From: Pirellulales bacterium
Lineage (GTDB): Bacteria > Planctomycetota > Planctomycetia > Pirellulales > PALSA-1355
Direction: 5' to 3'
Length of the DNA: 64,000 bases
NCBI GenBank assembly: GCA_963733035.1
Contig: CAVTBU010000005.1
Coordinates: 1,984,001-2,048,000, forward strand
Shown: piece by piece, positions 1-64,000 of the stretch
Position numbering within the stretch: position 1 is the first letter of the stretch
Layout: each line of letters begins with the position of its first letter
Translations under genes and position numbers: made by a program
Notes under the pieces: generated by a model
Databases searched by the model: none
What the model saw: the letters and a program-made list of their open reading frames with translations, nothing else
Told to the model about the DNA's origin: nothing

Positions 1-362
1 ATTCCTTTGCGTTCTTGTGCGTCGTGCAGTTGTTGGCTGGCATCGCCTGGGGTGCCTATGAGCTGGCGATGTTCTTACTATTCTTCGAGACGATTCGTCC
101 GCACGAGCGGACCGGCATGCTCACGAACTTTAACTTCGCGCATTCGCTTGCCACGGCCATCGGATCGCTATTCGGCGGGGCGCTGCTATGGGGCCTGGGG
201 AAGAACGCCGAAACCTATCTATTGCTGTTCGCCATCTCGTCGGTCGCCCGAGCGATGAGCCTGGTGCTCTTGTGGCGAGTGCCGACCGCTTCGTGCGCGG
301 AACTGTTGCCGACGGCCGCCGCGAACGTCACGGTGCGACCGGTGCCCAGCCGCGCCGCCTAG
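1..362 (+). CDS. MFS transporter, C-terminal part (truncated by window start)
   Basis: Hydrophobic helices with MFS-like 'FFETIRPHERTGMLTNFNFAHSLATAIGSLFGG'; frame open to the window edge. Confidence 0.7.
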   Translation, partial: SFAFLCVVQLLAGIAWGAYELAMFLLFFETIRPHERTGMLTNFNFAHSLATAIGSLFGGALLWGLGKNAETYLLLFAISSVARAMSLVLLWRVPTASCAELLPTAAANVTVRPVPSRAA

Positions 363-369
363 CCAAGTG

Positions 370-813
370 CTAGAGTGCCAAGCGGTCCATCAGTTCCGGG
401 ACAATGGTCGTGCAGCGAACGATTTCCGACCTCGTTTCGTCAAGCGCTTGTCGCGCACCGGACAGGTCGTTCTGCCGGACAGCGTTTTCCAACGCCTCGG
501 CCCGCGAACGCAGGCACGCCGCCGAGAGGTTTGCAGCCACGCCTTGCAGAGTATGCGCCTCGCGGGCGAGTTCCTGCATGTTGCCCGCTTCGAGTGCCCG
601 CTCCATCGCTGCCAATTGGTCCGCCGAGCGGTTGACGAATTTGTGCAGAATCATGCCACAAAAGGTCGCGTCGTCCAGACACCTTTGCAACAGGTCTAGC
701 AGGTCGATGACCGACTCTTCGCCGGCGACAGAGTTACGCGTGGCGGGTGGAGTTCCAAGGTTGAATTGGTCGCACACCGAGTCCTGCCGCGAAACCACGG
801 TTCTGCTATTCAT
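370..813 (-). CDS. Stand-alone Hpt (histidine phosphotransfer) domain protein
   Basis: 'LAREAHTLQGVAANLSA' matches the Hpt AHxLKGxAxNxGA motif; start placed at ATG 813 (MNSRT...) because the longer track ORF overlaps the next gene. Confidence 0.8.
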   Translation of the reverse strand: MNSRTVVSRQDSVCDQFNLGTPPATRNSVAGEESVIDLLDLLQRCLDDATFCGMILHKFVNRSADQLAAMERALEAGNMQELAREAHTLQGVAANLSAACLRSRAEALENAVRQNDLSGARQALDETRSEIVRCTTIVPELMDRLAL

Positions 814-1062
814 CCTGATTCTTTCACTAGGAAGTTGCGCACTGACGATCGCGGCTTCCGGCCGTTTCGCGCCACGCACGTGCCGTTCCAATGTGAAAAC
901 GTACCACCCCCGGAGTTGCAGTCGCACGGCTTCGAGCGATTCTGCGGGGAATGCCGCGCGGATGTGAATAAATCGCTTGCAGGACATGCGGCTTTCGCCG
1001 CCCGCAGCGAACGGATAAACTGAGTAAATTGCGATCCCATGCTGTTTTGACGCCACATCGCC

Positions 1063-1809
1063 ATGTCTTCGTCCGGCACCTGGTCTGAAGTCGAACTTTC
1101 GGGCCACGCTTGTGAATTCTACGACCCCCCCGAGCGCAATCCACACGGCTACGTCGTCATCTATCTGCACGGCGTGCATTTGAATCGCCTGTGTGACAAG
1201 CCGGCCTTCCTGCGCGAGTTCGATCGACACGGGCTACGCGTCGTCTGCCCGCGCACGGCACGAAGTTGGTGGTCGGACCGCATCTGTGAGGAGTTTGATC
1301 CCCAAATCACGGCCGAGCGGTACTTGACGGATCATGTGCTTGGGTGGATTCGGGACAACTGGCAGGTCGAACCACCGCGCGTGGCGCTGTTGGGAACCAG
1401 CATGGGCGGCCAGGGCGCGCTGCGGATCTCGTTCAAACACCCACAAACGTTTCCGGTGTTAGCGGCCATCTCACCGGCCATCGACTACCATACCCGCATG
1501 GACGAAGGCGACGAGACGTTGCCGGGCATGTATGCCGACAAGGAGGAGGCTCGGCAGGACACGGCCACACTGCACATTCACCCGCTCAATTGGCCCCGGC
1601 ATATGTATTTCGCCTGCGATCCGGCGGACGTCCGTTGGCACGAAAGTGCCGATCGGCTGCGAATGAAGCTGGCGGCACTGGGTGTCCCCTTCGAGGCGGA
1701 CTTGGAAACGAGCGGCGGCGGCCATGGCTTCGAGTACTACAGCCGCATGGCGAAGCCTGCGATTGAGTTCATCGTAAGTCGTCTGGATGGCGAGCGTTTG
1801 CGGGTCTGA
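1063..1809 (+). CDS. Alpha/beta-hydrolase fold esterase
   Basis: YLHG oxyanion region, GTSMGG nucleophile elbow, C-terminal GGHGF His motif. Confidence 0.85.
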   Translation: MSSSGTWSEVELSGHACEFYDPPERNPHGYVVIYLHGVHLNRLCDKPAFLREFDRHGLRVVCPRTARSWWSDRICEEFDPQITAERYLTDHVLGWIRDNWQVEPPRVALLGTSMGGQGALRISFKHPQTFPVLAAISPAIDYHTRMDEGDETLPGMYADKEEARQDTATLHIHPLNWPRHMYFACDPADVRWHESADRLRMKLAALGVPFEADLETSGGGHGFEYYSRMAKPAIEFIVSRLDGERLRV

Positions 1810-1932
1810 CCTGGCACCGCGCGGCACGGTCGTCCGCCGATTCGCCGTTGATGACGTGGTCGATTCGGCCGCCCAGAGAGAACATGCTGGGCGATCGGCT
1901 GCGGTCTGGAGCAGCGATTGCGCTCGGCGGAG

Positions 1933-4778
1933 CTAACCCCTATGGCGCAAGCGAGCGTCAAGAAGCAGATTGAGCAGTTCGTGATCAATCGCCCCTTCCG
2001 CATCCCAGCCGTCGTGCCCGTGGTGGTCGTTTGCCGCGGACTTGATTGCCAGCGCGAAGGCCAGGTCGTGTTCGAATGGGCGGCGGGCGCTTGTGGCCGA
2101 TGGAGTCGCCACAAGCGAAGTGGCGGCGGGGTCGGATGGCGCGACAGAATCACCCGAGGTATTGTCAGTCGAACTGGCGGGTTGCGCCGCGGCGCGGCCG
2201 GCGTGGAAAGATCGATTCGCGTCAGAAATCCGCTATTGGTGCGGGCGATGATCTGATCACTCGCATTGACCAAACCGTTGCGATCGAAGTCGTAGCTGTT
2301 GGACAGTCCGACGCCGAAACCGGGGTTCTGACGAACCGTGATTTCGTCGGCGGCATTGGTAGTGAAAAGCGTTGGCGCCGAATTCACGCCCGTGTCTCCG
2401 ACGAGATTGCCGAAGTAAAATATGTCGGCGGTGGGCAAGCCTGTGTTCGCCGTGGCCATGAGCGTGACTTCAAGCCATTCGTCCTCAATCGCGCCGTCGG
2501 CCCACGTGATTTCGATACGGTCTCCGCCATTCGCTCCAGCACCGGCCCGCACGGACACGGCAAGAGGCGAGGGTGCGGCCGACCACGTTTCAGGTGAGTT
2601 GTTGCTGCCCACGCGGAACGTGAAATCGTTGGCGGTAATTGCGGCGTGTGAGCCCGTGATGTCGACCATCACTCCATTCAGGCCGCGCAGGTAGCTGGAA
2701 ACATTGGAGAACGAAGCAATCCCGCTACCAGCCAGGTAGGCCGTCTTGTCCGGCGCGATGGCCCCATCGTCGGCGGCATTGATTGCAACGTTGCTGCCGT
2801 CGAAGGTCGAATTGTTGTAGAACAGCATTCGCCCCAGCACACCGGCGGTCACGGTAAACGATTCCGCCGCGTTGCCCGCCACATTTCCTGCTGCATCGAT
2901 TACCGGATCGGTGGCACTGGTGAGAACCAGTTGGTAGACGCCCGACAGCGCGGTAATCCCACTCAAGTTGTTGAGCGACCAGTTCATGCCATCGACGGTC
3001 GTGATCGTTTGCGTGCCGGAGAGAAGATTCGCCCCTGCGTCGCGCGTCAGCGACAGCGCTGCGAGATTCAATCCGCTGACCACCTCGTTGAATTGAAGGG
3101 ACACCGACGAGACCGGTGTCGTGCGCGGGTCGGGGGTGACGGCCACGAAGGTGGCTACGGGCGCCGTGGTATCCACGGTAACTGGCAGCGCCGACGTGGC
3201 GTCGGAGAGTCCCTTGCTCGGCTCAACCTGCCGTGCGGTGATGTTGTGCAACCCGTCGGTGAGTGTGTAGGAGCCGCTGGTTGTCACGACGGTCGTAGCG
3301 CCCCCTGCCACCGCCGTTCCGATGAGCGTGCCATCGGCATACACGTTGACGGTGGCTCCAGCGATCGTGCCAGTCACGGTGAACTGCAGCGTCGAGCCAC
3401 CGCTACTGTTGTTGAGCCGGGTCAGATCATCCGAATTGGAAATGCCCGTATCGCTGGCAGCCACGAGGTCTACCGCGGCAGGCGCCGTACTCGCGTCGAC
3501 GAGACTCGCCACGATCAGCGCGCCCTTGGGCGATCCACGGCCGGTGACGGCATCGAAACCGACGCCCGCCGACTGCGGAATCGAGCCGCCGCTGGTTCCG
3601 CTGGTGATATCGTTGAAGTTGCTGGCGGGCATCGAATACAGCTTCGTCATCAGCGAGGTGGTGTCGAACACTGGTAGGCCGACCAGCGTGCGACCTTGGT
3701 TCGCGATGGCAACTAGGGCCGCCCAGGCGGGCGCGGAAAAACTCGTGCCGCCCACTTTGCTCCAGGGCTTATTGGAGGCATTGTTGAACGTATCGTAGAT
3801 TGGTACGCCGGTGCTCGGATTCGCGTCGAAGGCGACGTCAGGCATGACACGCTTGGTCGCACTTTGATTGGCCACGCCGTTCTGCCAGCTTGGTTTCGCT
3901 TCGTACTGGCTGATGCCCCCGCCGCTGCTATGCGTGCCGTCGTTCCAGACCGTCTCATTTAGAATGTTGTTCGAACCATCGAGCGACAGGGTGGTGCCGC
4001 CTACCGCGGTCACGTTGGGTGAGTAAGCTGGGTAGACACCTGGGCCGCCGCTATCGCCGGCCGCACCGAAAAAAGTGACGCCGGTGTGCCCTACGGGCGT
4101 CGTAAAATAGTGGTCGTAGCTGGTCTCTCCGAAGAATTCACTAACACCCCAACTCATTGTGATAACCGACACCGCCGGGACGTTCCGCGCATAGTCAACT
4201 GCGGCGGTCAGGTCCGAAAAGTTGGCACTGTTGGCCTCTACCAACAAAATGCTCGCGCCCGGAGCCAACGCGTGCGCCCACTCCACGTCAAGCGCTGTTT
4301 CGGTGGCCCAACTGCCATTCGTCCCCGTATAGTTCGTCCCGCCATTTTGATCGACTTGCGTGAAGCTGGGAGGAGCGGATAGACCAAAGTAGGCGTCGAA
4401 CGAGGCCAAGTCGGACGCGATATTGGGGTCGTGATACGCGTCAATGATGGCAATCGTTTGCCCGGTGCCATCGCCTTGAATGGTGCCGCCATCGAACGAT
4501 ATCTGGTCGAAACCATAGGCATGCCGAATTTGCGTTGGTGTAAAACCACCCGGTGACGCAGTCCCGACTAACGGTTCGACTGTATCCACCAGCGATAACG
4601 GTGCAGCGACTGGCATCGTCTCGGTCGTCGACCACAGCGCATCCAACGACGAATTGAGCGCGTCGCTGGTCAGCAATCGCCGCTCTTCGAGCGCTTCGCA
4701 GCCCAGATGTCCGTCGCGCAGACGGCGATCATGCTGCCGAGACCTCGTACCGCGACCTTTTTTGTGGGCTAAATTCAT
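1933..4778 (-). CDS. Secreted S53 (sedolisin/kumamolisin-like) serine peptidase with Ig-like domain and planctomycete C-terminal/dockerin-like region; probable frameshift near 2185
   Basis: Leader 'EALEERRLLT'; catalytic motifs ETALDVEW, AAGDSG, GGTSFSAP; 'GFDAVTGRGSP'; Ig-like 'LTDGLHNITARQ...VDTTAP'; 'YDFDRNGLVNASD'. The alternate frame after ~2185 gives a plausible tail ending at TAG 1933-1935. Confidence 0.85.
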
Positions 4779-4883
4779 TCCTGGCGCGCCTACCGAGCCC
4801 ATGCGAGATTTGTCGTGAGCAGAGCCTGTTCCGGATCCGAATGGCCCGGTGGCGCGGGAGATTTCGAGCCAGGCCACAGCTCT

Positions 4884-4913
4884 AGGATAATGAGCGGCGC
4901 CGCCAATTTGCAA
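4884..4913 (-). promoter_or_regulatory. Candidate sigma70 promoter for the S53 peptidase gene
   Basis: Minus strand TTGCAA-18 nt-TATCCT, about 105 nt upstream of ATG 4778. Confidence 0.35.
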
Positions 4914-5177
4914 GGATTCTCCGTGCAAAAATCAACTTTCACGATGGCGGCGGGGCCTCATGACCCTCGCAGACCAGCCAAATAGTCGCCGCCAGTCCCC
5001 ACGCCCCGGTAGTTCGAGTTCGTCGCCACCAGTGCCAACTATTCCCACTTGGCGTTTCGGGAGGATACCCGAATTCCTGGCATCTTCCCCACGAAAGGGG
5101 TGCCAAGACGCCGGCAATTTGGCAAATTGGTCGGCACGAGCCGCTGCCTCTGGCGCACAGCGGGTAAGCGGCATTTA

Positions 5178-5206
5178 TTGACAACCCATTGGAGCGTCGT
5201 TAGTCT
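5178..5206 (+). promoter_or_regulatory. Candidate sigma70 promoter of the pilus locus
   Basis: TTGACA (5178-5183), 17-nt spacer, TAGTCT (5201-5206). Confidence 0.6.
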
Positions 5207-5480
5207 CAAATTAGAACAGAGTTACCACTTTTCTTGCGCATCTGTAAGTCTCGCGCCGCGCTACCGAGTTTTCGCCGGGGGGGGCCGCGTCGCCTGTGGT
5301 CCGAAGGAAGTCGCGTCCGTGGCCCGTCGGGAATCCGGCCAATCGCGTCAAGCCCAGCGGATTGCCGTCGCGACGAACTTGGGAATGCACATCCATTGGG
5401 TAACGGTGCGGCATTGGCTAGTTACCCGCGACGGACCGGGAATCAACAAGTAGGCATTTGCTTCAACATACGGATTCGAC

Positions 5481-7196
5481 ATGGCAGCCAAGAAACTGGA
5501 TTTTGCTGAAATCCTCATCCGCCAGGGTGTTATCTCCGCCGAGCAATTGGCTGAAGCCAAACGTGTCGCCAGAACGTCCGGCAAGAAAGTGCCGGATCAA
5601 CTCGTCGTACTGGGGTATGCCACCGATGACGAAGTGATGCGTGCGATCGCCAAGGAACATGGCCTCGATTTCATCGATCTGAACGAAGTCATGATTCCGC
5701 CGTCGATCGTGGAACTGGTGCCCGAGTCGGTGGCCCGCGAAAACGCGATCTTGCCGATGGCAGAGGAAGATGGCGGACTGAAGGTGATCGTTAGCGATCC
5801 GTTTGATCTGGAAACGTTCGATAAGTTGCGGTTCATTTTGAACCGCAAAGTTGATATCGCGCTTGCGCCGCGGTCCAACATCCTGGAGGCCATCAACCGT
5901 CATTATGGCCAGATGGAGGACCAGAGCGCCGACTCGATGCTCCAGGAATTCACCGATACGGCCATCGATTTCACCGAAACCGAACAGGAAACGACTGGCG
6001 GCTCCGATGAAGTCATCGACGAGAGCAGCGCTCCAATCGTCCGGTTGGTCCAGTTGCTGATCAGCGAGGCGGTGCAACTGCGAGCCTCGGACATCCACGT
6101 CGAACCGTTCGAGGATCGTGTCCGCATCCGCTACCGTATCGACGGCGTGCTGGTCGAGCGCGACAGCCCACCACGCCGCCTGCTCGGCGCACTTCTTTCG
6201 CGCGTGAAGATTCTGGCCAATATCGATATTGCCGAACGGCGACGCCCCCAGGACGGGCGGATCAAGGTGACCCTGGGCGAAAAACAGCTCGACCTGCGAG
6301 TCAGCATCCTGCCGACCAACCATGGTCAGTCGGCGGTCATGCGGGTGCTCGACAAAGACAGCATCCGGGTGGGCGTCAGGCAGTTGGGCCTGTCGGAGAA
6401 CGATTTTCGGCAGTTCAAAAACTTGATCCGGCGACCCAACGGCATCATTCTCGTGACCGGCCCGACCGGCTCGGGCAAGACGACCACGCTGTATGCCGCA
6501 CTTAACGAGCTAAACCGGCCGGACCGGAAAATCATCACGGCCGAAGACCCGGTCGAGTACTACCTGCCGGGAATCAACCAAGTGGAGGTAAGGCACAACA
6601 TCGGGCTGGATTTCGCCAAGATCATTCGGGCCATGTTACGGCAGGCTCCAAACGTTATCCTGGTGGGAGAGATGCGCGACCAAGAGACTGCTCAGATGGG
6701 GATTCAAGCCTCTTTAACTGGACACTTGGTTTTCAGTACACTTCACACGAACAATGCGCCCGGCGCTATTACAAGAATGACCGACATGGGCGTACCTGGG
6801 TATCTGGTTGCCAGTTCCGTAATGGCCGTTTTGGCGCAGCGATTGGTCCGCGTAGTCTGCTCGAAATGCAAACAACCTTTCACGCCCAGCGACGCACAAC
6901 TGGACGCGGCAGGCATCACCCCGGAGATGGCCTCCACGGCCAAATTCATGAAAGGAAAGGGCTGCGGAAATTGCTCGAAATCGGGTTATCGGGGACGTAT
7001 GGGTATCTTCGAATTGATGATGATGACCAACAAGGTCCGCGAAATGGCATTCGCCGGCGCTCCCACTCAGGAGCTGCGCCGCGTCGCTATTTCTCAAGGC
7101 ATGGTACCACTTTACAGCGATGGCATCCGTAAAGTCATGGCCGGCACGACGACGATTGAGGAGGTCTTCCGCGTGTCCAAGCGGGAGGAGGGGTGA
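5481..7196 (+). CDS. pilB: PilB/GspE-family assembly ATPase, copy 1 (degenerate MshEN N-terminus)
   Basis: ASDIHVEP, RRPQDGRI, Walker A GPTGSGKTT, EDPVEY, VGEMRD, TGHLVFSTLHTN, tetracysteine CSKC...CGNC. Confidence 0.93.
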   Translation: MAAKKLDFAEILIRQGVISAEQLAEAKRVARTSGKKVPDQLVVLGYATDDEVMRAIAKEHGLDFIDLNEVMIPPSIVELVPESVARENAILPMAEEDGGLKVIVSDPFDLETFDKLRFILNRKVDIALAPRSNILEAINRHYGQMEDQSADSMLQEFTDTAIDFTETEQETTGGSDEVIDESSAPIVRLVQLLISEAVQLRASDIHVEPFEDRVRIRYRIDGVLVERDSPPRRLLGALLSRVKILANIDIAERRRPQDGRIKVTLGEKQLDLRVSILPTNHGQSAVMRVLDKDSIRVGVRQLGLSENDFRQFKNLIRRPNGIILVTGPTGSGKTTTLYAALNELNRPDRKIITAEDPVEYYLPGINQVEVRHNIGLDFAKIIRAMLRQAPNVILVGEMRDQETAQMGIQASLTGHLVFSTLHTNNAPGAITRMTDMGVPGYLVASSVMAVLAQRLVRVVCSKCKQPFTPSDAQLDAAGITPEMASTAKFMKGKGCGNCSKSGYRGRMGIFELMMMTNKVREMAFAGAPTQELRRVAISQGMVPLYSDGIRKVMAGTTTIEEVFRVSKREEG

Positions 7197-7607
7197 GAGA
7201 TCGCCTCGCAGCGGTTACTAAGGTCACATTGGCAATTAACAACGACGCCCGGCGGGCGGCCGCTGGGAAATCAAACGAACGAAATTGGGTGGAGTTTTTC
7301 GCGCGGAAAGAGGGAGCCAACCACGACCGCAACCAGACTAATAGGGGGAACACCGTCCTTTCCTATTTCCCCCGGCTGGCGGCGCCAAGCCTTGGCGTAT
7401 CGCGGCGGGGGTCCGAATAATCACTTGGCCATTCGGGCTACCCCGTTTTCTGTGGGGGCCTCAAACGGAACAGTGTGCCTTCGGCCGGTCTGGTCTGTAG
7501 CGAAATTTTCTGACGGCGGCGCGACAACATCGCCTGCCGCCCTGAAACCGTGGAGGCATCCTTAACCGCGTCGGAAGTTCAAACGACCGGCGACAGAGGA
7601 TTTAGAA

Positions 7608-8738
7608 GTGGCTACGGAAACGGTACTCATCGACAAGCTCTTGCATGCCGTCGTGCGGCAGGGCGCTAGCGATCTTCACATTACCGTCGGGCAGCCGCCG
7701 GTGATTCGGCACGACGGTCACATGGTCAAGCTCAAGACCAAGGTGCTCGAGCCGGCCGACACACAGTCGCTGATGAAGAGTATCACGCCCGACCGCTGCC
7801 AGCAGGAACTTCAGGCGGTGGGCGGGTCGGACTTCGGCTTCGCGTTTGGCGATTTGGCCCGTTTTCGCGTGTCGATTTTCAAGCAGCGCGGCAATGTCGC
7901 CATGGTGCTGCGGCAGATTCCCAACAAGCTGCTCACGATGGAGCAGCTGGGACTGCCAGCGGCTTGCGAACGGTTGATTCAACGGCCTCGAGGGCTGTTT
8001 CTGGTCACCGGTCCAACCGGTTCCGGCAAGAGCACCTCGCTGGCCAGCATGATCAACTATCTGAACGAGAACTTCGATCATCACATCATCACGATCGAAG
8101 ACCCCATCGAGTTCTATCATCCAAATAAGAAGTCGACGGTCAACCAACGAGAGATCGGGGTCGACGTACCCAGTTTCTCGGAAGCACTGCGGCGCGCGTT
8201 GCGGCAGGATCCGGACATTATCCTGGTGGGCGAGCTGCGAGACTTGCCCACCATCGAAGCGGCGATCAGCGCCGCCGAGACGGGGCACGTCGTGTTTGGA
8301 ACGCTGCACACCACGGGCGCCCAGGGCACGGTCAACCGCATCATCGACGTGTTCCCCACGACCCAGCAGGACCAGATTCGCACGCAGCTTTCCACATCGA
8401 TCATCGGCGTGCTCTCGCAGACGCTCATCCCTCGAATTGGCGGCGGGCGCTGCGCCGCTCACGAGCTGCTGGTATGCAATTCGGCCATCGGCAACCTGAT
8501 TCGCGAGAATAAGACCTTCCGCATCACCTCGGCCATTCAAACGGGCGCCAAGCAGGGCATGATCCTGCTCGACGACGCGCTGTTTCGGCTGTGGAAAGAA
8601 CAGAAGTGCACGAAACAAGACTTGCTGGCCAAGGCCGCCTCGCCCGATGAATTGGCCGCCCGCATCGCCAATGCCGAGCGGGGCATGTTCGACGAGGAAG
8701 ACGGGGAGAAGGGAGACGGAGAGGGCAAGAAGAAATAG
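7608..8738 (+). CDS. pilT: PilT retraction ATPase
   Basis: GASDLH, GPTGSGKST, TIEDPIEF, ALRQDPD, AETGHVVFGTLHT, AIGNLIRE (AIRNLIRE-like); GTG start after AGAGGA. Confidence 0.93.
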   Translation: MATETVLIDKLLHAVVRQGASDLHITVGQPPVIRHDGHMVKLKTKVLEPADTQSLMKSITPDRCQQELQAVGGSDFGFAFGDLARFRVSIFKQRGNVAMVLRQIPNKLLTMEQLGLPAACERLIQRPRGLFLVTGPTGSGKSTSLASMINYLNENFDHHIITIEDPIEFYHPNKKSTVNQREIGVDVPSFSEALRRALRQDPDIILVGELRDLPTIEAAISAAETGHVVFGTLHTTGAQGTVNRIIDVFPTTQQDQIRTQLSTSIIGVLSQTLIPRIGGGRCAAHELLVCNSAIGNLIRENKTFRITSAIQTGAKQGMILLDDALFRLWKEQKCTKQDLLAKAASPDELAARIANAERGMFDEEDGEKGDGEGKKK

Positions 8739-8821
8739 TCGGTATTCACGACCCGCGCGGCACGGCAACAAATCACGATACACAGCACCGCATAGCAACA
8801 ACTCAATAGGCGTGACTTTCC

Positions 8822-10540
8822 ATGGCAATGCGTCGTCTCGGTCAAATTCTGGTGGATCTGGGATTCATCACCGATGATCAACTCGAACAGTTGCTCGAGG
8901 ATCACCAGGCGAGCCCGGGCATCCTCATCGGCAAATTTGCCGAGAGCCAGAACCTGATCAACGAGGAGCAATTGGCCCAGGCCGTGGCCGAGCAGTGGGG
9001 CATGCAGGTGGTCAACCTGGCCGACATTGTCGTGCCGCCCAACGTGCTCTCGATGGTCACCGAAACGATGGCCCAGATGTATCGCATCGTGCCGATCGCG
9101 TTTCGCGACGACTCGCTGACGATCGCCATGTGCGACCCGCAGAATCTGTCGATTCAGGACGAGTTGCGCACCTTCCTGGGTTATGAAATCCGCTCGGTCG
9201 TAGCCACCGAACGCGACGTACTCAAGGCGCTCGATCGGTACTACGCCGCTAGCAACGAAAGCGTTGAAAGCCTCGTGCAGGACATGGATGCCGACGAGGA
9301 GCTGGCCGCCGCGGCCGCCGCCGCCGGCAAAGAGGGGCCCATCGACCTGACCAGCGTCGAGGCCCTGGCCGACAGTGCCCCGGTGCGCAAGCTGCTCAAT
9401 ATGGTTCTGCTGATCGCCATTCGCGATCACGCCAGCGACTTGCACTTTGAACCGTTCGAAGATGAATTCCGCATTCGCATCAAGGCCGACGGCGTGCTCT
9501 ACGAAATGGTGCCGCCGCCGCGCCACCTGGCCTTTGCCATCACCACCCGCATCAAAGTGATGGCCAACCTGGATATTGCCGAGCGCCGCATGCCGCAGGA
9601 CGGCCGCATCGAACTGACCGTTGGTGGCCACCCGGTCGACCTCCGCGTCAGCGTGCTGCCAACCATGTTCGGCGAGAGTGTCGTCATGCGGGTGCTCGAT
9701 CGCTCGGTGGTCTCGCTGGACCTGAACAAGGTGGGTATGGATGCGCCCACGATCAAGGGCTTTCGCGAGATCATGCACAAGCCTAACGGTATCGTCCTGG
9801 TAACCGGGCCGACCGGTTCGGGCAAGACCACCACGCTTTACTCGGCCCTGTCCGAGATGAACCAGATCACCGATAAGCTGATCACCACCGAAGACCCGAT
9901 CGAATACGACATCGACGGCATCGTGCAAGTGCCCATTGACTCATCGATCGGCAATACGTTTGCCATGTGCCTGCGGGCGATCCTGCGTCAAGATCCCGAC
10001 AAGATCCTGGTGGGCGAGATTCGCGACATTGAAACGGCCGAGATTGCCGTCCAGGCTTCGCTCACGGGTCATACCGTGTTCAGCACGCTGCACACCAACG
10101 ACGCCCCCAGCACGATCACGCGATTGCGCGACATGGGCATCCAACCGTTTTTGATCACCGCCACGGTGGAAGGCATTCTGGCCCAACGGCTCGTGCGGCG
10201 CATTTGCACGCAATGCCGCGAAGTCTCAGTCCCCAGCAGCGAGATCCTGCAGGACCTTGACTTGTCCCCTTCGGATCTGGCCGGCAAGACCTACTACAAG
10301 GGGCACGGTTGCGATGCCTGCAATAACACCGGATATAAGGGACGCGTAGGCCTGTTCGAACTGATGATCATGAACAACAACCTGCGCGACATGATCATGC
10401 AGGATGCTTCGACCGAAGAACTGCGCGACGCGGCCCGCAGCTACGGTATGATCACGCTGCGCGACAACGGCATGAGTGCCGCCAGCGACGGCCTGACCAC
10501 GCTCGAAGAAGTTGTCCGCGAAACCGTGATGGAAGCCTAG
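8822..10540 (+). CDS. pilB: PilB/GspE-family assembly ATPase, copy 2 (MshEN domain)
   Basis: N-terminal RLGQILVDLGFITDDQLEQLL; Walker A GPTGSGKTT; LRQDPD; CTQC...CDAC. Confidence 0.93.
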   Translation: MAMRRLGQILVDLGFITDDQLEQLLEDHQASPGILIGKFAESQNLINEEQLAQAVAEQWGMQVVNLADIVVPPNVLSMVTETMAQMYRIVPIAFRDDSLTIAMCDPQNLSIQDELRTFLGYEIRSVVATERDVLKALDRYYAASNESVESLVQDMDADEELAAAAAAAGKEGPIDLTSVEALADSAPVRKLLNMVLLIAIRDHASDLHFEPFEDEFRIRIKADGVLYEMVPPPRHLAFAITTRIKVMANLDIAERRMPQDGRIELTVGGHPVDLRVSVLPTMFGESVVMRVLDRSVVSLDLNKVGMDAPTIKGFREIMHKPNGIVLVTGPTGSGKTTTLYSALSEMNQITDKLITTEDPIEYDIDGIVQVPIDSSIGNTFAMCLRAILRQDPDKILVGEIRDIETAEIAVQASLTGHTVFSTLHTNDAPSTITRLRDMGIQPFLITATVEGILAQRLVRRICTQCREVSVPSSEILQDLDLSPSDLAGKTYYKGHGCDACNNTGYKGRVGLFELMIMNNNLRDMIMQDASTEELRDAARSYGMITLRDNGMSAASDGLTTLEEVVRETVMEA

Positions 10541-10681
10541 CGGAGACGACTGCTCACCAGAAACGACCAACACGAGATCAACATACAGCCGGCCCGTCGA
10601 TGGCCGAAACTAAAGATCGATCAATAAACGGAACCTCCGCAGTACAGTACCCTCGTAGCACAGCGAATCAGGATCACGGCC

Positions 10682-12013
10682 ATGCCTACTTATCAATTCG
10701 AGGCCATGGACTCCACGGGTCAGGAGATCAAGGACGTTATCGACGCCCCGAGCGAGGAAGAAGCCCAGGCGACCATTCGCCAGATGGGCTATTTCGTCAC
10801 CAAAATCGCGGTCAAGAAGCAAAAGAAGACCGCGGCCGAAAAAGCCAAGGGGGGCAAAAAACGTAGCTTCGCCGTCGGCGGCGTCAACTCCAAGGTTCTG
10901 ACCGCCTTCACGCGCCAACTCTCGATTCTGCAGGACGCCGGCCTGCCGATTCTGCGCAGCTTGCGAATTCTCGAGCAGCAGAGCAAGCCAGGTCGGATGA
11001 AAAACAGCCTGATGGACGTCTGCGACGAGATCGAAGGCGGCTCCACGCTCTCCGAGGGCATGGCCAAGGCGCCCAAGGCTTTCAACCGGCTCTACGTCAA
11101 CATGATCAAGGCCGGCGAGGCGGGCGGTGCGTTGGAAATCATTCTCCAGCGCCTGGCCGACTTCCAGGAACGATCGCAGTCGCTCAAACGCAAGATCAAA
11201 GGCGCCATGATCTACCCGATCGTGGTCATCTCGGTGGCGGTCGGCATCTTGACCTTCATCATGATCAAGATCGTCCCCTCGTTCGTGTCGATCTTCGAGG
11301 ACTTTGAAGTCGATCTGCCGCCGATGACCGTGTTGCTGATTGCCATCTCCAATGGCGCCGTCAACTACTGGTACCTGATTCCGGGCATTCCGATCGGCTT
11401 CTTGCTCTTCATCAAGCTGTTGCGCAAATTCAATGCCGGACGCGTCGGCTGGGATATGTTCATCCTCAAAATGCCGATCTTCGGGCCGTTGGTCGAAAAG
11501 AACATTCTGGCCCGCACCACGCGAACCCTGGGCACGCTGGTTTCCAGCGGCGTGCCGATTCTCGAGGCGCTTAACATTACCCGCGAAACCTCCGGCAACG
11601 CGGTGTTCGAATATATGTTCGCCAAGGTCTCCGAGTCGATTCGCGAGGGCGAGTCCATCTCGAAGCCGATGAAAGAATTCTCGCAGATGACGTTTCATCC
11701 CATGTGCGCGTTTTTCTGGGCCCTGTTTTGCGGCGGCCCGATCGGGCTGCTGCTGTACATGGGCCGCATGCGGTCGCGCGTGGTCGACGACCTGACGGTC
11801 AACATGGTCGACGTGGGCGAGGAAACCGGCGAATTAGACACCATGCTCTACAAGGTGGCCGACACCTACGACGAAGAAGTCTCGGTGCTCACCGAAAGCC
11901 TGGTCAGTCTGATGGAGCCGCTTTTGATTATCTTCTTGGGTGGGGCAGTCGGGTTCATCGTCATATCACTCTTTATGCCGCTGGTGGCCCTGATTACGAA
12001 CTTGAGCGGCTAG
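10682..12013 (+). CDS. pilC: PilC/GspF inner-membrane platform protein
   Basis: FTRQLSILQDAGLPIL, AGEAGGAL, AMIYP, VGEETGELD, LMEP; three canonical TM segments. Confidence 0.93.
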   Translation: MPTYQFEAMDSTGQEIKDVIDAPSEEEAQATIRQMGYFVTKIAVKKQKKTAAEKAKGGKKRSFAVGGVNSKVLTAFTRQLSILQDAGLPILRSLRILEQQSKPGRMKNSLMDVCDEIEGGSTLSEGMAKAPKAFNRLYVNMIKAGEAGGALEIILQRLADFQERSQSLKRKIKGAMIYPIVVISVAVGILTFIMIKIVPSFVSIFEDFEVDLPPMTVLLIAISNGAVNYWYLIPGIPIGFLLFIKLLRKFNAGRVGWDMFILKMPIFGPLVEKNILARTTRTLGTLVSSGVPILEALNITRETSGNAVFEYMFAKVSESIREGESISKPMKEFSQMTFHPMCAFFWALFCGGPIGLLLYMGRMRSRVVDDLTVNMVDVGEETGELDTMLYKVADTYDEEVSVLTESLVSLMEPLLIIFLGGAVGFIVISLFMPLVALITNLSG

Positions 12014-12090
12014 GGAAGTTTCGCAGCACAACCATTTCACAACTCGAACGTCCTCCTTCGCCGCGCCCGCGGGGCACGCGCGAAGGCACC

Positions 12091-12129
12091 GTCGGCGCCC
12101 CCGGAGACAGCAGGTCTCCTGGCGCCGGC
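12091..12129 (+). terminator. GC-rich hairpin downstream of pilC (possible terminator or stabilising stem)
   Basis: gtcggcgcc/ggcgccggc outer stem and ggagac/gtctcc inner stem; no U-tract. Confidence 0.3.
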
Positions 12130-12136
12130 TCGCGGC

Positions 12137-12278
12137 CTGTTGAAGAATTCAGCGGGCTGCGACATCGCATGGATGCGATGACGAAATAGACGGCGTAAGT
12201 CGTCATTTCGCGAGCGGTGCGGAGCTTGGCTCCGCACTTCGCGAGGTTGAAAAATGTCACGAAGGCATTTTTCAACAG
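12137..12278. mobile_element. MITE-like / dispersed palindromic element with terminal inverted repeats and four internal hairpins
   Basis: TIRs ctgttgaagaat (12137-12148) and atttttcaacag (12267-12278), 11/12 match; hairpins catcgca/tgcgatg, cgaaat-gacg/cgtc-atttcg, gtgcggagc/gctccgcac, gttgaaaaatg/catttttcaac. Confidence 0.65.
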
Positions 12279-12439
12279 ACAGTTAAGAACGATGAACCAC
12301 CACCGGCAGCACGGCGGCCTGGCGGACCTTCCGCCGGGCGAGCCGGTCGTGTTGCCGCCAAACGACAGCCACACAGCGCGTCCACGAGGGGCGCGGCCAC
12401 GAGCGAACCACGAGAGCGAAAGTAGCAAGGAACCCAGCG

Positions 12440-13533
12440 ATGCCCGAACCCAGCCCGCACGAACCGGCCCCGTCCCCCGCGCCTCGCCGCGGATTCACCC
12501 TCACCGAGCTGCTGGTGGTGATCGCCATCATCGCCATCCTGGTGTCGCTCACCAGCGTGGCCGTGATGACGGCGATGACCAAAGCGAAGCAGACCCGCAT
12601 CAAGGTCGAGCTCGACCAGATCGACTCGGCGCTCAAAGCCTACAAAGACAAGTACGGGGCGTATCCGCCGTGCAATTTGGCATTTAATGAGACCGGGATC
12701 CCGTCGACGAGAACAGAATCGACGCCTGGCGGTTGTTCAGGCAGCACCTGGCATTGGCGTTTCCGCGATACGACACGAGTCAACCTTCAAAACTCACCTG
12801 CAGAACGACCTTACGAATGCGGGCATCGACTTATACTAACGTTCGGCCCGGACCAGGCACTGGTGTTTTGGTTGCAAGGGTTCAGCTCGAATCCGCTCAG
12901 GCCGATTTTCAGCGTGAACAGCAAACAATGTCGATGAACAACAGCGAGGTACGGAGCTTGGCGTTATCCAGCGTACCAATGCTTTCTTCGAGTTCGACAA
13001 GACGCGGCTGCTTGCGAAAGCGAGTGTCCTGCCTGCGACCAGTTATATCGCGCCTTCGTATTTTCCCAGCGGGGTGAAGACCACTCTCCGCGGACGCGGT
13101 AGCCGCTGGAGCCGGACCCTATGTCTATTGGGATTCACGGTCGTATGGCGAAACGAACCACTCCGATGGGATGCGCCGGACCACGAGTGACCATGCTGAA
13201 TACGTTCAACCCAACACGTTCAAAGCCCATAGCTGACGGTGTTTTCCAATGCCGGGGTGACCTGTCCCTATTGGCACGACCGCAATGGGAACGCGTCCAC
13301 CAATCAGCCGGCGGACTTCAACAGCCAGAGAATCGTGGTGCAATCCCGATTCGTTTCAGCTCATCGCTTGCGGGGGCGATGGCAAGTACGGCTCAGGTGA
13401 ATCCTAACCCAACGACTGACGCAGCGGCTCTACCCGACCGGCACGAACTATGATCCCTCGACGAGCATTAGCCGATGACGACAACGTGACGAACTTTACC
13501 AATGCTTCGCGGATTGGAGATGATCGGCCATGA
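12440..13533 (+). CDS. Type IV pilin / pseudopilin 1 (large, GspG-like N-terminus), multiply frameshifted
   Basis: PRRG|FTLTELLVVIAII, 'ALKAYKDKYGAYPP'; later blocks (RQHLALAFPRY, QALVFWLQGFS, FFEFDKTRL, NPDSFQLIACGGDGKYG, DDDNVTNF) fall in different frames; TGA 13531-13533 overlaps the next ATG. Confidence 0.75.
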
Positions 13534-14903
13534 TGCGTCGCAGTGGGTTGCTCACGTCCGTCGGTCGCCGCGGGTTTACGCTCGTGGAACTGCTGATCAC
13601 GGTCAGCATCGTGGCGATCATGGCCTCGATGGTGCTGTTCGCCATGTTCCAGGCCCAGGACGCCGCCCGCGCAAAAAACCCGCACGCAGATCGCGAAGCT
13701 GAACAACATCATCATGCAGCGGTACGACGAGTTCCGGACGCGGAGGGTGCCATACACATTCCCGCCGCCGAAGTTTGCCGCGACGGCTCTGCCGGCAATT
13801 AAGGCTCAGTACTACAACGAGATCTCTCGCGCCCGGCTCGATTGTCTGCGCGACCTGATGCGGATGGAAATGCCGGACCGGATGAATGACATTGTCAATC
13901 CACCCGCATCGGCTCCGGTAACTCCCTTTCCGCACTCGCTGCCTTCGACTGTCATGAACGCATATTCGGGCTACATGGCAGCCCCGGTGCTTTATCAGCA
14001 GTACTACGCGCGATACAACGCCGCCACCATCGCGAACCCATCTAAGTGGCCCAACTATGATCACGAAGGCGCGGAATGTTTGTACATGATCGTAATGGCC
14101 TCGGTCGCTCAGCAGGGGGACGCTCGCGAAGTTTTCAAGAGCAGCGACGTAGGCGACACCGACGAAGACGGCTTGCCAGAATTTCTCGACGGCTGGAATC
14201 GACCCATTGATTTCATTCGGTGGGCGCCCGGCTACCTGTCGGTTTTGCAGACGCCGATCAGGGTTACGGGCACGGTAAATGCAAACGGCCAAACGGCAAC
14301 GCTTAATGTGACGGGCAACTACGGTCAGCGGCTTTCGCAGACGCCAGGCTCGTACATTGGCGGCGCGGCGATCTTGATCGACCCGACGACGCAGATGATG
14401 GATACGAGTAAGATGGGGAGGATCACCGGTTACAACTACACGCTCTCGCCGCTGTCGGTTACGTTTAGCTTCGAAGTTCCGAGCATGAGCATGCTTCCGC
14501 CCACCGCGAATCCATTTGGTGGAAGTAGCACGTCGGGTGAGTTCGTCATCCTGCAGCCCGATCCCTTCGATTCGCGCGGTTCATATCCTTGGTACGCTGC
14601 CGCGTCGACATATCCTGCTTTGGCAAATCCCACGTTTCGCCTCTACCCGCTCATCCTCAGTGCCGGTCCGGACAAGGTCTTTGGAATCATCCATGACTGG
14701 CAGATTCCCGCGGGATCTGGCAATTATTACAACGCTGCCGCTCCGTCGGTGCGGCTGAATCCGTTTTACGTGCCGCCACCAATCTCCGAATCATTCGGTC
14801 AGGCGTTGGCTCGACGCTCTATCACGTTACCGCTCCCGAGCCAAATTGGTATCGCGGCTGCGATGTCGACAACATCTCGAACCACAATCTCAATCAGAGG
14901 TAG
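13530..14903 (+). CDS. Type IV pilin / pseudopilin 2 (large), frameshifts near 13680 and 14810
   Basis: RRG|FTLVELLITVSIV; body in ORF 13714 (AECLYMIV, GDTDEDGLPEFLDGW, PLILSAGPD); alternate-frame end 'DVDNISNHNLNQR*'. Confidence 0.78.
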
Positions 14904-14906
14904 ACC

Positions 14907-16333
14907 GTGCGCGGCGGCAGGCGGACAATTCGACGCGGGCGGCGGCGTGGGGTGACGCTGTTGGAGCTGTTGATCGTGATGGTGATCTTGCTGATGATCA
15001 CCGCGGCGGCGATTCCGATCGTCGTGCCGGCTACCCGCAACCGCCAGATGCGCGAAGCCACGCGGCTGGTCACCACCTATCTCGGCGCCGCCAAGGCCCG
15101 CGCCGTGCAAACCGGCCGACCGGCCGGAGTGATGATCGAGCGATTCAACGGCAACGCGTTCGCGCTGCAGATGTCGCAAGTCGAAGTACCGCCACCGTAC
15201 GCGGGGGACATTCAACGTACTCAACAGACGAGTGGGGCGTTACCAGATAAGGGGCAACGTGACGAGTGCAACGAACAACGGCGCGGGACAAGTTCGCATC
15301 ACGACAGCGGCCCCAATTCCACTGGCATTAGAAACGGATTCAACGTGACGATGGCTGGCGTAATGGGAACCACGAAGCAAATGGGCGATGGAAGATTACT
15401 AACAATCAGCACCCACTTCGATTTACAGGGAAGCGCGTTCACGAATACATACACGAGCGGAGGAACCTTTTCTATCGAGTGCTGGCCATGCGTATTGCAG
15501 CTAGGCGCAGCGGATACCCAGTGGCAGAGCCTACTCAGATACGGAGATCAGGTGCGTCTGGATTATCGTGGTCTGCTTTATACGCTTACATCGGTGCCGA
15601 CGCCATTGCCGGCAACGGCAATCCCCTGGAAGTGGCAGACGATCAAGCAACCGCCTCCTGGAAATCGCCACCGACGGGAACTGGTTTCTGGCGGCAACGG
15701 GTGGCAAGCAACCGTTGACGCCAATCTGTTGTCAAAGTCCCTTACAGGTCTTTCGCCAGCCGGTGCGCACAATCACGCCGCCACTGTTGTTGCCGGATGG
15801 CATCGTGGTCGACCTGGCTATTTCGGGCGTTGGAATCGGAGGAAGTTTCACCCGTGTTCCTATAGCAGGCGATGACCGTCGCCAACGCCACCGCTTCCGC
15901 CGACTGTAGTTACTCGATCCGATGATTATCTTCTCTCCCAGCGGGCGTCTCGAGTGGGTAACCAATCCGCACGGGCGACTCATTCGTCCACTCGACTCGG
16001 TCTACCTGCTGATGGGTCGCCGCGAATTGATGTATGACGTGACATCGAAGAGTAATCCAAATGCCAGCTAAACAAGACATAGTCTCACAGAATCTCAGCC
16101 CAATTTCCAAGACAGCGGGCCTAGACCAACCCCACCCGAAAACTTTTGGATCTCAATCGGCTACCAGACGGGACTAGTGACGGTTGCTGAAGTCGCGCCG
16201 CACATCCAGGACTAAATTCCAGCCCCACTACGCCGCCACTTCCAATTGTGACTTTGACGCAAGTCGATACGTAAGCCTCCCAACTGCCCGCGCGTTCGCC
16301 CAGCAATCGCAAAGCTATGTGGGAGGGCGGTAG
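14907..16333 (+). CDS. Minor pilin, FimT/FimU/GspH-like, multiply frameshifted
   Basis: RRRG|VTLLELLIVMVIL, 'AKARAVQTGRPAGV'; later blocks QVFRQP..PLLLPDGIVVDL, IIFSPSG, NFWISIGYQTGLVTVAE and end 'QQSQSYVGGR*' are in other frames. Confidence 0.7.
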
Positions 16334-16335
16334 AC

Positions 16336-17503
16336 ATGCGGAAGTGGCAACTGGACACAACTGGCGCATGCGATCTCCCCGCGCGGCCGGCCCGGCGGCG
16401 GGGGATCAGCTTGTTGGAAGTGCTGATCTCGATGTTCGTGCTGGCGATCGGGCTGATGGGCGTGGCGGCCCTGATTCCCGCCGGCCGGCACGAAATCGTC
16501 GAAGCCATCAAGCTCGAAAACGCCGCCATGGTTGGCCGCGGCGCCTTCCGGGATATCCAAATCCGCGAGTATTTGAATCCGGAGGAACTGGATGGGATCC
16601 AACAAGACCGGAGGAGACGTGGCAATGTACCGGGACGTACGGTATACGACTCGACACCACTCCCGCGACGCCGTTCAATATCTATCAATCCCGACGAAGG
16701 AACTGTACCAGGCAACGGCTCGCAAGTTGCCTTCGCAATCGATCCGCTGGGATTGACGGCCTCGACCACCTATGGAAATGTCTTTCCCTTCACGGTCTGA
16801 GCGGCCCCACGCCTCCGCTCCGCTTCGTCGCATCCTGCCGTTCAAGCCGGCGTCGAGCGATCCCGCCAACATGCGGGCGGCGTTCGATACGATCTTTCGC
16901 GGCTCGTTCGATCAGGTCACTCAGCCGAACACTGCCAGCAAGGATCTGCCGCCAAATCAGCAGTACTTTAATAACGGCACGACCTACCTTCGCCGCGCTT
17001 CGGACGGCAACTACTCGTGGATGGCCACTGTGGTTTCCGATCCGACCAAGTCGGCACTCGACGCCGAGGTGACCGTCTCGGTGGCCGTGTTTTATAAGCG
17101 GACCTTGCTGACGACGACCGACGCCGGCGGCAGCCCTGTCGCTGTCGGTGAATACATCAGTCAACTCAATACGTTCCCGGTACTGCCGATGACCAGCGGC
17201 GGCCAGGCGATCCTTTCCCAACTGCCGAACGACACGACCGGAAAAATGGTGTCGGTCAAACCAGGGCAGTGGATCATGCTTGGCGGGCGGCAACTTGCCT
17301 CGGCCGGACCTCCTCCGACCTATTACTACCACTATCGCTGGTATCGCGTACTTTCCGCCGCTCCGGCGAACACTTCAACGCAAACCCAGCAAGTCACCCT
17401 GGCCGGCCACGACTGGAACATTTCAAACGTCAACAGCCGGGCCTGGATCTTCGACAACATCGTCAGCGTGTATGAAAAGAACTTGCCGCTGGAATTTGAA
17501 TAA
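16336..17503 (+). CDS. Minor pilin, PilV/GspI-like, frameshifted near 16790
   Basis: RRRG|ISLLEVLISMFVLAIGLMGVAAL, FAIDPLG; continues in ORF 16772-17503 (GNYSWMATV, VSVAVFYKR, WYRV, IVSVYEK). Confidence 0.75.
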
Positions 17504-17586
17504 GTGCCGGAACAACCGGCAGGCGGGACGAGGGGCAAACAGTGACGGCAGGCCGGGGCGACCTGCCAGATGAGGAACCGACCGTG

Positions 17587-20500
17587 ATGAGACACTTGCC
17601 AACGCGCACTCCCCAGCATGATCTCGAATTCCGGCGACCAGGCACGAGCCGTCCGCGCGCCGCCGCGCGGCCGCGCCGCGGGGTGCTGTTGCTGGTGGTG
17701 CTGAGCCTGCTGATTCTGTTTTCGCTGATCGCGGTTACGTTCGTGCTGGTGGCCGGCCGCTACTACGACACAGCCCGCAACTCCGTCCGCATGGAGCAGA
17801 CCGGCGACAACCCCCAGCGGTTGCTGGAAGATGTGCTGGCCCAGTGCGTCCGCGGCACGACCAACCCGCACAGCGTGCTCCGCGGCCACAGTTTGCTGGA
17901 AGACCTGTATGGGAATGATGGGATTACATACAGCGATACGACGAACCATCTGGAAGTCATGACGTACTCGGCGTCCAGCTGGCAACCGATCGCGCCAGAC
18001 AAAGTGGGACAAATTATCGACCTGAGGTTTCGGCCAAGTGGTAGCGGAATCAAATTCGTGTCCTACCCGGGTGTTTCGCTGCCGGTCACTTACACGCCTC
18101 CCTACCCGCTCAGCCTGCAGCAGGCTCAAACGCCGGGCTATTTCAACGGCTGTGTGTTCACGGCGCTAGGGGGCGCTGCCGAAGGCAAGAGTACTCGGAT
18201 CGTCGGGCTGGGGACTCGTGAACGATATTACGTCGTTCGGGTCTTGGCGTTCGACGGCGTCACATTTACCCAACTCAAAACAACCCTCCGACCGGTTTTG
18301 TGATCAATGGCCGGCCGTTCAATGGCACGGGATTTGGATTCAATCCGAACGATCCATCGCCAGGGACGTCCCCCACGCTGTTGAGTGCGACCGAAACGAT
18401 CAGCGGAGCAGCCCCAGCCGATCCCCTTCGCACTGCTGCCCAATCCGGTACTCGCCGATCCGGCGAATCTAAATCCGTTGGCGAGCGTATCGGGCGGTGT
18501 GACGCATTATCCACAGTTCGGAGGCATTGGTGGAGCGGACGAAGACTACGACGCCCCCGATGCACAAAATATGCTGTTGGCGCACATCCCGATGTCGGTC
18601 CCCAGTGGTGCTACCTACCCTGGCGACAATCATTCCCTCGCTGCATCGCCCGGAGACCATCCTCTACGTTACCACAAACTTCACTCCGGGCACCGACGAG
18701 AGCCACGAAACTGTTGAACCAGCAGGTCAATGCTGAGGCCGCACACCGAGCGGCTTGCGAAATTCGCCACACATCCACAATTCCCGTACATCGATATCAC
18801 CGGCGGGCCATATGACGTCGACAACGATGGCGACGGGGTTGCGGAAAGCATTTGGGTCGACGCGGGACTGCCGGTACGTACCGCACCCGACGGCCGGACC
18901 TATAAGCCGATGGTTGCCATTTTGTGCCTGGATCTGGATGGCCGGTTGAACGTAAACGCCCACGGCAACGTCGGCACAAGTGGACTCGTATTACCTGGGA
19001 GCGACTCCCACTGCGTATACCGGTCTTGACCATCAATGCGAAGCAGCTGCCAACCACCCTCACCGTCACCTCCCCCAATCTGACACGCGGCCACGGCTAC
19101 GGGCCGGCGGAGATTAGTTTGTTCCCACTGTTTGTGCCGACCGGCACAACGACCGCGCCGACGACGTATCTGCAGCTGGCAATACTTCGCAATGTTGTTG
19201 AACTCCCGTTACGGTGAACCGAACACGAGGCTGTATGATCTGGCGCACGATCCGAGGCAAAGCATATACAATGATGCCGTATAACTCGAAGTCCCACGGC
19301 CGCAGCAACTGGAAGCCAAAAGGTCCCGAATTACCCGGGAGCTACCAGCTATGCCGATCTCTTGGCGGGACTGAACTTCACGCACTACCCGTATCCGTAT
19401 CCACTCACGCCGCCGCCGCTTCATTCCTTTCAGACGCCAACGGACTTGTCGGGCCGCGCCTTCACCGTACTCGACGCACGGGGCATGCCGCTGCCGATCT
19501 ACACGGACCGGACGACCGACATTCTGGATAGCCCCTATGAGTTGAATTTGAGCCGCAAAGCCGTGCGGTCGGCTTCATCGCCCAGCTTTACTCCGACGTC
19601 GATCGCGGCGGCCATCGCCGGCACGACACCCAATCCGCTGGATACGCCGTTTTCGCCGGCGGAGTTGGAACGGATTCTGCGAATGTATGATCTTGGACTC
19701 CGCCGATCTGCCCGATCGGCTGCGGTCGTTGGTTGAGCGGGACGCGGCGGCCCGGCACTCGACTTGCTGCGGAACATCATCACGACCGATAGTTTCGATC
19801 TTCCGGTGCCGGCGATCCTGCCGACGCGCGACATGCGAAGGGCCAATGGCGCTGCGAAGCCAATCATCTCGCCGTCGATGTCGGACTTGTTGCGCGTGAG
19901 GATGAATGCGGCGGGCTTTGCTGGCTCGTTCCCGACCGAAGTTGCGAAGATGCTGGCGCCGGAACTGGTGGCCGGTCTGCGCATGGACGTCAACCGCCCG
20001 TTCGGCAATGGCCGCGACGACAACAATAACAACATTGTCGACGAACCGTTGGAAATGCCGGAGTCGGCCTATTGGAACACGACCAACATGTCGGTGCCGG
20101 CCCGGTTCACGACCTCGCCCGTTCCGACCAATCCGGTCAACGGCATCGACGTGAACAACAACAATTTGGGAGACGATAACGCCCTGGCTCGGCAACTCTA
20201 CGCGCGGCATCTGTACATCTTGATGATGCTGCTGAAGGACGAGAACTTCCAAATTGACTACAACGGAGACGGCTTCGCGGGCAGCACCGCGGATCAAGTG
20301 GAAACCGCCTATGCCATTGCGCAGTGGGCGGTGAACGTAGTCGACTTCCGCGACCGCGATTCGATCATGACGCCGTTCCAGTTCAATATCTATCCATTCA
20401 AGGACGGCTGGACGGCGACCAACGATCTGTATAACCCGCCTGCCAATACGGGGCTGGTGTGGGGCTGTGAGCGGCCTGAACTGTTGATTACCGAGACCCT

Positions 20501-22946
20501 GGCATTCCACGACCGGCGCACGGAGGACCTGAGTACCGAACCGAATGGTCATACAACCACGGACCTGATGATGCCAGATGCCGACTACGATCAACGCATC
20601 CCGCCCCGGGGATCGCTGTTCGTGGAGCTTTACAATCCGTGGGTGACGCAGAGCACGGTCACGAATGCCGGCAATTTGCCATCGGCTTACGAGGTGCCGG
20701 GGGAGTTTTATAGCGTCAATACCACGGCCAACACGGCAACCGGCGTAAATCTGAATGCCACGTCTCTTAACGGAGGCTCGCCGGTTTGGCGAATGCTGAT
20801 CACGCTCGGCAGCGCCATTCAGACCAACGGGCAACCGAAAGACCCCGACCATCCATTTCCGGCCTACGCTCCGACGCTTGCCGAAATTGAACGGAGCATC
20901 TACTTCGTGCAGCCCCCGCAGACGATCACCGGCGACGGTCAGAAGTATTTCCAAAATCGGCTGGTCGCCCCAATTCTTCCCGGGCGATATGGCGTGATTG
21001 GTTCGGCGGGTCTCGCCAACACCCTCGGCGGTACCTATACGACAACCATTGGGCGACTTGTCCAGACGGCCAGCAATACGGCCGACACAGCGCATGATGG
21101 TAATGCGCAAGTCATCAACACGCGGCGGATCGTACTTTCACCGAGCGCAAATCCCGCGACGCCCCAAGTGCAGGTACTGCTCAATGGCTCGGCTCCAAGC
21201 TTCTCCGACATTCAGCCGCCGATCGCCATCGTGATCGACCAGGCGCAGGACGCGACGGGAAATGTCACGCCGCGTTCTATTAGTGTTTCAGAACCAACCT
21301 ATGGTTATCTCGCCGGCACGACGCAGGCCTTTCCCGCGGAACCCATTGTTTACAACCCAGTGCAGGACGTACCTCTGGACAACGCGAATCCAGTGGCTCC
21401 GATGAGCAATCGGCTGTGGCGTTTCATTCACCTACAGCGGTTGGCTGATCCCACGCTGCCTTACAGCCCCAAGACAAATCCGTACCGCACGATCGACACC
21501 GCACCGATCGCACTTTCAGTTTTCAATGGACTTACGCCACCTGGTACAATCGAGGCGATTTATACACCAACCGGGGTCTGTTCCACACAACGCGGCACAC
21601 AACAATCTGGCGTGGATAAGCCCATGCCGAACCTGCTTTGGGTTTATGAGCCGCAGGTGGCAGCCATCACTTCAATCGCGGACGGCAGCAACACTCACAA
21701 CGTTCCGTTTTTCGTCAGTGAATCGCTTGGATACTTGAATCAGGGATATGGCACGGCCGGAAATGCGATGAGCACTTTCACGTCGTCTTCAACCGCGCCG
21801 AGCAGTTATAGGGGATCGCCCAACGTTCAACCATTTCCCTGGCTCAACTGGAACAACCGTCCGTACGTGGGGCAATTAGAGCTGATGATCGTGCCCAAGA
21901 GCCGTTCGTCGCGGTTGACGCTGGAATACGCCCCAGACTTGGATCTAGACGCGACAAATCCCCACCACCCGTACGCCGGCCACGTGACAAGCACCAGTCA
22001 CCTGTTTCCATTCTTCGATACGGTTGCGGCATCGCAACCCGTGCCACCTAATCTTCATCGCGTGTTTGAATACCTGACAGTTCCATCGCGATTCGTGGGA
22101 ACGGAAACCGAGCTCGACCCCCAGACGATGAACGCCTTGCCCGCGTTCGACACCACGGGCGTCGAACAGACGTTAGTGTCGTTTTTGCATCCGCCGTTCA
22201 ATCGCGTGTCGAACTACCGAGAGCCGGGACGGATCAACATCAATACGATTTCCAGTGACTATGTTGCAACTGCTGGAACGTCACAATCTACTGTCTGGAA
22301 CGGAGTGCTGAATGCATCGGCGGGCGACACGATCCTCGCGGGTACGTCGCTGAACTGGCTCGCAGTAGCGCAAAGCCGCCAAGGAAAATCGTATCCGTTC
22401 CGACCGACGACCGGCAATTTGGATTCAACGTCGATATTTGGCAACCCGTTCCGATCGGCGGCCGGTGAAGCTCTATTGCTTCCGCTTACGAAGTACTATG
22501 CGGATCGGGATGAGGTCGACGTCACGTTGTTCCGTCCTGTCAACCCGGCAACGAATGCCCCAGCCACGGACACGCCGCTTTTCGGCTACACGTCGACACA
22601 GTTGCACAACAATTCGAGCCGCAATCCGTACTTCAGGCACCAGCACTTGCAGCGGATTAGTAACGTCGTCACCACCCGCAGCAACGTCTACGCCATCTGG
22701 ATCACGGTCGGCTATTTCCAGGTGCAATCGCCGCCGCTGGATTCCACGGGAACTGCGTTGCCCTTCGGTCCCGGCACGCCCTATCCGGACGGCTATCAGT
22801 TGATGGCGGAGATGGGGAGTGATACGGGGGAGGTGGAGCGGCATCGGGGGTTCTATATTTTCGACCGCTCGATTCCGGTGGCCTTTGAGCCGGGCAAGAA
22901 CCACAACTTCGAAGAAGGCCTGCTGCTGCGGCGGTTTATCGAGTGA
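17587..22946 (+). CDS. Giant PilX/GspK-like tip pilin (~1,780 aa if rejoined), multiply frameshifted between ~18200 and ~19760
   Basis: RRG|VLLLVVLSLLILF lacking E5; blocks DEDYDAPD, DVDNDGDG..DLDGRLNVNAHG, QWAVNVVDFRDRD, FVELYNP, REPGRININT, TTRSNVYAIWITVG; final 1,060 aa intact. Confidence 0.72.
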
Positions 22947-22988
22947 GCGAGCGGTGAAGGCCGGCGGGCGAAGGACGAGGCTGAAGCG

Positions 22989-24674
22989 TCAGGACTTGGG
23001 CGCGGCTGCCTGCGTGCGGCAGGGGATGACCTGGTGCTCGTCGAGATACTCGGGGCCGACCGGGTAGTTGCGGAAGCGGATGGAGTTGTAGGTTTCGAAC
23101 CAGCGGGCGATGTCGGCCTCGACCTGGCGGTCGTAGTCGGGGGCCACGTGCAGCGTCTTGCCGGCGGTCGGCTCGCGCAGCTCGCCCTGGTCGACGATCA
23201 CCTGGCCCGCCTTGATCACGTGGCGGGGTAGCTCGAACATGAGCTCCTTGTTGTCGTCGGGCGTGTAGAGGGTGACGTCGGCATCGGCGCCCGGCCCGAG
23301 GTGGCCTTTGTGGGTGAGGCCGAGGATTTTGGCGGGTCCGCTGCGGGTGATGATGCAGATCTCGTAGAGCGAGTACTCGCGGTCGAGCTGGGCCAGGGTG
23401 GAGCGCTCGCGGACGCGCGGGTGGACGGTTTTGAGCACGTCCTGCCGCCAGGTACGGTCCATCAGCAGTCGAATGATCTGCGGATAGGCCAAGAACGAGC
23501 CGCCGTTGGGATGGTCGGTGCTCATGACCACGCGCCAAGGATCGTCGACCAGCAGATACCACTCGAGGCCGATCGCCCATTGCAAGGCGTTGATCAGGTT
23601 CTTTTGCTTGTACTCGATGGGCGCGATGCCGCAGCCGGCCTCCATCTCGATTTCGGCCGAGAACCATTTGGTCTTGAAGAGGTTGCTCAGGTAGTAGCCG
23701 AGCGGACCGTCGCCGGTCATGCTGGTCGTTTCGCCAAACAGCACCTGGCCGACGTCGACGGTGAGATTGGGGTGGGCGTTGACGTACTCGGCCAGCGGCA
23801 CGACCTGCGAGCCGAACGATTCCTCCTCGCCGCCGGCGCCGCCATAGCTGTGAAACTGGATGTGCGTGAGGTGCCCGCCGAAATCGGCCAGCGATTTCAT
23901 GGTTTCGAGCGTGGTGGTCCAATTGCCGGGCATGCCGAGGTTGTTGCAGTGCAAATGAACCGGATGCGGCAAGCCGAGTTCGCCCGCCGCCTGCGCGATG
24001 CCGCGAATGATTTGCCGCGGCGTGACGTCGAAGTGCTCGACGACGGAGTCCAAACCGCTGACGTTGCCAGAGGCCTGCTGTTTCCAGACTTCGACGCCGC
24101 CGGGATTGACCATCTTGGGAGCGAACCCCTTGGCGGCTGACAGCAACCAGCCGAGAAAGGCCTTCACGCGCTCGGGCTCGCCCTGGTGAATGGCCCGCAT
24201 CAGGTAGTGGTTGTTGCCGACGACGACGTAGAAGCCCTTGTCGAGGCAGGGTGTATCGGCAAACTCCTCGTGCACGTGGCGCGCGGCCAGCGGCGGGATG
24301 GCGGCGTCGAAGGCCGTGGTGTAGCCCATGCCGGCGTATTTGTAGCCGGTGGCAAACGTGCTGGGGACGCTCCCCATCGTGCCGCTATGCGTGGTGGGCG
24401 TGCGGTGGAGAGGCGGTGCGGATCGCTTTTCCTCAGGTCGCATGCGGCGGGCGATATTGACCTTAGGCCCGGCGATATGGCAATGCATGTCGATGCCGCC
24501 CGGCATGACGACCAGGCCGCGGGCGTCGATCGTGCGATCGGGGCGAACGTTCGGGTCGGTGGGCGCGGCGACGATTTTGCCGTCGCAGATCCACAGATCG
24601 CGCAGCTGGCCGTCGACGCCGTTCGTGGGGTCGTAAACCGTGCCGCCGGCAATTTTAAAATACGACCTGGCCAC
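22989..24674 (-). CDS. fhcA: Formyltransferase/hydrolase complex subunit A (FwdA/FmdA homolog, amidohydrolase)
   Basis: MPGGIDMHCHIAGPKVN, PHPVHLHCNNLGMPGN, THIQFHSYGG, QWAIGLE, STDHPNGG. Confidence 0.93.
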   Translation of the reverse strand: MARSYFKIAGGTVYDPTNGVDGQLRDLWICDGKIVAAPTDPNVRPDRTIDARGLVVMPGGIDMHCHIAGPKVNIARRMRPEEKRSAPPLHRTPTTHSGTMGSVPSTFATGYKYAGMGYTTAFDAAIPPLAARHVHEEFADTPCLDKGFYVVVGNNHYLMRAIHQGEPERVKAFLGWLLSAAKGFAPKMVNPGGVEVWKQQASGNVSGLDSVVEHFDVTPRQIIRGIAQAAGELGLPHPVHLHCNNLGMPGNWTTTLETMKSLADFGGHLTHIQFHSYGGAGGEEESFGSQVVPLAEYVNAHPNLTVDVGQVLFGETTSMTGDGPLGYYLSNLFKTKWFSAEIEMEAGCGIAPIEYKQKNLINALQWAIGLEWYLLVDDPWRVVMSTDHPNGGSFLAYPQIIRLLMDRTWRQDVLKTVHPRVRERSTLAQLDREYSLYEICIITRSGPAKILGLTHKGHLGPGADADVTLYTPDDNKELMFELPRHVIKAGQVIVDQGELREPTAGKTLHVAPDYDRQVEADIARWFETYNSIRFRNYPVGPEYLDEHQVIPCRTQAAAPKS

Positions 24675-24677
24675 GGC

Positions 24678-26012
24678 TCAACTCGCGGTGGTTTGTTGCA
24701 GCTCGCGGACGCGAAGACCGACTCGGTGGAGGATTTCGACGTCGGTCGGCAGCGACGATGTGAGCGTCTGCCTCAACGGGAGAGGAATCTCATCCATGCG
24801 GTAGACGGTGCCGCCGGTGTGGATGCCCGCCGTGGCGGTGAGGAATTCGACGCTGGCACCACGCGTCTCCGCGGTGGGTCGGCTGTCGAGGACGATACGG
24901 GGGATCGACGCCAGATGCCGGTGGGCGGCGGAGCCAAAATCCTCGCTCACGTCGCATTGCACGATCAGTGCGGCGTCGACTTCGCCCCGGGCCAGCACGT
25001 CGTCTGCCGAGTATTCGCCCGGATTGAATCGCGGATACCCTCGCGATAGGTTCACGGCAAAAGCGAAGCCGGTGCGCCAGGCGAGCACGTTGTCGGCGCC
25101 GGTGACGTTACCCGAACCGCGCATCGATTTGCCGACGAACCGCGTATAGGCGTTCATGTCGCGAATGAGAGCCAGCATGGCCTCGGTGTTAAGGTGCTTG
25201 CCGTGGGTCATCGCCAAACCGGGACCAAAAAACATCACGCCAAACTTTGCCCGCTTCATGCGAGCGGCCAGATCCTGCCAGGCGGCCAACGGAACACCGG
25301 TGCTCTGGCACACGTGGGCATCGTCGAGCTGGCGATCGGCGGCTAGCGCGCGCAGCGTCCAGAGGGCTTCGAAGTCGCGGTCGGGTTCAACCTGTATGAA
25401 TACATCGGCAGCCTCGGCGCTGGCGGTCCGCTCGACGTCGACCACAATGACGGTGCGATCGGCACGGCCGCGCGGCACGAACATGCCCTTGGGAAAGAGG
25501 CTGTAGCGCTCGAAATGCCGAGGGTGCGTCGTCGCGGGATCGATGCCCCAAAAGATGATCAGATCGCCGCGGTTGGCTACTTCGCCCAGCGAACTGGTCA
25601 CTTCGCCCACGCCTTGAAACGAGACGCCCCAGGGCCCGTGGTGGCTGCTGGTTGGCGTGTCGATGACCGCCCCCAACCAATCGGCCAAATCGGCGGCTGC
25701 CTGTTGGGCTTCGCTGCTGGTGCCGCGCAAACCATAGATTAGCGGATAGCGGGCGTCGGCGAGAATCCGTGCGGCACGTTCGATGCCTGCGGCCAATTCG
25801 GCCGGCTGGCCCTCGATCAGGCAACTCGGCAGCGATTGTTCGCGTGGTTCCAGGAACCACGCTTGCCCCAGCGTGCAAGCACGTCGGGCCTCGATGATGC
25901 GACTGCCGTCGACGACGACGTCGATGTCGTCGCATACGCAACCGCAGGCCGTGCAAGCAACGTCAGCAACGATGTGCGGCGGATCGGAATCGACGGCTTT
26001 GTTGGTGGGCAC
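24678..26012 (-). CDS. fhcB: Formyltransferase/hydrolase complex subunit B (FwdB/FmdB homolog)
   Basis: CTACGCVCDD, SLGEVANRGDLIIFWG, HPRHFERYS, GYPRFNPGE, GTVYRMD; start placed at GTG 26012. Confidence 0.9.
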   Translation of the reverse strand: MPTNKAVDSDPPHIVADVACTACGCVCDDIDVVVDGSRIIEARRACTLGQAWFLEPREQSLPSCLIEGQPAELAAGIERAARILADARYPLIYGLRGTSSEAQQAAADLADWLGAVIDTPTSSHHGPWGVSFQGVGEVTSSLGEVANRGDLIIFWGIDPATTHPRHFERYSLFPKGMFVPRGRADRTVIVVDVERTASAEAADVFIQVEPDRDFEALWTLRALAADRQLDDAHVCQSTGVPLAAWQDLAARMKRAKFGVMFFGPGLAMTHGKHLNTEAMLALIRDMNAYTRFVGKSMRGSGNVTGADNVLAWRTGFAFAVNLSRGYPRFNPGEYSADDVLARGEVDAALIVQCDVSEDFGSAAHRHLASIPRIVLDSRPTAETRGASVEFLTATAGIHTGGTVYRMDEIPLPLRQTLTSSLPTDVEILHRVGLRVRELQQTTAS

Positions 26013-26046
26013 GGAAAAACTCTGGCGTTTCTGTATATTCCGAGTG

Positions 26047-26110
26047 CGAAGCGCGAGCGGAGCTAGGGACCGCAATCGTCCATTGTCCTCGCTGGCGCTG
26101 CGGGCTAGTG
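26047..26110. repeat. REP-like imperfect palindrome in the fhcB/cupin intergenic region
   Basis: Arms cgaagcgcgagcg (26047-26059) and cgctggcgctgcg (26090-26102) pair at 11/13; the right arm continues 'ggctagtg'. Confidence 0.5.
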
Positions 26111-26284
26111 CCTCAATGGCGATCGGAAATCGTGGGACTTGAGTTTGGCTCATGCCCAAGGGTCCGATTCCGCGATTAGCATGTAGGCAGGCATTACGGG
26201 CAGACTCTATATTCTGTCATCGGTCTGCAGCAAACGCCAGCGCAAAGAGCGCCCGCACCCCGCCAAAACCATCCGGAGAGACCT

Positions 26285-26653
26285 ATGCTACCCGTCGAAG
26301 AAACCTGGGTCACGCTCGTGCGCCACGAAGGCGAAACCCCGCGCGAACCGAGCACTTGCGGTGTGCGCGACCGTCTGATTAGCCATGAGGACAATGGCCG
26401 TGTCGCCGCCTGGGTTCACGCCGTGGATATTGACGGTGCACGCGAACATTATCATCGCCGCAGTGCCGAGCTATACTACGTGCTCGATGGTGAGGGGCAG
26501 GTGATTCTGGACGGGCAATTACACGACGTGCGCAAGGGTTCGATCGTGCACATTCCGCCGGGCGTCATTCACGGCGCGCGAGGACGGATGCGGGTGCTCG
26601 TGGTCGGCGTGCCCGATATCGCCGATGACGACGTCTATTTTCTGGAAGATTGA
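26285..26653 (+). CDS. Cupin domain protein
   Basis: HYHRRSAELYYVLDGEG and IPPGVIHG cupin motifs; GGAG RBS. Confidence 0.88.
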   Translation: MLPVEETWVTLVRHEGETPREPSTCGVRDRLISHEDNGRVAAWVHAVDIDGAREHYHRRSAELYYVLDGEGQVILDGQLHDVRKGSIVHIPPGVIHGARGRMRVLVVGVPDIADDDVYFLED

Positions 26654-27122
26654 TCCGACGAAGTGCACAATCGGGACGGCTGGAACTGGGGGACATGCGC
26701 CAGGGCCATGTCGCGGCATCGGATCGGGTGCCCTGGACGGAACCGTCGATCGCCGTCTATCTCAACGAAGCATGCAATGCTGGCACTCACCGGCGACGCG
26801 CGAGGGTCGGTTGTCTATCTGGACCGAGCTCGATCGACATTTTCGCTGGGGAATGCCCGCTTTATATACCGATGGGCAAGTGTTTGGCGACCGACAACCG
26901 ATCATTACCGTATGACGGCTCGTAGCGGTGCCGCGCAAATTGAAACCACGGCGTTCCGCCACCTTCGTTTGACCTTGTGTTCCGATTGAGGGAGGTAGTA
27001 CGCCCCTCGGTGGCTTGCTAGCTGAGCGGCTGGCAGCCGCAATTGACGATTCGCGGCAAGGTGCGATACCTTGGTGCCCCCATTCGTTCGGCACGTTGTT
27101 CTCAGGTAAGGAGGCCTGAAGC

Positions 27123-29641
27123 ATGCACCGATGGCACATACTGCTGTCTCTCTTCATCTGCCTGGCGATGTTGCCAGTCGCGGGTGCCCAGGAGCGAGCC
27201 AATGGTCGCGCGTCGAGCCGCTTGTTGCAATCCGCCGAAACGCTCGAAAATGCATTTGAGCGAACGGCTGCGCGTCCGGGTGGACGAATCGCGCAGCCTG
27301 AGTCCATACAGCGCGCGATACGTCAGCGCGCAAAGTCCGAAAGCGACGCCAGTTCGCCAAGTGCCGCGCAAGACGCCCTCACCCGCTCTCGCGGCAACGC
27401 TCAAGGCCCTCGATGCGACGGCACCCTACAGTGTGTCGTCGAGCGGTCGATACCTGGTCGCCACACAGGGCAAATCAGGACTCGTCCTCTTCGACACTAA
27501 AACGCACCGCGCATTGCGGCAACTTCATAAGGGAGCGAGGGGATATACCCTCGTCGAAATCTCGTCAGACGCGCGATGGATCGCCGGCGTTCAGGCGGCG
27601 AACCCCGATCTGATTGACCTTTGGCGGGCAGACAACGGCCAGCTGGTGCGTACCATTCAAGCCGAAGGTGGCAGAAAGCAATCGATCTCGTTTTCGGCCG
27701 AGGGCGAACAACTTCGCGTGCTGGCCGAAGACGGTCGCGGCGTGATCTACAACATTCCGGCCGGAGTGCGGGTGGGAGGATTTCAATCCGGCAACGGCGG
27801 TTCAGGCATGAAACCGCCGACAGTGCAACTCGAACCACTCAACGTTCCGCGGACGGCAACCCCTCAGCAAAGCGCCGCCACGCCGAAGACGCAACGTCTT
27901 GAATCCTGGTCGGCCGCTCCCGAAACGGCGAGCCCGGCTCTGCCGCCCAAGGCACACGTTGCAATGCCAAAGACGGTAACGTCGGCGCCCATCACGGTAC
28001 CACTGTCGTCGGCGCCTGGGGGCTCGGGCCTGCCAACCGCCGAACCCATGATGGCAGCTCCCGCCGCGGCCGAGCCAATGGCCGCGAGTCCGTCGGCCGC
28101 CGAACCACCGACGGCTTCCCCGTTTGAAGTCGCGGCGCCAGCGGCAGAACCCATGGCTGCGACGCCTATGCCCGAGGCTGCGCCACAAGCCCGCGAGACG
28201 ACCTCTCCCCGAGCCGCGATGCGTGTCGAAGCCCCCAGCGAATCAATTGCCCCCGGCGCCGAAGAAACCGCCGTTGCGGAAACCGAACCGCGCGAGGCTG
28301 TGCCTGCTAACGAAAGCGAGCCGATCGCCGCGTCTGCGCCGTCCGGCAATGCGAATCTCGATGCGGAGGCCGTCTCGCAATTGCCGACTCCACAGCCCGA
28401 AGACCTCTCCAAGGTCACCGTGCACTACGCCACAAACCGCAATCGATTGGGGGTGGCCGACCGCACCTGGCTGGCGTATTTCAAAGGCTTCTTTTTCAGC
28501 TTACCGGCGGTCATCGTCTACGTTTTGACCGTCTTGTGCTTGTTGGTCTTTCCCTGGTTCGGCAAACGCTCCTGGGCCGCCGCCGCGCTGCTCACCGGCG
28601 TGGTCGTGCTCTGTTCGATGGCAGCGCTCGAAGCTTACGTTCGCTCTCAGTTGCGAGACGAGCTGTCAGGCGAGTTGTACGGTTCCATTCCCGGCGATTT
28701 GAACTACGGGACCTGCGAAATTTCGGTGCCGAAGCCCGAGAACCGTTCGCCGGGCGAACTGAACCGCCCCGTGTCGGTATGGATCTTCGAGGCGCCAGAG
28801 GACCCCGACAAACATTTCACGCTGCGGCAAGTTACCGAACTCGGCGGCAAGGACGCGTTTTACGAAAGCCTGTCGGCGCAGCTACGCGCGTAGCGAGGAC
28901 GGTGCCTCGCTGCTGTTTATCCACGGCTACAATGTCTCGTTCGAGGACGCGATCTTCCGCACGGCTCAGCTGGCCGTCGACTTGAAGTACCGGGGCGCGC
29001 CAATCACGTTTAGCTGGCCGTCGTATGCCGACCCGGTGAAGTACACGTTCGACGAGCAAAACGCCGAGGTTTCGATACCGGCTCTGCGCGAGTTTCTCGA
29101 AGATTTGTCGACGCGTAGCGGTGCAAAGCGTATTCACATCGTTGCACACAGTATGGGCAACCGTGTGCTCGCCGGCGCGCTGAGAGCCATGCCGCCTGAG
29201 GCGCGTGTGAAGAACAAGGCGATGTTCCGCGAGATCGTGTTGGCCGCGCCCGACATCGACAGCCGCGTATTCGAGACGCAGGTCTTACCACACCTCGAGG
29301 AGAACACGCAGCACTGCACGCTGTATGCTTCCTCGCGCGACCGGGCGCTCATGATGTCTCGCTACTTCCACAACTTCCAGCGGCTGGGCGAAACGGAACC
29401 ACAGCTGATCGTGGCCACGGGCATGGACACCATCGACGCCTCGTTGGTCGACACCAGCCTGCTGGGGCACTCCTACATTGGCGACGTGCAATCGATTGTC
29501 AGCGATTTGCACGACCTGGTCGTCAGCGGCAAGCGTCCCACCGAACGCGGCGGCCTGGAACCCGAATTGCTCGGCCAGTTGATGTACTGGGCGATCAAGC
29601 CAAGCCTGCAAACCGCGGCCGAAGCGGGCACCAGGCGGTAG
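27123..29641 (+). CDS. Signal peptide + WD40-like repeats + Pro/Ala linker + two TM helices + DUF900-type alpha/beta hydrolase; frameshifts near 27350 and 28890
   Basis: MHRWHILLSLFICLAMLPVAGA after AAGGAGG; 'ISSDARWIA..LWRADNGQLVRTI'; YATNR, LLFIHGYN, FSWPS, IVAHSMG, LAAPD, YASSRDRAL, GHSY. Confidence 0.75.
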
Positions 29642-29682
29642 CCGTTCCACGCCAAGTAACCGGTAGGTTCAGCACCGGCGAT

Positions 29683-31302
29683 TTACGTCACGAACGCGAA
29701 CCGTTCGGCGTCGAATAGGCCCAGGTCGCTCAGCTTGAGTTTGGGGATGACCAGCAAGGCCATGAATGACAATGTCATGTACGGGGCGGAGAGCATGGAA
29801 CCGGCGGACTTGGCCAGCTTGTCGACTTGGGCGTATGCTTCGCCGATCTTTTCGGCGGGCAAGTTGCTCATCAAGCCGGCGATGGGAAGCGGCAACACGG
29901 CCTCGCTTTCTTCGTCGACGTAGCAGACTCCGCCGCGGCTGGCGACCAGCGCGTTGACGGCTTTGGCGATCAACTTGTCGTTGATGCCCACGGCGATGAT
30001 GTTGTGCGAATCGTGAGCGACTGTCGAGGCGATTGCTCCCCGCTTGAGCCCGAAGTTCCTGATAAACGCCACGCCTGGCGATGCATTTTGATAGCGATTC
30101 ACCACGGCGATCTTCAGCACGTCGTTGTCCAGGTCGGCCTGTAATTGGCCGCCGACCACCGGCAAACGGCATGGCTCGCGTTCGGTAATGATCTGCCGGT
30201 CGACTGCCACGATCGCCTCGTGAAAGCATGGCGCGTCGGTCACGGCGAAATCCTCCGACTGCTTCGGCTGGCAATCAAAATGATTGGGAGTCGCGGGAGG
30301 CGTCCAGGAAAAAGCAACTCGGCCCCGATCGTAGACACAGGCGCCGTCGATCCAGGTTTGACGCACGTGAAACGACGTCAGGTCGTCCACCACAACCAAG
30401 TCAGCCGGATCGCCAGGGCGTAACTGTCCCACGGGCAACCGGTAGTGTTCCACCGGATGCACACAGGCGGCACGAAGCACGTTCATCAACGGGAGGCCGT
30501 CGGCCACGGCTCGTCGTACCAGTCCGTCCACGTGGCCTTCGAGCAAATCGTCAGGATGCTTGTCGTCGCTGCAGAGCATGCATGACGCCGGATGGGTCGA
30601 AAGCAGGCTCTTGAGCGCTTCGTAGTTGTGCGCGGCCGAACCTTCGCGGATTAAAATCTTCATGCCGCAGGCGATTTTGTCGATTGCCTCGTCGAGCGTG
30701 AAACATTCGTGATCGGTGCTGATGCCAGCCGCGGCGTAATGCCGGGCGTCGTCGCCACGCAGACCTGGCGCATGTCCGTCGACCGGTTTACCGAGTTTCT
30801 TGGCAGCGTCGATCTTGGCAAGCACTTCCGAGTCGCCATGCAGGACGCCGGGATAGTTCATCATCTCGCTCAGATAGCCGATCTCGTTCCGAGCGAGCAA
30901 TTCGGCAACGGCGGCCGCGTCGAGCACCGCGCCGGCTGTCTCGAAGCTCGTGGCCGGTACGCAGGAAGGACAACCAAAATGGAACTTGAGCGGCACTTGG
31001 CGGGCACTGTCCAACATGTACTCGATGCCGGCGGTGCCCAACACGTTGGCAATCTCATGCGGATCGGAGACGGTCGCGACGGTTCCAAATCGCACGGCCA
31101 CCTGTGCGAAGGAAGCCGGAGGCATCATGCTGCTTTCGATGTGAATATGACTATCGATAAAGCCGGGCAGAATGTAGCCGCCACCCTCGACGGGGTGCTC
31201 GTCGATGAGCGCGATCCGCCCGTCGGCAATTGTCACCGAACCGGTGAGAATTCGCTCGGTCCGAATGTCAACGATTTGACCACTGATGCGCGCTTGGCTC
31301 AT
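29683..31302 (-). CDS. ade: Adenine deaminase
   Basis: PGFIDSHIHIESSM, DPHEIANV, EMMNYPG, DGHAPG, DHEC, REGSAA, SDDKH, AHDSHN. Confidence 0.93.
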   Translation of the reverse strand: MSQARISGQIVDIRTERILTGSVTIADGRIALIDEHPVEGGGYILPGFIDSHIHIESSMMPPASFAQVAVRFGTVATVSDPHEIANVLGTAGIEYMLDSARQVPLKFHFGCPSCVPATSFETAGAVLDAAAVAELLARNEIGYLSEMMNYPGVLHGDSEVLAKIDAAKKLGKPVDGHAPGLRGDDARHYAAAGISTDHECFTLDEAIDKIACGMKILIREGSAAHNYEALKSLLSTHPASCMLCSDDKHPDDLLEGHVDGLVRRAVADGLPLMNVLRAACVHPVEHYRLPVGQLRPGDPADLVVVDDLTSFHVRQTWIDGACVYDRGRVAFSWTPPATPNHFDCQPKQSEDFAVTDAPCFHEAIVAVDRQIITEREPCRLPVVGGQLQADLDNDVLKIAVVNRYQNASPGVAFIRNFGLKRGAIASTVAHDSHNIIAVGINDKLIAKAVNALVASRGGVCYVDEESEAVLPLPIAGLMSNLPAEKIGEAYAQVDKLAKSAGSMLSAPYMTLSFMALLVIPKLKLSDLGLFDAERFAFVT

Positions 31303-32075
31303 GCGTTTTGCTCAAGCTTGGCGGCAGCCGCCTGATCCACAAGCCACGAAATTCGCCCGGTCTCAGGATGCACTCCGGCCGCCGGACGCCTGTCCGGATC
31401 GGCCTTACCCGATAGGATGTCCGCCAGGGCATCCGCCTTGTTGGTTCCCGACACAAGAAACATCACCTGACGAGCGGCGTTGAGCACCGGATAAGTCAAC
31501 GTGATTCGATCCACGGGCGGAGGCAAGACGCCCGGGGGACTCCAGGTGACAATTCGATTATCGACTCTCAGTGCCTGCGCACCTGGAAACAGCGAGGCTG
31601 TGTGACCATCGTCTCCCAGCCCGAGCAGGACTAAATCGAAGATCGGTATCGTTCCGGCAGGCTGTCCAAAGAACTTTGCCACGCGCTCGTCGTACTCATC
31701 GGCACAGGCAGCGGCGGACGGCAAGTCCGTGCGAACGGCCAATACTTGTTCGCTCACGATCGGTGCCACCGAGAGCAACGAATCGTAGGCCATGCGGTAG
31801 TTGCTCCGCTCGTCGTCGTGTGGCACATGCCGCTCGTCGCCAAAAAACAGGTAAGCCCGCGACCAGTCGACGTTATTCTCGCCTTCGCCGTCCGCCAGAA
31901 TCTCGTAGGTTTTCCGGGGCGTCGAGCCTCCCGCCAAGACTAACGTAAAGCGTCCCCGATGCCGAATGCTTTCGGTGGCCGTGCGGGCAACTGCCCTGGC
32001 GGCCTTGGCCGCCAGGTGTTCGGCATCGGCGTAGACCTTCAACTCGTAATCGGGCGCAGTCGTCATGGTCGTCAA
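31299..32075 (-). CDS. pgl: 6-phosphogluconolactonase
   Basis: LAGGSTP, FGDERHVP..SNY, LGLGDDGHTASLFP, RITLTYP. Confidence 0.93.
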   Translation of the reverse strand: MTTMTTAPDYELKVYADAEHLAAKAARAVARTATESIRHRGRFTLVLAGGSTPRKTYEILADGEGENNVDWSRAYLFFGDERHVPHDDERSNYRMAYDSLLSVAPIVSEQVLAVRTDLPSAAACADEYDERVAKFFGQPAGTIPIFDLVLLGLGDDGHTASLFPGAQALRVDNRIVTWSPPGVLPPPVDRITLTYPVLNAARQVMFLVSGTNKADALADILSGKADPDRRPAAGVHPETGRISWLVDQAAAAKLEQNA

Positions 32076-32205
32076 ACTACTCTTTTCAGCCCCAAACGGT
32101 CAACTAAGTATCGTCTGTCAAATGCTATGCGCGTCTACCATCTTACACCGATAGAGAATTCGAGAGTGGAATGCTATTGGGAACTCGTCGCCAGGAATAC
32201 GTACC

Positions 32206-33253
32206 ATGACAGCTCAGCGTAAGGCGGAAACCGCACAAGTGACCCAAGCCGTGGACGAACTACCGTCGTTTCGCTTCCCCATGGAAGAACAACCCGCGCG
32301 TACCGGCAACGGGGGTTCGGCGCGAAGCCTCTATTACCCAGTTTCCCGTATCCCAAGGAATTGCGGGCGTGTCGATGCGACTGGACGAAGGTTCGATCCG
32401 CGAGCTGCACTGGCACGCCAACGCGGCCGAGTGGGCCTATGTCGTCAAAGGCAACTGCCGGACGACGATTTTTTCGCCGGATGGATCGAGCGAATCCACC
32501 GACTTCACGGCGGGCGACATCTGGTATTTTCCGCGCGGTTTTGGCCACTCGATTCAGGGACTGGGGCCGGGCACGTGCCACTTCATCCTGGTGTTTGATA
32601 ACGGCGCGTTTTCCGAATTCGCCACCTTCAGCTTTACGGATTGGCTTGCCCAAACGCCACGCGACGTGCTGGCTAAAAACTTGAATCTGCCCGCTTCGGC
32701 GCTGGCACAATTCCCAACCGAAGAGGTGTATTTCGCGCAGGGCCCAATCGAAGTTCCCGCCAGGCCATCGGTGGCCAACTCGACGCACCGCTACCGGCTT
32801 GAGGCACAAACGCCGCGGAAGTTCAAAGGTGGTGAACTTCGCCTGGCGACCGTCAATGAATTTCCAATTTCCACGACGATGACTGGTGCCACCATGAATC
32901 TGGAAACGGGCGGGCTACGCGAACTTCATTGGCACCCCAATGCCGACGAATGGCAATACGTGCTCGAAGGCCAAGTGCGGATGACCGTGTTCGCATCGAA
33001 AGGCCGCGCTCAGACGGTCGACCTCTCGGCTGGCGACGTCGGCTACGTGCCGCAAGGCTACGGACACTATCTGCAAAACATAGGTCCCGCAAACTGCCGA
33101 ATCTTACTCGTTTTCAACGCTGGCACGTATGAAGACATCGACCTGAGCGGCTGGATCGCCTCCAACGCCAGGCAACTCGTGGCGACGAACCTCGGTGTGC
33201 CCGAGTCGCTTCTCGGACCCACACCGAACGAGACGTTGTTCATCACCCAGTAA
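32206..33253 (+). CDS. Oxalate decarboxylase-family bicupin; frameshift near 32322
   Basis: Two cupin motifs RELHWHANAAEW and RELHWHPNADEW, GHSIQG, GHYLQN; lid region FSEFATF; N-terminus in frame 32206 joins at GGSAR/EAS. Confidence 0.82.
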
Positions 33254-33292
33254 ACGAGATTCCGACGAGTTGGCAGCGAAGACACACGGCGC

Positions 33293-34156
33293 TCAAGCCA
33301 CACGCCGCGAGGACTCGCTCGGCCGCGGCGCTGCCGGCTGCGGATCGCTTTGGATAGGACCGGAGCGGCTCACCCGCCGGATCCGTTGAATTCGCTCGAA
33401 GAAACTGGGCGACAACCGCTTCACCCACCAAATCAACTGCGCGGAAGCCGAAACGACCACGAGACCCTGGTTCTTGCGAATTGCTCGCACGGCTCGCCGC
33501 GCAACGCGCTGCGGAGAAGCAGTTATCCAGCGCGGAAACCGCGGCACGGATTTCGCCCCGCCCGTCATCGCGGATTGAAAAATCCCCGTTTGCACCAAGC
33601 CCGGACAGAGGGCCGTCACACCCAGCCCGCGGGATCCGTATTCGGCACGGAGCGATTCGGAAAAACCGACAAGGGCGAACTTCGTGGCGTTATAGGCCGA
33701 CAAACGGGCAACGCCGACCAGGCCCGCGATACTGCAAATGTTCAATATGTGGGCCTCGGGGCGTGCGAGCAAAGTTGGCAGCAGCTGATGTGTCAATTGC
33801 AGTGGCGCAAGCAAATTGACGCCGAGGAGACGTCGCCACTGTTGGTCGGACATCTCGTGCGTGGTGCCATAGTAGGCCACGCCGGCGTTATTCACGAGGA
33901 TATCCAGGCTGGGGAATTCCCCTTGCACGCGGCGCGTCAAATGTGCCATAGCGTCCGAGCAGCACAGATCGGCGACCTGCCATTCGATGCGACCGCCGTA
34001 CTGTGCTGCAAGCTGCGCAGTCGCCAGCAGCCCATCGCTGTCGATGTCGATCAAAAACAAATCGACACCTTGGCGCGCAAGTTCAATAGCCAACGCCCGG
34101 CCAATTCCGGACGCGGCACCCGTGATGAGAGCCAGTTTGCCGTGAAGGGAGTCCAT
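33293..34156 (-). CDS. Short-chain dehydrogenase/reductase
   Basis: TGAASGIG, NNAG, YNATK. Confidence 0.92.
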   Translation of the reverse strand: MDSLHGKLALITGAASGIGRALAIELARQGVDLFLIDIDSDGLLATAQLAAQYGGRIEWQVADLCCSDAMAHLTRRVQGEFPSLDILVNNAGVAYYGTTHEMSDQQWRRLLGVNLLAPLQLTHQLLPTLLARPEAHILNICSIAGLVGVARLSAYNATKFALVGFSESLRAEYGSRGLGVTALCPGLVQTGIFQSAMTGGAKSVPRFPRWITASPQRVARRAVRAIRKNQGLVVVSASAQLIWWVKRLSPSFFERIQRIRRVSRSGPIQSDPQPAAPRPSESSRRVA

Positions 34157-34536
34157 CTTGATGAGAGCGGTGCGTTTGGGTCAAGGACGTCCGCCTTTCA
34201 AACCCATCGGCAGATCCGCAACGCCGACTTGAGGTTAGGGCCTCACGCGGAGCCAACGCCCGTGCGATTTCTCTGCGATGCCGCGGCCGATAGCAAGCAC
34301 CGCGAACGCCTATGGACGGTTGCAAGCGAGTGCACGACAGCAGTGCGCGATGGCCGCTCGGGGCAACTCGTGATATAAACTCTTGGTCCAAAACCAATTT
34401 CTCCGTTTTTTTCGATCATTCGATTCAAAAGCCCCTGTCGCCGGTAAACCGGCACAAGTGGAATGACGTCCTAAACCCGCCTCGACAATTGGCTCGGGGG
34501 TTGTGTTTCAGCGGCTCAACCAAGGAGAACCAGGCG

Positions 34537-35652
34537 ATTAACTCCTTCGAACTGCTGATTGGCCTGGCCGTGGTGGCGGTCATTCTCTACGACGTGTTTG
34601 AAACCGTGGTTGTTCCGCGCCGCACGGAAAGCAAATGGCGGCTTGCACCGCCGATCCTGTTTCTCTTGTGGCCGCTCTGGCAACGAATCGGCCTGCGAAT
34701 CACGCCCACTTGGCGACGCGAAGACTTTCTCGGCACGTTCGCGCCGTTCGCGATCATGCTGATCCTGATGATCTGGGTTCTGGCCCTCATCTTTGGCTTT
34801 GGGCTCGTGTTCCATGCCTTGCAAGACGACCTGAAGCCACCACCGCGCGACTTCGTGGCGGCTTTCTACGCGGCGGGGACAGCGCTGTTGACGATCGGCT
34901 ACGGCGATATCGTCCCGCAATCCATGCTGGCACGGGGCATTGCACTTTTGGCCGGCGCGGCTGGCTTGGCCGTGGTCGCCCTGGTCATTTCGCTCGCATT
35001 CAACCTCTACGGGTCATTCTCGCGTCGTGAGGTGCTCGTGTTGCTGCTCGATCCACGCGCAGGCGTTCCGCCGTCGGGTGTAACTCTGTTGGAAACCTAC
35101 GGCGAAAAGCAAATCGTCGGACAGTTGGGGTCCCTCTTCAATCAGTACGAAGCCTGGACCGCGGAGCTTCTCGACAGTCATTTGGCATATCCGGTGCTGC
35201 CGTTCTTTCGTTCGTCCCATGAGAGCCAATCCTGGGTCAGCGCGCTCGGCGCGCTTTTGGATGCGGCAACCCTGATGGTTACCGCTATCGAGCCAGCTGC
35301 GGATGCCAACGAAGCTGAGCGCGCAAGTCGCGCCGCAGCGGAGATGATGTACGAAACCGGCTGTCACGCGCTGATCGATTTGACCCAGTCGCGATTACTT
35401 CCCAGCTCGAAGGCCAAGTTGGCCGTGGGACCCGGAATTGAACGGACCGAATTCGTGGCCGCCTGCGAACGGTTGCGTTCGGCGGGCTTCGCGGCCACTT
35501 GCAGTGACGCCGCCTGGCAGGCCTTCGCCGAACATCGCGGCGTGTATGCCACGCGGCTCAACGTCATCGCTCGCTATTTGGCAGCTCCCCCCACGCAGTG
35601 GATTGGCGACCGCTCGGTTCTGAACTACCATCGGCAGCCCCACTTACACTGA
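34537..35652 (+). CDS. Potassium channel family protein (pore domain plus long C-terminal domain)
   Basis: TM helices flanking selectivity filter TIGYGD; start uncertain (ATT at 34537 after AAGGAG). Confidence 0.82.
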   Translation: MNSFELLIGLAVVAVILYDVFETVVVPRRTESKWRLAPPILFLLWPLWQRIGLRITPTWRREDFLGTFAPFAIMLILMIWVLALIFGFGLVFHALQDDLKPPPRDFVAAFYAAGTALLTIGYGDIVPQSMLARGIALLAGAAGLAVVALVISLAFNLYGSFSRREVLVLLLDPRAGVPPSGVTLLETYGEKQIVGQLGSLFNQYEAWTAELLDSHLAYPVLPFFRSSHESQSWVSALGALLDAATLMVTAIEPAADANEAERASRAAAEMMYETGCHALIDLTQSRLLPSSKAKLAVGPGIERTEFVAACERLRSAGFAATCSDAAWQAFAEHRGVYATRLNVIARYLAAPPTQWIGDRSVLNYHRQPHLH

Positions 35653-35870
35653 ATACACTAAGGAAATGTCTCGAAAAGCTGCAGAAGCGGCCCTGGTCCT
35701 GTAACTCAAAGTGCGGTAACGCTCGGTATGAGAGGCTTTTGCGCTCAACTCAATTCGCTTTCGCTTCACGAGTCCGCATCTATAATACTTCTATCCCCAG
35801 ACACTTCGTTTGGCACGGAAGGGACCATGTCCGGTTGGTTCCGGAATTTCGCTCAACAGATTGTGACCCT

Positions 35871-36539
35871 ATGTCGCTCGAGCCGTTCGATTCGTCAATC
35901 AGCGAACTTGAGCGATCGCGTTCAGTGACCGGTCAGCACATCGAGTCGCTGATGGTCAGGGCAGCCGAATCCCCAACTTCAATTGGGCCACTCCTCGAAG
36001 CGTGTCGTAGTTATCTACTTGTTGTCGCTAGCGATGAACTTGCCAGTGACGTGCGTGCAAAAGTGGCTTCCAGCGATCTCGTGCAGCAATCTCTGATCGA
36101 GGCGTATCAAGGTTTTGACGGATTCCACGGAACGACTGCTGCTGAGTTGTTGGCCTGGCTACGGCGCGTATTGATTAACAACGTTGTCGATGCGACGCGC
36201 GGTTTTCGGGCCACCGGCAAACGGGCGATTAGCCGTGAAGTGTCAATTGAAGCAAATACTTCGGGGGTCGGGCTCGCCGGAGCGCTTGTCGACGCCGAGC
36301 CCTCGCCATTCATGCACGCGGTAGCGTCCGAGGAGAGCGAACGACTTTTCCACATGCTCATGAAGCTCAACTCGCGAGACCAACAAGTCATCCGACTCAG
36401 GAATTGGGAGCAAATCTCCTTTGCGGAAATCGGACGCCAGCTTGAAACGACGGAAGAAGCCGCACGAAAACTTTGGACTCGGGCTGTGCAGCGATTGGCT
36501 CGCGAGTTGAAGGTATCCCATGACGACAACTCCGTCTAG
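35871..36539 (+). CDS. ECF-type RNA polymerase sigma factor
   Basis: RAKVASSDLVQQSL, AWLRRVLIN, region 4 'SFAEIGRQLETTEEAARKLWTRA'; start placed at ATG 35871. Confidence 0.88.
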   Translation: MSLEPFDSSISELERSRSVTGQHIESLMVRAAESPTSIGPLLEACRSYLLVVASDELASDVRAKVASSDLVQQSLIEAYQGFDGFHGTTAAELLAWLRRVLINNVVDATRGFRATGKRAISREVSIEANTSGVGLAGALVDAEPSPFMHAVASEESERLFHMLMKLNSRDQQVIRLRNWEQISFAEIGRQLETTEEAARKLWTRAVQRLARELKVSHDDNSV

Positions 36540-39500
36540 GCACAATAAAGACGGCGGCTGGGTCGAGGCCTTGCATGCGATGGTCGTCGGCGACACGGAC
36601 GCCGAATTGCGTACAAGCGCGAAACTTCCAGGCGACGAAAAGGATGCTGTACTCGACTGCCTACGGCAATTGGAACAAGTTCGCCGCTCCGGTGTTTGGC
36701 GACATTCCTGGCCGTCGATCGCGTTGGCGTCATCGTGCGATGGACGTCGGCTGGGACGATTCGAGATTATTCGCGAACTTGGACGGGGTGGGCACGGAGT
36801 GGTCTTGCTGGCCCTCGATCCGAACCTTCGCCGAGAAGTGGCACTTAAGGTACCTCGACCGGAAGTTCTCGCCGTGGCGGAGCTGCGCAAGCGATTCCTG
36901 CGCGAGGCCCATGCCGCGGCTCGTCTGTCCCATCCCGGTATCGTCACAGTATATGAAATCGGTGACGTCTGGCCAGGCTGCTACCTGGCAACGGACTACT
37001 GCTCGGGCGGATCGTTGCAAACGCACTTGGCCAGCCGTGCCGAGGGCCTGGCATCGCGGACGGCGGCCTCGGTGGTGGCGGAATTAGCCTCGGCCGTTCA
37101 ATACGCGCACGAGCACGGCGTGTTGCATCGTGATATCAAACCCAGCAACGTGCTTTTGGCCCCGCGAGACGATGTTGAACAAGCGTTGCCAAGCGATCCG
37201 CTGCTACGTTTGAAACCCAAGTTGGCGGACTTCGGTCTGGCGCGATTGGCCGACAACGACGCGGAGCAAACTGCCACCGGCACGTTATTGGGTACGCTCG
37301 CGTACATGGCTCCCGAACAGGCTGAAGGTCGCCTGCATGACGTTGGTCCTAAGACTGACGTGTACGCGATGGGCGCTTTGCTCTATGAGATGCTGACCGG
37401 CCAGCCGCCCGCTCGCGGATCGAGCGATGCCGACACCCTACGTCAGATACTCTTTGTCGAACCAATGCGGCCGCGGACGTTGCGGCGCGACATAGCAAAA
37501 GATCTGGAAGCAATCTGCCTGCGTGCCTTGGAAAAGGATCCGCGGCAGCGCTATTCGTCGGCGGGTCTTTTGGCCGAGGATTTGCAGCGTTACCTGAAAG
37601 GGCTGCCGGTTCTCGCCAAACCGCCGACCGCGCTGCAACGTGCCGCCAAATGGGCTCGCCGTCGCCCGGCACTAGCGGCCCTAATGGGTGTGTGCGCGGT
37701 AACGGTCGTGGCTGGCATTCTTGGGCTAAGTGCCTACAACGTGCAACTCCGGCAGTTGACGGATCAGGCAATCGCTAGCGAGCGAAACGCCCAACAGTTG
37801 CTGTACGCAGCTGACATGGCAATCGTGCAGCAAGTAATTGACAATGGTGGTGTACATCAGGCGAACGAGCTACTGGAACGTCACCGCTTCGACAACCAAC
37901 AGGGCAAACAACGCGATTTTGCCTGGTACTTTTTAGACAATCTCCTGCATCGGGATCAGGGCAGCCTGCCTCGTCATCCGGGGGACGTGTACGGCTTGGC
38001 CTTCTCTCCCGATGGACGAAGGCTGGCCACAACCTGTCGCGATGGCCACGTGAGAGTATGGCGACTGCCCGACAAGAAACTCTTGCACGAATTGCAATCG
38101 CACCGTGGCGAAGCCGGCGCAGTCGCATTTTCACCCGACGGCGGCCTCTTGGCCTCGGGTGGCGATGATGGTCGCGTGGTCGTCTATGAATCCGCCAACT
38201 ACCGCGTGCTCCACGTACTTGAGAATCCGGCCGGCCAGACCAAAACCGAAGTAACGGTGGCCGGTATTCAGTTCACGCCCGACGGGGGGCGACTCTTCGC
38301 AGGCATGGGACACGATATATGTGTTTGGAACGTTACGACCGGCAACCTGATTGGCCGGCGACCCGAGGCACACGGGCTCGATATCCGCGCGATTAGTCTC
38401 TCGTCGGACGCCACCAAGTTGCTAACGGTTCGGGGCGATGCATGCTTTTGGAATGCCGACTCGCTCGAACCGATTACGACCATTCAGCCAGGGGCAGCAT
38501 CGAGTTGGCGCGGTGGGCGATTCTTTCGAGATGGTCGCCACGCGGTGCTGACCAACGTGGACGGTTCGCTAGTCGTATGCGATTTAGCCGACGACAAGCT
38601 CACCAGCCCAGGCTCCTCCAACCACACATCGGCGGCTTCGGAAGTGGCCATCACAACCGACTCACGAATCATGATTTCGGTTGGTGATGACGGACTGATC
38701 CAAGTCTACGACGCACCGCTTGACGAACAGAACCTGGGCCGACTGCGCGTTTACCGTCGACATCAGGGCCGTGTGTGGGACGTAAAGCTTGCGCCCGACG
38801 AGAGCTTTTTTGTGTCGGCCGGAGCCGACGGTGAGGTGGTGTTCTGGGAGACCCCTCGCAACACAAGGTCCTTTGAGGCAGATGGCAGTGTCGAAATATG
38901 GTCCGCTCCAAGCAGCCCGTTGCAGGCGTTGGCTTATTCGCCCGATGGACGGTTCGTGGCGTGTGGGGGCAATACGCCGCTTACGAACATTGTCGACCGT
39001 CGCACCGGCCGTGTGCTGCGCTTACCTAGCAAGATTGGCTTCGGTCCCAACCTCTGCTTCACCGCCAACAGTCGTCAATTGATTTCGGTCGAATATCGTA
39101 CCGCGCTGCGCGTCTGGGATGTTCGCAACGGTCAGCTACTGTCTTCGCTTGACATGCCTGAGGAAGTGTACGGCACCGAACAATCGCCGCGAAACGATCG
39201 GCTTGCGTTGGTGTTTGGTGCCAACAAGGTCCGCCTCTACTCGTCGCCGGAGCTTCAACCGCTTCATGAATTCGCGGATAAACGCGACTGTAACTTTGCA
39301 CGCTTCGACCCATCGGGCGACTCGCTGATCTTTGGTCGGGACGGTGAACTTGCCGCATTCGATCCCTATACTTTCAGGCAGAAATGGAGTGTCGGCAAGT
39401 CTGGCGATTCCTTTTACGACGTCGACTGGGTGAGCGATCATGAGATCGTTGTTGCCGAGGGACGCGATGGCGTGGCGCTCCGCAAGGCAGAAGACGGAGA

Positions 39501-40665
39501 ACTAATCAAACGTTTGGCTGGTCATCCCGAAGCCGTTCGAACTGTAGCTGCGTCACCGCACCTGCGCAATTTTGCCAGCGCATCGGACAGTTCGATGCTA
39601 CTCTGGGACCGACGAACGCTACAGCCACTACTGAAATTTGAGGACAGACTACTGCCCAACCGAAGAGGCTTACAGTTCAGTCCTCAGGGAGACGAGTTGG
39701 TGATGGCCCAAAATCGCCCTGGCGGACCGCTGAGCACGTTGCTCGCCGCGCCGCGCGGCAAGGGCCATACACGCGTTCCGTGGATCTGGCCCATGGACAT
39801 GCGGGCCTGGACCGTGAAGCGTACAGACAACCGTTTGACCTCCGCCTTCGCGTGGCGGCCTGGGGTTGAAGCCGTCCTGTTGGGCGATGCGTCCGGCAAG
39901 TTACGGAACTGGTCCGATGGTGCCGATTGGACGCCGTGCGAAACGATGACCACGCCATTCCGGCATCTTCTCATGGCACAAGATGGCCAACGCGTGTTGA
40001 CCATCCAAAGCGGCGGTCAGGCACACTGGCGGTCGCCTGACGGTCTGGTCGGAAAACCATTCCAGCTACCCCTCGGCAAATACGACTTTGTGGAATTGCA
40101 TCAACAAGAACTGTTGCTGGGCTTCGCCAGTGAGAGCGCATTGATCGTTGTCGACGCAACCTCTGGAGAAGAAACATGGCGCAGCGAACATCCTGATCCA
40201 ATAACCGGGATGAAACAACTGCCAACAGGGCAATTGATCACGACATGCGAGGATGGTGGAGTCCGCTCATTCGATTTCCAATCCGGCGTTCTAACCCGGC
40301 ACGAGCAAGCAGTAGCTGGAATCGCGATTACTTGGCTTGATTGCTCGACGGACGGCTCACAACTTGTCGTCCTGGCCACGGACGGCTCGATTCGCGTCCT
40401 CGAATCAAGCAAACTCCGAGAAATCCGTCGCTTTCCACAACCACCAAACGTCCGGAGCGTCTACTTTTTCGGATGCGATCGCTGGTTGCTGTTCGGCGAG
40501 GGTCGCCAACCGCTGTTGGAAATTGCGACGGGGAAACATCTACTTCCCCTACCCGTTGGACCGGATGCGAACGTTCGCACTGTTTCGCCGGGAGGCGACG
40601 CCGCTATTGCTTCCGACGACGCATCGCTGTATTTGATCGAGCTAAATGGATCCACGCTCGACTAA
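36520..40665 (+). CDS. Hanks-type Ser/Thr protein kinase with TM segment and WD40 beta-propellers
   Basis: LGRGGHGVV, VALK, HRDIKPSN, DFG, YMAPEQ; TM 'ALAALMGVCAVTVVAGILGL'; repeated AFSPDG..W WD40 units; overlaps the sigma gene. Confidence 0.92.
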   Translation: MTTTPSRHNKDGGWVEALHAMVVGDTDAELRTSAKLPGDEKDAVLDCLRQLEQVRRSGVWRHSWPSIALASSCDGRRLGRFEIIRELGRGGHGVVLLALDPNLRREVALKVPRPEVLAVAELRKRFLREAHAAARLSHPGIVTVYEIGDVWPGCYLATDYCSGGSLQTHLASRAEGLASRTAASVVAELASAVQYAHEHGVLHRDIKPSNVLLAPRDDVEQALPSDPLLRLKPKLADFGLARLADNDAEQTATGTLLGTLAYMAPEQAEGRLHDVGPKTDVYAMGALLYEMLTGQPPARGSSDADTLRQILFVEPMRPRTLRRDIAKDLEAICLRALEKDPRQRYSSAGLLAEDLQRYLKGLPVLAKPPTALQRAAKWARRRPALAALMGVCAVTVVAGILGLSAYNVQLRQLTDQAIASERNAQQLLYAADMAIVQQVIDNGGVHQANELLERHRFDNQQGKQRDFAWYFLDNLLHRDQGSLPRHPGDVYGLAFSPDGRRLATTCRDGHVRVWRLPDKKLLHELQSHRGEAGAVAFSPDGGLLASGGDDGRVVVYESANYRVLHVLENPAGQTKTEVTVAGIQFTPDGGRLFAGMGHDICVWNVTTGNLIGRRPEAHGLDIRAISLSSDATKLLTVRGDACFWNADSLEPITTIQPGAASSWRGGRFFRDGRHAVLTNVDGSLVVCDLADDKLTSPGSSNHTSAASEVAITTDSRIMISVGDDGLIQVYDAPLDEQNLGRLRVYRRHQGRVWDVKLAPDESFFVSAGADGEVVFWETPRNTRSFEADGSVEIWSAPSSPLQALAYSPDGRFVACGGNTPLTNIVDRRTGRVLRLPSKIGFGPNLCFTANSRQLISVEYRTALRVWDVRNGQLLSSLDMPEEVYGTEQSPRNDRLALVFGANKVRLYSSPELQPLHEFADKRDCNFARFDPSGDSLIFGRDGELAAFDPYTFRQKWSVGKSGDSFYDVDWVSDHEIVVAEGRDGVALRKAEDGELIKRLAGHPEAVRTVAASPHLRNFASASDSSMLLWDRRTLQPLLKFEDRLLPNRRGLQFSPQGDELVMAQNRPGGPLSTLLAAPRGKGHTRVPWIWPMDMRAWTVKRTDNRLTSAFAWRPGVEAVLLGDASGKLRNWSDGADWTPCETMTTPFRHLLMAQDGQRVLTIQSGGQAHWRSPDGLVGKPFQLPLGKYDFVELHQQELLLGFASESALIVVDATSGEETWRSEHPDPITGMKQLPTGQLITTCEDGGVRSFDFQSGVLTRHEQAVAGIAITWLDCSTDGSQLVVLATDGSIRVLESSKLREIRRFPQPPNVRSVYFFGCDRWLLFGEGRQPLLEIATGKHLLPLPVGPDANVRTVSPGGDAAIASDDASLYLIELNGSTLD

Positions 40666-41915
40666 TGCGCGTCCAACCTCACCTTGCTTGGTCGTACATG
40701 CGGTGCAGGAACCTGGTCAGCTGGGATGTCCACTGGCACATGAGGCCTGGCCGGAGGCAGTGGCCCGACTTTCGGTCCCCAGTTGAACAAAACCTTGGTG
40801 ATATACCAGCGTGCAATGGGGGCCATCCGCCACCACAGCATCTTTTGCACGAACGGGTATGGCAGTCGGTTCAAAAGCCGCGCGGCGTGGGTCCGGCGTT
40901 TCAGTGATTTGCCCATCGGAGTGGCAAGAATGGATGCGCCGTAGTCCGTGAACGAGTAGTCACCTCGCTCGAACGCGTCGCCGATGGCCCGGGCGGCCAG
41001 TTCACCGTAAGCCAATGCCGGACTGATTCCCTCACCAAACGTGGCATCCACGCCAGCGGCATCTCCAACGAGCACCACATTGGGAGCCGAGAAGCGCGCC
41101 TTCGGTTCAAATAGCCGAATCGGATGCCCTTCCAGGTGGTAATCGTCCAGGCGGTATCCCGAGTGCTCAAGCCAGTCAGCCACCACCGGTCTTAGCGAAC
41201 CGACCGACTTGCGTGACACGGTGCGGCTGTCGTACACACCCCAGTTCCTCATGCGGGTGCCGGCAATCTTGGTGGGAAAGCTCCACACGTAGCCTTGCAC
41301 GCCACGCGGAATGTAACTGAAATCTAGCAGCGCGTCGTCGTCGGCCATGGTCGAGGGCAATTCCGGCGGGTCGGCGGGTGTCACCAGCTCAACCAGCCGC
41401 GCGATGGGCGAGGGATGCTCCCCCTCGGGCACGAGCCGCCGCACAACGCCGCTGCTGCCATCGGCACCAACGATCACGCGTGCGTGAAATGTGCCCCGAT
41501 TGGTTTCCACTTGCACGCCGTCCTCGGTGCGGCTCAGTTTGATAACGCGAGTTTCTTCCTTGATTTCGACCCCTCGACTACGGACCTGGTCGGCGAGCCA
41601 ACCGTCGAATTCATTGCGGCGTACAACCCGAAACGCAAAGTCGGGATTAAATCGCAATGGAAAGCCCTTGCCGCGAAAAGTCACCCAGGCCCAATCGACG
41701 TCGACGTGCGGAACCTCGCGATAGTCGAGCCCAAGCCGGCGCAAGATGACGTCGACCTCGGGAACGCAGCCGCCGCCGCACAGCTTATGCCGGGGGTGAC
41801 GATCGCGCTCCAGCACGAGCGTCCGCTCGGCAAGGGCGGGATTTAGATGCGCCAAATGCAGGGCCGTGGAACTTCCGGCCGGACCCGAGCCCACAATGAT
41901 GACGTCGTAGCGCAC
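40662..41915 (-). CDS. FAD-dependent oxidoreductase, geranylgeranyl reductase family
   Basis: VGSGPAGS, PRHKLCGG, GADG, GYVWSFP, VGDAAG..GEGI. Confidence 0.85.
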   Translation of the reverse strand: MRYDVIIVGSGPAGSSTALHLAHLNPALAERTLVLERDRHPRHKLCGGGCVPEVDVILRRLGLDYREVPHVDVDWAWVTFRGKGFPLRFNPDFAFRVVRRNEFDGWLADQVRSRGVEIKEETRVIKLSRTEDGVQVETNRGTFHARVIVGADGSSGVVRRLVPEGEHPSPIARLVELVTPADPPELPSTMADDDALLDFSYIPRGVQGYVWSFPTKIAGTRMRNWGVYDSRTVSRKSVGSLRPVVADWLEHSGYRLDDYHLEGHPIRLFEPKARFSAPNVVLVGDAAGVDATFGEGISPALAYGELAARAIGDAFERGDYSFTDYGASILATPMGKSLKRRTHAARLLNRLPYPFVQKMLWWRMAPIARWYITKVLFNWGPKVGPLPPARPHVPVDIPADQVPAPHVRPSKVRLDAH

Positions 41916-42280
41916 AAACCACCCCGGGCAACTCAGAAATCAAATCAATCGAAAAGACTAGCGAACGTTCGATTCGCCTCGAAACATCCGTTGGCAACAT
42001 CGGCCCTTTGGCCGTAATTTCGATGTTACTCGCTAGGGAGCGAAATGAACACAAAAAACCGGTCGTTGCCCGGGCCGGCCCGCGATCGGCACCCGTCGTC
42101 GTCGGCATAAACGGACTGGCTTGCGCGGTCGACCCTGCACGGACAGGAGCGAGGGGCGAGTTCCAGTCAAACTGACGTGCACGATCGTACAGGTGAGGCG
42201 GATTTCTCCAACGTGTGCGGTAGCGTGCCACTGCGGCCAGGCCGCTGGCCGAGTGGTCGATCGCGAAAGCGACTCCGAAC

Positions 42281-43681
42281 TTACTCGGGCAGCGGCTTAC
42301 CCATCGTCTCTGGCGCAAATGGCAACACAACCAAACCCAGGAGAAAGATGCCGCACATCGTCACGCCGGCGTACCGCATCGGTTCGGGAAAGTCAGCATA
42401 GACATAGGCCGTCAGAACGCCGAGCGCTGCCGGTCCCAGTGCCGCGACGAACCGCCCCACGTTGTAGCAGAACGAAGTGCCCGTGCTGCGCAGACGCGTG
42501 GGAAACAACTCTGGGAAGTAAATCGCATAGCCACCAAACAAGGCCAACTGGCAGAAGCCCATGATGAAGATGGGCAGCAAGCCGACCGGCAGCGGTCCGA
42601 TGAACTGGGTCACGTCTTGCAGAAACCAGAACACGTATGCCGTGCTGACCATCGCTGCCAGGAACGCGACGGCAAACGCCGGCCGCCGTCCGGTGTACTG
42701 GGTAATCACACTGAACGAATAGATGCCGCAGAACCCACCCAGGTTCTGCACGATCGAGACCATGCCCGTCCAGTTGCCAACGCGGACTTTAACTTCGCTG
42801 GGACCGAGCCCTTCGGCCTCGAACCGGTTCCGCAGCACGGTGGAAATCAGATCGTAGCTGAAGAATCCAATACCCCACAATCCGACCACGCCGGCAAAGG
42901 CCAGCAGCATGCCCACGATAGCGTTACGCCGCCAGCGCGGATCCGCAAACAGATCAGCGTATGAGCCCAGATGCGACTTCTGTTCGTGGGCGGCCACGTT
43001 TTTCCAGCGATCAGGTTCTTTCAATCGCCGTCGAATGAGCAAGGCCAAAAGCGCCGGCAGCGTTCCCACGACGAACATGATTCGCCAGGCACTGCCGACC
43101 ATACCGGAACTCTCCAACTGGGTCATACCCATACTGATGAACGCCGCCGAGATATTGCCCACTGCCGACAATGCCTGCAACAGACCAAGGGCAAACGGCC
43201 GCGCCCGATCAGGCATGACCTCGGCAACCAGCGAGACGCCGACGGCAAACTCGCCGCCTACACCCAACCCAGTCAGGAAGCGATAGAAGGCAAAATCCCA
43301 GAACCCGACCGACAGCGCGCTCAGACCGGTGAACAGGGAGTAGATCAGAATCGTGAAAACCATCGTCTTGGCACGGCCGATTCGGTCGCCTAGCACGCCA
43401 AAAAACAAACCGCCGCTCGCCCAGCCAATCAAGAAAATCGACGTTGCATAGCCGGCGTACTCGTTGACGACCCGCAGGTCCTCGGACTTCTGCTCGGCGG
43501 TCAAGTCTTCGCCGTCGTCGGCCGGTTTGGCACCGACCAGTTCGATCATCGCGGGTCGCCGCGCCAGGGCAAACAACTGTTGGTCCATCGTGTCGAACAG
43601 CCACCCCAGGGCGGCTACGGTCAACACAAACCAGTGATAACGATTCAGTTCGCGGTACCAGCGATAGGGCCGTTCGTTCAT
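42281..43681 (-). CDS. MFS transporter
   Basis: About 12 TM segments; motif A GVLGDRIGR, RFLTGLGVGGE, ELFPTRLR. Confidence 0.92.
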   Translation of the reverse strand: MNERPYRWYRELNRYHWFVLTVAALGWLFDTMDQQLFALARRPAMIELVGAKPADDGEDLTAEQKSEDLRVVNEYAGYATSIFLIGWASGGLFFGVLGDRIGRAKTMVFTILIYSLFTGLSALSVGFWDFAFYRFLTGLGVGGEFAVGVSLVAEVMPDRARPFALGLLQALSAVGNISAAFISMGMTQLESSGMVGSAWRIMFVVGTLPALLALLIRRRLKEPDRWKNVAAHEQKSHLGSYADLFADPRWRRNAIVGMLLAFAGVVGLWGIGFFSYDLISTVLRNRFEAEGLGPSEVKVRVGNWTGMVSIVQNLGGFCGIYSFSVITQYTGRRPAFAVAFLAAMVSTAYVFWFLQDVTQFIGPLPVGLLPIFIMGFCQLALFGGYAIYFPELFPTRLRSTGTSFCYNVGRFVAALGPAALGVLTAYVYADFPEPMRYAGVTMCGIFLLGLVVLPFAPETMGKPLPE

Positions 43682-43914
43682 GCCGTCGGTGATCCTCTCG
43701 GAAATCGTGGGCGGAAAACGGGTTGCGGCTACTTGGCAAGGACCCGTGCGGGCTGCTGCCTAACGCGCATCGGTCGGATATGCCCTCCCAGTAGTCGCGT
43801 CATCGTAACCCAGGGACCCCTACATTGCGAGGGTGCGGTTTTCCCGAAGTCCGCGGGGCGAGAAGACCTGCGGCCGAGGAGTGAAATGAATACGTCGAAT
43901 CCGAGGAAAAAGAC

Positions 43915-43943
43915 TTGACGTAATTAGACCAACGCCATATCGT
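43915..43943 (+). promoter_or_regulatory. Candidate sigma70 promoter for the PEP-CTERM protease gene
   Basis: TTGACG-17 nt-TATCGT in an AT-rich intergenic patch. Confidence 0.45.
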
Positions 43944-44222
43944 GAAGAAAGCTTACTGAACCGTTAGACCACCGCCTTTTCGCTGGGCTAATGATCTAAA
44001 GACCGAGAGTTCTTGCCGCACGCATTTTTTGCGTCCCCGTTCGGTTGCGGCAGTTCTTCCTCTCTCGGGACTTCCCGCGTCTTTGTCGCGCACTCGCATC
44101 CGGCAACCCTTAACCGCGTTCTGAAAAGAACGTCCGTGTTAACAGCCGCCGGTCAGGCGATGCGCAACGTATTCCGATCCCCAAGCAACGTGTTGGTTTC
44201 TGGCATGATCATTTTCCTCCGC

Positions 44223-45623
44223 ATGCGGAATGTGCAAATCGTCGTGGTCGCGTTGGCCGTGGCCTTACTGGTCCGGACGGCGTGGGCCGTCGATATTGAC
44301 GGCGTTCGCGAAGGGTCCCTCGATCAACCGCGCATGAACTTCGTGATCGAACCCGGCGCAGGCGGCGATCCGTACAGCTACGAAGGGCTTTTCGGCGGAA
44401 CGTCGATCAATATCTTCGGATTCCTCGATACCGGGGCAAGCGGCGTGGTCATCAGCGACGCGTCGGCCACGACGCTGCAAATGCCACGACAAGCGGGCGT
44501 CCAGTTTTTCGATGTGGGTGTCGGTGGATCCTCGTTGTACGACGTAAGCGAATCGGTACGGATTCGCGCCGCCGCTTCGACGTCGACGGCGATTGACAAC
44601 CTATCCACCTATCAAACCGTCTACAACCAGGTCACCGGTCCGACGAACATTCAGATCGGGCCAACCAACACCTCGCCAGATCCGCTGTCCGATCCGCTCG
44701 ATGTCTTCGGTATGCCGGTGATGATGGGCAAGACCGTCGTGATGGACCCGAGACCAGTCAACGACTTGAGTGATCTGATGCACACTTTCATCTATGATCA
44801 GGGCACGCCATTCCATCCGAGCACGACGAATACGGATCCGGGTATTCCCACCACCAGCCACCATGTGCAGCTGAGCTACGGTGATTTCACCCGATTCACC
44901 GAGTTGTCACCGCCGGGAGCTCAAGGACCGCAGTTCAGCCACAACCCGTTCATCGGCCCCAACCCGGTATTGCAACTCGATAACAATCCGCCGGTCGACA
45001 ATACACCGCCGGTGAATGTCTCGTTCAACGGAGTGGAAGCCTCGGGCAGTTTCCTGCTCGACACCGGGGCCGCGGCGTCTTTCATTTCGACCAGCCTGGC
45101 GGCGTCGCTTCACGTGCGCTATAGCGAGAACCCGCCCGCCGGCACAACGCAGCTCGAGACTTTCGATCCCGCTCATCCCGAGCTTCCCGGCACGCCCATC
45201 GCCAATCAATTCCAGTTGCCCATCCAGGGCCTCGGTGGCACGGTAGATCTGGCGGGCTTCTTTCTCGACGACCTGTTGCTGCACACGACCGAAGGCAGTC
45301 TTGACCCCAACGATCCCAACAATCTTCGCTACTTGCACGCTCCAGTGCTGGTGAACGACATCACGGTGGTCGACCCGATCACCGATCAAACTCTTACGCT
45401 CGACGGTGTGTTTGGCACGAACTTCCTGGTGGCCAGCATTGGGTTTGATTTTGGCGACGCGCGCGAATCGCCATACAATTGGATCACGTTTGACGAGCCG
45501 AACGGAATTCTGGGGCTGGACCTCGCCGCCAACGTCCCGGAACCGAGCACGTGCGTATTGGCCAGCCTGGGTTTAATGTTGCTCAGCGGATTGGCATGGC
45601 GCAAGCGACACAAAGCCAGGTAG
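44223..45623 (+). CDS. Secreted aspartic protease with PEP-CTERM sorting signal
   Basis: Signal peptide ending TAWA; two catalytic motifs FLDTGAS and LLDTGAA; 'DGVFGTNFL'; C-terminal VPEPST-TM-RKRHKAR. Start could also be 44160 or 44205. Confidence 0.82.
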   Translation: MRNVQIVVVALAVALLVRTAWAVDIDGVREGSLDQPRMNFVIEPGAGGDPYSYEGLFGGTSINIFGFLDTGASGVVISDASATTLQMPRQAGVQFFDVGVGGSSLYDVSESVRIRAAASTSTAIDNLSTYQTVYNQVTGPTNIQIGPTNTSPDPLSDPLDVFGMPVMMGKTVVMDPRPVNDLSDLMHTFIYDQGTPFHPSTTNTDPGIPTTSHHVQLSYGDFTRFTELSPPGAQGPQFSHNPFIGPNPVLQLDNNPPVDNTPPVNVSFNGVEASGSFLLDTGAAASFISTSLAASLHVRYSENPPAGTTQLETFDPAHPELPGTPIANQFQLPIQGLGGTVDLAGFFLDDLLLHTTEGSLDPNDPNNLRYLHAPVLVNDITVVDPITDQTLTLDGVFGTNFLVASIGFDFGDARESPYNWITFDEPNGILGLDLAANVPEPSTCVLASLGLMLLSGLAWRKRHKAR

Positions 45624-45670
45624 TTGCTGTTCCGCAGCCGATGGCCTTGCGAGTTTTCGCGTGTGAGCCC

Positions 45671-47087
45671 TCAGAAGTTCAGCGCATTCCGAATGCGCTC
45701 GGCCGCTAGCTCGCCACTGTGGATACAATTTGGCACGCCCACGCCGTGGTAGGCATTGCCTGCCAATTCCAAGCCTGGCCATCGCTGCAGGCCACTTTCG
45801 ATCGCCGCGACTCGTTCGTTGTGCCCGAGGTGGTACTGGGGCATCGAGTCTGGCCAGCGCACCACACCGGCAAACAGTGGCTCACCCTGCGCATCCAGTA
45901 GTGTTCGCAATTCGTCGACGGCAATTGCTATCAACTGATCGTCCGACAGCGCGTTCAACTCGCTCTGGCAGGCCCCGCCGATAAACACCCGCACGAGCAC
46001 ACACCCGGCGGGCGCGCGGCCCTCGAACTTTGCGCTGGCAAAGCTACCCGCCAGAATACGGCGTTTTTCTACCGCCGGCACGACGAAGCCAAAACCGTCC
46101 AGTTCGTTTCCGATTTGTTCGCGACGGTAGCCCAGCGTCACGATGGACGTGCCGGCGTATTCGATTTTTGCCAGTTCGCGTGAAACATCCGGATCGAGAT
46201 TCGCCAACAGCTTCGCCGCTTGCGGCGCGCGCGGTGCCAGGATCAGGCCCTCGCACCGAATCGGATCAGTGCTGCCCGATACACGTAGCGTCCAGCCCCC
46301 TTCCGCTTCATGTTCAATGTTTTCAACAGGACTATTGAGTCGGACGGTGCCGGCGGGCAAGCGGTCGACCAACCGCTCAATAAGCGAACTCATCCCGTTG
46401 CGAAGCGTGACAAACAGCCCGTAGCGAGCGCCGCTGTCCTGCGCGCTTTGCTACCGTAGCCGCGCGGGCCCCGCGGATCAGGCTACCCCAGCGGCGCTCC
46501 ATCTCGATGAACCGCGGCATGGTGGCGGCTAGACTAAGCTTCTCGGGATCGGCCGTATAGATTCCACCGACCAGCGGCTGCACGATGCGTTCGAAAGTCT
46601 CTCGTCCCAAGCGACGCCGAGCGAATGCGGCAAGGCTCTCATCGCCGTCGCCGGCACGCCGCGGCACGAAACGTTCAGCCAGCAATCTCATCTTGCCTTG
46701 CGGGCTCAGAATCGGCGTTGTCACCAGGGACCAAAATCTTGCCGGGGCCAGCAGCATGAAGCCCGCCGGCACGCGGACCAGCCTTCCACGATGCACCACC
46801 AGGGCACCGCGCTGCTGAGTGCGGGTTGCGATCAACTCGTCGCCGAGCCCGATTCGCCGGCAAAGGTCGACGGCCCAGGGAACGTCTGTGATGAAATTAT
46901 CGGCGCTTTGTTCGATCAGAAATCCGTCTCGACGAACGGTATGCAGCACGCCGCCGACCCGATCACCCGCTTCCAACAAAATGACCTCGATCGACGAGTC
47001 GAGTTCCATAAGCCGATGTGCCGCGGCGAGGCCGCTAATGCCTCCGCCAATTACCGCAACGGTTTTTCGAGTACCAGCAGCATTCAT
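45671..47087 (-). CDS. hemY: Protoporphyrinogen/coproporphyrinogen oxidase (HemY); frameshift near 46445
   Basis: IGGGISGL, EQSADNF, PLVGGIY, DSGARYGLF (shifted frame), GFGFVVP, MPQY, GVGVPNCI. Confidence 0.88.
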
Positions 47088-47271
47088 GGCAAATTACGTA
47101 GTAGGCGCGGAGTCTAAGGCAAGCCGTGGTTGGCATGCTCCACAATCCTATCATGGCCGAGCGGGGTGCGACCAACCCCGTACCCGGCAGTCGAGACCTC
47201 CTCCGGGATGGACGGTTGACGATTGCAATCGCGGCTCGACCGAACCGAAATGAGGCGCATTTGGACGTGAT

Positions 47272-47301
47272 TTGACTCGCCCGGCGGCGGCAACCCATAA
47301 T
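47272..47301 (+). promoter_or_regulatory. Candidate sigma70 promoter of the cytochrome/DUF1549 operon
   Basis: TTGACT-18 nt-CATAAT, 50 nt upstream of ATG 47351. Confidence 0.4.
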
Positions 47302-47350
47302 ACTTCAGGTAATGGAAGAGACGGGTATTCGCACCTGGGAGACCTTATCG

Positions 47351-48319
47351 ATGAGCGTTCGACGTGTCGCGCAAGTGGCGGTTTGCTGTGCCGTGGGATT
47401 GATTTTCAGCGGTCCTCAGGCACTGGCCATTCCTCCCTTCATGAAGGAATTCCAAGCGAAGTACGCCAAGCCTGACTCCGCGGACGAGAAGGAGAAAGAA
47501 TACGCGAAGATCCTCGTTGAGACCGTCAAGTGCAACGTTTGTCACGTGCAGGGCGAGCCCAAAAAAGTTCGCAACGCCTACGGCACAGAACTTAGCAAAC
47601 TGCTGAAGAAAGACGATTTCAAGTCCGAACGTCTCAAGGAAGAGCCTGAAAAGTGTTCGGCCGAGATCGTTGCCGCGCTGGACGCCGTGGCCGCGATGAA
47701 GTCCTCTGGCGAGGACTCGCCAACTTTCGGCGAGATAATCGCTCAGTACAAGCTGCCAGTCGACGCACCGGCGGCCGTGGCAAAATCCGATGAGCCGGCG
47801 CCCATGCCCGCGCCCGATGAGCCGGCTCCTGCGGCGGCCGCCGAAGTCCCTCCTTCGGCAGAAACCCAAACCGCAATTGACGCCATCAACAAGATCGGTG
47901 GCACGGTGATGGAATTGGCCCAGAACGATGACTCGCTCGTCGTCGATTTTCATCTGGGCGGCACGGCGCTCACGGACGATGGGTTGGCGCAAGTGAAATT
48001 ACTTCCCAAAGTCGTGCAGCTCGACCTCAAGGATACGCAGATCACAGACGCCGGGCTCGCGCAGATCGCCGGGCTGGCAACTCTCAACAAGCTGCATCTC
48101 GAAAAGACGAAGGTCACCGATGCGGGTCTGGCCCATCTGAAGGATCTCGGCAACCTTGAGTACCTCAATCTCTATGGCACGGCGGTGACCGACGCGGGCC
48201 TCGAACACCTGAAGTCGCTCGGCAAGCTCAAGAAGCTCTATGTCTGGCAAACTCAGGTAACGGACGAAGGGATTGCGAAGCTCAAGGAATCGCTGCCGGA
48301 ATTGACGGTCGTGAAGTAG
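47351..48319 (+). CDS. Exported c-type cytochrome fused to leucine-rich repeats
   Basis: Signal peptide (..QALA), CNVCH heme motif, Pro/Ala linker, 24-aa LRRs 'LxLxxTxVTDAGLxHL'. Confidence 0.82.
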   Translation: MSVRRVAQVAVCCAVGLIFSGPQALAIPPFMKEFQAKYAKPDSADEKEKEYAKILVETVKCNVCHVQGEPKKVRNAYGTELSKLLKKDDFKSERLKEEPEKCSAEIVAALDAVAAMKSSGEDSPTFGEIIAQYKLPVDAPAAVAKSDEPAPMPAPDEPAPAAAAEVPPSAETQTAIDAINKIGGTVMELAQNDDSLVVDFHLGGTALTDDGLAQVKLLPKVVQLDLKDTQITDAGLAQIAGLATLNKLHLEKTKVTDAGLAHLKDLGNLEYLNLYGTAVTDAGLEHLKSLGKLKKLYVWQTQVTDEGIAKLKESLPELTVVK

Positions 48320-48447
48320 CCCTAAACTGTCTCTACAAAAGGACCTGCAATCCATTAAAAAGCGTTGATTGTAGGCCGCCGATCGCTTAAATTACAGGCT
48401 GACCGAAAGCGGATCCTACCCCGACCTTTCCCGCCTACAGCCTGTCC

Positions 48448-50694
48448 ATGCTTCGCGCCTTCCCACAATGTGCGCTCGTGCTGTTTGCCGCCGCGGCCTT
48501 GGCCTGTCTGGCGTTCGGCTTGCCTGCCTGGGCGAACACGCCTGACGTGCAGGACGACGTAACTCCAACTCCCACAATCATCGCGGGCAAAGTGAACTTC
48601 GAATTGGACGTCCTGCCCGTGCTGACCGCGGCCGGATGCAATGCCGGCGCCTGCCACGGCAAGGCTCGCGGACAGAACGGTTTTGCTCTCTCGCTGTTGG
48701 GGTTCGACCCGGCGTTCGACTACTCGGCCATTGTCGAGGAGGGACACGGCCGACGGGTTTTTCCGGCCGCTCCGGAAAACAGTCTGCTACTGCGAAAGGC
48801 GTCGCTGCGCGTTCCGCACGGTGGCGGCGAACGGCTGAAGCCCGGCAGTCCTGAATATGACCTCGTCCGCCGTTGGATCGCCTCGGGCATGGCTCGTGCG
48901 GGAGCCAATGCGCCCACGCTCGATGGCGTGACCGTTGAACCAGACGAGCATGTGATGCCGGCTAGTTCAACTGAACAACTCAAGGTGTTGGCGCACTACT
49001 CAGACGGTTCGGTGCGCGACGTCACGCCGCTCACCGATTTTTCGTCGAACGAGCCCGGCGTGGTTTCCGTCGACAGCGGCTTGGTAAAGGCAGGCAAGTT
49101 GCCCGGCGAGGCCACGCTGTCGATCCGCTACATGAACAACATCGTCCCCTGGAACACGGCCATTCCGATTGCAGGGTCTGTCGAGGTGGGATTGTACGAC
49201 CAGTTGCCTCGGCAGAATTTCATCGATGGCCTGGTGTGGGAAAAACTGCAAACCGTGGGAATTGTTCCCAGCGAACCGGCACCCGAGCATACTTTCCTCC
49301 GCCGGGCGTATCTCGATGTCATCGGTCGACTCCCCACGCCGGAAGAATCTCGCGAGTATTTGGCCGATCGGTCGCCGAGCAAGCGCGAAGAACTAATCGA
49401 TTCGCTATTGGCGCGGCCTGAGTATGCCGACTACTGGGCGAATAAGTGGGTCGATTTGCTGCGGCCGAACCCTTACCGCGTCGGAATCAAGCCCACCATG
49501 GCCTTCGACGCCTGGATCCGGCAGGCGTTCCGCGAGAATCGACCGTATGACCAGTTCGTGCGCGATTTGGTCACCGCGCAGGGGAGCGCCTGGCGGAATG
49601 GCGCAGCAACACTGTTTCGCGATCGCCGCACGCCCGATGAAATCACGCCGGTTATCAGCCAGTTGTTTCTCGGTATCCGGCTGGAGTGCGCCAAGTGCCA
49701 TCACCATCCGTTTGAAGTTTGGGGCCAGGACGATTTTTATGGTTTGGCCGCCTACTTTGCGCGCGTCGCGCATAAGGGCGAGGGCATTTCGCCGCCGATC
49801 TCCGGTGGCGAGGAAGTGGTCTACGTTGCCGACGCCGGGTCGGTACGGCATCCGATCACACGAGAAGTTATGGAGCCGCGGCCGCTATTTGGCGAGGCCC
49901 GTCCCATCGCACCGGGCGAAGACCCACGCCAAGCGCTTGCCGAGTGGATTACCGCGGACGACAACCCATTCTTCGCTCAAGTGGCCGTTAATCGCGTGTG
50001 GGCCGAGTTGATGGGGCGTGGTTTGACCGAGCCAGTCGACGATCTGCGGGCCACGAACCCACCCAGCAATCCGGCCCTGCTCGAAGCGTTGGCAGCCGAT
50101 TTTCGCAAGCAGGGGTATGACCTGAAGAAACTGATTCGCCAGATCATGACCTCGCATGTTTATGCGATCTCGTCCACGCCCAACAAGCGGAACGTATCCG
50201 ATACGCGGAATTATTCGCGACACTATCGCACCCGACTGAAGGCCGAAGTGCTGCTTGACGCGGTGTGCGATGCGACCGGCGCGCCCGAATCATTTGGCGG
50301 CATGCCGGAGGGAACACGGAGCATGGAGATTTGGACGCACCGCGTAGGCTCGCTGTTTTTGGATGCGTTTGGCCGGCCCGACGCCAACCAAGATCCACCC
50401 TACGAGCGACAGCCAGACTCCACAATCGTGCAGGCGTTGCACCTGATGAACGCACCAGAATTGCACGAAAAGATTACCGACGAGCACGGCCGAGCAGCCG
50501 AACTGGCGGCCAGTGACAAAACGGCCGAGGCGATCGTCGAAGAACTCTATTTGCTGCTCTATAGCCGTTTTCCGAACGACGAAGAGCGACAAGCGGTGTT
50601 GTCGGCATTTACCGCGATGCCAAGCCGTGTTCAGGCGACCGAAGACCTGATGTGGGCGTTGATGAACACGCCCGAATTCATCTTTAAGGATTAG
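48448..50694 (+). CDS. DUF1549/DUF1553 planctomycete cytochrome-like protein with Ig-like domain
   Basis: GCNAGACHG, PHGGG, FLRRAYLDVIGRLPT, ECAKCHHHP, VNRVWAELMGRG, DLMWALMNTPEF. Confidence 0.9.
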   Translation: MLRAFPQCALVLFAAAALACLAFGLPAWANTPDVQDDVTPTPTIIAGKVNFELDVLPVLTAAGCNAGACHGKARGQNGFALSLLGFDPAFDYSAIVEEGHGRRVFPAAPENSLLLRKASLRVPHGGGERLKPGSPEYDLVRRWIASGMARAGANAPTLDGVTVEPDEHVMPASSTEQLKVLAHYSDGSVRDVTPLTDFSSNEPGVVSVDSGLVKAGKLPGEATLSIRYMNNIVPWNTAIPIAGSVEVGLYDQLPRQNFIDGLVWEKLQTVGIVPSEPAPEHTFLRRAYLDVIGRLPTPEESREYLADRSPSKREELIDSLLARPEYADYWANKWVDLLRPNPYRVGIKPTMAFDAWIRQAFRENRPYDQFVRDLVTAQGSAWRNGAATLFRDRRTPDEITPVISQLFLGIRLECAKCHHHPFEVWGQDDFYGLAAYFARVAHKGEGISPPISGGEEVVYVADAGSVRHPITREVMEPRPLFGEARPIAPGEDPRQALAEWITADDNPFFAQVAVNRVWAELMGRGLTEPVDDLRATNPPSNPALLEALAADFRKQGYDLKKLIRQIMTSHVYAISSTPNKRNVSDTRNYSRHYRTRLKAEVLLDAVCDATGAPESFGGMPEGTRSMEIWTHRVGSLFLDAFGRPDANQDPPYERQPDSTIVQALHLMNAPELHEKITDEHGRAAELAASDKTAEAIVEELYLLLYSRFPNDEERQAVLSAFTAMPSRVQATEDLMWALMNTPEFIFKD

Positions 50695-50784
50695 AAACGC
50701 CCACGGCCGATTTCACACACTTACGACGACTGAATAGGGCGCCCGAGGTTCACTGAACCAATAGACCGCCAAGGAACCCGATCA

Positions 50785-52128
50785 ATGGCTTTTCATACCA
50801 ACTGCGAAGGCATGAGCCGTCGCGACTGCCTAAAGCTCGGTGTCAGCTTTCTCGCCGGTGGCAGCTTCGTGAACCTGCTGCGGCTCAAGGGAGTGGCGGC
50901 CCAAGCGGTATCGCCGGTCAAGCGACCGTCGAGTTGCATCTTGATCTGGATGGATGGCGGACCGACGCATTTCGAAACCTTCGATCCGAAGCCCGAAGCT
51001 CCGGCCGAGATTCGCGGTGAATTTAATCCGATTCGCACGAAGATTCCCGGAGTCTATTTCTCGCAGCACATGACCCGGCTGGCGAGCATCGCGGACAAAC
51101 TGGCAGTCGTGCGGTCCGTGCGTCATAACCAGGGGAATCATGGCGCAGGCAATCACTACATGATGACCGGTTCGCCGCCGCGCATTCCAGTCGGCTGCGG
51201 TGCCTTTGTCAGCTTTCACCCCAGCATGGGATCGGTCGCGGCCTATGAGCGCGGGGCCCCAGAGGGTCTGCCGGCCTATTTCTCGATGCCAAATATGTCG
51301 CGCTCGGGCGGCCCGAATTTCTTGGGTGCCAAGTACGCGCCCTTCGTCGTGTCTGACGATCCCAACGGCGAGGATTTCCGCGTCCGCGACGTGGCGCTGC
51401 CGGCGGGCTTGAGCGACGACCGGTTTCACACGCGACGCGACCTCCGGCACCTGGTCGACCGTTTCCAGCGGATCACCGACTCCGCCGCAGCCGATCCGGT
51501 CAATGCCATCGACGAATACTATCGTCAGGGTTACAACCTGATGACCAGCCCCGCGGCGCAAAAAGCGTTTGACATCCACACCGAGACGGACAAAGTTCGC
51601 GACGCCTATGGCCGCAATGGATTCGGCCAGCGGGCCCTGCTGGCGCACCGCCTGGTCGAGGCGGGCGTGCCGTTCGTCACGCTGTACGACGGCGGCTGGG
51701 ACCACCACTCGGAGATTTTCAGTGGCTTGCCCAAGAAGTTGCCGCCGTTCGAGAACGCAATCGCCACCTTGATCGAAGACCTCGATGACCGCGGCATGCT
51801 CGATACGACCATGGTCATCGCTTTGGGCGAATTTGGCCGCACGCCTAAGATCTCGCAACTGACCGGTCGCAGCAGCCCGGGCCGCGACCATTGGGCCAAC
51901 GCCATGTCGATCATGTTCGCAGGCGGCGGTACGCCCGGCGGACAGGTCGTTGGAGCAACCGACCGCAACGGTCATTCGGCCTGCGAAAGGATTCTGTCGC
52001 CGGAGAATTTCGTGTCGACTGTCTACAGCAAGATGGGGATCGACCCTGGCAAGATCTATCACACGCCGCAAGGACGCCCAGTGCATTTGGTGAGCGACAG
52101 CGAGCCGATCGCGGAACTGATGGGGTAG
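50785..52128 (+). CDS. DUF1501 family protein (Tat-type signal)
   Basis: SRRDCLK, WMDGGPTHFETFDPKP, GWDHH, GEFGRTP, GRDHW. Confidence 0.92.
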   Translation: MAFHTNCEGMSRRDCLKLGVSFLAGGSFVNLLRLKGVAAQAVSPVKRPSSCILIWMDGGPTHFETFDPKPEAPAEIRGEFNPIRTKIPGVYFSQHMTRLASIADKLAVVRSVRHNQGNHGAGNHYMMTGSPPRIPVGCGAFVSFHPSMGSVAAYERGAPEGLPAYFSMPNMSRSGGPNFLGAKYAPFVVSDDPNGEDFRVRDVALPAGLSDDRFHTRRDLRHLVDRFQRITDSAAADPVNAIDEYYRQGYNLMTSPAAQKAFDIHTETDKVRDAYGRNGFGQRALLAHRLVEAGVPFVTLYDGGWDHHSEIFSGLPKKLPPFENAIATLIEDLDDRGMLDTTMVIALGEFGRTPKISQLTGRSSPGRDHWANAMSIMFAGGGTPGGQVVGATDRNGHSACERILSPENFVSTVYSKMGIDPGKIYHTPQGRPVHLVSDSEPIAELMG

Positions 52129-52130
52129 GC

Positions 52131-53761
52131 ATGCGGCAAGGCGTTTTGGGACTTCGCGCAATCGCTGCGGTTGCCGCACTTCTGGCGGTTTGCGCGCGGC
52201 CGTGCGGCGGGGCCCGACGTGCGGGCGTTATTTCCGGCGGGCGGCCAGCGAGGCACCACGGTTGAAGTCTCCCTGGCGGGCAAACAGGAGCATTGGCCAG
52301 TACAGACTTGGGTCGACGGATCGGGCCTTACGATTTCGGCGTCCGAGGAAAAGGGCAAGCTTTCGATCGCTGTCGCGCCAGACGCAGTGCCAGGGCTCCG
52401 CTGGATTCGCGTGTATGATGCGACCGGGACGAGTCCGCCGCGGCCGTTCGTCGTCGGCACGCTTGGTGAAGTTGTCGAGACCGAAGGCAACAACGCCCCG
52501 CGCACGGCACAAGCCCTCGCTACGTCGAGCGTAATCGTGAACGGAAAGCTAGGAGGAGGAGGCGACGTCGATGTCTTTAGCCTCCCGCTCCTGGATGGGC
52601 AAACGCTTGTGGCCTCCCTGTCCGGCCACGAACTCCTCGGTTCGCCGATGGATGCCGTGCTGCACGTGGTTTCGTCCGCCGGCTATCAACTCGCCTATAA
52701 CCACGACCGTCGCGGACTCGATCCAGAAATTGTCTTCACGGCACCAGCCGCAGGAACCTATTTGCTGCGCGTGTTTGGATTCCCATCCGCGCCGAATTCG
52801 ACAATTGGCTTCTCCGGAAGCGATCGGCACATCTATCGCCTCACAGTGACCACGGGTGGCTTTGTCGACTATCCCTGGCCACTGGCGGTTACACGAGATC
52901 AAGACACCGATGTTGCCTTGGTGGGCTGGAACATCCCTGATTCGCTCGCCACCGTCAAAGTGCAAGCCGAAGCCGAGACGGCTCGAATTGCCGACCCCCA
53001 ATTGGCCAACGTTGCCATGGTTCGCGTCGAATCGCATGCCACGCGGATTGAAACCGAACCAAACGGCCCGGATGTGCCTCAGGCGATCTCGGCGCCACTG
53101 ACGGTCACCGGCCGTATCGCCGACCGCGAAGATACCGACGTCTTTGTGGTCGAGGCCAAGCAGGGGCAACCGCTTGAAATTCAGCTTGAGAGTCGCGAGC
53201 TCGGTTACCCGCTCGATGGTGTGCTGCAAATTGCCGACGAGGCGGGAAAATCAATTACCAAGGTCGATGACGACGGCGGAGGACGCGATCCGAGCACGGT
53301 GTTTTCTCCACCCGCCGACGGCAACTATCGAATTACCGTCAGCGACCTGAACCGCCACGGTAGTCCTCGGCATGTATATCGCCTACGAATTGTTCCGGCG
53401 ACGCCCGCCTATGAGGTGACGGTCGATGCCGATTCCTACACGGTCGAGCCCGATAAACCGGTCGAAATCACACTGTCCATAAGCCGTCAACATGGATTCG
53501 CCGAGGAAATTGCCTTTCGCGTGACAGGGCTTCCCGATTTCATCACCGCCGCTTCGGTGAAATCAGCGCACCGATGGTGACAGCGCTAAGTCGGTCAAGC
53601 TATCGTTGATGAGTACCGGCGGCGCGTTTTCGGGGCCAATTCGCATCGAGGCGAAGGCCAGTGGCGACATGCAAATATTACGTGTCGCGACTGCGGCGAT
53701 TCCCGATCACACGGCACGAATCGCCGAACTTTGGCTCACGGCAACCGAAACGAAAAAGTAG
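52131..53761 (+). CDS. PPC (pre-peptidase C-terminal) domain exported protein; frameshifts near 52200 and 53570
   Basis: Signal peptide from ATG 52131; FPAGGQRGTTVEV, ETEPN, DVDVF, YRL motifs; alternate-frame tail ends 'LWLTATETKK*' at 53761. Confidence 0.75.
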
Positions 53762-53964
53762 GCGTGCCGGGCTCGACGATTCGCACCAGGAGCGAAGCCC
53801 CCATGCAAAGCACATGGCCTGGTCGAGCCCAATTTGGGTGGGATAGTCGACAAGGCGCGACAAATCCACGGCGTCTTGCGGCAGCCGAGCGGGCAATTCC
53901 CAGCCTATAATTCAGTTGGATTGTCTTCCGTTCAATTCAACACTCGCGGAAAAGAGGTCTGACT

Positions 53965-54132
53965 ATGTTGCGCTGGGCTGTCATCTTCCTGCTGATCGCC
54001 TTGGTTGCCGGGGCCCTGGGGATGTTCGGCGTCGAAGGACTGGCAATGCAGATCGCCAGGATCCTGTTCGTCGTGTTCCTGGTGCTCTTCGTCGTGACCC
54101 TGATCACCGGACGGCGGATTCGCATTCCGTAG
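53965..54132 (+). CDS. DUF1328 (UPF0391) small membrane protein, 55 aa, missing from the ORF track
   Basis: [46 protein letters not shown]. Confidence 0.9.
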
Positions 54133-54175
54133 GGGCGACAAACCGCCTTTGCCATTGCGTACGGATCGCGGGTGC

Positions 54176-54754
54176 TCACGCACCGTGCTGGAGGCGTGCG
54201 ATTCGCGACATCCATTGTCTCACGAGCTTCTCCACATTAGCCGCCAGCGGAAACGTGACTCGCATCGGTACGAATGCTGTCGTTCCATCGGGCACAGGTG
54301 GACCTAAGGGTTGGAATCCAAGCCGCTCGTACATCGGCACTCGTTCGACAACTCCGGAAATGTAGACGTCGTCATAGCGATGACGTGCGTGCAAGAGGGC
54401 CGACCACAGCAATCCCACCATCACTGGTCCCCCGCGATGAGTCGGCTCGACCGCCAGCAACCGCACTTCCAACGGCCGTCGTCCGGGCGTACTCAGAACG
54501 GACGGATCGTCCAGCCGTGCGGCGATCGAGAAGGGGGGACGATCGTGCACGCTGATCATTCCCACGACACGCCGGTCGTCCAGCGCAACAAAGTACGTAT
54601 TCTTGTCGTGGAATTTATCCACGAGCCGGCCGGGGACGGTGGCAATGTGCTGAGGTATCTCTTCGACGAACGTGCGATAGTTTAGCTGGTGAATCTGCTC
54701 GATCTCGTCGTCGGTATCGGCAGGTTTGAACAAATAGCGGCCGACTTGCAACAT
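54176..54754 (-). CDS. GNAT-fold N-acyltransferase
   Basis: EQIHQLNYRTFVEE, LEVRLLAVEPTHRG, MYERLGF; start ATG 54754. Confidence 0.8.
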   Translation of the reverse strand: MLQVGRYLFKPADTDDEIEQIHQLNYRTFVEEIPQHIATVPGRLVDKFHDKNTYFVALDDRRVVGMISVHDRPPFSIAARLDDPSVLSTPGRRPLEVRLLAVEPTHRGGPVMVGLLWSALLHARHRYDDVYISGVVERVPMYERLGFQPLGPPVPDGTTAFVPMRVTFPLAANVEKLVRQWMSRIARLQHGA

Positions 54755-54867
54755 GGCTCGCAACCTCAAACTCGCGAGGGATTCGCGCAGATTATAGTAT
54801 GAGTAGCGTACCGGCGGTAAATTGTCGGAGATCAAACGTAGTCCGTGGCCCGCACAGGAGACGATCC

Positions 54868-55194
54868 ATGACGCTTCCACACGCCGAAAACCGCACGCTC
54901 GAGTTCGAGGGGGGCCAGGCCATTGGCTCAAGCTACCAGTGGCCCGGCGGACAGTATTGCGCCATCCATACGGCGCGTGGTCTAGTTGGATGCGGTATTT
55001 ACGACATCCGCGCGGCCAATGAATTCAATCTGGCCGTGGCCATCGCGCGAGGCACGCCGGCCAAACCACTGCGCAATCCGGAAGACTTATTCGACGCCAA
55101 GATCCTGGAAGTCAGCGAGGCCGCCGAGAAACTCGGCGTTTCGGCGGGCATGACAGGGCGCCAGGCCGTCGAGAAGCTGCTCAACGCGAAGTAA
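54868..55194 (+). CDS. YunC/DUF1805-like protein
   Basis: GLVGCGIYD..AVAIARG..EDLFDAKILEVSEAAEKLGVSAGMTGRQAVE; AGGAG RBS. Confidence 0.8.
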   Translation: MTLPHAENRTLEFEGGQAIGSSYQWPGGQYCAIHTARGLVGCGIYDIRAANEFNLAVAIARGTPAKPLRNPEDLFDAKILEVSEAAEKLGVSAGMTGRQAVEKLLNAK

Positions 55195-55207
55195 ACCCTG
55201 GGTGCTA

Positions 55208-58200
55208 CTACCGCGGCTGACCGCTCGCCGAGGGCGGCAGGGCGTTCATCGCCGGCGGGGTCGACTGCGTGGCGGGGGGCGTGACGATCGGTTTGGCCGG
55301 CGCCTTCGGCTGGTTCGCGTTTGGAATTACGACATTCAATAAGTTCACACCCGTGGTCCGCACGCGATGGTCGGCAAACCAGTATTCAACGAGCGTGGCT
55401 CGATATTCCTGACGCTGTCCGCCGTTTTGATTCTCCATGAACATCTCCGCCGGACTGCCATGGAGCGCGAGTTTATCATTCCGCTCGACATAGGTAAGCT
55501 GCGTTCCTTGGGCGGTAAACCGTTGACTCTCGGCAAAGATGCTGCCCGTCGCGTCGAGTTCGAAGTAACCTCGCTTGGTTCCAGGCGGCCCCGGCATTTG
55601 TCGCACATCCAAGGCATCGGCCTCAAGCGACATGCCCTTGGCGCCTAGTCCTGTCAGGTCCGTATCGTCGAGCTGATCACCCCATCCGGCGACGGGGCCA
55701 TAGATCGTCTTGGTCTGATCAAAGAATTTGACTTCACGACGATTCAAATTGCCCGTCAAGCCTTGGCGGAATTTTACATGGAGATAGGTCAACTCGTCTT
55801 TGTCATCCTCGGCGGGAGGCCTCGGCGGGCGGCTTTTGACCCGGTAAATTGACGGCTTGGGGCGATCCGATTGAGACGTGCTTGACCCAGCCTGGTCCAA
55901 TCCCACCAATGGCTCCGCTGGAGCGGTCGATCGACAAGTCGTTCACTCCCATCTGGCTGAACGATGTTTGCTGTCCCTGCTCGTCGAGTTGCCGTCCCTC
56001 GAGGAAGGTCCAGCCCCGCGTGCGAAGCGCAGCCAGATCGAGTCGCTCGCCGGGAGCCGCCGGACCGACATTTGGGTTTGCAAAGTCGACCGGACGAGTG
56101 AGCGTTGCCTCGAGCGTTTCCGTATTGACCACCTGCTGGGCGCTGCGGGCCACGACCGCGCCAGTGAAGATCGCCGTGTTCGTTTGGAAGTTCATGCCTT
56201 TTTTCCAATCCACCGTCAGCGACTCGGGGCGAGTTAGTGGTTTGCCGTCGAAATCCTGCGTGACGGGAAGCATCAATTGCCCCGGTCCGTTGATCCACAG
56301 GCGATTGGTCTTTTTTTCCAATTCGATCGTCTCGCCCCACAGCGACATTCCCTGGGCCTCGACAAATCCGGGTTGGCCCTTGATCGTGACGTGCGTCGCG
56401 TCGGTGTGAGCATCCGAGACATGTAAGCGATCACCCTTAACCATCAATAGGCGTTTTTTGAGCTCGCCGGTCAAGTTCCACTGCTTAAGCTCAGCATCCT
56501 GTTCGATGATTGCGCTGGCGATTGCGAGCTCATCTCCCCGTGGCACGAGTCGAATTTGAACCGAGCGGCCGGTGACGTCAAATTTGTCGCCAGGACGCTG
56601 CGGCGCCGATTGCGGCTGAGCGTCGCTCCGCACCACGGAACCTGCCGCGCCGGTCTGCGGAGCTGGAGAAGTTGGTTGACGCGCGACGATCACTTCCAGC
56701 AGATTCGTCACGGCGTGCAATTGCGTCGAATCGATCTTCACGTCACCCTGACTCTGCGGGGAGTCGGCGGTCTGGTAGCGGCGTGCGACGACGCGCTCGA
56801 TCTGCCAGGCATCGGAGTTCGGTGCACCGCCAGCGGGCAATTGATGAGCCGCTGGTTTGAACGGACCTTGCTGGGCAACCTGTGGCGGAGCGGGCTTGGG
56901 GCTTTTACTCAGCCAGGCAAAAACTTCGTCGGCCGTGATCTCCCCCATTTGTCCAATGTTGATCGTCGCCGCGCCGCGCAGCGAGGCGCGATAGAGCGAC
57001 CCGTCTGGCACAAATCGCAGTTCACGAGCCCAGCTCGCCTTGTACTTGCCGGCTGGATCATTCGGCAAATTGCCATGGATGACACCCGGGCCAAATGCCG
57101 TCAGCGTACCCGGCTCGTTGCCCACACCAGGCTCGTAGTCGACGCCATGACAGCGGGCATACATGCCTTGCCCGGGAGACCTCATGGTGACCGGGTTTCC
57201 GCGGGCTTCGATCAGCCGCACCTGTTGCGCCGACGCCGGTCGACCGGCGGTCGATAGCGGGGCAGGGGGAGCCGCTACGGTGTCACCCGGGCGGACAAAA
57301 TAGACCGTGAGTAGCTGGCAATTGAGCTGGTCGCTCTCGCCGCTCGGGTTGAGCAGGAACACGTCGACGTCTTGATGGAACGAAGCCGCGTAATCCAGCA
57401 TGTCGAACTCAAACGAGCGGCGACAGGTGATTTCGATCGTGTTTTTGCCAGCTGGCGGTGGCGCGACCGTGCTTTCGGCCTCTGACGAGCCGGCCAGCGG
57501 TCCGGTTCCCATCTCCAAACGCATTTTCACGTCGCGTTTCAATTCCAATGAGCGAACCGTCAGTCCCCGCATGGCTCCCTGAGGAGCTCCCGGCTCGCTC
57601 GACGCAAATTTGATTTCTAAATCGCGCCCACTTCCGCGACTGCGCCCCAAACGAAAATCCACCGGCTCTGGTGTCCAGGCGCGATCGCTAGACATTTGCA
57701 CATTGCGGGTTTTGATCTCTAGATCGTCCCCTTTGCCGGGCACGCTCTCATGCTGAAAGATGCGAATATCTCCTCGCAGAGTTCCCCCCAGAAACCGCCG
57801 CTTCGAAAGATCAACCGTTCGCAACACAATCTTCTCATCAAACTGAATAATCGCACCCTCGAAAGCTCGCATGATGATCGGACGCGTCTGACCTTGGCCA
57901 CCCGCCTTATCGAAGAACATTAACGTGCAAGGATTCAGCTTGACGCTGCCGTCGAGCTGCGGTTCTAGCTTTTCGAAAAGCAGCCGCATTTGACCGCTTT
58001 GCCAGATCGCGGGATCCTTGGCCTCCCAATCGCCTGCCGCAAAATACTGCGACAGTTCGCGCTGTCGCGCCGTTACCGTATCGCGGGCGGCACCGATTCT
58101 CTCTTCTGAAGTGCTATCGGCAACCCGCTCGTCGGCGCTGGGTTCAATGAGCGGCACCGCGATGAACCAGTACAACCAGTAGCAGACCAGCACGACCGCC

Positions 58201-58286
58201 AGGCTCACCAGCGACTGGCCCGTCAGTGCCCAGCGAGAAGGACGACCAATTTGCGCGGGGCTAGTTCCTACCACGGCCTCGGACAT
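55208..58286 (-). CDS. Very large membrane-anchored LptC/LptA(OstA)-like protein (~1,020 aa if rejoined); frameshift near 55820
   Basis: N-terminal TM helix; repeated beta-rich units resembling OstA segments (IEARGNPVTM, ELDATGSIFAE..TAQGTQLTY..LALHGSPA); lies directly after kdsD-kdsC. Confidence 0.6.
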
Positions 58287-58295
58287 CGCGCTCGC

Positions 58296-58820
58296 CTAAG
58301 TCGTCGTGTACTTCTGAACCAGGTCATCCCACCGCCGTTGTGCCTTGAGAATTAGCTCGATCACTTCGCGCACGGCGCCGCTGCCGCCGGGCAGCGTCGT
58401 CGTGTGGTGGGCGGCGGCGCGGGCCTCCATGCAGGCGTCGGCCACGGCCACTCCGAGGCCCACGTGACGGATGACGGGGACGTCAGGCAAGTCGTCACCG
58501 ATGTAACACACCCGAGCCGGATCAAGTCGCAATTGCATGAGAATTTCTTGGGCTACCGGCAATTTGTCTTCGGCAGTCTGCCGTACGATGTCGATGCCCA
58601 ACTCTGCCGCCCGCACCTTTACCACGTGCGAGCTTCGTCCGGTGATCAGTCCGAACTTGTAACCGGCCCGCTGCCAGAGGCGAATTCCCAGCCCGTCGCG
58701 AATGTGAAACTGCTTGGTTTCTATCCCCTGGTTGTTGAAGATGATGTGTCCGGCCGTCAGCACACCGTCGACATCGGCCAGGATTAACTCGATATTGTGA
58801 CAAAGTGCGTCGGTTTTCAT
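58296..58820 (-). CDS. kdsC: KDO 8-phosphate phosphatase (HAD family)
   Basis: DVDGVLT, RDGLG, ITGR, YIGDDLPD, GGSGAVRE; ATGA overlap with kdsD. Confidence 0.92.
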   Translation of the reverse strand: MKTDALCHNIELILADVDGVLTAGHIIFNNQGIETKQFHIRDGLGIRLWQRAGYKFGLITGRSSHVVKVRAAELGIDIVRQTAEDKLPVAQEILMQLRLDPARVCYIGDDLPDVPVIRHVGLGVAVADACMEARAAAHHTTTLPGGSGAVREVIELILKAQRRWDDLVQKYTTT

Positions 58821-59968
58821 GCACATTCCCGCGATCGGGCTCCTCGCGAGGACGACTTGCTTGCGCTGGCGGCCGGCTGTTTGGACCGACCCCGTTTTTT
58901 TCCGGGAAAGGTTCTCAGCTGCGGCGTGTCGCCGGTCGGCTGCGGCAATGACAACCGAGCCTCCGGAAACAGCGACACGACGTCCGTTATATCCAGCATG
59001 CCTACCGGCCGACCACGCCGGTCAATGACTGGCAGTTCGCTGATCTTCCGCTCGGCCATGATCGCCACGGCGTCGAGCATCATCGAGCCCTGCGGCACCG
59101 TGCAGGGCCGAGCGGTCATCACCTCACGAATTGGCCGATCGAGCGACGCGTCGCGCTTGTGTTCAAAAAGTCGGGCCAAGTCACTATCGGTAAACAGTCC
59201 TGCGAGCTTGCCGGCCTTGTTGACCAGCATGATGGCACCGGTCCGGCGGCCGACTTGACCGTGCCCGACAAAAACTTGCCGCACATCATGCCACTGGCCA
59301 GCCACGCGACATAGACCAAGAGGTCGCATGAATTCCTCGACCTTACTCAACTGTCGGCCCAGGCTACCGGCCGGGTGAAAGCGGGCAAAGTCTTCACGAC
59401 GAAAATCGCGCAGCCGGCTGGTTACCAGGGCCAGCGCGTCTCCGCAGGCCAACATCGCCGTGGTGCTCGTGCTGGGCGCCAGGCCGTGCTCGCAGGCTTC
59501 CTGGAGCGGCCCAAGTTCGATGACGATCTGGGCCGCGCGGCCCAGCGTGCTGGAGCGCCGGGAGGTCACGGCAATCATCGTCACACCGAACTCTGTTAGC
59601 GACGGCAATAGCCGCACGACCTCCTCGGTCTCACCGCTCTGCGAAAACAGCACCACGACGTCGTCCGCCCGTATGCGCCCTAAGTCACCATGTACGGCCT
59701 CGGCGGGATGGAGCCAATGGCTACGCGTGCCGGTTGATGCCAGGGTGGCGGCGATCTTTTGGGCAATCAGGCCCGCCTTGCCCATGCCCGAGGTGATCAC
59801 GCTGCCGCGGCAGGCAAATAGGGTCTCGACCGCATGACAGAATTCATGGTCGAGTCGCTCGGCCAAATGTGCAAGTGCGCGGCCCTCGAGCTCGATGATT
59901 TCGCGAGCATAGCGAAGTTGGGCAGCACGATTGGTCGACAGGGTGCTAGCGCGCCGCGGGGTGCTCAT
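58817..59968 (-). CDS. kdsD: Arabinose 5-phosphate isomerase (KpsF/GutQ family, SIS + CBS domains)
   Basis: GMGKAG..KIAATLASTGT, HPAEAVHGDLG, SQSGET, APSTST, FHPAGSLG, CBS pair; start ATG 59968. Confidence 0.92.
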   Translation of the reverse strand: MSTPRRASTLSTNRAAQLRYAREIIELEGRALAHLAERLDHEFCHAVETLFACRGSVITSGMGKAGLIAQKIAATLASTGTRSHWLHPAEAVHGDLGRIRADDVVVLFSQSGETEEVVRLLPSLTEFGVTMIAVTSRRSSTLGRAAQIVIELGPLQEACEHGLAPSTSTTAMLACGDALALVTSRLRDFRREDFARFHPAGSLGRQLSKVEEFMRPLGLCRVAGQWHDVRQVFVGHGQVGRRTGAIMLVNKAGKLAGLFTDSDLARLFEHKRDASLDRPIREVMTARPCTVPQGSMMLDAVAIMAERKISELPVIDRRGRPVGMLDITDVVSLFPEARLSLPQPTGDTPQLRTFPGKKRGRSKQPAASASKSSSRGARSRECA

Positions 59969-60373
59969 GAGGGGCGACCTCTTGGCCAGGGCGGAAGTTA
60001 GTTTCGGGGCGACTTTTTTCGAGACCGCCGGTGGACGGGGGATTGTAGCCACGCCACGAAAACCGGGCAACGCGGAAGCAGGCACGCTTTAAATTGGGAA
60101 GCAGCGATGGTGTGGTTTTGGGCATCCGTGCGATCGTCAGCAGGGATGAACGCGCCCCGCGGCTTTACATCCGGGCGAAAGGAGCACAAGTGCATGCTAG
60201 TATTAGCCAATCTGCTATTCGGCAAGACGCACCCAGTACATCCTGGCTTCTGGCCGATTTCCGCGCCATTTCGTATAATCGCGTGATTCCAGCAAGAACC
60301 TGCCGTTTTCGTGGCCGTCGAGGCGCAGCACCGGCCGCTAGCACTCCGGCCCGATTTTTGGAGACCGACTCAG

Positions 60374-61369
60374 ATGATCGTTACGACCAGCGAGCTGTTT
60401 CAGCAAGCCTATGGCAAATACGCCATCGGTGCTTACAACATCAACAACCTCGAGCAAACCGTGGGACTGTTCCGCGGCAACCTCGGCCTGGTCAAGTCGA
60501 ACGACGACCCGATCGATGCCAGCAAAAGTGCTCCCTTTATCATCCAACTTTCGCGCGGCGCTCGGGGCTACACCGACAAGCGGTTTCTGGAGTCCATGAT
60601 CCGCGCGGCCGAGGAAGTGTTCGAAAAGGCGATCTTTGCCGTGCATCTCGATCACGGCACCGAGGAAGTCTGTTACGATTGCATCGACAGCGGCTTCTAC
60701 TCGTCGGTTATGATCGACGCGTCGCATGAGACGTTCGATGAGAACATCGCCATCACGCACCGCGTGGTCCAGCGGGCCCACGAAAAGGGAATCTCTGTCG
60801 AAGCCGAGCTCGGCATGCTGGGTGGCGTCGAGGAAGACATCGAAGTCGATGCCGACAACGCCTGCTTGACCGATCCCGACCAGGCGGTCGAGTTCGTAGA
60901 GCGAAGCGGTTGCGATTCGCTGGCGGTCGCCATTGGCACTTCGCACGGAGCCTACAAGTTTAGCGGCGGCCAGGGCCTGCACTTCGATCGAATCGCGGCC
61001 ATTCAAAAATTGCTGCCCGGCTTTCCGCTCGTGATGCATGGCTCGAGCAGCGTACCCAAGAATTGGGTTGAGCGGATCAACAAGGCTGGCGGCAAGCTCG
61101 GCGACGCCAGCGGGGTGCCCGAGGATCAATACTTGCCGGCCGCGAAGCTGGGTGTTACGAAGGTGAACATCGACACCGACGGCCGTCTGGTGTGGTGTGC
61201 AATCTATCGCGAGGTGTTTCGCGATAAGCCTGAGGATTTTGATCCCCGCACGGCCGGCAAGCCGTTCATGGCCGCCTACGCCGAATACATCACGCACAAG
61301 AACCAGATGCTCGGTTCGGCCGGTCAACTAGAGACCGTACGTGCAGCGCTGGCCGGGCAGCCCGTCTGA
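60374..61369 (+). CDS. fba: Class II fructose-bisphosphate aldolase
   Basis: HLDHG, SSVMIDAS, VEAELG, GTSHGAYK, VMHGSS, KVNIDTD; TATAAT at 60274. Confidence 0.93.
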   Translation: MIVTTSELFQQAYGKYAIGAYNINNLEQTVGLFRGNLGLVKSNDDPIDASKSAPFIIQLSRGARGYTDKRFLESMIRAAEEVFEKAIFAVHLDHGTEEVCYDCIDSGFYSSVMIDASHETFDENIAITHRVVQRAHEKGISVEAELGMLGGVEEDIEVDADNACLTDPDQAVEFVERSGCDSLAVAIGTSHGAYKFSGGQGLHFDRIAAIQKLLPGFPLVMHGSSSVPKNWVERINKAGGKLGDASGVPEDQYLPAAKLGVTKVNIDTDGRLVWCAIYREVFRDKPEDFDPRTAGKPFMAAYAEYITHKNQMLGSAGQLETVRAALAGQPV

Positions 61370-61424
61370 CCATCCGACTCGATTGGCCGGCGAGTTTCGA
61401 TCGATAGAGGCGCCGCACCCGCGG

Positions 61425-62299
61425 CTATTCTTCGATGTCGTTGGTAATCGACGTGAGATTGTCCTGGGGTGGACCATCGTAAAACGCGGCGTCCGGGGCC
61501 GCCCGCGCGCGCGCACGACCCACAACATCGGGATGGGCTTGTCGCCTCTGGTATCGGTGAAGAAGAGATAGCCGGGGCTTGCACTGCGATCTGGCCTGCT
61601 GGCCATCAAGAACATTTGGCCCGGTGCAAGTTGCGGTTCAACGGCTAAATCTGTAAACACGCGCTTGGGTCGTTCCTGGGTAAACATGATCATTCCGTCG
61701 CTACCGCGCATGCGGTTTTGAAACACGCCGTAGTGCAACTCGGGAACGATCTCCAGCCGGACCCGGCCGTCATTCTCCGGATAGGGTCGCAGAGCCAGGC
61801 GGCACTCGGCCTGGCGGTAGGTTTTGCCGCACACTTCGCCATTCACCGATTCGAGCAGCGACAGTTCTTCGCGCATGTTCGGCAGGGCAAGTTCGGTGCG
61901 CTTGCCGGCCTTCGCTTGCACGACTCGCAAGTTCACGCTCCCGTCGGGGTTGAGCGAAACGGAGTACTTTTGATCTTCCTCCACGGGTCGGTCAGTCAGG
62001 TTTAAGATTTCCGCCAACTCGGTAGGGATGCCCGGACCGATGATTCCCGCACGGAAACCGTTGTCCGCGAGACGGCGTCGCAGGTCAGGTGGTAGCGATT
62101 GTTCGTCAACGAGCTTCCAAAGCTGCGCCAATGCTTCTTCGCCCTGGCGTACCGGCGCCGAAAAGATCTCGAGCGAGACCGTATCGGGCGCAGCGGACAA
62201 CGGTGCCAACGGCAATTTCGACGCGGCATTCGGCTCGACGATGCGGCAACTGCCGCTCATCAATACCACAACCCACAGCAAAATGGCGCGCATCGCCAT
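61425..62299 (-). CDS. Hypothetical lipoprotein; frameshift near 61500
   Basis: Signal peptide with lipobox-like MSGSC; alternate-frame end 'FYDGPPQDNLTSITNDIEE*' avoids the overlap with fba. Confidence 0.6.
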
Positions 62300-62443
62300 A
62301 CGCATGCCGAAATTCCCAGCTGGAACGTTCGAAAGACAAGACCGCGAAGACGCTTCGCCGCGACGTGAGGGGCGTACAGTACCCACCGGGATCGATTTGT
62401 GTCAATGCATGCGCCACTCGCGATGACAGCATCGGCTGCTAGC

Positions 62444-63076
62444 TCAGCCGGCTCGCAGGAGTCGTGGCGTGCGAATCTTCTGGCCAAACACTCGGCCATG
62501 ACGACGTTCGAGTTGCCGGAAGTCGTATTTCAGAAACTCGTAAACTTCCCGCGGCGGATGCAAGCTTTGCCACTTTTGCGTCAACTCACGCATGCGCGCG
62601 TCGTACTGCCTTTGGGAGTGAGTATGGGCGTAGCATCGGCCCGGATGGCGGCGTAGATCTCCATCGAACGTCGGACTGATATGCCACAACTCGTGGACCA
62701 CCGTGGTCAACTTCTCTTCGAGAGAGCGGTCTAAGAAGCGGGGCAAGTAGAAGCTGAGCAGATAGAGCATCTCGCGGCCTGCATCGTTGTAGAGCCGCTC
62801 GACGGTCCAAGTGCCGCCGCGGCGTCGACTAAGAAGCTCACCCCCTTCGAATCGCATCGGTGTGAGAGAGGCATACAGGCCGTGGCGAGAATGGACGCGG
62901 GCCTGGCAGAACCGAATTGCAACGCGATCGATATCGAGATGCGCCAGTTCCGGCAGCCGCTTGGCCAGGTCGGCACAAAGCCATCGCATGTGCAGCGTGA
63001 AATTGAAACCGGCGGCAGCGGGCGGCAAACCATCACGCTTTTGGTCACTCGATCGTTGCGTGGCCATTCGCCACAT
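62444..63076 (-). CDS. Putative zinc metallopeptidase (HExxH)
   Basis: 'EKLTTVVHELWHI' plus downstream His residues. Confidence 0.7.
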   Translation of the reverse strand: MWRMATQRSSDQKRDGLPPAAAGFNFTLHMRWLCADLAKRLPELAHLDIDRVAIRFCQARVHSRHGLYASLTPMRFEGGELLSRRRGGTWTVERLYNDAGREMLYLLSFYLPRFLDRSLEEKLTTVVHELWHISPTFDGDLRRHPGRCYAHTHSQRQYDARMRELTQKWQSLHPPREVYEFLKYDFRQLERRHGRVFGQKIRTPRLLRAG

Positions 63077-63128
63077 CCTTGAGCGAACCTCAGTACACGC
63101 TTCTTTGCTCTGCCCGACGGTTGATGCT

Positions 63129-63701
63129 TTAGGTCGCGGCCTGCTCGAATGCGGGCTTAGTCGACTTTTGACTCACTCGATCACGTTCGCCGACGAACTC
63201 GAGAATTGCGCGGTTGCCAGCATCGCCCAGCCGAGGCTTGGCCAGCTTTAAAATCCGGGTATAGCCGCCTGGACGATCGACATAGCGGGGAGCGACCTCG
63301 GAAAACAGCAACCGCACGGCCTGTTTGTCGCCCAGCAACACAAGTGCGCGCCGCCGCGCGTTAACGACCGGCGCCATGGCCTGATTCCACTTGGTGTACG
63401 CATCGCTCTTGCGCCACTCCTTCCAGGCGGCGCTATCGCGGTCGGCTGTCGTGCCGTGTTTTTCCGCTTCTTCCAACGCCGGCAGCACATTCTTGGCCAG
63501 CGTGATACAGCGCTCGACCACCGGCCGAACCTCCTTCGCCTTTTCAACCGTGGTGATGATGCGGCCCTTCACCTTCGGTGCGTTCTCATCATCCTCGGCA
63601 TCACGCACAGTCAGAAACAAGGCGCTGGCCAGGTTTCGAAGCAAGGCCCGCTGATGAGATGGAGAACGGCCGAGCGTGCGGCCTTTTCGTCGGTGTCGCA
63701 T
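63129..63701 (-). CDS. rplQ: 50S ribosomal protein L17 with insertions
   Basis: MRHRRKGRTLGRSPSHQRALLRNL, GRIITTVEKAKE, RPGGYTRILK, RLGD; follows rpoA. Confidence 0.95.
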   Translation of the reverse strand: MRHRRKGRTLGRSPSHQRALLRNLASALFLTVRDAEDDENAPKVKGRIITTVEKAKEVRPVVERCITLAKNVLPALEEAEKHGTTADRDSAAWKEWRKSDAYTKWNQAMAPVVNARRRALVLLGDKQAVRLLFSEVAPRYVDRPGGYTRILKLAKPRLGDAGNRAILEFVGERDRVSQKSTKPAFEQAAT

Positions 63702-63779
63702 GGTAACTGTTGGTTCGATCTATCAAGGGACCCAAGGTCCGGGTGTCATTTTCGGCGGCAAGCCGCCAACGTATTCGCG

Positions 63780-64000
63780 TTACACGCTGGCGATGGGAGC
63801 GGGGATTCGCATGCCCAGGCGCAGCCCCAATTCCGCGAGCTTTTCCCGCACTTCATGCAGGGTCGTCTCGCCAAAATTGCGGACTTCAAGCAATTGGTCT
63901 TCATTCCGACGGACCAGATCTCGCACGGTATGGATATTTTCCGACTCGAGGCAGTTGCTGGCCCGCACCGAAAGTTTGAGTTCCGCCAGGCTCATATTCA
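63780..64000 (-). CDS. rpoA: RNA polymerase alpha subunit, C-terminal domain (truncated by window end)
   Basis: [24 protein letters not shown]; position upstream of rplQ. Confidence 0.93.

What the first reader, a model, noticed from the sequence alone, without database searches (positions are those of the whole stretch)
5481..22946. Non-canonical type IV filament system: two extension ATPases, PilT, only oversized pilins and a giant tip subunit
Seen: pilB1-pilT-pilB2-pilC followed by five class III signal proteins of roughly 360, 455, 475, 390 and 1,780 aa. There is no small major pilin, secretin, PilMNOP or prepilin peptidase in the window. Known: T2SSs lack PilT, typical T4aP use one PilB and a small major pilin, and planctomycetes carry poorly understood fibres linked to macromolecule binding and uptake. 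Inference: a retractile filament with a very large, variable tip complex (adhesion or substrate capture), comparable to verrucomicrobial Verru_Chthon cassettes. This is the best candidate here for an under-described system.
Basis: partly seen in the sequence, partly recalled or inferred. Interest (0 to 1): 0.75.

Follow-up and report, generated by a model that had tools for sequence, protein, structure and literature searches.

The report
Planctomycete retractile pilus with giant tip
This gene cluster, conserved across planctomycete bacteria, encodes the motors of a type IV pilus together with unusually large fibre subunits and a roughly 1,780-residue predicted tip protein, and it likely builds a retractable attachment fibre, which makes it a testable candidate for the sugar-binding fibres seen on these cells whose genes are still unknown.

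Summary
Real, conserved, and a variant of a known machine. pilB1-pilT-pilB2-pilC are intact. These are probably assembly errors: 0-1 stop codons, clustered, intact in 11 of 12 relatives, and 38 of 175 control genes in this assembly are also frameshifted. The rate is still about 9 times background, so decay is not excluded.

The 'missing' parts lie elsewhere in the genome: a pilM operon with a 1,307-aa secretin, a prepilin peptidase, and an orphan PilW/GspJ-like pilin predicted to bind the cluster's PilV-like pilin. The set reads G, G, H, I, (J), K. K is a GspK-fold protein with a lamin-tail-like insert, found in 131 of 151 genomes of the order. The two PilBs are old paralogues; in this class only PilB2 keeps the c-di-GMP motif.

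Best reading: a retractile type IVa-like pilus for attachment or polymer capture. No function was shown. I found no paper describing the cluster, but this scan already reported the same system three times in Phycisphaerae. It is not a Verru_Chthon family member.

The parts
5481..7196 (+). PilB1, extension ATPase with MshEN domain; first c-di-GMP motif degenerate (RLG replaced by DFA)
   Evidence: PF00437 + PF05157; TIGR02538 621.7 bits, below cut-off 675.65; Walker A/B, His box and four Cys intact; 0 frameshifts
7608..8738 (+). PilT retraction ATPase
   Evidence: TIGR01420 446.7 bits over cut-off 319.1; AIGNLIRE motif in the translation (motif name recalled)
8822..10540 (+). PilB2, extension ATPase with MshEN domain keeping the RLG motif
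   Evidence: (TIGR02538 628.9 bits; NF053729 E 3e-11); about 41% identical to PilB1
10682..12013 (+). PilC/GspF inner-membrane platform
   Evidence: PF00482; intact
11678..11773 (+). About 32-residue hydrophobic insertion in the second cytoplasmic domain of PilC (bounds approximate)
   Evidence: present in 10 of 10 PilC of the same order, absent in 7 of 7 other planctomycete PilC and in the genome's GspF
12440..13533 (+). Pilin 1, large GspG-like subunit; 10 frameshifts in this assembly
   Evidence: N_methyl and weak T2SSG/gspG hits; model's two best matches EpsG Z 3.2 and PulG Z 3.1, weak; frameshifts
13530..14903 (+). Pilin 2, large GspG-like subunit; 1-2 frameshifts
   Evidence: three GspG-type tail motifs in order in 13 of 13 homologues, compared with the genome's own GspG; N-terminal part homologous to pilin 1
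14907..16333 (+). Pilin 3, FimU/GspH-like; 6-8 frameshifts
   Evidence: best NCBIfam hit gspH, below cut-off
16336..17503 (+). Pilin 4, PilV/GspI-like; 1-5 frameshifts
   Evidence: best hit TIGR02523 PilV, below cut-off; the G002 orthologue is predicted to bind the orphan J
17587..22946 (+). Giant GspK/PilX-like tip pilin (about 1,780 aa when intact) with a lamin-tail-like beta-sandwich insert and DxDxDG motifs; 10 frameshifts in 18.2-19.7 kb, none in the last 3.2 kb

Best explanation
The cluster encodes two extension ATPases, a retraction ATPase, a platform protein and five large pilin-like subunits that likely form the motor, shaft and tip of a retractable type IVa-like pilus, which would be used for attachment to and capture of surfaces or polymers. 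Shown: gene identities and order, conservation, and unlinked pilM-secretin, peptidase and J genes. Inferred steps: (1) PilD cleaves the leaders. (2) The giant K protein, which lacks Glu5, sits at the tip, binds the I-J pair and H, and supplies its own last beta-strand, doing the work of PilX and PilY1 in one chain with the lamin-tail-like insert as the binding module. (3) PilB1 and/or PilB2 on PilC polymerise a thick shaft from the GspG-like pilins 1 and 2, and perhaps from the dispersed DUF1559 pilins. (4) The fibre leaves through the 1,307-aa secretin held by the PilM-N fusion. (5) PilT retracts it. PilB2 is likely c-di-GMP-responsive and PilB1 likely is not. The frameshifts in this copy are probably assembly errors.
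For: PilT over cut-off and two PilB with intact catalytic motifs. pilB-pilT-pilB in 13 of 20 loci read across the phylum. PilB1 and PilB2 sort by position in a 58-row quick tree; B2 is one clade, SH-aLRT 99. Unlinked PilM-N fusion, two single-TM proteins and a secretin; PilM in 36 of 40 genomes. J in 38 of 41 relatives and inside the cassette in 17 of 24 planctomycete loci checked. I-J complex score 0.77, best control 0.00; that mark was reached by 116 of 157 solved and 2 of 215 mismatched pairs; runs agree in at least 86% of contacts; partner pLDDT at least 70; a pass may reflect likeness to solved GspI-GspJ. K model (pLDDT 66.5, pTM 0.76) matches XcpX Z 5.7 (rmsd 4.1, 177 aligned) and GspK Z 5.5 (rmsd 4.4, 190 aligned) over residues 20-1185, and lamin B1 Ig Z 6.3 (rmsd 3.2, 111 aligned) for the insert. 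PilY1-less systems use a K with a large insertion and a cis strand (PMC13533445 passages). R. baltica pilT RB12773, pilB RB12774, pilC RB12781 and pilM are induced by salt (PMC2754498). 12-nm fibres bind dextran (PMC5394234).
Against: No experiment links these genes to any fibre. All structural Z scores are below 8, which the tool says can be a common arrangement; Foldseek found nothing at E<=0.001. Both PilB score under the TIGR02538 cut-off and only 16-30 bits better than against GspE. Pilins 1 and 2 carry GspG-type (endopilus) tails, and a 1,780-aa tip must pass the secretin. The link to the pilM-secretin operon is by inference only. G009 (94% complete) and G014 (96%) keep PilM-N, the large secretin, J and 24-33 DUF1559 matches but show no motor pair or K. 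Three genomes of one family have pilB-pilB without pilT in the locus and no PilM hit. Frameshifts here are about 9 times the assembly background and are not enriched at homopolymers.
Confidence: 0.6

Rival explanations
1. It builds a short periplasmic endopilus (T2SS-like piston) that moves cargo through the large secretin, outward or inward, with PilT resetting it; no long surface fibre is made.
For: Pilins 1 and 2 have GspG-type tail motifs and best weak matches to EpsG/PulG. K has the GspK fold rather than the small PilX form. No small type IVa major pilin among 32 class III hits in G000.
Against: G000 has a separate complete T2SS with GspE, F, G, H, I, J, K and a GspD with Secretin_N repeats. 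T2SSs lack PilT (PMC6668835 passage). PilM-type alignment protein present. Thermus type IVa pilins also resemble pseudopilins (PMC5131608 abstract).
Confidence: 0.17
2. It is a competence pilus: the giant K tip binds DNA and PilT pulls it to ComEC, as with ComZ in Thermus.
For: ComZ is a tip pilin with a large inserted domain that binds DNA (PMC6561018 abstract). G000 has ComEC. A weak ComEA-like match (Z 3.4, 63 aligned) lies in the K model.
Against: ComEC is near-universal (10 of 14 controls). The ComEA-like match can be explained by the helix-hairpin-helix motifs that GspK proteins carry (for the genome's GspK). No competence gene was seen in the loci read (ORF lists, not a targeted search).
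Confidence: 0.1
3. In this particular organism the pilin cassette is decaying into pseudogenes while the motors are kept for other pilins. This concerns this copy only, not the system.
For: About 25 consistent frameshift sites in 10.5 kb against 0.27 per kb elsewhere (Poisson p about 1e-15). Sites are not enriched at homopolymer runs (32% vs 39% background). The motors have none.
Against: 0-1 stop codons per comparison against 28-33 indels. Sites are clustered, with a 3.2-kb clean stretch (p 0.004). Identity to relatives is the same in the broken (52-56%) and clean (49-57%) parts of K, and GC3 is similar. 38 of 175 control genes are frameshifted. Zero frameshifts in the 6-kb motor block is expected at background (p 0.2).
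Confidence: 0.12
4. The cluster supplies only motors and tip. The shaft is built mainly from the dozens of dispersed DUF1559 pilins, swapped according to nutrient state.
For: 36 PF07596 matches in G000; 6 to at least 50 in 23 of 23 Planctomycetia and 0-4 in 17 others. G002 and G003 lack the T2SS GspE and GspG yet have 41 and 33 matches. One such pilin gene sits behind a cobalamin riboswitch.
Against: A second, minimal filament locus with its own DUF1559 pilin exists in G000, G002, G003 and G014, although its platform protein was found in only 6 of 40 genomes. G009 and G014 keep DUF1559 genes without the motor pair. G041 and G094 have the cassette with few DUF1559 matches.
Confidence: 0.25

Closest known systems
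Type IVa pilus (Myxococcus xanthus, Geobacter, Thermus; pilB-pilT-pilC plus pilMNOPQ, pilD, FimU-PilV-PilW-PilX-PilY1)
   Same: PilB, PilT, PilC, PilM, secretin, PilD and an H-I-J-K minor pilin set, spread over several loci; MshEN domain on PilB.
   Different: Two ancient PilB paralogues in one operon; no small major pilin; all pilins 2-6 times the usual size; K about 1,500-3,000 aa; PilM fused to a PilN-like part; 1,307-aa secretin; no PilY1 found (search inconclusive).
Type II secretion system (GspE/F/G/H/I/J/K; PDB 3ci0, 5vtm, 5wda)
   Same: K has the GspK fold; pilins 1 and 2 have GspG-type tail motifs; the I-J pair is predicted.
   Different: PilT present; PilM-type alignment protein; two motors; the genome has its own ordinary T2SS elsewhere.
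PilY1-less tip pilins with large inserts: Caulobacter CpaL, Thermus ComZ, V. cholerae PilX (PMC13533445 passages; PMC6561018 abstract)
   Same: A large insertion inside a K-type pilin, proposed to carry the binding function and a cis terminal strand.
   Different: The insert here is lamin-tail-like and the protein is about three times longer; no sequence relationship was tested or found.
Verru_Chthon cassette (TIGR02596/98/99/600) and Akkermansia MUL2 pilus-like locus (PMC13174399 passages)
   Same: PVC-superphylum pilin cassettes; MUL2 is tied to glycan attachment and uptake.
   Different: No TIGR02600 hit for K; the other models match only the leader helix, far below cut-off; MUL2 is a pilM-centred locus with another gene set.

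Membership tests
Type IVa pilus | Retraction ATPase PilT | tested here: met
   TIGR01420 446.7 vs cut-off 319.1
Type IVa pilus | Extension ATPase PilB | tested here: inconclusive
   TIGR02538 is the best family for both copies (621.7, 628.9) but under the cut-off 675.65 and close to GspE scores (605.3, 598.8); no tree with characterised PilB/GspE was built
Type IVa pilus | Platform PilC | tested here: met
   PF00482
Type IVa pilus | PilM, secretin and prepilin peptidase in the genome | tested here: met
   PilM_2 and a secretin in one operon on C5 at 1.21-1.22 Mb, A24 peptidase on C6; their use by this cluster is inferred
Type IVa pilus | PilN, PilO, PilP | tested here: inconclusive
   A TM-bearing extension on PilM and two single-TM proteins in the right places, with no Pfam hit
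Type IVa pilus | PilA-type major pilin (about 140 aa, range 42-297) | tested here: not met
   No PilA-type small pilin among 32 class III hits in G000; the only ones under 200 aa are T2SS GspG/GspI, broken cassette genes and two short DUF1559-like frames. All 29 hits in G003 lie in frames of 217 aa or more. The candidates are GspG-like, 264-457 aa mature
Type IVa pilus | Minor pilins FimU/PilV/PilW/PilX (H, I, J, K) | tested here: met
   Best-hit families below cut-off, synteny, missing Glu5 in K, predicted I-J pair
Type IVa pilus | PilY1/PilC adhesin | tested here: inconclusive
   No PF05567 hit, but the control genomes gave none either
Type IVa pilus | Surface fibre that extends and retracts | not testable with these tools
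   needs microscopy and mutants
Type II secretion system | One GspE and no PilT | tested here: not met
   two extension ATPases and PilT in the operon
Type II secretion system | GspK-fold tip pseudopilin | tested here: inconclusive
   Z 5.5-5.7 to 3ci0_K and 5vtm_X over the whole model span, under the tool's Z 8 caution; no PF21687 hit
Type II secretion system | GspG major pseudopilin (PF08334, TIGR01710) | tested here: not met
   TIGR01710 44.4 bits or less vs cut-off 88.85, N-terminal part only; tail motifs alike by eye and regular expression, but hhalign aligned only the leader
Verru_Chthon cassette | Proteins A-D (TIGR02600, TIGR02598, TIGR02599, TIGR02596) over their cut-offs | tested here: not met
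   K: no NCBIfam hit at E<=0.01 for 4 intact homologues or the window fragments; D 40.6 or less vs 70; B 16.8 or less vs 51.4; C 24.6 vs 256.5 for the first J

The most novel reading that the evidence does not exclude
This operon with the unlinked 1,307-aa secretin is the molecular identity of the large crateriform structures and their 12-nm dextran-binding fibres. It is a two-motor retractile pilus with a fused K/adhesin tip, whose shaft draws on a library of tens of nutrient-regulated DUF1559 pilins to capture polysaccharides, vitamins or metals and pull them into the enlarged periplasm.
Probability: 0.2. Interest if true: 0.85.

Novelty: new variant of a known kind. Interest (0 to 1): 0.55.

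Why it matters
Planctomycetes take up whole polysaccharides and carry 12-nm fibres that bind dextran (PMC5394234, passages). A 2025 review says the mechanisms and players are still unknown (PMC12673574, passage). This cluster gives a short, order-wide conserved list of genes to delete in genetically tractable species. It also offers two general questions in pilus biology: why an operon keeps two ancient extension motors that differ in a c-di-GMP motif, and how a fibre assembles from 300-450-residue subunits under a tip of 1,500-3,000 residues. The components are all of known kinds, so the novelty is in the combination.

Tried and rejected
Sequencing runs: none was listed for window:12400-22300, so the frameshifts could not be checked against reads; this is no evidence either way. 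Homopolymer signature at frameshift sites: not enriched, so a simple homopolymer error model was rejected. Stop read-through or another genetic code: not needed, since the breaks are indels with 0-1 stops. Rfam: nothing in the window. Promoter and terminator scans: at shuffle level. PDB sequence search with the K profile: 0 hits at E<=5; with the pilin 1 and 2 profiles the significant hits cover the leader helix only. Foldseek: no match at E<=0.001 for either model. hhalign of K against the genome's single GspK (probability 4%) and of pilin 2 against the single GspG (leader only) did not show homology beyond the leader. A C-terminal K query found only 5 of 201 genomes across the phylum although cassettes exist in more distant groups; single-sequence searches under-report K. 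K was not found in plasmids. No ESM Atlas result was obtained. PilY1 search inconclusive. My early idea that PilB1/B2 are the only possible motors for DUF1559 pilins in G002/G003 was weakened by finding a second minimal locus there. The PilB tree is the quick tree (careful search unfinished), with no characterised outgroups, so no origin is claimed. Literature: ten full-text searches listed no paper describing this operon. PMC6668835 has no occurrence of 'planctomyc' in its main text, but its supplementary tables, which may class these systems, were not read. Subscription papers, including the Fimbriiglobus ruber study cited second-hand, were not seen.
Full report
OBSERVATION. The motor block is as described. 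PilB1 (5481-7196), PilT (7608-8738), PilB2 (8822-10540) and PilC (10682-12013) are open frames with the expected Pfam domains. PilT passes TIGR01420 (446.7 vs 319.1 bits). Both PilB score best against TIGR02538 but under its cut-off. Walker A, Walker B, His box and the four cysteines are intact in both. Downstream lie four class III leaders and one Glu5-less leader. The genes are tightly packed: pilin 1 stop overlaps pilin 2 start, and the next two gaps are 2-3 bases.

THE PILIN GENES ARE BROKEN IN THIS ASSEMBLY. A frameshift-aware alignment to three same-genus relatives needs 28, 33 and 31 frameshifts and 0, 1 and 1 stops; the same aligner needs none in 10 of 10 comparisons between intact relatives. 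25 of the 28 sites recur in at least two comparisons. The four motor genes need none. As a background I called 234 genes in 400 kb of G003, tested 193, and kept 175 as orthologue-like: 38 are frameshifted in G000, 52 shifts in 192 kb. So the assembly is indel-prone. The cassette rate is still about 9 times higher. For error: almost no stops, clustering (3.2-kb clean gap, p 0.004), and equal identity in the broken and clean parts of K. Against a simple error model: no homopolymer enrichment. No reads were listed. Strain mixture in a variable region is my inference. The cassette is uninterrupted in 11 of 12 relatives read (G004 has breaks in pilins 1 and 2), and K is whole in four single-contig, 99%-complete genomes with the same gene order. 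G012 is also broken.

THE REST OF THE MACHINE IS ELSEWHERE. Contig C5 at 1.21-1.22 Mb holds a 724-aa PilM with a TM-bearing extension, two single-TM proteins (410 and 537 aa) and a 1,307-aa secretin with weak TPR and STN hits. An A24 peptidase lies on C6. A complete ordinary T2SS (C5, about 150-164 kb) and a Tad locus (C5, about 310-319 kb) are separate. A 454-aa PilW/GspJ-like pilin stands alone on C7. It occurs in 38 of 41 relatives. Of 24 planctomycete loci I picked from the 52 returned, 17 have it inside the cassette: 13 before K, in the I-K gap, and 4 just after K, including Rhodopirellula sp. SWK7; 7 show no cassette gene nearby. The G002 I and J proteins gave a complex score of 0.77 against a best control of 0.00. 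That mark was reached by 116 of 157 solved and 2 of 215 mismatched pairs; the runs agree in at least 86% of contacts and partner pLDDT is at least 70. Because GspI-GspJ structures exist, the pass may show likeness only.

WHAT THE PILINS ARE. Pilin 3 scores best as GspH and pilin 4 as PilV, both below cut-off. Pilin 2 carries the three tail motifs of the genome's own GspG in order in 13 of 13 homologues. Pilin 1 shares the last two in looser form (129 and 140 of 150), and its low-confidence model (pLDDT 63.5) ranks EpsG and PulG first at Z about 3. The pilin 1 profile hits 1,322 50%-identity clusters at E<=1e-30. K has 723 homologues at E<=1e-10 among 7,992 scored; the named ones among the 120 listed are all 'hypothetical' and none has a Pfam domain. 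It lacks Glu5 in 97 of 97 with a recognised leader (of 120). It occurs in 131 of 151 genomes of the order, in frames up to about 3,080 aa. A model of the last 1,200 residues of the G039 K (pLDDT 66.5, pTM 0.76) aligns with XcpX (Z 5.7, rmsd 4.1, 177 residues) and GspK (Z 5.5, rmsd 4.4, 190) from residue 20 to 1185. Residues 476-869 match DUF4876 (Z 7.1, rmsd 5.0, 198) and the lamin B1 Ig domain (Z 6.3, rmsd 3.2, 111). These Z values are modest, and the N-terminal 350 residues were not modelled. The set therefore reads G, G, H, I, (J), K. Homologue names place the genome in or near Pirellulales.

TWO MOTORS. Of 20 loci read across the phylum, 13 show pilB-pilT-pilB, 3 show pilB-pilB without pilT, 2 show pilT-pilB and 2 a lone pilB; 4 have the large-pilin cassette directly downstream, and G160 has it elsewhere. 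In a quick tree of 58 rows, all 30 PilB2 form one clade (SH-aLRT 99) apart from the 26 PilB1, so the pair is old. No characterised outgroup was included. In 13 Planctomycetia the MshEN RLG motif (its c-di-GMP role is recalled; NF053729 hit) is kept in 11 PilB2 and 0 PilB1. In other classes a looser motif is in 8 of 13 PilB1 and 14 of 17 PilB2. PilC has a hydrophobic insertion in 10 of 10 genomes of the order and 0 of 7 others.

MECHANISM. Best reading (0.6): a retractile type IVa-like pilus. K caps the tip and likely supplies its own terminal strand, as described for PilY1-less systems with large K insertions (PMC13533445, passages). In my model the last residues are helical, but the pilin helix and J were absent, so this step is untested. 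Large GspG-like pilins would give a thicker fibre than the 6-7.5 nm of ordinary pili (PMC11046646, passages), in line with, but not proof of, the 12-nm dextran-binding fibres of P. limnophila and G. obscuriglobus (PMC5394234, passages). In R. baltica, pilT RB12773, pilB RB12774, pilC RB12781 and pilM RB2860 are induced by salt (PMC2754498, passage); that these are the orthologues is inferred from names and tag numbers. In Singulisphaera, pilus genes including PilT rose on chitin, mostly Tad genes (PMC11279305, passage). Rivals are an endopilus piston (0.17), a competence pilus (0.1), and, for this copy only, decay (0.12).

WHICH SUBUNIT FORMS THE SHAFT. G000 has 36 PF07596 (DUF1559) matches. 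All 23 Planctomycetia tested have 6 to at least 50, against 0-4 in 17 others. The T2SS GspE orthologue is missing from 10 of 37 genomes, including G002 and G003, which also lack GspG. One DUF1559 pilin follows a cobalamin riboswitch, a lead from earlier scan notes. Against: a second minimal locus (short ATPase, GspF-like genes, small pilins, a DUF1559 pilin) exists in G000 and G003, with close platform homologues in 6 of 40 genomes. G009 and G014 lack the motor pair and K while keeping PilM, the large secretin, J and DUF1559 genes; this may be an assembly gap or real loss. The question stays open (0.25).

COMPARISON AND NOVELTY. It works like a type IVa pilus but fails strict membership on the major pilin. 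It is not a T2SS (PilT, two motors) and not a Verru_Chthon cassette. Ten literature searches listed no description of the operon. Seen as passages: PMC6668835, PMC12673574, PMC5394234, PMC11279305, PMC11046646, PMC13174399, PMC13533445, PMC2754498 and bioRxiv 10.1101/2024.01.10.575047. Seen as abstract and outline only: PMC6561018 and PMC5131608. Supplements were not read and may class these systems. This scan has noted the same architecture three times in Phycisphaerae; those notes are not independent evidence. New here are the Planctomycetia form, the displaced J, the unlinked secretin operon, the motif asymmetry between the motors, the PilC insertion and the frameshift analysis. Verdict: new variant of a known kind, interest 0.55.

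Noticed in passing
G000 C5:625,000-632,300 (L109); G003 L107:6856-14071: Second, minimal type IV filament locus: ATPase of about 400 aa without the N-terminal domain, GspF-like genes (one 861 aa), small 140-170 aa pilin-like genes and a DUF1559 pilin in the major-pilin position; no secretin or PilT seen beside it. Platform homologues in 6 of 40 genomes.
   Followed up: partly
L042:9075-18467 (G000 C5, 1.21-1.22 Mb): pilM operon with a 724-aa PilM fused to a PilN-like part and a 1,307-aa secretin with TPR-like N-terminal region; the long PilM form is typical of the Planctomycetia sampled.
   Followed up: partly
L099:2996-4269: Cobalamin riboswitch (RF00174, 86.9 bits) directly upstream of a DUF1559 pilin gene; already noted by earlier scan findings.
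   Followed up: partly
L045:4554-7400 and 10876-12399: Two short secretin-domain genes lie about 3.5 kb from the orphan J gene in G000; in G003 the nearest secretin hit on the J contig is over 200 kb away, so the link may be chance.
   Followed up: partly
G000 C5:2.50 Mb, C5:1.88 Mb, C4:90 kb: Three further PilT-like genes and a divergent PilB-like gene beside one of them.
   Followed up: no
L111:266-16492 (G014): A different filament locus with pilins, PilM-like genes, a 750-aa secretin, regulatory genes, an MshEN-type PilB and PilC.
   Followed up: no
L032:9594-12392 (G013): Pilin 2 is duplicated in tandem, giving six pilin-like genes.
   Followed up: no
window 45671-47087 (-): Flavin amine oxidase split into two overlapping ORFs covering the two halves of PF01593, probably another assembly frameshift.
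   Followed up: no
window 22989-26159 (-): Amidohydrolase (PF07969) and its upstream partner look like formyltransferase/hydrolase complex subunits A and B of the planctomycete C1 pathway (names recalled, not tested); convergent with the K gene.
   Followed up: no
window 1737-4928 (-): 1,063-aa protein with a bacterial Ig-like domain (PF19077) transcribed divergently from pilB1; conservation beside the cluster not checked.
   Followed up: no
window 44013-45623 (+): Aspartyl-protease-like protein with a PEP-CTERM motif.
   Followed up: no
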